Virus record (IMG/VR): IMGVR_UViG_3300010299_003477
Strand: one strand, 5' to 3'
DNA from: an uncultured virus (IMG/VR IMGVR_UViG_3300010299_003477)
Lineage: Duplodnaviria; Heunggongvirae; Uroviricota; Caudoviricetes
Length of the DNA: 20,000 nt
Below are positions 1 through 20,000 of this stretch, piece after piece. Numbering within the stretch: the first letter of the stretch is position 1; every line of letters starts with the position of its first letter. The notes under the pieces were generated by a model. It was not told where the DNA came from and did not search any database. It saw nothing but the letters and a program-made list of their open reading frames with translations. The position numbers and the translations under genes are program-made.

Positions 1-1005
1 AACATTCTCCCAAACAACCTCCTGCTGAATTGGCTGTAAGTCAAATGCGACGTTATAAAAATGTTGCTTACCTTGCTCATCAACCAAAAAATCTAACTGC
101 CCTGACCAGCCTGTAGCGACCACAGGAAGCCCAGAATAGGCTGCTTCAAAGATTGGAAGACCAAAACCCTCACCATGAGGTAAAGCAAGGAAAGCATCTA
201 CAGAAGAATCTTTATAAAGCGCATGCATTTCTTTATCGGTCATATCGCCATGAAGAAGATAAACTTTGCATTTGTGTTCTGGAAGGTTTGCTAAAAACGA
301 TTTAAGATCTTTAAGAATCTTGTTTCTATCCATTAAGCTATTTTTAACAATGTTGGTCTTAAGAATTAAGCCAACGTCTTCGTTATCTGCGAATTCCTCA
401 ACAAACCACTTAAGAGTATTTGGAAGGTTTTTGCGAGGTCCAAACTGAGCAACAGATAGAAAATTAAAGCTGGTGGAAAGATTTAGATTTAAATCTGGAA
501 GGTTTTCAAAAACTTTAACTGGATAATTCACAGCCTCAACTGGAGTTTGAAGTCTGTACTGAAATTCTTGCTGACCGTTGGTTGCAATAGCCACAGTGTC
601 TTCAAAGATATTTTTAGAATGGTTAGAGACAACAATAATTTTATCTACAACCTCATTTCCTTTTTGAAGCCAGACGGGAGCCACTTTAGTTGTTTCAATT
701 CCAGCCGTGTAGCCAATATTGATAGGAGCCAGTTTTTCCCATTCGTTTGGAATCGTAACTTGAACTGACATATCAAAAGTGCCACCGCTTTGAATATAAG
801 CAATGGTCTTTTCAATCGTCATATCGATCCATACTCGCTCTTCATCCATGTCAGTCAGCCAAGACGTGGCACCCCATTGAAGAGGCTGAATGAAAACTTC
901 AAATAAGTCCTCTCTTGAGCGAAGAGAGCGTAGCGCAAATCTTGCTTGCTCTCCATAGCCAGAACGAGTTAGTAGTGGTCCTTTTAGTAAAACCTTTTTT
1001 CTCAC
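1..1005 (-). CDS. Glycosyltransferase (GT-B, GT4-like), 3' end runs off window
   Basis: Absent from ORF track; hand translation from GTG at 1005 (GTGA overlap with upstream stop): MRKKVLLKGPLLTRSGYGEQARFALRSL...QVTIPNEW...GYTAGIETT...GPRKN...HGEGFGLPIFEAAYSGLPVVATGWSG; EGFGLPxxEA is the GT4 donor-binding motif. Confidence 0.88.
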   Translation of the reverse strand, partial: MRKKVLLKGPLLTRSGYGEQARFALRSLRSREDLFEVFIQPLQWGATSWLTDMDEERVWIDMTIEKTIAYIQSGGTFDMSVQVTIPNEWEKLAPINIGYTAGIETTKVAPVWLQKGNEVVDKIIVVSNHSKNIFEDTVAIATNGQQEFQYRLQTPVEAVNYPVKVFENLPDLNLNLSTSFNFLSVAQFGPRKNLPNTLKWFVEEFADNEDVGLILKTNIVKNSLMDRNKILKDLKSFLANLPEHKCKVYLLHGDMTDKEMHALYKDSSVDAFLALPHGEGFGLPIFEAAYSGLPVVATGWSGQLDFLVDEQGKQHFYNVAFDLQPIQQEVVWENV

Positions 1006-2288
1006 GCTACCTCCAGTAAGTGCCAAGTTTGATAGTTCTTTCTATTTTCCCAAGAACCATGCTTCTCGATTATTTCATCCATTATCCGTACCCATTCGCT
1101 TTCATAGTTATCAAAGTTGTAATTTTCACGAACATGCATCTGACCAGAAATAGACATTTTCTTATAAGCACGGTCGCTTGTATACATAGCTTCGCTTAAA
1201 GCATTGATAAAGTCTTGTTTGGCGATTCTATCCTCGTAAATATAAGGAACGCTTAAAGAACCAATAATAGACTTAGATGCAGGCTCTATGCCGATACCAA
1301 ACCAATCTTTACCATTTGTAACTTGCTCTTGCAATCCACCAGTCATGTTAACAATAATTGGAGTTCCACAAGACAGCGATTCAAGCGTAGATAACCCAAA
1401 GCCTTCTGCATCTGAAATATTAATCGTAAAATCGGCTGCATTATAAATATTCGCAAGGTCTTCTGGTGCTACCTTATTTGTTGAAATAAGAACCTGACCA
1501 TCATCAAGACCAAGATGCTCAATAATGTGTGGCAGATCTTGACCATGTGGGTCACGAGGATCAGTGTGCATTAGTAACATCGCTTTATCATGACCAACAT
1601 AATCTAGAAAGCTTTTAAACCACCAGATAAGTGTACCGCTTTGTTTACGACGGGCATTTCTGTTATTCCAAAAGAAAATAGTTTTTTCTTTATTTTTGAA
1701 CTTTCTACTTGATTCAACAGTTAGTTTGGTTCTTGTATCTTTTACTTGTTGCTTTAGTTCATCAGTTTTATACTTATAAAAAACATTGGAATTTACAGCA
1801 TGTGGAAGATAACGCGAGCTTACATCTGGTGAAACTTCCTTAACAATGTCATGGGTCACTTTTGAGATGCAAACAACCTCATCGGTTGAGTTATAAAACT
1901 CAGCGTTGTAGTGAGGAGCAGGAAAGTTATCCCATACATGATAATAAACCATAGGAACACAAGCCCTAATCTCATTTTCAATTTCCCAAAGCCAAGTATA
2001 AAAACGAGGATCAGTCATAAACCAAAGAACATCGGGGCGCTCTTTCTGCAGAATTGACCGAATAATCTCGTGATTACCATAACCATCAACTGGAAAGATT
2101 CGCCAATCATCACCATAAGGTTCGACTTTCTGCGGCTGATAGCTCTGATGCTTCATAGCCCCGCCCAAGCAAACGAAAGAATATCGTCCAGTCTTGAGCA
2201 GGGCTTCAATCATATATTTTGTTTGCGTACCAACACCAGACGGTGTTAGTGGATGGTCCGATAAGACCAAAATCTTTTTCTTTTGCAT
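1002..2288 (-). CDS. Glycosyltransferase (GT-B, GT4-like)
   Basis: N-terminal KILVLSDHPLTPSGVG, NRNARRK and EGFGLSTLESLSCGTPII motifs; 428 aa; GAGG SD upstream. Confidence 0.9.
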   Translation of the reverse strand: MQKKKILVLSDHPLTPSGVGTQTKYMIEALLKTGRYSFVCLGGAMKHQSYQPQKVEPYGDDWRIFPVDGYGNHEIIRSILQKERPDVLWFMTDPRFYTWLWEIENEIRACVPMVYYHVWDNFPAPHYNAEFYNSTDEVVCISKVTHDIVKEVSPDVSSRYLPHAVNSNVFYKYKTDELKQQVKDTRTKLTVESSRKFKNKEKTIFFWNNRNARRKQSGTLIWWFKSFLDYVGHDKAMLLMHTDPRDPHGQDLPHIIEHLGLDDGQVLISTNKVAPEDLANIYNAADFTINISDAEGFGLSTLESLSCGTPIIVNMTGGLQEQVTNGKDWFGIGIEPASKSIIGSLSVPYIYEDRIAKQDFINALSEAMYTSDRAYKKMSISGQMHVRENYNFDNYESEWVRIMDEIIEKHGSWENRKNYQTWHLLEVA

Positions 2289-2295
2289 TTATACC

Positions 2296-3054
2296 TCATG
2301 GGCACTGCTCCGAGTGCCGAAATACACATTTTTTACAAGACAAGCGATTTTTAATGTATCGCTGACTTTTAATATTATACAATGCCTTTTCTAAAAGTTT
2401 AAGGGCATTTTGAGTTTTTCTTGGACCACTAGTGACTCTAAAAAATTCAACTCGATCCTTCTTGGCAGTACGCTTAAGTAGTGCAAAGTGAGTTTCAATC
2501 TTTTTAGGGTCAATATTCATTTTAACAGAATAGAAATACTTGTATAGGGTTAGCTGATAAGTTGTGATAGCATCAGACCGCTTTTGAGCGTCCCAGCCCC
2601 ATGAACAAGTCTTCCAATCAAAGATGTGGTACTTGCCGTCAGGTGTCTTGACAATAGCATCAATATATCCGTTGAACTGATAATCTTCGTGATTATCAAT
2701 CGGCTCACCAAGCTCTTGCTCAATAGCAACAACCTCGTATTCACCGAAATAATCATCAAGCGCATCTTTAATCTCAGGGATAATCTGATTACCTTGAGTA
2801 CGCATATCATTTACAAGGTCTTCTCTAATTTCAACATCAGATAGACTTTCAATGTTCTTAGAAAACTCTTGAATAAAATAAGACTCGTCAATATCCTCGT
2901 TTAGTAGAATTTTTTCACAAGCGCTGTGGATTGTAGTTCCAAAAGCCGTAAACTCATTACCAGTAAAGCCGTCGATCTTGTCAATACGAGTAAGCTTGTG
3001 GTAAAAAGCACAAAAAACCCAATCCTTCAAGCTAGAATAAGAAATATGTGCCAT
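2296..3054 (-). CDS. PD-(D/E)XK nuclease, Cas4/RecB-like exonuclease
   Basis: HISYSS..C, GTTIH, E, GYIDAIV, IFDWKT, QLTLY motifs and C-terminal CxxC-x7-C (putative 4Fe-4S staple with the N-terminal Cys); AGGAG SD. Confidence 0.85.
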   Translation of the reverse strand: MAHISYSSLKDWVFCAFYHKLTRIDKIDGFTGNEFTAFGTTIHSACEKILLNEDIDESYFIQEFSKNIESLSDVEIREDLVNDMRTQGNQIIPEIKDALDDYFGEYEVVAIEQELGEPIDNHEDYQFNGYIDAIVKTPDGKYHIFDWKTCSWGWDAQKRSDAITTYQLTLYKYFYSVKMNIDPKKIETHFALLKRTAKKDRVEFFRVTSGPRKTQNALKLLEKALYNIKSQRYIKNRLSCKKCVFRHSEQCP

Positions 3055-3074
3055 CTTTTCTCCTTTGTCATAAT

Positions 3075-3103
3075 AATATAACCTTTGGAGATCAGATCGT
3101 CAA
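3075..3103 (-). promoter_or_regulatory. Sigma70-like promoter upstream of nuclease/glycosyltransferase operon
   Basis: Minus strand TTGACG (3098-3103) - 17 nt - TATATT (3075-3080), followed by AGGAG and ATG at 3054. Confidence 0.7.
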
Positions 3104-3786
3104 GTTTGATCTTTCATTTTATTTATTTTATCTATCTTAGAGTATAGAATAGGGCAAGTCATTTTCAACCAAACGAGGTCTTCGTTTAAATAATAATAAG
3201 TAAATCCTGTTGCAAAATATTCTCTTAATGAAGTAGCAGCATAAGCACTAATAAAAATACCAAGAGCGACCATTGATAATTTATTATAGCCAACTTTGTT
3301 TAATAGGTAATCATCAAACTCAGCATCATATTCTGGATCTAAAAAGAAACTTTTTGGTGTTTTGTAACCATGAGCCCAAAGCTCATCATAAAGACGAATT
3401 CTTTTTTGCAAGAACTCTTCTTCAAGTTGTTTGTCTCCGTATATTTCATATCCATAAGATTCTTCTAAAGAATGTGACATTTCATGAATTAAATCATCAA
3501 TAAGATCTGCCTCATTATCTTGTTCATTTGAAATGTAAAGGCAACCATCACTATAGAATGCATTTATTTTTCTTTCTTCAAACTCTTTGAAGTGTCCGAT
3601 TGCAACCATTTCAACTTCAGAAAATAAATGTGGCGGCAAAACACTTTCTAATTTTGAAATTACTACTTCGGGGTTAACTCCGTTTGAAACAGGATCTTTA
3701 ACGTAAACGTGTAGACCGTTTGAAGTATAAAAATCGTTCACGCTATTCAGATTCCGCTGATAGGACTCTTTCAAGTAATTGAGCAT
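3100..3786 (-). CDS. Putative zincin-like metallopeptidase
   Basis: HEMSH (HExxH) plus downstream YAATSLREYFA, resembling the third-ligand motif of MtfA/anthrax-LF-type zincins. Confidence 0.6.
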   Translation of the reverse strand: MLNYLKESYQRNLNSVNDFYTSNGLHVYVKDPVSNGVNPEVVISKLESVLPPHLFSEVEMVAIGHFKEFEERKINAFYSDGCLYISNEQDNEADLIDDLIHEMSHSLEESYGYEIYGDKQLEEEFLQKRIRLYDELWAHGYKTPKSFFLDPEYDAEFDDYLLNKVGYNKLSMVALGIFISAYAATSLREYFATGFTYYYLNEDLVWLKMTCPILYSKIDKINKMKDQT

Positions 3787-4021
3787 CTTCTAAACCCTCT
3801 TGGTATCCTCTTAAGAAATTTTCTTCGGCTACTGCATAAAGAAATTCTGGAAACTCAGAAGCAATAACCTCGACAATCATATTCACAGAAACTTCTTCAG
3901 AATTAAATTTCGTCCCAGCATACTCAACCAAATATTTTTTCAAATCAGAATCAGGCTGGACAACCAGCCCTAAATCTGGGTTTGTATGAACTTCTTCTTC
4001 TGTCAATACTTTCTCATTCAT
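3743..4021 (-). CDS. Hypothetical acidic protein
   Basis: 92 aa ORF, start overlaps phoH stop (TAATG), same strand as neighbours. Confidence 0.7.
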   Translation of the reverse strand: MNEKVLTEEEVHTNPDLGLVVQPDSDLKKYLVEYAGTKFNSEEVSVNMIVEVIASEFPEFLYAVAEENFLRGYQEGLEDAQLLERVLSAESE

Positions 4022-5358
4022 TATAACACCTTTGACGCTAATGTAGCAAGGTCAGAACGCTCGCCTTTCTTAAAAGTAACGTGCCCAGCAATCTTATAAT
4101 TCTTAAACGATTCAACCGCATGAGCTAACCCATTTGATGTTTCGTTTACATAAGCATTGTCAATCTGTTCAACGTCACCAGTTAGAATGATTTTTGCATT
4201 CTCACCTATTCTTGTAATTATAGTCTTAATTTCGTGTTTTGTTAAGTTCTGTGCCTCATCAATTACGACAAAAGCATCTGATATACTTCTTCCGCGAATG
4301 TAAGTTAGTGCTTCAATTTCGATTTTGCCTTTATCAACATAAATCTGCATTGAAGTACCATCGCCCATAAGAAACTTTAAGTTATCTTGAATAGGCATAA
4401 GCCACGGAAGCATCTTTTCTTCCATCGTACCGGGAAGGAAGCCGATATCTTTGCCAAGAGGCTGAACAGGTCTAGAAACAATAAGACGAGAATAATGATT
4501 ACTGTTTCCTCTTAATCCTATTGTTTGTTGCAGCCCTGCTGCTATCGCACATAAAGTTTTACCTGAGCCTGCTCTACCAACAAGAGAAACCAACCTAACA
4601 TCAGGATCCATTAGCAAATCAATTGCAAAGGCTTGCTCTTTGTTTCTTGAGTTAATTTTCCAATCAGGTATCTTGTCATGATATATTTTTTTCAAAGGCG
4701 TCTGATGGTCCACAAAGCGTGCTATGCATGTTTTCTTTGGGTTCGCGTTAGAGATCAACAAAAGATATTGGTTTGGGTACAGCTTTTGATTAATTTCTTC
4801 TTTGTTTATAAATAAATGATTTCCATCGTAAAACTGTTCGATAAAAGCATCATCAACAAGAATCTCAGTAAAACCTTGGTAAAGCTCGTCTGAGGATTTT
4901 ACAGCTTTTTCAGAATCATAATCTTCTGCAACGATACCTATAGAGTCACAGATAACTCGCATGTTAATGTCACGAGAAACTACAACTACTTTTCTTTTTG
5001 GATTTGTATTTTCAATTGCTTTGGCTGTTGCAATGATCTGATGATCTGGAACTGATAAGTTTAAATCAGATGGAAAGTTTGCATGCTCTAAAGCATCATA
5101 AGACATTACTTTTAATATGCCTTTGCCTTTATCGAGTCGGACGCCTTTCTGAAGACAACCCTTCGCTCTTAGTTCGTCTAAAAAGCGAATAATCTTTCTT
5201 GCGTTAACACCGACTGAATCTTGTCTTTTCTTGTGCTTGTCTATTTCTTCAAGCACTTTTAGAGGCAAAAATAAATCATGATTTTCAAATTTATAAATTG
5301 CTTCTGCGTCTGTTAGGCAAACGCTTGTATCTAATAAATAATTCTTCTTTACAGCCAT
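4021..5358 (-). CDS. phoH: PIN-PhoH family protein (PIN RNase domain + PhoH-like ATPase)
   Basis: N-terminal PIN (LLDTSV, VLEEID, DHQII, VSRDINMR); Walker A GRAGSGKT, IGFLPG, YIRGRS, VIDEAQN, GDVEQID, RS.LA PhoH motifs. Confidence 0.95.
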   Translation of the reverse strand: MAVKKNYLLDTSVCLTDAEAIYKFENHDLFLPLKVLEEIDKHKKRQDSVGVNARKIIRFLDELRAKGCLQKGVRLDKGKGILKVMSYDALEHANFPSDLNLSVPDHQIIATAKAIENTNPKRKVVVVSRDINMRVICDSIGIVAEDYDSEKAVKSSDELYQGFTEILVDDAFIEQFYDGNHLFINKEEINQKLYPNQYLLLISNANPKKTCIARFVDHQTPLKKIYHDKIPDWKINSRNKEQAFAIDLLMDPDVRLVSLVGRAGSGKTLCAIAAGLQQTIGLRGNSNHYSRLIVSRPVQPLGKDIGFLPGTMEEKMLPWLMPIQDNLKFLMGDGTSMQIYVDKGKIEIEALTYIRGRSISDAFVVIDEAQNLTKHEIKTIITRIGENAKIILTGDVEQIDNAYVNETSNGLAHAVESFKNYKIAGHVTFKKGERSDLATLASKVL

Positions 5359-5365
5359 AAAAAAC

Positions 5366-5408
5366 CCCTTATTGGCAAAAGATAAATAGTTCTCAACACT
5401 AATAAGGG
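5366..5408 (-). promoter_or_regulatory. 8-bp inverted repeat enclosing ACTATTTA motif and covering phoH SD
   Basis: mRNA sense CCCTTATT (5401-5408) ... ACTATTTA (5383-5390) ... AATAAGGG (5366-5373) GTTTTTT ATG. Confidence 0.5.
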
Positions 5409-5418
5409 CAATTAAAAG

Positions 5419-5491
5419 TCTGAGTGGTAGGACTTGAACCTACAACCCCCGCACCCCAAATGCGGTGCGCTACCAATTGCGCTACACCCAG
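5419..5491 (-). tRNA. tRNA-Pro (TGG)
   Basis: Cloverleaf: acceptor CTGGGTG/CACTCAG, TAGCGCAATTGGTAGCGC D-arm, CCGCA-TTTGGGG-TGCGG anticodon arm, GTAGG-TTCAAGT-CCTAC T-arm; CCA not encoded. Confidence 0.95.
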
Positions 5492-5502
5492 AAATAAGAT
5501 AA

Positions 5503-5575
5503 TGGAGATAAAGAGATTCGAACTCTTGACCTTCTGCGTGCAAAGCAGATGCTCTCCCAACTGAGCTATACCCCC
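5503..5575 (-). tRNA. tRNA-Ala (TGC)
   Basis: GGGGGTA/TATCTCC acceptor with G3.U70 Ala determinant, TCTGC-TTTGCAC-GCAGA anticodon arm, AAGAG-TTCGAAT-CTCTT T-arm; CCA not encoded. Confidence 0.96.
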
Positions 5576-5582
5576 ATAATCC

Positions 5583-5777
5583 TTATCCGACTTTTTCAGT
5601 TAGATACTGAACATCGGAAGCAACATCGCTTTTAAAGCGCTTGAGTTCGTTTCGAAGAATATTAACTTCATCATTTAAAGCGCTGATTCTACCAAGAGCG
5701 TGAACAAGTCTTTTATTCTGCTCTTGAAGTCTGCTCTCAAAATAATTTCTATCGAATACATCTACGGTATCGGGCAT
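5583..5777 (-). CDS. Small coiled-coil hypothetical protein
   Basis: Start revised from 5831 to ATG 5777 (MPDTVDVF), which has an AAGGAG SD; heptad pattern LQEQNKRL...ISALNDEVNILRNEL. Confidence 0.7.
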   Translation of the reverse strand: MPDTVDVFDRNYFESRLQEQNKRLVHALGRISALNDEVNILRNELKRFKSDVASDVQYLTEKVG

Positions 5778-5823
5778 CTTCACTCCTTTTTTAAAAATTG
5801 AAAACCAAATTTGCTTTATTCTT

Positions 5824-5857
5824 AATAACATTTTACACCATTCACGTCAAATGTAAA
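5824..5857 (-). promoter_or_regulatory. Sigma70-like promoter upstream of small ORF and tRNAs
   Basis: TTTACA (5852-5857)-16 nt-TAAAAT (5830-5835), overlapping an alternative TTGACG-17 nt-TATTAA. Confidence 0.5.
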
Positions 5858-5863
5858 GTTATT

Positions 5864-6358
5864 TTACCACAAATAATTCTTCCAGATATCATTTATTTGA
5901 GAATTACTAACATATCTAAGAGAAGAATATCTTGGTGGTGCTGGAGTTCTTAGCAAATCCATGCCACTTTCTTTTGGCGTTCTATTACTTTTCTTTTGGT
6001 TGCATTTTCTGCAAGCAGCAACAAGATTGTTCCAAGAGTTATTGCCACCACGAGATTTAGGCAAAACATGATCTAATGTCAGTTCTTTATCTGGAAATCT
6101 GTTTCCGCAGTATTGACAAATATTATCATCTCTACAAAGAATGTGCTTTCTAGTTGGAGATACAATAGCTGTCCTATACTTTACCAATCGATTTAAAACA
6201 ATAACTGCTGGAAGCTCAAAAGTTTGGCTTGTTGAATTTATTTTTTGTGTGTAATTTTCAATTGCCTTTGCTTTGCCAATAATACAAAGAACTAAAGCCT
6301 CTAAAGAATCTATAACTTCGATTGGTCGAAAAGTAGAATCTAATTTTAAAGTTTTCAT
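5864..6358 (-). CDS. HNH endonuclease (McrA-like)
   Basis: RDDNICQYCG...LTLDHVLPKSRGG...WNNLVAACRKCNQKK: CxxC, DH, N, CxxCN motifs. Confidence 0.93.
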   Translation of the reverse strand: MKTLKLDSTFRPIEVIDSLEALVLCIIGKAKAIENYTQKINSTSQTFELPAVIVLNRLVKYRTAIVSPTRKHILCRDDNICQYCGNRFPDKELTLDHVLPKSRGGNNSWNNLVAACRKCNQKKSNRTPKESGMDLLRTPAPPRYSSLRYVSNSQINDIWKNYLW

Positions 6359-6486
6359 TATTCTTCTTCGTATTCTTCTTCACGCTCGTCATAACAAGAA
6401 AGACAAATTATCTCTCCATCTTCAGTAATTTCATAACCTGAATTATAAATGCAGGTATCGCAGAAATCACAAACTTTAGCAGTCAT
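6358..6486 (-). CDS. Small zinc-finger-like protein, 42 aa
   Basis: Below ORF-track cutoff; hand translation MTAKVCDFCDTCIYNSGYEITEDGEIICLSCYDEREEEYEEE; two CxxC pairs; TAATG overlap with HNH start; fills the gap. Confidence 0.75.
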   Translation of the reverse strand: MTAKVCDFCDTCIYNSGYEITEDGEIICLSCYDEREEEYEEE

Positions 6487-6493
6487 TTATTTT

Positions 6494-7063
6494 TTAATCT
6501 CCGTAAAAGTCCACATCAAGTGGAGTAGCTGGTAAAGGTTGCCAAATGGCAACAATAACTTGGTTTGGATCTTTACTTTGGGGATAAATAAAGCCTTTAA
6601 AGCCATATTCTCTTTCACCTAAAGTTGCCACTCTTTCAAAAACGTTTGTTGGGTAATATCTTGGAGTACCAAACTCTTTTTCTCTTATTTCTTTATATTC
6701 ATCAACACGTCTGGATAATCCAAGAGGATCTTTCATAACAGGATACAAATCATGTTTATTAACTGTAACAGTGTAAGCAGAGCCTTGAATTCTTCCAATG
6801 CCAGTATCTTCTTGCCCAAGACGAGTAAAATAAAACACTCTTGGACGATCCCAAGCTCGATATTCAGCTTGACTATACGTTTTTCTACCAGCAGCAGCAA
6901 TTTGAGGATCTAAAACTTCAATATCTGGAGTCGAAGAAACATGATAAAGCTGAACTTGGTCAGGAAGATCTAAAGGATAAGCATTATCTAACTTTGCAAG
7001 CTGCTCATCATCCATTATTTCTTCAGTTAAATATTTGTTCCAGTTTTCAAAAAGTTTTTTCAT
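6494..7063 (-). CDS. Putative ADP-ribosyltransferase-fold protein with MKKLFENW leader
   Basis: Leader MKKLFENWNKYLTEE; LYHVSS..I.VLDP...FYFT...Y.V.V...GFKGFIY pattern resembles H-Y-clade ART folds. Confidence 0.45.
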   Translation of the reverse strand: MKKLFENWNKYLTEEIMDDEQLAKLDNAYPLDLPDQVQLYHVSSTPDIEVLDPQIAAAGRKTYSQAEYRAWDRPRVFYFTRLGQEDTGIGRIQGSAYTVTVNKHDLYPVMKDPLGLSRRVDEYKEIREKEFGTPRYYPTNVFERVATLGEREYGFKGFIYPQSKDPNQVIVAIWQPLPATPLDVDFYGD

Positions 7064-7064
7064 T

Positions 7065-7412
7065 TTAAGTGTTTCCTGTATCTTCTTCTATAAAGAAATT
7101 ATCTATATCGTACTTATCATATTGTGCTGAAAACTCACTATAAGTCAACCCTAAAAATCTTGCAGCATCTATTTTTGATTTAGAAGTTGAAATAGCAAAT
7201 TTTAAAAGTGCTTCTTTCACAATATAATCCGATCTTCTCCAAATGTCAAGTCCATATAACCTGTATTTTAAATTAGCACATGCTAGTTCTAACTTTATAG
7301 CAATTAGATCTTCTAAAGTTAAATTAGAAATTAACACTAACAGATCATTGCTGATCAAATTATTATATGTTAATTTATTAATTATACTTTTATTCTTTAA
7401 TTTGCTAATCAT
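7065..7412 (-). CDS. Fis-like helix-turn-helix protein
   Basis: C-terminal ALLKFAISTSKSKIDAARFLGLTYSEFSAQYDKYDI matches the Fis/NtrC-type HTH pattern (AARxLGI...L..KY.I). Confidence 0.6.
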   Translation of the reverse strand: MISKLKNKSIINKLTYNNLISNDLLVLISNLTLEDLIAIKLELACANLKYRLYGLDIWRRSDYIVKEALLKFAISTSKSKIDAARFLGLTYSEFSAQYDKYDIDNFFIEEDTGNT

Positions 7413-7422
7413 TTGCTAATCA
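7401..7422 (-). repeat. Tandem 11-bp direct repeat TGATTAGCAAA x2
   Basis: Plus strand TTTGCTAATCA at 7401-7411 and 7412-7422, spanning the start codon. Confidence 0.8.
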
Positions 7423-7442
7423 CTACTGATCAATTCTTTAAT

Positions 7443-7471
7443 AATGTAATTTGATTTCAATAATCTGTCAA
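7443..7471 (-). promoter_or_regulatory. Sigma70-like promoter
   Basis: TTGACA (7466-7471) - 17 nt - TACATT (7443-7448) in an intergenic gap, with A-tracts upstream. Confidence 0.7.
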
Positions 7472-7489
7472 GGGACTTTTTTGTAATTT

Positions 7490-8263
7490 TTAATCTAAAC
7501 CAAGATCAATCTCATCTTCTGTAGGTTGCTCCAGATCTTGTTTAGCCATATCATAAGCTTGGTTAGAAGGCTCTTCAATACTTGGATCTAATTCTTTTTC
7601 AAACTTATCAAAATAAAGCTTTACATTTGTAATCAAGTAATCGTAGAATAATTCTTGATCTTCAGCATTAGATAACAACTCATAAGCATCAATTATGTTT
7701 GTTTCGATCTTTTTAAAACACGAATAAGCAATGTTTCTTCCAGTCTCGTCCTGACCTTCAATACCAAATTCTTTTCTTGGATCTTCAGGTTCTTCTTCTT
7801 CCGCTTTTTCAGCATCAGAGCGAATATCAATAAACTTGTCAGATTCTGGATTAGCTTCATCGTCTTCAATTTCAATACTAATCTCTTCTTCTAAATCTTC
7901 TTCAGAGTTGCCTGCTTTTGTATTCATTTCAACAGGAGTTAAAGTATTAATGATAGCTTGGATAACGTGAGCACGGAAAGACTTACGTTGTTCTGGGTCG
8001 GTTGTCATAATTTTGTAATCTGCTTCTAAAACAGGAACAATCTTCTTTAATAGATCTTCCAGAATGTTAATTCCAGTAGACTTATTTGGGGTTGGATTTG
8101 TATCAGAAACCTGAGCTTCCAAGATCAATAAATCGCGAATAATAGAACGTAGTTTTTGCTCTTCTATTTCAATTGCTTTTTGTTCTTGCAATCTTTTTCT
8201 TTTAGTGACTCTGATCATTTCTCTAATGTCTTGTCTCAGTTGTTTCTCTTCTTTTGTAATCAT
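7490..8263 (-). CDS. Acidic hypothetical phage protein
   Basis: 257 aa; ATGA-like overlap with upstream gene; contains KLRSIIRDLLILE leader-like motif. Confidence 0.75.
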   Translation of the reverse strand: MITKEEKQLRQDIREMIRVTKRKRLQEQKAIEIEEQKLRSIIRDLLILEAQVSDTNPTPNKSTGINILEDLLKKIVPVLEADYKIMTTDPEQRKSFRAHVIQAIINTLTPVEMNTKAGNSEEDLEEEISIEIEDDEANPESDKFIDIRSDAEKAEEEEPEDPRKEFGIEGQDETGRNIAYSCFKKIETNIIDAYELLSNAEDQELFYDYLITNVKLYFDKFEKELDPSIEEPSNQAYDMAKQDLEQPTEDEIDLGLD

Positions 8264-9051
8264 TTTAAAATGCCTCTTTTAAGGAAAATGTTATAAATTT
8301 GTTCGCTTATGCAGCCGCAGTCTTCGTCTCTCTTTCCAACAAATGGTTTAGAATACCCAGCAACTGCTCCAGCACCCATAGCTGAAATCTCTTCAATTGG
8401 CTCTGAGGACGCCGGTACAATACCTAGAATGTCCAGAAATTTTTTTGCCATAGCGTCATCTAAAACAAAATCTCGAAGGAGTTCTACAGCCTCTGGGGAG
8501 GTCGAAGCTTTACCTAAAAGATAGCGCATATCTGATGCATGAAATAAACTAAAGTCTTTATTTGTAATAATACTTGGCATGGATTCCTTAAAATCAGAAC
8601 TCATTACTGATTGTATGTATTCTGGGCTATGAACTTCTGGCTGTACTGCTGTTGTTTGTGGATTAAGAAGCATTACGCCTTTTTTCACATATCTATCGGC
8701 ATCTTTCCAACGCTGAACATCAGTTCCTTTGTTGCTTGCTCCAAGGGTAATAAAGTCGCCTTCTTGCAAATCACCTTCAGGTCCAATATAATTATAAGAT
8801 GCACCAACGGGAGAAGCTGATGGTGAAACTTGTATTTCCACATTTGAAAGTCCTGAAGTTAGTTCGTCCCACATGTCTATTGCGTTTTGGGCAGTAATAA
8901 CAGTGCCATCTTCAAGAGCGCGTTGATTTTTTAACGGATTTGAAATTAATATAATAACTTTATCGTTATTTTGTGAATACTGCTCTACCATAGCAAGATG
9001 CCCCCTGTGCGGAGGCTTAAAAGAACCAGGAACAATTGCAATCTTAGCCAT
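8260..9051 (-). CDS. HIGH-motif nucleotidyltransferase (cytidylyltransferase-like; PPAT/NMNAT superfamily)
   Basis: IAIVPGSFKPPHRGH (HxGH) and HASDMR (SxT/SxxR-like) motifs. Confidence 0.8.
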   Translation of the reverse strand: MAKIAIVPGSFKPPHRGHLAMVEQYSQNNDKVIILISNPLKNQRALEDGTVITAQNAIDMWDELTSGLSNVEIQVSPSASPVGASYNYIGPEGDLQEGDFITLGASNKGTDVQRWKDADRYVKKGVMLLNPQTTAVQPEVHSPEYIQSVMSSDFKESMPSIITNKDFSLFHASDMRYLLGKASTSPEAVELLRDFVLDDAMAKKFLDILGIVPASSEPIEEISAMGAGAVAGYSKPFVGKRDEDCGCISEQIYNIFLKRGILK

Positions 9052-9310
9052 CTAAAATTTCTCCATCTGATAGATTGTGCTCTAATATGTTTATTTTTGC
9101 TTCCAATAAATCATTTTTGGTTTCTAATCTTTTGGCTAATTTTCTAACTTCTTTTAAATATTCTTTTGCTGTTTCAATTTGTTGTTTCTCTCCAAAAGTT
9201 TTAGGACGCATTTGTCCAACGAACTCTTGAAGAGAACCAATATAATCAAAAATGTCTTTTTCAACATTTTGATTGTTTAAAAAATCTTTCCAGCTTTTTT
9301 CCACCGACAT
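9044..9310 (-). CDS. Hypothetical coiled-coil protein
   Basis: 88 aa ORF in operon context; heptad-rich C-half. Confidence 0.7.
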   Translation of the reverse strand: MSVEKSWKDFLNNQNVEKDIFDYIGSLQEFVGQMRPKTFGEKQQIETAKEYLKEVRKLAKRLETKNDLLEAKINILEHNLSDGEILDG

Positions 9311-9314
9311 AGCC

Positions 9315-10010
9315 TTATCTTTTAACGATTGACTTTTTTAAAGCTTCACGAACAGCGCGACGAAGTTTTGCTTCACTAAGACTCGGAGGAGCACCAAATT
9401 GGTCTTTTTCTTTGTCACCTTCTTCTGCTTGTTCTGCTGCTTGTTTCATCGGCTCTTCTTTATCACCGTCTTTATCAAGATCAAGATAATCAGGCTTTGC
9501 TTCTTCGTTTAAGTTATCAAAATTCATATTAAAGCCCCAGCTTTCAGCTAAAAGGCTGTTAAGTTCTTTGTTTTTCCATTTTTTGTTAGACATATTGTTT
9601 GCTCCTTTTTGCAAATGTTCAAAATAAATAGTATGCTTAATGCTGTCTTCCCAATCGCGAAAACATAAATTTCCTTGTTCGTAAGCTTCTCTTTCCATTT
9701 CTCTTAAATGTTCATCGTTTTGTGCGTATCCGTCGCCCATCTGACCTACTTGATCAAATTTGCCATTACAATTTTGAGTATGATGAACCAATTCATGAGA
9801 AAGTGAACGCATAACATCTTTAGGATGTCTTCCAGTAATGTAAAGAGTCACGCTTTTTTGTTCTGGATCGTAATACGCTGTTTTGCCAAGAGGGTTTTGA
9901 GCGTTTGTTTGATCTCTTTTCAAGAATAATCTTGGAGGAGATTCAAATCCCATACGCTCTTTTGCAAATGGCATAAATTGCTTTATCATTGGCTTAAGAA
10001 CATCAATCAT
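9315..10010 (-). CDS. Zincin-like (HExxH) protein with acidic C-terminal module
   Basis: HELVHHTQ...EREAYE; C-terminal DYLDLDKDGDKEE (DxDxDG Ca-loop-like); probable internal start at 9593. Confidence 0.65.
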   Translation of the reverse strand: MIDVLKPMIKQFMPFAKERMGFESPPRLFLKRDQTNAQNPLGKTAYYDPEQKSVTLYITGRHPKDVMRSLSHELVHHTQNCNGKFDQVGQMGDGYAQNDEHLREMEREAYEQGNLCFRDWEDSIKHTIYFEHLQKGANNMSNKKWKNKELNSLLAESWGFNMNFDNLNEEAKPDYLDLDKDGDKEEPMKQAAEQAEEGDKEKDQFGAPPSLSEAKLRRAVREALKKSIVKR

Positions 10011-10341
10011 CTAAAAATACCTTTTTTTGTTTATCTGAATACCAAATATATTCTAAATAGTTGTTAAATGGGTCTTTTACATAAGCACCTGTAGTTCCAT
10101 CACGATGTTCTACAATTTCTGCGTTTTCTGGGAAGTCTTTTTTACTATCTATAAGTATTCCAATATGTGCATATGGATACCATTTTTTATCAATAAGAGC
10201 AATATTTGTGTTTTCTACTTTTAATCTTATGTATTTTTGATCTCGAAAAGTTACTTCGCCCTTTAAATGGCTTACATACCATTCTTCCGCGACTTGCAAA
10301 TCATCAACTAATAAGGCTATGTGATCAATTACTGATTTCAT
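10003..10341 (-). CDS. VOC/glyoxalase family protein
   Basis: IDHIALLVDDL..A..WY...L, HIGI, YVKDPFNNYLE motifs. Confidence 0.85.
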   Translation of the reverse strand: MKSVIDHIALLVDDLQVAEEWYVSHLKGEVTFRDQKYIRLKVENTNIALIDKKWYPYAHIGILIDSKKDFPENAEIVEHRDGTTGAYVKDPFNNYLEYIWYSDKQKKVFLDD

Positions 10342-10606
10342 TTTGTTTGCTCTCCGACGCTTTTGAGATTATTCGCAGATTAAAAGTAAATAGTTCTATC
10401 TCGCCTCTAACGGGCTCTTTCATCGGAATAACAGTACAAACAGAAACAAGTCTATTAGATTTGATTTTATTGCTAATATTTGTTATTAAACCATAGTTTA
10501 ATTTCCAACTTTTGTCGATAGGACACCACTTAGACCACTCTACAATATCGCCAATACAAAAATCATCAGAGATTAGCTTGCCGAATGGACTATCGCTTGG
10601 TTCCAT
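10325..10606 (-). CDS. Hypothetical protein (possible SH3/KOW-like barrel)
   Basis: FCIGDIVEW...YGLIT pattern; operon context. Confidence 0.55.
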   Translation of the reverse strand: MEPSDSPFGKLISDDFCIGDIVEWSKWCPIDKSWKLNYGLITNISNKIKSNRLVSVCTVIPMKEPVRGEIELFTFNLRIISKASESKQNEISN

Positions 10607-10612
10607 TAATAT

Positions 10613-10750
10613 TTACCTTTCTTTTAAAATTGATGCTATTAAAGCCAATAAAGTTAAAGCAACAAATTCAAAACCCCAAAGAGCATAACAAATCCAAGTA
10701 ACAACAAGAAAAATTATAACCCTCCAGAACACACCAAATTCAAATAACAT
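10613..10750 (-). CDS. Small membrane protein, 45 aa
   Basis: Below ORF-track cutoff; MLFEFGVFWRVIIFLVVTWICYALWGFEFVALTLLALIASILKER; two hydrophobic segments; TAATG overlap with upstream gene. Confidence 0.7.
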   Translation of the reverse strand: MLFEFGVFWRVIIFLVVTWICYALWGFEFVALTLLALIASILKER

Positions 10751-11043
10751 TAGTTGTAGCCCACATAAAATATTTCTTTTCTGTCTATCATGACTACGTT
10801 GTTTGAAGAAACATAAACCATAACTCTATTTCTTGAATCTAAAGTTTCGTCTATCATAAAACAAGTAGTGCCTCTCGCAACCTTAATTAAGCTACGAGAA
10901 GTTATATCATAACACATTATGTAACCGCTTGAACCTCTTATTATCATTTCTGGAAGAAGTTCTTTATTTTTATCTGGTATTCCAGCTAACTGATTTAAAA
11001 CTCTTTGAAGTTTTTTTGTTATAACTGTATCTTCTAACTTCAT
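10750..11043 (-). CDS. Hypothetical protein
   Basis: 97 aa ORF; CTATTTA motif 4 nt upstream of ATG. Confidence 0.65.
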   Translation of the reverse strand: MKLEDTVITKKLQRVLNQLAGIPDKNKELLPEMIIRGSSGYIMCYDITSRSLIKVARGTTCFMIDETLDSRNRVMVYVSSNNVVMIDRKEIFYVGYN

Positions 11044-11063
11044 ACAATAAATAGAAGCTTAAA

Positions 11064-11300
11064 TTAACTTTCTTTATACTTTTTTAAAGCATCAAGTACA
11101 ACACGAGCAATCTTGCGACTATCAGCCGCTGAAGGCGAAGTTGAAGAAGTTGGATCGTAAGCTGCCAGCCAGTCCCCCACTTCTGAAAGAGGAACAAGAA
11201 CCGGAATAATAATACATTCTTCTGAAATGCTACTTCCGTCCGTGTCTTCAGTAGAAATGGTTCCTTCTACAACTTGAGAATAATCTGCGTTCATGTGCAT
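11064..11300 (-). CDS. Hypothetical protein
   Basis: 78 aa ORF, GGAG SD, follows putative virion genes. Confidence 0.65.
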   Translation of the reverse strand: MHMNADYSQVVEGTISTEDTDGSSISEECIIIPVLVPLSEVGDWLAAYDPTSSTSPSAADSRKIARVVLDALKKYKES

Positions 11301-11302
11301 TT

Positions 11303-12076
11303 TTAAGCTCCTGCTGCAATAGTTGTTGAGACATGGCTCAACTTAAATTTAGTTTGATCGCCTGCGGTGATTGTCACATTGTTCGCCCCAATGCCTAAAC
11401 CAACCATTAACTGCACGTCTGTAGGGACAGGAAGACCTGTAGTGTAAACGCCAGCAGAGCGAGCGGCGGCTTGGAGGTTCGCGTCGGTGTTGTCGAAAAT
11501 CATAAATTCACCACCACCAAGCCCGTCGCCACCGCGTATCGTAGTACAAACGCCATAGATCCCGTTATTCGGACCGTTTGAAGATTCTGTGTGTCGTGTA
11601 AATACACCATAAAGGGGATTGGTCACTGTCGAAAAACGCCCCATCGTACCGCCAGTCCCACACATCAAGCCGGTGTCCGTTGATGCAGCATCAAGGGCTG
11701 CACCGAAAACACCTTTCCATCTGAACGGGCATACGTCAGGGGAGCCCAGGGGAGGTACTTCCATGCGATAGGTCGACACAAGTAGGTCCAATGACGTGAC
11801 CTGTGTGCCATCAATTTCCAAGTTCTTGTACCAACGTGGTGCTCTAACAGTAGTACCGTAAAACCAGTTATAGTCACCAGAGCCAACAGGCAGTGCGTTC
11901 CATGTTAGTGTATGCCAAGCACCAGAAAAAGTAATTGTATTAACAAGACTGTCTGGATCATAAAGCGTCCATGAACCATCTGTTAAATCTATTATTGTTA
12001 GGGTCTTATCATATTCAGAACCACCAGCAGCAGGAGTTAGTGTCCAAACGCCATTCGTTAAAGTCCAGTCAGCCAT
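11303..12076 (-). CDS. Putative virion structural/receptor-binding protein
   Basis: Gly/Thr/Trp-rich, low charge, beta-rich; coupled (TAATG) to upstream fibre-like gene; C-terminal two thirds GC-elevated. Confidence 0.5.
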   Translation of the reverse strand: MADWTLTNGVWTLTPAAGGSEYDKTLTIIDLTDGSWTLYDPDSLVNTITFSGAWHTLTWNALPVGSGDYNWFYGTTVRAPRWYKNLEIDGTQVTSLDLLVSTYRMEVPPLGSPDVCPFRWKGVFGAALDAASTDTGLMCGTGGTMGRFSTVTNPLYGVFTRHTESSNGPNNGIYGVCTTIRGGDGLGGGEFMIFDNTDANLQAAARSAGVYTTGLPVPTDVQLMVGLGIGANNVTITAGDQTKFKLSHVSTTIAAGA

Positions 12077-13074
12077 TATCTATCACCTACAATAAGCCAA
12101 CCTAAAGCACCGCCAGCAATAATGGTAACTGCGCTCCAAGCGCTTTGAATTTTAGCTTCAGTTCCTGAGTCAATTGTTTCAGAACCAGACGGCTGTATAA
12201 CAATATTATTTGTTGCAGAGTTTCCATCGGCATCTTTAAATACAAAGATTCTTCCTCCACCAGCATCAGCTAAAGAAGGCAAGCTTGCTGTAACATGAGT
12301 GCTTGAACCAGAAATTAAATAATAATGATCTGATGTTTGTGCTGTAAAAGAAGCGCTATGCACTATAACTGCTCTACGTAGACCAGCCCGTGTTCTTAAG
12401 CCTCCATCAACATCAAGAGTATCCGTTGGATCAACTGTATTAATACCAACTAAATTTGCTGAAGAGGACACAAAAATAGTATCGTCTGCTACAGAAACAT
12501 CTTGATCGTTTCCAACAAAAAGAAAACCTTTGTCTAGGTTTGGTGTTGCGTTGGTACGACCAGCGCCGCCAACTTTAATTTGCCCAGCAGAAGCATCGAC
12601 GCGCATAACTTGCCCAATGTTCTGCAATAAATTAAATGAACCAGTTGGAGCTAATTTTGTAAAGCTACCAGATGTTCCACCAGAGCCTGTTTGAACGTAA
12701 AGTGTGTCACCAAGGCTATAGCCTGCTGTGTTTACATTTTTTAAACTACCAAGAGTAATGATTTGAACTTCTGCTCCATTATTTGCGTTAGAAGCTGCAA
12801 CACCAAAAGCTGGCATTTTATTTGGATCATCACATGCAGCAAGAGCAACAGTAGGCGTTTGTCCAGAAGCACCAGTAACAAAAACAACTTGACCTTTTGT
12901 TATTGAATCTCCCTCTGCATTTATCGCAGTAAAAGTAACTGCTGCATTTGCATAATGAGAATAAAGAGTTTCAATTCTTAAGTTTTCTTCTCCTATGCTG
13001 TAAGCCTCATCAGAGTATGGAGTTAAAACACTTGTTCCTGTTACAAAACTATTGCTGTTGATATTATAAGCCAT
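12076..13074 (-). CDS. Putative fibre/capsid-decoration protein
   Basis: G/S/T/A-rich; ITKGQVVFV...VALA...PAFGVA...V.IITLG resembles capsid-cement/decoration domains; VGINT..PT.TLDV.G fibre repeat; C-terminal TASLPS...IFVFKD..G.....I.IQPSGSETID domain common in phage fibres. Confidence 0.65.
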   Translation of the reverse strand: MAYNINSNSFVTGTSVLTPYSDEAYSIGEENLRIETLYSHYANAAVTFTAINAEGDSITKGQVVFVTGASGQTPTVALAACDDPNKMPAFGVAASNANNGAEVQIITLGSLKNVNTAGYSLGDTLYVQTGSGGTSGSFTKLAPTGSFNLLQNIGQVMRVDASAGQIKVGGAGRTNATPNLDKGFLFVGNDQDVSVADDTIFVSSSANLVGINTVDPTDTLDVDGGLRTRAGLRRAVIVHSASFTAQTSDHYYLISGSSTHVTASLPSLADAGGGRIFVFKDADGNSATNNIVIQPSGSETIDSGTEAKIQSAWSAVTIIAGGALGWLIVGDR

Positions 13075-13356
13075 TTAAATTTGCTCACCTTTATGTATTA
13101 ATAAACGCAAAGCGCCGTTACCTTTGATTACTCGATGGTAAACATAAGCTGGTATGTTATAAGTAGTGCCTTCTTTTAATAAAACAGGTAGTTCGTTATC
13201 CATCTGTAAAAACCAATTGTTTGATTCTAAAACTTTTATTTTTCTATTTTCACGATCTTGGTGCCAAATTAGCTCTTCAGAGTTTGTAGTTTCTTTAAAT
13301 TCTCGTAAAAATAGTTGATTACCAACTTTTTGTTCTGTAAATGGATAATCAGACAT
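13075..13356 (-). CDS. Cupin-like phage protein
   Basis: WHQD.E...W.LQMDNELP..L..G....IP..VYHRVIKG cupin two-motif pattern; ATG 13356 preferred over GTG 13368. Confidence 0.6.
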   Translation of the reverse strand: MSDYPFTEQKVGNQLFLREFKETTNSEELIWHQDRENRKIKVLESNNWFLQMDNELPVLLKEGTTYNIPAYVYHRVIKGNGALRLLIHKGEQI

Positions 13357-14485
13357 TTTGTTTTCCACTCATGTTAAATGGTCTTTCTAAATCTACAATG
13401 TTTATCTCTGCGGGCTCATCAGTTAGTTTAAATTTTCTAAAAATGAAATCTAAATATGTCACAAATCTTGAAATCTCAGTTTCAACTATTTGTTTCATTT
13501 CTTGCTCTAACGCCTCTTCGGCTTCTAAGATGGCTATATCGTAATCCTCATTTTCTTCTATATCTTCATCAGAATCAACATCAATCAATTTTTTATAATA
13601 TTCAAATACTTTTGGTGCTAAAGACTCTCTCATTCTTTGAATGTAATATTGTCTCTGTATAATATAAATTGGCATTAAAATTTCAGAGATAATCTCTCTT
13701 TTTATATTTTCTTTATTGTTGATGTAATTTTCAACTGATTTAATTTTTGTATAAAATGCATTCCTAATTTGGCGGAAAAAAGAATCTGAATTTATTTTGT
13801 CATTCTGTATTGTATAGATACTTTTCATATCTTCTGTAAATTTTTGCGAGTCTTCTAGAAAATTATTAAAATTGGTGCTTTTAATTGATAAAGTTTCTCC
13901 AAATCCAACAAGAATAAAATCTGAATTTTTATACCCGACTAAGACAGAGCCGTCTTTCCTGCCTGTGAAAACTAATCCATGTATTTTTTGTTTTTCACTT
14001 GCATTGTTTTCTAAATATGTTGAAAATGCAAGAGCTTGTTCGCTTGTGAATGGCTTATCTGTTCTGTTGAGCAAACTTGTTTCGTTACAAATCATTTCTA
14101 ACTCTTCGTCTATAAATAAATCATTTTGTTCTAATTGCTGTTTTAAATTATGATTTCTTCCATATACTTTTTTTGCCTCTTTATAATCAAAAATCGCATA
14201 TTTATTTAAATTTTTAACTTCAAATTTAAAAACAAAATCACCATATTCATATAAGAGATCATTTGAATTTCTAACGGTATAAATACCACGACCATAAAGG
14301 TCGCCCTCGCCTGGAATAAACCCTTTTTCTCTTAACGTTTCTATTCTATTTAAAATTTCGTTTTTTTGAAGACTTTCATTTCCTCTAGAGCCTTTACCGA
14401 AAGCATGATAAACAATAGCTTTATTTTCAAATGGTATAATCTCTTCAGAGATAAACTGTCGCCAATTTTCAAATAGAAGCTTCAT
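13349..14485 (-). CDS. Putative PARP-like ADP-ribosyltransferase with MKLLFENW leader
   Basis: VYH...GFIPGEGDLYGRGIYT...YG.FVFKFEV resembles the H...G.YG.GIY donor-site signature of H-Y-E ARTs; very AT-rich. Confidence 0.55.
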   Translation of the reverse strand: MKLLFENWRQFISEEIIPFENKAIVYHAFGKGSRGNESLQKNEILNRIETLREKGFIPGEGDLYGRGIYTVRNSNDLLYEYGDFVFKFEVKNLNKYAIFDYKEAKKVYGRNHNLKQQLEQNDLFIDEELEMICNETSLLNRTDKPFTSEQALAFSTYLENNASEKQKIHGLVFTGRKDGSVLVGYKNSDFILVGFGETLSIKSTNFNNFLEDSQKFTEDMKSIYTIQNDKINSDSFFRQIRNAFYTKIKSVENYINNKENIKREIISEILMPIYIIQRQYYIQRMRESLAPKVFEYYKKLIDVDSDEDIEENEDYDIAILEAEEALEQEMKQIVETEISRFVTYLDFIFRKFKLTDEPAEINIVDLERPFNMSGKQNV

Positions 14486-14496
14486 TGTGTCATACC

Positions 14497-15078
14497 TTAC
14501 CAGAATCTACCGGGGACATTTGTACCAAAGTCTTTATGAGCCCTGCAAGCCCAATAACCGGGTTTTGTTTTATCTTTTTTCTGATCGCACTTGTGCCTTG
14601 CAGCAAAACTTTTACGAGCTTCTGGGTCGTTCCAGTTGCCTTTTAGACCACCTTTTGCGTCACCATAAGTAACTTTCTTGACATTACCTGTTTTTGGATC
14701 GCGAACATAAACTTTATATTTCTTTCCTGAACCAGTATTTTTGGTTGGCTTGTTTAGTGGCGGGTCTTTTTTCTTGGACTCTTCTTCTAAAACTTCATCG
14801 TACATTGGAAAATCAAGCGGGACTCTTTCACCTTCAAATATCGCCCACTCACCTAAATCGGTATGCTTGAGGGTATGAAGATCAATTAACTGAGGATTAA
14901 TTTCTTTATTCTCGTACATCTTTCTTGCTTCGTGAATAACACGAAAATAGTTATCAGACCCAATACGATAAATATTTCTTGAAAAAGGAATCTTATTTTC
15001 AAGATGGTAGTCTACCATTTCAATAGCTTCGGTTTCTTCTTTAATTATTTGCTTTAATTTAGCTTCTGTTATTTTCAT
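14497..15078 (-). CDS. Phage protein with MKITEAKLKQIIKEE leader and basic Cys/His C-terminal domain
   Basis: KKYKVYVRDPKTGNVKKVTYG...RKSFAARHKC...PGYWACR module recognised from T4-like/large phage hypotheticals. Confidence 0.7.
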   Translation of the reverse strand: MKITEAKLKQIIKEETEAIEMVDYHLENKIPFSRNIYRIGSDNYFRVIHEARKMYENKEINPQLIDLHTLKHTDLGEWAIFEGERVPLDFPMYDEVLEEESKKKDPPLNKPTKNTGSGKKYKVYVRDPKTGNVKKVTYGDAKGGLKGNWNDPEARKSFAARHKCDQKKDKTKPGYWACRAHKDFGTNVPGRFW

Positions 15079-16100
15079 GGTTGGTTTCCTTTGGATACGT
15101 TTAAAACTTCCATAAAATGTTCGTATGCTGTGCCGTAGTATTCAGAAGATTGAAACAATCTTCGTAGTACTCGTGGCAGCGACTCACAGAAGGTGAGATC
15201 AAGGCTCGTCAGGTTCGTACAGCCCGCCAGACCGTCTACGTTCTCCAGCGACGTGCACCAGTAAGCGTCGAGGGTCGTCAGATTCGTACAGCCCGCCAGA
15301 CCGTCTACGTTCTGCAGTGACCTACACCGGCTGAGGTCGAGGTCCGTCAGGTTCGTAAGCCCCTGGAGCCCGTCTACGTTCTGAAGCGACTTGCAATTGC
15401 TGAGGTCGAGACTCGTCAGGTTCGTAAACCCCTGGAGTGCATCTACGTTCTGAAGCGACTTGTTCCCGGTGAGGAAGAGGCTCGTCAAGTTCGTAAGCCC
15501 CTGGAGCCCGTCTACGTTCTGCAGCGACGAGCACCTTTCGAGGTTGAGGTCCGTCAGGTTCGTAAGCCCCTGGAGCCCATTTACGTTCTGCAGCGACGAG
15601 CACCATCCGAGGTCGAGGCTCGTCAGGCTCGTGCAGCCCTTTAGCCCGTCTACGTTCTCCAGCGAATAGCAATGGTTGATGTCGAGGCTCGTCAGGCTCG
15701 TAAGCCCCTGGAGTCCGTCCACATTACGCAGCGAATTGCAATAGCTGAGGTCTATTTTTGTTGTAACGTTTAGTTCACGTAAGCCTGACAAGAAATTAAC
15801 ATTTTCTTCTTCTATATCTGACTCTGCAAACTGATCAATTACTTCTAGCTTTTTTAAGATTTCGCTATTTCCTGCTGGATCGCTGGCTTTAATTACGTCT
15901 TTGTACAGTAAATAAACCTCTACTCCTTGTGCAAACTCCCAAGGATCATTTGAAGATAGAAGTCTTATTATTTTTTGTGCCGGCGTAAGTTCTTCCTCTT
16001 CTTCATAATCATAATCATCATCATATTCGTCTTCTTCAATAAGAAGCTTAACAACTTCTTCTTTGATGATCTGATTCAATTTTGATTTAGTTATTTTCAT
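15075..16100 (-). CDS. Leucine-rich repeat protein (8 x 23-aa units) with MKITK leader
   Basis: Repeats LQNVDGLxGxTNLTxLxLxxCxS; ATGA overlaps at both ends. Confidence 0.92.
   Translation of the reverse strand: MKITKSKLNQIIKEEVVKLLIEEDEYDDDYDYEEEEELTPAQKIIRLLSSNDPWEFAQGVEVYLLYKDVIKASDPAGNSEILKKLEVIDQFAESDIEEENVNFLSGLRELNVTTKIDLSYCNSLRNVDGLQGLTSLTSLDINHCYSLENVDGLKGCTSLTSLDLGWCSSLQNVNGLQGLTNLTDLNLERCSSLQNVDGLQGLTNLTSLFLTGNKSLQNVDALQGFTNLTSLDLSNCKSLQNVDGLQGLTNLTDLDLSRCRSLQNVDGLAGCTNLTTLDAYWCTSLENVDGLAGCTNLTSLDLTFCESLPRVLRRLFQSSEYYGTAYEHFMEVLNVSKGNQP
15176..15752 (-). repeat. GC-rich 69-bp coding tandem repeat (LRR cassette)
   Basis: Recurring CCCGTCTACGTTCTGCAGCGAC core every 69 nt; 36/60 GC at 15481-15540 vs 18/60 at 16021-16080. 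Confidence 0.9.
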
Positions 16101-16954
16101 CCTTTTTTACCTGATTTTGATTTCTTGCCCCAATTTCCACGCTCTCCACAAGCTGATGGTGTTGGTCTGCAAGAAGGATATTTAGATCTTTTTTCATCTC
16201 CAGACCTACCGCATGGAGAGCACTTCTTTTTGCCTGTCTTTTCGTCCTTTCTGCAAGTGTTGCAATCAACCCAGCCACCTTTCTTTCCAGGTGCTCCTTT
16301 ACGACCAAACCAATCGCGAAGAGAAGTTTCAGATGATGGCTTCTTAGTTAGTTTTCTTTTTTTTTCATTTAGCTCTTTTTGTATTTCTTCGTCAATAAGA
16401 GAACTAAGAAAATCTGCCTGAGAGCCATGCTTTTTAACAGAATCTTCAAGTTGACCAATAATTTCTTTTATTTTCTTAATATCTTGGTCGGACATTTCTT
16501 TGCTTTCAAAAACTTTATTTATTTCTTCATCAATTATTTGATCGAGATGCTCAAAATCAATAGATTCTTTTTTGGAATTGCCCCAATTTTTAGCACCTAC
16601 TTTACGACATTTAACAAGTGCCCCTGAAGCGTATGCAGATGGCCAAACTTTATAACGAGATTTAACTTTATGATAACAAGCATCTTTCTTTCCTGAAGAA
16701 TTCTTTTTCTTTTTTCTATCAGCTACCTTGCGAGCACGTTTCTTGCCCTTTTGTTGCTTTTTCTTTTTCTCGTTTATTTCTTCTTCCTCAAGAGTGGCGG
16801 TGCCTCCTGCTTTTTTATAAAGTTGAGATGCTTCTTCTTTTGAGATCATGCCAAGTCGAAGCATTTTTTTAATAGCTTCTCTTTGCCTTTGTTTTCTTTC
16901 CTCGTTAGAACGAGTAATTTCTTCTTCGTTAATATCACCATATAAATCTTGCAT
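16097..16954 (-). CDS. Lys-rich, Cys-containing phage protein
   Basis: KKDACYHKVKSRYKVWPSAYASGALVKCRKVGAKNWG and LRDWF...GGWVDC...YPSCRP modules recognised from T4-like phage hypotheticals; separated by acidic I.xEE spacers. Confidence 0.75.
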   Translation of the reverse strand: MQDLYGDINEEEITRSNEERKQRQREAIKKMLRLGMISKEEASQLYKKAGGTATLEEEEINEKKKKQQKGKKRARKVADRKKKKNSSGKKDACYHKVKSRYKVWPSAYASGALVKCRKVGAKNWGNSKKESIDFEHLDQIIDEEINKVFESKEMSDQDIKKIKEIIGQLEDSVKKHGSQADFLSSLIDEEIQKELNEKKRKLTKKPSSETSLRDWFGRKGAPGKKGGWVDCNTCRKDEKTGKKKCSPCGRSGDEKRSKYPSCRPTPSACGERGNWGKKSKSGKKG

Positions 16955-16962
16955 AGTTTTGG

Positions 16963-16997
16963 TATCCTTGCTTTAAATAGTTAGCAGTCAAAGGACA
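16963..16997 (-). promoter_or_regulatory. ACTATTTA motif within potential SD-sequestering hairpin
   Basis: mRNA sense TGTCCTT (16991-16997) ... ACTATTTA (16974-16981) ... AAGGATA (16963-16969), ATG at 16954. Confidence 0.45.
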
Positions 16998-17010
16998 ATA
17001 CAAAAAAATA

Positions 17011-17943
17011 TTATCCTTTTAAAACTTCCATAAACTGCTCGTATGCTGTGCCACTGCTATCAGATTCAAACCTTTCTTGTAATTCTGGTGGTAGCGATGA
17101 GCACTCTATGAGGGAGAGGCTCGTCAGGTTCGTGCAGCCCTTCAACCCATCTACGTTCTGCAGCGAATTGCAGAAGCCGAGGTTGAGGTACATCAGGTTC
17201 GTGCATTCCTTTAGCCCGTCTACGTTCTCCAGCGACTCGCAGAAGCTGAGGTAGAGGTACATCAGGTTCGTGCATTCCTTTAGCCCGTCCACGTTCTGCA
17301 GCGACTTGCACCTGTTGAGGTTGAGCCAATTCAAGTTCGTACAGCCCGCCAGCCCGTCTACGTTCTGCAGCAACTCGCATTTGTAGAGGTTGAGGTCCGT
17401 CAGGTTCGTGAGTCCTTGGAGCCCGTCTACGTTCTCCAGCGACGTGCACCCGTTGAGTTTGAGGCTCGTCAGGTTCTTGCAAAACCTTAAAAAATCAACG
17501 TTTGTGATAAAATCATTTGCAATATTAAGTCTCTCAATCTGATCAAGCATATTTTTAACACGATCAGATTTTTCAGCAAAATAGTTTAAAATCATCCCAA
17601 GTTGTTGCGGAACAATTTCTTGCGGAAGATCAAATCCTTGTGTAGTTATTGAATTACTTTTTGAGTCGAAAACGAAATGACTTGCAATTGTATCGATGAG
17701 TTGTTGATATTCGAGTTGTGAAAATCCAGGTTGTGGATCTTCAAGGGCGTCAAGAATTGAAAGACCTTGCTGTACATTAGCAGAATCATCTGAAATTAGA
17801 AGCTTGATTATTTTTTGTGCGTAAGTAAGTTCTTCTTCTTCGTAATCATAATCATCATAATCATCATATTCGTCTTGTTCAACAAGAAGCTTAACAACTT
17901 CTTCTTTGATTATTTGCTTTAGTTTAGTTTTGGTGATTTTCAT
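17011..17943 (-). CDS. Leucine-rich repeat protein (5 full + 1 hybrid unit) with MKITK leader
   Basis: Same leader and C-cap as paralogues but a different N-terminal domain; GC-rich cassette ~17095-17480. Confidence 0.92.
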   Translation of the reverse strand: MKITKTKLKQIIKEEVVKLLVEQDEYDDYDDYDYEEEELTYAQKIIKLLISDDSANVQQGLSILDALEDPQPGFSQLEYQQLIDTIASHFVFDSKSNSITTQGFDLPQEIVPQQLGMILNYFAEKSDRVKNMLDQIERLNIANDFITNVDFLRFCKNLTSLKLNGCTSLENVDGLQGLTNLTDLNLYKCELLQNVDGLAGCTNLNWLNLNRCKSLQNVDGLKECTNLMYLYLSFCESLENVDGLKECTNLMYLNLGFCNSLQNVDGLKGCTNLTSLSLIECSSLPPELQERFESDSSGTAYEQFMEVLKG

Positions 17944-18890
17944 GGTTGGTTTCCTTTAGATGCATTTAAAGCTTTCATAAACTGTTCGTATGCTGTGCCG
18001 CTGCTATCAGTTCCAAAATATTTTTGCAATTTTATTGGCAGCGACTTGCACCCTTCGAGGCTGAGGCTTATCAGATTCGTGCAGTCCTCCAGACCGTCTA
18101 CGTTCTGCAACGACTCGCACCTGTAGAGGTCGAGTTCCGTCAGGTTCGTGCATTCCTTTAACCCGTCTACGTTCTCCAGCGACTCGCACCCTTCGAGGGT
18201 GAGGTGCGTCAGGTTCGTGCATTCCTTTAGCCCGTCTACGTTCTGCAGCGACTTGCACCCTTGGAGGTCGAGGGTCGTCAGACTCGCACAGCCCCCCAGC
18301 CCATCTACGTTCTGCAGCTTATCGCACCCGTTGAGATAGAGGGTCGTCAGGTTCGAGCAGCCCTTCAGCGCGTCTACGTTCTCCAGCGACTTACATTCAC
18401 TGAGGTCGAGCCACGTCAGGTTCGTAAGCCCCTCCAGCCCGTCTACGTTCTCCAGCGAGTTGCAGAAGCCGAGGTCGAGCCTCCACAGGTTCGTAAGCCC
18501 CTGGAGTCCGTCCACGTTCTGCAGTGATTTGCACCCTTCGAGGATGATTTTTTCTGTAACGTTTAGAACACTTAAGCCCGACAAGAAATTAACGTTTTGT
18601 ATGTCTGGCGACCTTGCAAACTGATCAATCACTCTTAATTTTTCTAAGATCTGATTATTTCCTGCTGGATCGCTGGCTTCAATATCGTCTTTGAAAAGTA
18701 AATAAACCTCTAATCCTTGTGCAAAAGTGCCAGGATCAGGTGAAGATAGAAGTCTGATTATTTTTTGTGCGTAAGTAAGTTCTTCTTCCTCTTCTTCGTA
18801 ATCATAATCATCATATTCGTCTTGTTCAATAAGAAGCTTAACTACTTCTTCTTTGATGATTTGCTTTAAAGTTGCTTTAGTGATTTTCAT
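17940..18890 (-). CDS. Leucine-rich repeat protein (7 units) with MKITK leader
   Basis: 23-aa LRRs; GC-rich cassette ~18037-18543; ATGA overlaps. Confidence 0.92.
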   Translation of the reverse strand: MKITKATLKQIIKEEVVKLLIEQDEYDDYDYEEEEEELTYAQKIIRLLSSPDPGTFAQGLEVYLLFKDDIEASDPAGNNQILEKLRVIDQFARSPDIQNVNFLSGLSVLNVTEKIILEGCKSLQNVDGLQGLTNLWRLDLGFCNSLENVDGLEGLTNLTWLDLSECKSLENVDALKGCSNLTTLYLNGCDKLQNVDGLGGCASLTTLDLQGCKSLQNVDGLKECTNLTHLTLEGCESLENVDGLKECTNLTELDLYRCESLQNVDGLEDCTNLISLSLEGCKSLPIKLQKYFGTDSSGTAYEQFMKALNASKGNQP

Positions 18891-19786
18891 GGTTGGTTTC
18901 CTTTGGATGCATTTAAAGCTTTCATAAACTGTTCGTATGCTGTGCCGATGTGCTCAAAAGAATGAAAAGATCTTTGCAGTGCTCGCGGCAGCGACTCGCA
19001 CCCGTTGAGGAAGAGGCTCGTCAGATTCGTGCAGCCCTTCAGCGCGTCTACGTTCTGCAGCGACGTGCACCCGCTAAGGTCGAGGCTTTTCAGGTTCGTA
19101 AGCCCCTGGAGCCCGCCTACGTTCTGCAGCGACTCGCATCTGTTGAGGTAGAGGGACGCCAGATTCGTACAGCCCTCCAGCCCGTCTATGTTCTGTAGCG
19201 ACGTGCACCAGCTGAGGTCGAGTTCCGTCAGGTTCGTGCATTCTTTTAGCCCGTCTACGTTCTGCAGCGACTCGCACCCGCTGAGGTGGAGCCAATCCAG
19301 ATTCATAAGCCCCTGGAGCCCGTCTACGTTCTGCAGCGAATCGCACCTGCTGAGGTCGAGTTCCGTCAGGTTCGTGAGCCTTTGGGGCTCGTCTACGTTC
19401 TGGAACCCGTCTACGTTCTTCAGCGACTCGCACCCGCTGAGGTCTATTTCTTCTGTGACGTTTAGATCACTTAAGACTGACAAGGAACCAACGTCTGGTA
19501 TATCTGACCCTGCAAACTGATCAATCACTCTTAGCTTTTCTAAGATTTGGCTATTTTCTGTTTGAGCGTTAGCTTCAATATCGTCTTTGACCAAAGAATA
19601 AATCTCTACTCCTTGTGCAAAAGTGTCAGGATCTTTTGAAGATAGAAATCTGATTATTTTTTGTGCCGGCGTAAGTTCTTCTTCTTCGTAATCATAATCA
19701 TCATAATCATATTCGTCTTGCTCAACAAGAAGCTTAACAACTTCTTCTTTGATTATTTGCTTTAAAGTTGATTTGGTTATTTTCAT
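18887..19786 (-). CDS. Leucine-rich repeat protein (6 units) with MKITK leader
   Basis: 23-aa LRRs, first with a 6-aa insertion; GC-rich cassette ~18980-19443. Confidence 0.92.
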   Translation of the reverse strand: MKITKSTLKQIIKEEVVKLLVEQDEYDYDDYDYEEEELTPAQKIIRFLSSKDPDTFAQGVEIYSLVKDDIEANAQTENSQILEKLRVIDQFAGSDIPDVGSLSVLSDLNVTEEIDLSGCESLKNVDGFQNVDEPQRLTNLTELDLSRCDSLQNVDGLQGLMNLDWLHLSGCESLQNVDGLKECTNLTELDLSWCTSLQNIDGLEGCTNLASLYLNRCESLQNVGGLQGLTNLKSLDLSGCTSLQNVDALKGCTNLTSLFLNGCESLPRALQRSFHSFEHIGTAYEQFMKALNASKGNQP

Positions 19787-20000
19787 AATGAGTTCCTTTT
19801 AGATGCTTTTAGGGCTTCCATAAACTTCTCGTGTGCTGTGCCACTGCTATCAGTTGCAAAATATTCTTGCAATTCTGGTGGCAGCGACGAACACCAGCTG
19901 AGTTCGAGAATCGTGAGCTTTGTAAGCCCCTGGAGTGCATCTACGTTCTGCAGCGACTCGCAACCGGCGAGGTTCAGGGTCGTCAGGTTCGTAAGCCCTT
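19783..20000 (-). CDS. Leucine-rich repeat protein, C-terminal part (5' end outside window)
   Basis: Absent from ORF track; hand translation ...GLTNLTTLNLAGCESLQNVDALQGLTKLTILELSWCSSLPPELQEYFATDSSGTAHEKFMEALKASKRNSL*; ATGA overlap with next gene. Confidence 0.9.
   Translation of the reverse strand, partial: GLTNLTTLNLAGCESLQNVDALQGLTKLTILELSWCSSLPPELQEYFATDSSGTAHEKFMEALKASKRNSL

Follow-up and report, generated by a model that had tools for sequence, protein, structure and literature searches.

The window, i.e., the whole 20,000-nt stretch of DNA that was analyzed, comes from a large, uncultured phage of coastal and estuarine waters, which is contractile-tailed and has a genome of >161 kb. 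On the minus strand, positions 15075-20000 hold four complete LRR paralogues and a fifth that is cut by the window edge (Table 1), and the source phage has ten LRR genes split over two arrays. The initial annotation, which counted at least five paralogues in an array running past position 20000, was therefore correct on this point. Its description of a tandem array was accurate in that LRR paralogues lie in a row, but the row is broken by a very basic non-LRR gene (16097-16954). The WPSAYAS-type motif in the 285-aa product of this interrupting gene recurs in a 655-aa protein from a T4-like phage possessing both leader types. The same leader as on the LRR genes is also present on the non-LRR gene 14497-15078, just beyond the region first annotated, and the start of this gene overlaps the stop of the upstream LRR gene (ATGA). 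On its coding strand, the record has just two occurrences of the T4 late-promoter word TATAAATA.

Table 1. LRR paralogues and other leader-type or array genes of the window, with positions counted from its first letter.
Positions	Strand	Gene	Details
19783..20000	-	LRR paralogue, 3' end, cut by window edge	71 codons + stop; 350 aa in full record (G000 8761-9813)
18887..19786	-	LRR paralogue, 299 aa	Leader codons 19721-19786; 69-bp array 18988-19402; LRR_4 E 2.2e-19
17940..18890	-	LRR paralogue, 316 aa (modelled)	Leader codons 18825-18890; 69-bp array 18038-18543; LRR_4 E 8.5e-20; pLDDT 90.2
17011..17943	-	LRR paralogue, 310 aa	Longer type-B N-terminal cap; leader codons 17878-17943; repeat array 17122-17481; LRR_4 E 6.1e-13
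16097..16954	-	Non-LRR gene, 285 aa	Lys/Cys-rich; pI 9.7; without leader; phrog_727 E 4e-25
15075..16100	-	LRR paralogue, 341 aa	Leader codons 16035-16100; repeat array 15194-15752; LRR_4 E 1.2e-24
14497..15078	-	Leader-1 gene, non-LRR cargo, 193 aa	Basic; pI 9.3; phrog_7595
13349..14485	-	Second-leader-type gene, 378 aa	MKLLFENWRQFISEE
6494..7063	-	Leader-2 gene, 189 aa	MKKLFENWNKYLTEE; outside array

Neighboring genes have the gene junction GGAAACCAACCATGA in common, and their leader DNA is near-identical as well. The window and the genome record differ at 13 bases, 7 of which fall in two clusters within LRR genes, and near-identical records differ in clustered patches. Comparison with related contigs, as the initial annotation had proposed, showed that a 98.7% identical strain has one gene fewer; since copy number varies between near-identical strains, the arrays are not identical across relatives. 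It is extremely unlikely that the repeats misled the assembly and that the array truly has fewer genes. Although no public short-read contig spans it and short contigs join alternatively via the shared leader (e.g., 17943 to 19742 in two runs), identity between any two 69-nt units does not exceed 94%, and every gene has unique stretches of 250-900 nt that recur without a mismatch in contigs from three runs of separate studies. In addition, 56-82% of sampled words were present in 19 runs from at least 14 studies, an independent 161-kb contig showed 99.86% agreement across the 8.5 kb compared, and positions 1-12000 of the window match another IMG/VR record at 100% identity.

The seven paralogues encoded in the 50.8-kb record are all built alike: the leader (22 residues) is followed by an acidic tract and a helical cap, and then come 5-8 canonical repeats of 23 residues and a capping helix. 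All of the features reported previously were found, namely the leader, the D/Y/E tract, the GTAYExFM tail, and the strings WRLDLGF, MYLYLSF, DWLHLSG, and TTLDAYW. The 23-residue period given earlier was also correct, with NVDGL anchors spaced at 23 residues in all seven paralogues; however, where 6-8 repeats had been claimed, each gene has 5-8 canonical units, preceded by a degenerate unit and followed by a truncated one. In each of the four complete genes, Tandem Repeats Finder located an array with a 69-bp period and 5.2-8.1 copies, and Pfam LRR_4 matched all four (E 6e-13 to 1e-24; 49-86 bits, cut-off 27). The tandem LxxLxLxx(N/C)xL pattern was evident in 46 units, with L1, L4, L6, C9, and L12 near-invariant. 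In an AlphaFold2 model of the 316-aa paralogue (pLDDT 90.2), residues 5-27 are helical, residues 26-35 form the disordered acidic tract, nine beta-strands recur at 23-residue spacing, and a single helix (residues 300-313) comes after the last repeat. The best Foldseek matches were the Listeria internalins InlA, InlF, InlC2, InlB, and InlH (E down to 2e-12; identity 17-28%). As modelled, the window proteins are LRR solenoids with a parallel beta-sheet on the concave side. Their mature LRR parts are strongly acidic (pI 4.3-4.7; net charge -11 to -19), and the LRR units contain one or two cysteines each and no export or oligomerization signal.

Variability was examined in 46 canonical units from the seven paralogues of the 50.8-kb record. 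Entropy was 2.3-2.9 bits at unit positions 3, 5, 7, 8, and 10, versus ≤0.43 bits at L1, L4, L6, C9, S11, L12, N14, V15, and L18, and 45 of the 46 units had a distinct signature at the x positions of LxxLxLxxCx. These results agree with the earlier claim of a near-invariant framework in which the x residues of xxLxLxxCx vary. The pN/pS ratio was 1.86 at x positions and 0.40 in the remainder, and nucleotide identity between units was 0.53 for x codons compared to 0.81 for framework codons. In the 20 closest unit pairs, x codons showed 68 nonsynonymous and 0 synonymous differences while the framework showed 17 and 25, respectively (Fisher p 7e-14, the pairs being non-independent). The predicted concave beta-strands correspond to unit positions 3-5, and in the model the variable residues lie on and adjacent to these strands. 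The proposal that variation is focused on the concave face is thus supported by entropy and model among paralogue units, but not clearly so between near-identical records, where x positions account for 26% of LRR residues and received 6 of 16 unique LRR substitutions. No match to RVT_1 (reverse transcriptase) occurred in the 50.8-kb record while control genomes matched, so this component of a DGR was not found there.

Since GC3 of the repeats is ~0.8 within genes whose 5' parts have a GC3 of ~0.2, the LRR genes are chimeric. The repeats are compositionally foreign to the phage, a point that the initial annotation had missed. Because of this foreign composition, part of the diversity at x positions may predate arrival in the phage, having been imported rather than generated there. 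The chimeric genes document a recent domain capture, from a high-GC organism to a low-GC phage.

The leader occurs far beyond the LRR genes, as at least 136 leader-bearing IMG/VR stretches yielded at least 153 other ORFs, and pairwise comparison of 144 leader cargos gave 121 clusters. It is a cargo-independent N-terminal module that is always found either right at the N-terminus or at a module boundary, with conservation stopping at residue 22. The cargos are mostly small (median 102 aa), unrelated, and without adhesin features, and 112 of 150 are net negative. Among the matches listed, none of the 153 ORFs had LRR motifs; therefore, the IMG/VR sample offers no independent LRR replicate. The leader was not confirmed in 229 pattern-matching stretches of bacterial genomes. 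Two [LIVM]xE sites, a short motif, are present in the leader: IKE at residues 12-14, whose E14 is fixed by the search pattern itself, and a second ending at E21/22 in 77 of 150 leaders, which reads L[IV]E in the LRR genes of the window.

All available pattern contigs of ≥39.9 kb, plus L161, were searched for Peptidase_S77, the T4 gp21-type prohead protease, which was found above the cut-off in 18 of 24 leader-bearing contigs (5/5 and 13/19). By arithmetic on the matches, a leader gene lay ≤18 kb from the protease in 15 of these 18. Both genes were present on five of seven fragments of 40-52 kb, a Gp23-type capsid protein was present in 5/5 contigs, and leader-type genes directly flanked the protease gene in four of the six head modules inspected. 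Moreover, the conserved protein encoded right behind the protease has a leader-like N-terminus. This breadth (at least 153 ORFs and 121 cargo clusters) and the co-occurrence with the protease extend the initial annotation, which had regarded the leader as a putative capsid-targeting signal. That role is indirectly supported: unrelated cargos, candidate Glu sites, and S77 in 18 of 24 other leader-bearing contigs speak for it, but the cargo is acidic and neither Peptidase_S77 nor any head gene was found in ~118 kb of the source phage (three records searched; genome >161 kb). Because the binding faces differ, and the tag is on many unrelated proteins beside the head-maturation protease in T4-like marine phages, the LRR proteins are probably a variable binder set loaded into the virus head.

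The explanation that we favor, with a confidence neither high nor low, is that the locus is part of two arrays (ten genes) of chimeric internalin-like LRR proteins, whose leader would be a T4-type prohead-core targeting propeptide that is cut after Glu, the LRR body being kept in the virion and entering the host with the DNA. In each gene, a 5' module of phage composition (22-residue amphipathic leader, acidic Asp/Tyr/Glu tract, and helical cap) is fused to a high-GC run of Cys-ladder 23-residue LRR units. The packaging, cleavage, delivery, and targets that we infer for these proteins would run as follows. The leader would bring the LRR protein to the prohead core of the assembling head, where a gp21-type prohead protease would clip the leader after Glu, and the LRR body would remain in the virion and go into the host with the DNA. 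Since the concave faces differ in nearly every unit, various host targets would be bound by the set. Unequal crossing-over and patchy gene conversion would find homology in the leader and tail junctions, which are near-identical between genes, resulting in copy-number change and unit shuffling.

The genomic context of the source phage bears on a different, unlikely explanation, namely that the LRR proteins are unpackaged and act inside the infected cell as host-takeover or counter-defense binders. The leader would then have another purpose, such as docking through its helix to a phage or host factor, marking proteins for turnover, or acting at the DNA level as a recombination handle. The arrays lie among non-structural genes (NUDIX, trypsin-like protease, and PIN-PhoH) rather than in a head module, no head genes were found in the ~118 kb searched, and the Cys ladder and acidic surface would fit a cytoplasmic protein. 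In the complete 185-kb genome G001, three of four leader-1 genes are ~40 kb away from the head module, and near-identical leader DNA and junctions could serve recombination whatever the role of the peptide. However, a pure DNA handle fails to account for conservation of the peptide over 121 unrelated cargo clusters, and the leader sits at the N-terminus or at module boundaries and ends in Glu sites of the protease-cut kind. The leader-type genes that flank the prohead protease in four of six head modules, and the five of seven short fragments with both genes, likewise argue against an exclusively intracellular role.

The internalin-like fold raises another, quite unlikely explanation: that the LRR proteins are adhesins outside the virion (on the head, collar, or tail) for host or particle surfaces, with the N-terminal module as virion anchor. 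The nearest folds are indeed internalin-type surface adhesins, receptor-binding genes typically show paralogue expansion and copy-number change, and structural-type genes are found on the same strand downstream of the arrays, their products being a cement-like protein, baseplate wedge proteins resembling gp25 and gp6, and giant proteins, of which one has a Laminin_G domain. A comparable anchor has been proposed for the DUF7941 proteins of phage Goslar, which have an N-terminal module in common and, behind it, domains for carbohydrate binding, hydrolase domains, or LRRs; their assigned role is host recognition (PMC13742148). In contrast, the leader is a 22-residue charged helix rather than a folded anchor domain, and leader genes group with the prohead protease rather than with fiber genes. 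The one or two Cys per unit, the absence of an export or oligomerization signal, and the small, unrelated character of most other cargos also speak against adhesins.

The acidity of the cargos suggests yet another possibility, which we judge to be very unlikely: the leader would target the prohead core, but acidic cargos, including the LRR proteins, would be scaffold-like accessories that are degraded or expelled before the DNA is packaged and never reach the host. Acidic proteins, such as the LRR parts and the 112 net-negative cargos, are ill-suited to packaged DNA, a leader-like N-terminus is found on the conserved protein right after the protease, and giant phages clear propeptides with multiple cut sites from their heads (PMC9026906, PMC5694885). 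However, such a fate leaves ten paralogues with selectively diversified binding faces unexplained, and LRR solenoids are compact, with few internal [LIVM]xE sites in the framework consensus.

A stronger form of the head-loaded binder explanation, which we consider rather unlikely, is that the ten LRR genes encode a library of hypervariable binders that is packaged in the head and injected, each member neutralizing a different host defense or other host protein at DNA entry. Such a library would be the virus-side counterpart of an immune-receptor repertoire, derived from a horizontally acquired high-GC LRR cassette and kept diverse by selection on the concave face and recombination at leader and tail junctions. 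If the leader is a true head-loading tag, then the injected payloads of marine T4-like phages would be far larger and more varied than T4's three internal proteins and Alt, and in the source phage a single payload slot would have become a multi-gene set that encodes programmable binders. This would constitute a new counter-defense logic, in which many pre-made binders arrive with the genome. Two tools would follow as well, namely a natural Cys-ladder LRR scaffold that is compact and whose variable positions are known, and a short tag with which foreign proteins could be loaded into the heads of marine phages.

The internal proteins of T4 are basic. Unlike these small, DNA-associated proteins, the putative cargos described here are acidic LRR solenoids in ten copies, and the leader is 22 residues long instead of 10 and occurs on a far larger scale (at least 153 ORFs). 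Nevertheless, as in the gp21-processed IPI, IPII, IPIII, and Alt of T4, a short N-terminal propeptide-like segment with candidate Glu-ending sites is found on unrelated, fast-evolving proteins, whose genes are clustered and polymorphic, and the leader co-occurs with a gp21-family protease in relatives (PMC3012670, PMC9026906). In T4, a 10-residue CTS, common to otherwise diverse internal proteins, is enough for packaging (PMC9026906, PMC3012670), and the propeptides are 10-20 residues and cut C-terminal to Glu (PMC5694885). The ejection proteins of the giant phages phiKZ, 201phi2-1, and SPN3US, whose propeptides are cut by gp21-like proteases, similarly include paralogous head proteins with identical N-termini (SPN3US gp53 and gp54); their propeptides have several x-x-Glu sites, and a large protein mass is delivered to the host; however, these propeptides are mostly >100 residues, and the passages on them describe no LRR cargo (PMC5694885). 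No chimallivirus markers were seen in the source phage. The DUF7941 proteins of Goslar are comparable in having a shared N-terminal module followed by variable binding domains (some LRR/beta-helix) and several paralogues per phage, but their folded module is in tail-associated external fibers (PMC13742148), whereas ours is a 22-residue helix linked to a head protease in relatives. Tandem LRR arrays of Flavobacterium psychrophilum also consist of consecutive LRR genes whose number differs among close isolates, although these are bacterial and encode cell-surface proteins, without a leader module in the account given (PMC8400371). Like Listeria internalins, whose ligands bind the concave sheet, the phage proteins belong to the 22-23-residue repeat class with a short convex-side helix, but their ladder position is Cys rather than Asn. 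The internalin family is defined by a signal peptide, an Ig-like inter-repeat domain, and a cell-wall or GW anchor, and the phage proteins lack a signal peptide, an Ig-like inter-repeat domain, and a wall anchor, with a predicted charged helix as N-terminus. Lamprey VLRs and DGR-diversified phage receptor-binding proteins are binder repertoires with a conserved framework and hypervariable ligand-facing residues, and VLRs swap LRR cassettes via gene conversion. In the phage, unlike in VLRs or DGR targets, there is no somatic assembly, and diversity is germ-line, stored as paralogues.

The window corresponds to positions 9596-29595, on the reverse strand, of G000, a linear IMG/VR virus record of 50,848 bases with a CheckV completeness of 12%. 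The initial annotation described a tandem array of leucine-rich repeat (LRR) paralogues here, and our results both confirm and extend it: four complete genes and one cut gene lie in the window, and the entire record holds seven of this architecture. A second array, with three further LRR genes and one non-LRR gene that carries leader 1 (the 22-residue N-terminal module of MKITKxxLxQIIKEE type), was found directly upstream on a 161-kb metagenome contig of the same phage, which is 99.86% identical to the record across an 8.5-kb overlap. The phage total is therefore ten LRR genes and twelve leader-1 genes. The four complete window genes all passed Pfam LRR_4 (E values of 6e-13 to 1e-24), the NVDGL anchors are spaced 23 residues apart, and the LRR genes contain tandem 69-bp DNA arrays of 5.2-8.1 copies. 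Adjacent genes overlap through ATGA inside a common junction, GGAAACCAACCATGA, which is also present at the end of the non-LRR gene preceding the array.

Features of the phage locus, by sequence and position
Feature	Location	Strand
LRR gene, complete, 341 aa	window 15075-16100	minus
LRR gene, complete, 310 aa	window 17011-17943	minus
LRR gene, complete, 316 aa	window 17940-18890	minus
LRR gene, complete, 299 aa	window 18887-19786	minus
Fifth LRR gene, end portion	window 19783-20000	minus
High-GC3 repeat DNA	window 15194-15752, 17122-17481, 18038-18543, 18988-19402	
Array-interrupting gene, 285 aa, very basic, no leader	window 16097-16954	minus
Non-LRR gene with leader 1, 193 aa, basic	window 14497-15078	minus
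Leader-2 gene, 378 aa	window 13349-14485	minus
Leader-2 gene	window 6494-7063	minus
Leader-2 genes	G000 5946-6500 and 6543-7598	
HNH endonuclease	window 5864-6358	minus
PIN-PhoH fusion	window 4021-5358	minus
Two GT4 glycosyltransferases	window 1-2288	minus
Sub-threshold zinc-metallopeptidase-like matches	window 3100-3786, 9315-10010	minus
Trypsin-like peptidase	G000 4735-5478	
Sugar-nucleotide/radical-SAM-like block	G000 29.8-41 kb	
Giant proteins	G000 44850-50848; G025 (L290 2210-11293)	
Pentapeptide-repeat paralogues	G028: L293 17694-18230; L294 7375-7866, 8975-9376, 12184-12660, 14797-15345	
655-aa protein, complete T4-like genome	G001 146356-148323	

An assembler could in principle have created such an array by joining repeats wrongly, and indeed short joints via the shared leader are present in contigs and no single independent contig confirms the gene order of the whole array. 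However, we consider an assembly artefact unlikely, given that no pair of LRR units exceeds 94% identity, that the record agrees with independent long contigs, and that unique 250-900-nt parts of every gene were reproduced without mismatch in contigs from three runs. Furthermore, 56-82% of sampled words were present in each of 19 runs, which belong to at least 14 studies and are labelled freshwater, estuary, oyster, aquatic or marine and dated 2014-2025. An LRR gene of 389 aa is absent from a strain that is 98.7% identical, indicating that array copy number truly varies and bearing out the expectation that comparison of the locus would reveal such variation. An RNA run (X20) was discarded as evidence of transcription of the locus, since it held only a few short framework pieces, 90-97% alike.

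The AlphaFold2 model of the 316-aa LRR protein (mean pLDDT 90.2) consists of a leader helix (residues 5-27, pLDDT ~70), a disordered Asp/Tyr/Glu tract, a helical cap (residues 40-86), nine short strands at 23-residue spacing and a closing helix (residues 300-313), with the predicted strands mapping to LRR unit positions 3-5. Foldseek ranked Listeria internalins first, followed by the LRR domains of Roco and FBXL2. In contrast to the internalins, the phage model lacks a signal peptide, an Ig-like domain and an anchor, so that as modelled the family does not qualify as true internalins. Cys occupies the ladder position in 45 of the 46 phage units. That these proteins are LRR binders, as first proposed, is well supported.

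To describe where the variation lies, 46 canonical units from the seven paralogues were compared. Entropy was 2.3-2.9 bits at unit positions 3, 5, 7, 8, and 10, while it did not exceed 0.43 bits at the framework leucines, C9, S11, N14, V15, and L18. Pairwise pN/pS was 1.86 at the x positions, i.e., the variable sites of the unit (2, 3, 5, 7, 8, and 10), versus 0.40 elsewhere, nucleotide identity was 0.53 for x codons versus 0.81 for framework codons, and 45 of 46 units had distinct five-residue signatures. Among 20 unit pairs with identities of 87% or more, differences were seen at 68 of the 120 x codons, every one nonsynonymous, versus 42 of the 340 framework codons, where 17 were nonsynonymous and 25 synonymous; these pairs are non-independent and the repeats recombine, so that the comparison is no formal test. 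Since conversion tracts are unable to skip single codons, the retention of different x codons within an otherwise homogenised frame points to selection for diversity, as read from these codon patterns. The claim that variation is focused on the predicted concave face held among paralogue units, by entropy and pN/pS, but was weaker between near-identical records, where only six of 16 unique LRR substitutions fell at x positions. Differences between such records are grouped in patches, suggestive of conversion among unit types. The window and the genome record differ at 13 single bases spread over 1170-19348, seven of them in two clusters within LRR genes (17142-17149 and 19340-19348), the latter altering two concave residues. 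A DGR was rejected as the source of diversity, since a search of the 50.8-kb record for a reverse transcriptase found none.

The LRR genes are chimeric in composition. Their repeat portions have a GC of 0.56-0.60 and a GC3 of 0.78-0.86, far above the values in their leader-to-cap portions (GC 0.30-0.39, GC3 0.19-0.37) and in the remaining genes of the record (GC3 0.26), and the boundary is sharp inside each gene. The repeats are therefore either foreign to the phage or held GC-rich by some biased process. Units of the CxSLQNVDGL type also occur in bacterial MAGs, with protein identities of 62% in Cloacimonadales and 49-53% in Chthoniobacter, and likewise in Aminicenantes and Pirellulaceae. At the DNA level, identity to bacterial MAGs reached at most 77% over short stretches, too low for any of these four to be accepted as donor, and hence no donor can be named.

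IMG/VR contigs were scanned with a degenerate DNA pattern for MKIT[KE]xxL[KN]QIIKEE, which matched at least 136 contig stretches. The matches listed contained 153 distinct leader ORFs (121 complete; median 102 aa), none with LRR motifs, and 144 cargos that formed 121 blastp clusters. In the same matches, conservation extends beyond the search pattern to residue 22 and ends there (L/I/V at 16, V/L/I at 19, L/M at 20, and E at 21-22), and 77 of 150 have a further [LIVM]-x-E whose Glu is residue 21 or 22. None of 229 pattern stretches from prokaryotes (185,579 species, one genome each) encoded a relative. A leader-plus-cap profile run against 1.84 billion representatives recovered 222 proteins at E ≤0.001, only ten of which reached 1e-10, all of them members of the LRR family; the others mostly matched through the leader alone, often internally placed. 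Single-protein and alignment queries of IMG/VR revealed no further LRR array among the matches listed. Cultured relatives were sought as well: the window had no megablast match among 50,697 phage records, and tblastn retrieved only four Listeria phage records (28-29% identity) with an LRR protein and nothing meaningful with a 30-residue leader piece. We found no published description of the leader system in the literature on capsid targeting in cyanophages or marine T4-like phages, or on phage LRR paralogues.

A second start, leader 2 (consensus M[KQN]KLFENW[RN][RK][FY][LI]xE), heads four genes of the record and, in IMG/VR, 64 ORFs whose cargo is diverse, the motif lying two residues past Met in 42; some of the contigs with leader 2 use leader 1 as well. 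The 378-aa leader-2 protein contains the strings YHAF..GS and YGRGIYT, which we take to be reminiscent of ADP-ribosyltransferase motifs. It had no Pfam match (E up to 5) and no PDB sequence match, and its structure model (pLDDT 59) was too poor to assign a fold. The 285-aa protein that interrupts the array is Lys/Cys-rich and shares a WPSAYAS-type motif with the 655-aa protein of G001, which combines a leader-2 start with an internal copy of leader 1. Internal leader copies also occur in many database proteins, suggesting that these may be multi-module precursors.

Exact-word walking extended the genome upstream to a second record (G028) and added nothing at the opposite end; a third record (G025) was reached through leader 2. 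These three tiling records contain early-type genes, a GroEL-like gene, the arrays, a sugar-synthesis block and replication genes, along with two giant proteins and baseplate wedge proteins of gp25 and gp6 type. The giant proteins flank the wedge genes; one (>1999 aa) has no family match, nor any match in cultured phage records, and the other (3027 aa) has a Laminin_G_3 domain. PhoH matches in cultured phages were too distant to place this phage. Named by sequence appearance, at least five pentapeptide-repeat paralogues (six across the tiling records) with a common MNLSNGWFQNFNF start lie ~20-35 kb upstream of the arrays, in the same G028 region as the GroEL-like gene, and form a second expanded repeat-protein family. 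Likewise by appearance, ORFs downstream in G000 resemble sugar-nucleotide and radical-SAM enzymes. A gene for a trypsin-like peptidase lies between both arrays (Trypsin_2, E 7e-16); the N-terminus of its product is hydrophobic and resembles a signal peptide. Two window genes matched zinc-metallopeptidase-like families of Pfam below threshold (21 bits for ATLF, cut-off 27; 19-23 bits for Peptidase_M91/DUF6647, cut-off 24-25).

The initial annotation also proposed that the leader targets its cargo to the capsid. The acidity of the mature LRR parts (pI 4.3-4.7) counts against head packaging in this phage; neither Peptidase_S77 (the family of the T4 gp21-type prohead protease) nor head genes were found in the three tiling records, which cover ~118 kb of this phage, and T4 late-promoter words were not enriched. 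In other phages, we searched 24 leader contigs, namely those of at least 39.9 kb among the pattern matches listed plus L161, another leader-bearing contig. Peptidase_S77 exceeded the cut-off in 18 (5/5 and 13/19), including both leader records at least 90% complete, and leader gene and protease occurred together on five of seven fragments of only 40-52 kb. As computed from match positions, 15 of the 18 have a pattern-matched leader gene no more than 18 kb away from the protease. A Gp23-type capsid protein was present in 5/5 contigs. In four of six head modules read, the protease gene was directly flanked by leader-type genes (leader 1, degenerate leader 1 or a leader-2-like start), and a conserved ~130-aa protein that follows the protease has an N-terminus similar to the leader. 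These results are consistent with the leader being a putative capsid-targeting signal, the support being indirect and so far drawn entirely from other phages; the LRR proteins, in turn, might be injected and act in counter-defence. In T4, ten N-terminal residues of IPIII are enough for head loading, the internal proteins have only this N-terminal tag in common, and propeptides of 10-20 residues are removed by a protease that cleaves after Glu (PMC9026906, PMC3012670, PMC5694885). The linkage of leader and protease in other phages agrees with this tag-plus-protease pattern of T4.

Follow-up and report, generated by a model that had tools for sequence, protein, structure and literature searches.

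GC-rich cores within AT-rich LRR genes

The LRR genes at one end of the 20,000-nt stretch analysed here (the window), which belongs to a 50.8-kb record of an uncultured Caudoviricetes virus (IMGVR_UViG_3300010299_003477), raise the question of how sharply bounded, GC-rich repeat cores came to lie inside AT-rich phage genes. The features concerned are listed below by their positions in the window.

14497..15078, minus strand: 193-aa non-LRR gene with the same MKIT..KQIIKEE leader as the LRR genes
15075..16100, minus strand: LRR gene A, 341 aa ORF (Pfam LRR_4, E 1.2e-24), with leader MKITK..KQIIKEE, acidic linker, AT-rich N-cap (type A), eight canonical 23-aa units and AT-rich C-cap
15177..15752, minus strand: GC-rich core of gene A (GC 0.583, GC3 0.79; flanks GC 0.338, GC3 0.24), with a 69-nt tandem array at 15194-15752
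16097..16954, minus strand: unrelated 285-aa gene (GC3 0.23) that splits the LRR array; nt 16565-16708 show 75-83% identity to T4-like cyanophage genes
17011..17943, minus strand: LRR gene B, 310 aa, N-cap type B (Pfam LRR_4, E 6.1e-13)
17101..17481, minus strand: GC-rich core of gene B (GC 0.554, GC3 0.87; flank GC3 0.21), the junctions bridged by run contigs
17940..18890, minus strand: LRR gene C, 316 aa, N-cap type A (Pfam LRR_4, E 8.5e-20), modelled with AlphaFold2
18039..18548, minus strand: GC-rich core of gene C (GC 0.582, GC3 0.82; flank GC3 0.26)
18887..19786, minus strand: LRR gene D, 299 aa, N-cap type A (Pfam LRR_4, E 2.2e-19)
18986..19444, minus strand: GC-rich core of gene D (GC 0.599, GC3 0.84; flank GC3 0.27)
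19783..20000, minus strand: 3' part of a fifth LRR gene, truncated at the window boundary (record 8761-9813, 350 aa), with an AT-rich C-cap and then a GC-rich core from 19882 (GC 0.571)

All four complete genes matched LRR_4 above the gathering score. Seven paralogues were present in the 50.8-kb record and 11 in three stretches of one 161-kb contig, in agreement with the amplification proposed in the first-pass annotation.

Core bounds were set from maximum-likelihood change points in GC3. GC3 rose from 0.19-0.27 to 0.79-0.87 within 1-2 codons at either edge of the array of canonical 23-residue repeats. This held for the four LRR genes that are complete in the window and for the seven of the record, with Fisher p values for core versus rest of 1e-24 to 1e-32. 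The counts were 152/192 in the core versus 36/150 in the rest of gene A (p 3.6e-25), 110/127 versus 39/184 in gene B (p 7.9e-32), 139/170 versus 38/147 in gene C (p 2.6e-24) and 128/153 versus 39/147 in gene D (p 2.2e-24). Sliding GC was 0.51-0.60 in the cores and 0.30-0.40 in their surroundings. The abrupt switch described in the first-pass annotation was thus recovered, with change points within 1-6 nt of the edges that it gave, and its hand counts were exact (36/60 GC at 15481-15540 and 18/60 at 16021-16080).

GC1 and GC2 were nearly flat across the switch, which rules out amino-acid composition as its cause. The codons themselves changed as had been claimed, from AT-rich outside to GC-rich inside: Leu was encoded by CTG or CTC in 123/147 cases in the cores versus 4/65 in the flanks, and Thr by ACG in 46/52 versus 2/27. 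The cores therefore deviate at synonymous sites from the resident phage genome, in which the other coding-strand ORFs of at least 100 aa (n=44) had a mean GC3 of 0.26; the highest 60-codon GC3 in these 44 ORFs was 0.57 (then 0.47), compared with 0.85-0.95 in the seven LRR genes. Metagenome loci yielded 95 LRR-type ORFs, 80 of them with the family C-cap, and all 80 showed the switch, with core GC3 of 0.76-0.91 and flank GC3 of 0.17-0.43, the upper flank value being that of a single truncated ORF with 54 flank codons.

Module layout and repeat codons

The genes share a general layout of a short conserved leader helix, a disordered acidic linker, a helical N-cap, four to nine canonical 23-residue LRR units and a helical C-cap, and in each gene GC-richness was confined to the canonical units. 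An in-frame graft of the repeats onto a phage leader had been proposed; the GC-rich block is indeed in frame, but it is separated from the leader by an N-cap domain that is AT-rich and includes one degenerate, likewise AT-rich LRR unit, so that the graft would not have been made directly onto the leader. Among 58 distinct full-length genes, 29 were classed as type B, 25 as type A and four as neither, and two different 5' junction types occur in the family; three of the four remaining genes had a type-B-like junction and one a shifted type-A-like junction. Gene B has its 5' junction within a hybrid unit, in which AT-rich NVDFLRF is followed by GC-rich C.NLT. The 3' junction was the same in 58/58 full-length genes, falling between SL and P.

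Codons at framework positions were nearly fixed and position-specific among 205 distinct 69-nt units. Leu was CTG at column 1 and CTC at column 16 (189/205 each), whilst Val at column 4 was the A-ending GTA (156/205) and Leu at column 10 was CTT (68/81). This pattern points to shared ancestry of the units and not to a general pull to G/C.

A GC-rich homologue outside the phages

No match to the cores was found among GenBank phages. Horizontal transfer calls for a close relative at the nucleotide level whose genome matches in composition; one was found in a single donor-like lineage, represented by L075, a non-phage contig of 1,442 bp and 67% GC that carries a uniformly GC-rich LRR homologue (GC3 0.85 in the N part, 0.91 in the core and 0.81 in the C part). 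Core C and L075 shared 79.8% nt identity over 421 nt (E 3e-106), compared with 65-71% at most for other GC-rich LRR loci, and at framework positions 8/8 L075 units had the codons most common in the phage, GTA among them. Where L075 and its best phage partner had the same residue, the codon was kept in 91/118 cases in the repeats, 7/28 in the N-cap and 2/7 in the C-cap. The two N-caps are homologous at the protein level (24/63 identical, 38%; E 7e-10), but their codons differ.

Framework synonymous mismatch was 0.025 among L075 units, 0.141 between L075 and phage units and 0.212 among phage units, so that the phage units radiate from a centre close to the L075 type. Control values against the phage units were 0.308 for GC-rich Chthoniobacter, 0.408 for other Verrucomicrobia-like loci and 0.80 for AT-rich Cloacimonadales. 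The L075 type is known from two short contigs (1.3-1.4 kb), L075 being the sole GC-rich relative at the DNA level; the second, from an independent assembly, encodes a 310-aa protein identical save for one unit fewer. A search of 185,579 species genomes recovered no L075-like gene, the best match having 59% aa identity. The low diversity among L075 units would also be compatible with recent movement in the opposite direction, from phage to bacterium.

Verrucomicrobial and Cloacimonadales LRR proteins share the same 23-residue unit class (SLQNVDGL..LT.L.L..C) at 49-59% aa identity; they differ from the phage proteins in having codons that follow their own genomes, other N- and C-terminal domains and no leader. 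A Cloacimonadales MAG of 31% GC encoded this class (59% aa identity) at a GC3 of 0.12-0.44. As an AT-rich bacterium writes the same repeats in AT-rich codons, high GC is not required by the protein, and in cells the composition of this repeat follows the genome.

Origin of the repeat block

Taken together, these results make it probable that resident phage LRR genes received a GC-rich repeat block by grafting, that amplification then gave at least 11 paralogues, and that the repeats diversified on their concave binding face. The phage lineage would already have had AT-rich, leader-tagged LRR genes, into which canonical repeats of a GC-rich bacterial homologue resembling that of L075 may have recombined as a block, in register, leaving sharp junctions inside the first unit and directly after the last. 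The AT-rich N-cap between leader and block, and its homology to the L075 N-cap at the protein level only, indicate that the block replaced repeats in an LRR gene that was already resident. The block would then have spread and duplicated among paralogues of two N-cap types, its units diversifying almost only at concave-face positions while synonymous sites decayed only slightly toward A/T. On this history the GC contrast would be the un-ameliorated mark of a recent domain-level transfer and not a protein requirement. Departures from the majority codon (358 S>W, 140 S>S and 23 W>S) were close to the expectation from synonymous opportunity and so do not demonstrate ongoing amelioration.

Lawrence and Ochman reportedly proposed the amelioration model for compositionally atypical, horizontally acquired DNA. 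The present block resembles such DNA in having a foreign-genome composition unlike that of the resident genome, but differs in being a sub-genic, in-frame segment, bounded within 1-2 codons and present in every paralogue; moreover, the other domains of the recipient genes are homologous to those of the donor yet fully ameliorated.

Capture from a GC-rich cellular donor, possibly the host, had been suggested from the window. The foreign, GC-rich origin is supported by L075, which alone outside the phage family is closely related at the nucleotide level, and by the lack of GenBank phage matches. The host is a candidate donor only; the gene adjoining the L075 homologue points weakly to Myxococcota, and the nearest cultured relatives of the phage infect low-GC Flavobacterium and Microcystis. 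It had also been anticipated that cores would match GC-rich bacteria at the nucleotide level and flanks only phages; the cores matched L075 and no GenBank phage, and the flanking N-cap is homologous to that of L075 at the protein level only.

The direction of transfer is read mainly from composition. A reverse or third-party transfer, in which the unit came from elsewhere or from the phage, the bacterium of L075 received only the repeat block and the cause of the GC-richness in the phage is left open, appears unlikely but is the most credible of the alternatives. It would account for the near-uniformity of the L075 units, as after recent expansion from one or few units, and for the rarity of the L075 type (two contigs versus 80 phage ORFs); GTA, too, is odd in a 67%-GC genome, so that L075 may itself be a recipient. 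Against it, core GC3 (0.79-0.91) agrees with the L075 flanks (0.81-0.85) and not with the much lower phage background, a composition that a phage origin does not explain.

Native repeats could also have been driven to G/C by GC-biased gene conversion, through frequent inter-repeat recombination with biased mismatch repair. The GC-rich part does coincide exactly with the repeated, recombination-prone part, and core history is decoupled from that of the flanks, an observation that counts for the graft as well, core synonymous mismatch remaining at 0.16-0.22 while N-flank mismatch ranged from 0.09 to 0.42; differences between near-identical strains were also clustered in the cores (38/76 successive gaps of 6 nt or less). 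Such conversion is nevertheless improbable, given the A- and T-ending codons kept at columns 4 and 10, the uniformly GC-rich homologue with the same codons outside the phage, and units that are not homogenised (nt identity 0.744 within and 0.735 between genes, with longest shared exact tracts of 22-48 nt). Paralogue cores had no exact tract above 48 nt in common, which lends no support to the continual refreshment by recombination envisaged earlier.

Selection on nucleotides or codons within the repeats, whether for translation speed during folding, mRNA structure or an overlapping reading frame, is more improbable still. Each core is traversed by long ORFs in alternative frames and antisense, but alternative frames without stops are to be expected where repeats are GC-rich, and L075 has them as well; the cores had no Rfam family match, and the AT-rich form of the same repeat class in Cloacimonadales speaks against such selection. 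In 15 near-identical collinear pairs, synonymous differences were not rarer in cores (32 in 7,092 nt) than in flanks (16 in 7,221 nt): extra synonymous constraint is absent from the cores. Finally, the joining of phage flanks to another organism's repeats in assembly can be practically dismissed, despite the poor handling of 69-nt repeats by short-read assemblers and odd joints in some run contigs, because the same in-frame architecture recurs in dozens of independent contigs, near-identical sequence was found in 18 runs from at least 12 studies (2014 to 2025) and Logan contigs (four runs, four studies) bridge the AT/GC junctions with zero differing letters.

Predicted structure and hypervariable positions

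The AlphaFold2 model of gene C (pLDDT 87.9) is an LRR solenoid with strands at residues 114-116, 137-139 and so on to 275-277, every 23 residues, strand residues 137-139 corresponding to unit columns 15-17. Columns 15, 17, 19, 20 and 22 were hypervariable (entropy 2.4-3.4 bits, versus 0-0.6 for most framework columns) and in the model are located on the concave strand and immediately beyond it. The LRR genes are accordingly predicted to form a repertoire of hypervariable protein binders. The top Foldseek matches were InlA, InlB and InlH (E about 1e-12), the best sequence matches were the plant NLRs RPP1 and Roq1, and repebodies and designed LRRs were among the PDB sequence matches. The phage proteins share the fold and concave binding face of internalin-type binders and of Roco/NLR LRR domains, but are phage-encoded, lack a signal peptide, anchor or effector domain, and have their own N-cap and C-cap and a Cys-containing 23-residue unit.

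A diversity-generating retroelement would confine variation to adenine-templated positions and have a template repeat and a reverse transcriptase close by. It is unlikely here, as the codons of the hypervariable columns differ at each of their three nucleotides, with changes to any base. No reverse transcriptase was found among the Pfam/PHROG matches of the scanned ORFs.

A leader shared with unrelated proteins

The leader of the LRR genes also stands at the N-terminus of a GNAT acetyltransferase, of a YrbL-like protein and of at least six proteins without known function, whereas the Flavobacterium phage immuto homologue of the 193-aa gene lacks it. Its presence on unrelated cargo suggests, by analogy, that these proteins may enter the capsid and reach the host as T4 internal proteins do, a precedent described in PMC3012670. 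As in the T-even system (IPI, IPII, IPIII and Alt, with their capsid targeting sequence), a short conserved N-terminal tag stands on otherwise unrelated, fast-evolving proteins clustered in a variable locus; it differs in having no sequence similarity to the T4 tag and in that the cargo is an LRR solenoid in many paralogues.

In T4 the prohead protease cleaves the tag at (L/I)xE motifs; IKE and LVE/LIE in the present leader are candidate sites of this kind. The PF03420 profile (gp21-type prohead protease) had no match in the 50.8-kb record, and control genomes were equally silent. Against capsid loading, no upstream T4-type late promoter motif was found.

Implications

The locus probably represents an unusually clean, datable domain-level horizontal transfer into a phage, in which the foreign block is marked by its codons and the homologous neighbouring domains serve as an internal clock. 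It also belongs to a large and widely distributed family of hypervariable binders, carried by phages of estuaries, fresh water and the sea, with records from 2014 to 2025, on a scaffold that already resembles engineered repeat binders. More speculatively, a GC-rich bacterial lineage and AT-rich phages might share the 69-nt unit as a common pool of cassettes. Each phage genome would then encode an antibody-like set of at least 11 leader-tagged binders, carried in the capsid and injected so as to neutralise proteins of the host; the repeats might derive from a cellular LRR sensor and act as decoys or inhibitors of that receptor class. If the binders are indeed packaged and injected, they would constitute a new class of phage counter-defence or host-takeover proteins.

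Composition of the LRR genes

Four complete LRR genes, referred to here as A to D, and the end of a fifth were found in the window. All genes of interest at this locus lie on the window minus strand, and the IMG/VR virus record as a whole (IMGVR_UViG_3300010299_003477) carries seven LRR genes.

LRR genes of the window (ORFs)
15075–16100, minus strand: LRR gene A, complete
17011–17943, minus strand: LRR gene B, complete
17940–18890, minus strand: LRR gene C, complete
18887–19786, minus strand: LRR gene D, complete
From 19783, minus strand: fifth LRR gene, 3′ end only

The first-pass annotation had claimed an abrupt switch in GC content within each gene, and this was borne out, both of its hand counts being exact. 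Sliding GC was 0.51–0.60 in four blocks (the cores) and 0.30–0.40 between them, and GC3 was 0.79–0.87 inside the cores compared with 0.19–0.27 in the AT-rich remainder, or flanks (Fisher p 2e-24 to 8e-32). GC1 and GC2 were flat across the core edges, the shift falling almost wholly at third codon positions. A change-point fit placed the core limits at 15177–15752, 17101–17481, 18039–18548 and 18986–19444, Tandem Repeats Finder independently detected 69-nt arrays at the same places, and codon-by-codon reading revealed that the switch was completed within one or two codons. The GC-rich block comprised exactly the canonical 23-residue (69 nt) repeat units; AT-rich sequence encoded the two caps and the first, degenerate unit (NVDFLRF or NVNFLSGL..LNVTEKI). 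The 44 other ORFs of the record had a mean GC3 of 0.26, with a best 60-codon window of 0.57 as against 0.85–0.95 in the LRR genes. No Rfam match was obtained over 14400–20000.

An assembly artefact was ruled out as the source of this architecture by 18 runs from at least 12 studies (2014–2025; estuary, oyster, freshwater and marine), which contained 62–82 % of the 31-mers of the stretch, and by contigs of four runs from four studies that crossed the junctions without a differing letter.

Protein architecture and occurrence of the family

The modules were encoded in the order leader (MKITK..LKQIIKEE..), acidic Asp/Glu/Tyr linker, N-cap, four to nine canonical units and C-cap (SLP..LQ..F....GTAYEQFMKALNASKGNQP). 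Two types of AT-rich N-cap (A and B) were found, both starting AQKII+LL.S.D....QG. The AlphaFold2 model of the gene C product (pLDDT 87.9) comprised a low-confidence leader helix (residues 5–22), a disordered linker (23–35), a confident helical N-cap, eight strands at 23-residue spacing and a C-terminal helix. Its nearest solved folds were internalins, and the best PDB sequence matches were LRR domains of plant NLRs.

The LRR genes were arranged in tandem with overlapping stop and start codons and had many paralogues, 11 of them in three examined stretches of a 161-kb metagenome contig carrying the same LRR genes. A protein search gave 483 matches, in which all full-length relatives were metagenomic and named cellular matches covered the repeats alone (approximately 50 % identity). 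Scanning of JGI metagenome contigs yielded 64 loci with 95 LRR ORFs, of which 80 possessed the family C-cap. The GC contrast was present in all 80 (core GC3 0.76–0.91, flanks 0.17–0.43, the upper flank limit being due to a single truncated ORF) and in two IMG/VR fragments.

When 15075–20000 was compared by blastn with 50,697 GenBank phage records, neither the cores nor the LRR flanks gave a match; the sole match, at 16565–16708, lay inside a non-LRR gene. A tblastn search of the same records with gene C recovered four weak Listeria-phage matches alone. A single-protein scan of IMG/VR gave no match, and an alignment-based scan gave mostly leader-only matches. Among the papers listed in literature searches on phage LRR genes, none dealt with this family.

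Repeat units and hypervariable positions

Extraction in register gave 372 units, 205 of them distinct. Framework positions were nearly fixed in both residue and codon, and the codon was specific to the column (residue position within the unit): Leu was CTG at columns 1 and 13 and CTC at columns 16 and 18, Thr was ACG at columns 11 and 14 and ACC at column 15, Val at column 4 was GTA in 156 of the 205 units, and CTT was kept at column 10. A general pull towards G/C would not retain GTA or the column-10 CTT, and this pattern was inherited from one ancestral unit.

Columns 15, 17, 19, 20 and 22 were hypervariable (entropy 2.4–3.4 bits, 13–18 different residues), columns 8 and 14 varied less and most framework columns showed 0–0.6 bits. 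In the gene C model, columns 15–17 form the concave strand (e.g. residues 137–139), with columns 19–22 following it. Amino-acid mismatch was 0.825 at the five hypervariable columns compared with a synonymous mismatch of 0.212 at framework columns, a pattern characteristic of binders whose diversification centres on the binding face. A diversity-generating retroelement was rejected, as the variation was not adenine-restricted.

Exact tracts common to paralogues were 22–48 nt long, and unit identity was 0.744 within genes and 0.735 between them; recent conversion between paralogues was rejected given the absence of any identical tract above 48 nt. Synonymous differences in 15 near-identical collinear gene pairs (32 in 7,092 core nt, 16 in 7,221 flank nt) were, if anything, commoner in cores than in flanks, and these pairs gave no sign that cores are protected or actively kept GC-rich.

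The window differed from the record at 13 bases. Seven of these formed two tight patches in LRR cores (17142–17149 and 19340–19348), which look like strain-level patch variation within repeats; the second alters two hypervariable codons (W to R, K to D). The others were at 1170, 1173, 5254, 8890, 10888 and 16604.

Cellular homologues of the repeats

Among matches of the four cores to loci outside the family (blastn), one stood out. L075, a non-phage metagenome contig (1,442 bp, 67 % GC), matched the gene C core at 79.8 % over 421 nt (E 3e-106), whereas other GC-rich LRR loci reached 65–71 % at most.

L075 encodes a 333–356-aa LRR protein without the phage leader (one unit shorter in an independent assembly). 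Because GC3 was high in all three parts of the gene (N part 0.85, core 0.91, C part 0.81), the gene has an even composition that fits its contig. All eight L075 units carried the phage majority codons at framework positions, GTA included, the differences from phage units falling at hypervariable codons. Its N-terminal domain was homologous to the type-B N-cap (24/63 identical, E 7e-10). At identical residues, L075 and phage shared the codon in 91/118 cases in the repeats, 7/28 in the N-cap and 2/7 in the C-cap. An irregular unit, LG.GTFTALQS.GALGVLKSLPNLT, was common to L075, paralogue P2 (record 7595–8764) and phage protein P0016, and appears to be a further shared derived feature linking them.

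Framework synonymous mismatch was 0.025 for pairs of L075 units, 0.141 for L075–phage pairs and 0.212 for pairs of phage units, and the L075 type accordingly lies close to where the radiation of the phage units starts. GC-richness alone is insufficient to account for this closeness, since mismatch was 0.308 for Chthoniobacter, 0.408 for other Verrucomicrobia-like loci, 0.779 for a 46 %-GC BRCT-LRR protein and 0.80 for Cloacimonadales. In 185,579 species genomes, 12 relatives were detected (29–63 % identity by best tblastn segment; strongest match 59 %), none of them an L075-like gene. Repeat GC3 followed the genome, at 0.12–0.44 in a 31 %-GC Cloacimonadales MAG and 0.76–0.96 in Chthoniobacter; as cellular repeats take the composition of their own genome, the LRR protein has no need of GC-rich codons.

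Three further metagenome contigs (L076–L078, 44–47 % GC) encode 1,176–1,413-aa proteins, with BRCT in the longer form, that combine the N-cap motif K.LL..RD....QGLELL and LRRs of the same class as the phage genes with LED repeats. Because they carry both, the N-cap and LRR module is probably an old cellular architecture.

Beside the L075 gene lay a single neighbour, the terminal part of an acyltransferase gene in the opposite orientation. A 72-aa fragment of it had no Pfam or NCBIfam match, and Atlas matches were weak (acyltransferase/DAGAT families). The neighbour was 74–76 % identical to three 289-aa proteins that combine PF03982 with PF01553 domains, and one 90 % cluster of these proteins includes a Myxococcota MAG protein, a weak lead suggesting that the L075 organism may be a GC-rich bacterium with a Myxococcota link. 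The query gave no match in 301 Verrucomicrobiota genomes or in the source genomes of four other loci (L088, L089, L090 and L096). Such a bacterium is an unlikely host for a 36 %-GC phage, and none of these results supports the suggestion that the donor was the host.

Origin of the GC-rich block

These comparisons point to borrowed repeats, that is, a GC-rich block foreign to the phage with a close relative in L075, and disfavour other explanations. Transfer in the reverse direction or from a third party, for which it can be said that direction rests on composition and that one donor-like lineage alone is known, is improbable. Selection at the nucleotide level within the repeats could be argued from the long ORFs (72–116 aa) that an ORF scan found through every core.

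Alternative-frame and antisense ORFs
Window 18261–18527 and 19188–19520, plus strand
Record 8344–8691, 11374–11589, 12216–12530 and 13990–14274

These ORFs also recur in L075 and are read as by-products of stop-poor GC-rich repeats; selection of this kind is further disfavoured by the AT-rich cellular version of the repeats and by the unreduced synonymous change in cores. The A- and T-ending codons kept in the framework, the units that are not homogenized and the existence of L075 all speak against GC-biased conversion as the builder of the cores. Translational selection was rejected, as the boundary is intragenic and an AT-rich bacterium writes the same repeats in AT-rich codons.

For borrowed repeats, N-caps and repeats appear to differ in age: between L075 and phage, synonymous sites were saturated in the N-cap and 86 % identical in the repeats. 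Within the phage family, core divergence (0.16–0.22) was independent of N-flank divergence (0.09–0.42). In 58 distinct full-length genes, the type B junction fell at column 10 of a hybrid unit (29 genes plus three close variants) and the type A junction at approximately column 16 (25 genes plus one shifted variant); the 3′ junction was within two codons of SL|P in all 58. The simplest account would be that the phage already possessed leader-tagged, AT-rich LRR genes, that the GC-rich block recombined into them in register (on two or more occasions, or on one with later movement), and that genes and units multiplied afterwards. The graft proposed in the first-pass annotation would survive as the in-frame joining of a GC-rich block, with a resident AT-rich LRR gene with its N-cap, not a bare leader, as recipient.

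Units diverged from their inferred ancestor by approximately 0.1 per synonymous framework site. As flanks of paralogues with the same N-cap type diverged to the same order, the block would date from about the same time as the paralogue expansion, too recently to have ameliorated. Continual refreshment of the cores is possible and not needed, since neither core protection nor very recent exchange between paralogues was seen.

The phage, its leaders and the role of the LRR proteins

The window corresponds to bases 9596–29595, read on the minus strand, of the 50,848-bp record (36 % GC, estimated 12 % complete). The 161-kb contig carries a large terminase and a portal elsewhere, and the nearest cultured relatives of the terminase were Flavobacterium phage immuto (48.7 %), Microcystis phage Mel-JY01 (43 %) and T4-type gp17 (approximately 33 %); these genes mark the element as a large tailed phage with a distant relationship to the T4 group. 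Genes for sugar modification are numerous in window 1–12000 and record 29500–42000 (several GT4 glycosyltransferases, a nucleotide-sugar epimerase, a dTDP-4-dehydrorhamnose epimerase, an aminotransferase and a cytidylyltransferase), and a PIN-PhoH fusion and an HNH endonuclease are present as well. The LRR array is interrupted by one gene:

16097–16954, minus strand: Lys-rich, Cys-rich 285-aa gene matching phrog_727

Over bases 16565–16708 it shared 75–83 % identity with genes in 135 records of T4-like cyanophages, some of these genes carrying the annotation 'structural protein'.

The 15–20-residue leader also heads a 193-aa protein (14497–15078), whose phage immuto homologue lacks it, and, on related contigs, a GNAT acetyltransferase, a YrbL-like protein and several proteins of unknown kind; it may be a portable tag. 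Another N-terminal leader, M..(L/I)(F/Y)(E/D).WR.F(L/I).E, was common to three unrelated proteins without family matches and may be a second such tag at this locus.

Proteins with the second leader
Window 13349–14485, minus strand
Record 5946–6500, plus strand
Record 6543–7598, plus strand

One short leader on unrelated cargo proteins resembles the T4 capsid targeting sequence, by which diverse anti-restriction internal proteins enter T4 heads (PMC3012670). By this analogy, leader-tagged proteins might be loaded into the capsid, a reading that we hold tentatively. A search of the 50.8-kb record for the prohead protease (PF03420) gave no match, control genomes being equally silent, and PADLOC gave none for the LRR and cargo proteins. 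The T4 late promoter motif is TATAAATA; none was found upstream of the LRR genes, and its four matches were all on the non-coding strand (as many in 7/200 shuffles).

As regards function, the family combines an LRR solenoid fold and a hypervariable concave face with tandem paralogues and a wide and persistent occurrence, and the LRR proteins are likely to be fast-evolving binders of host or competitor proteins.
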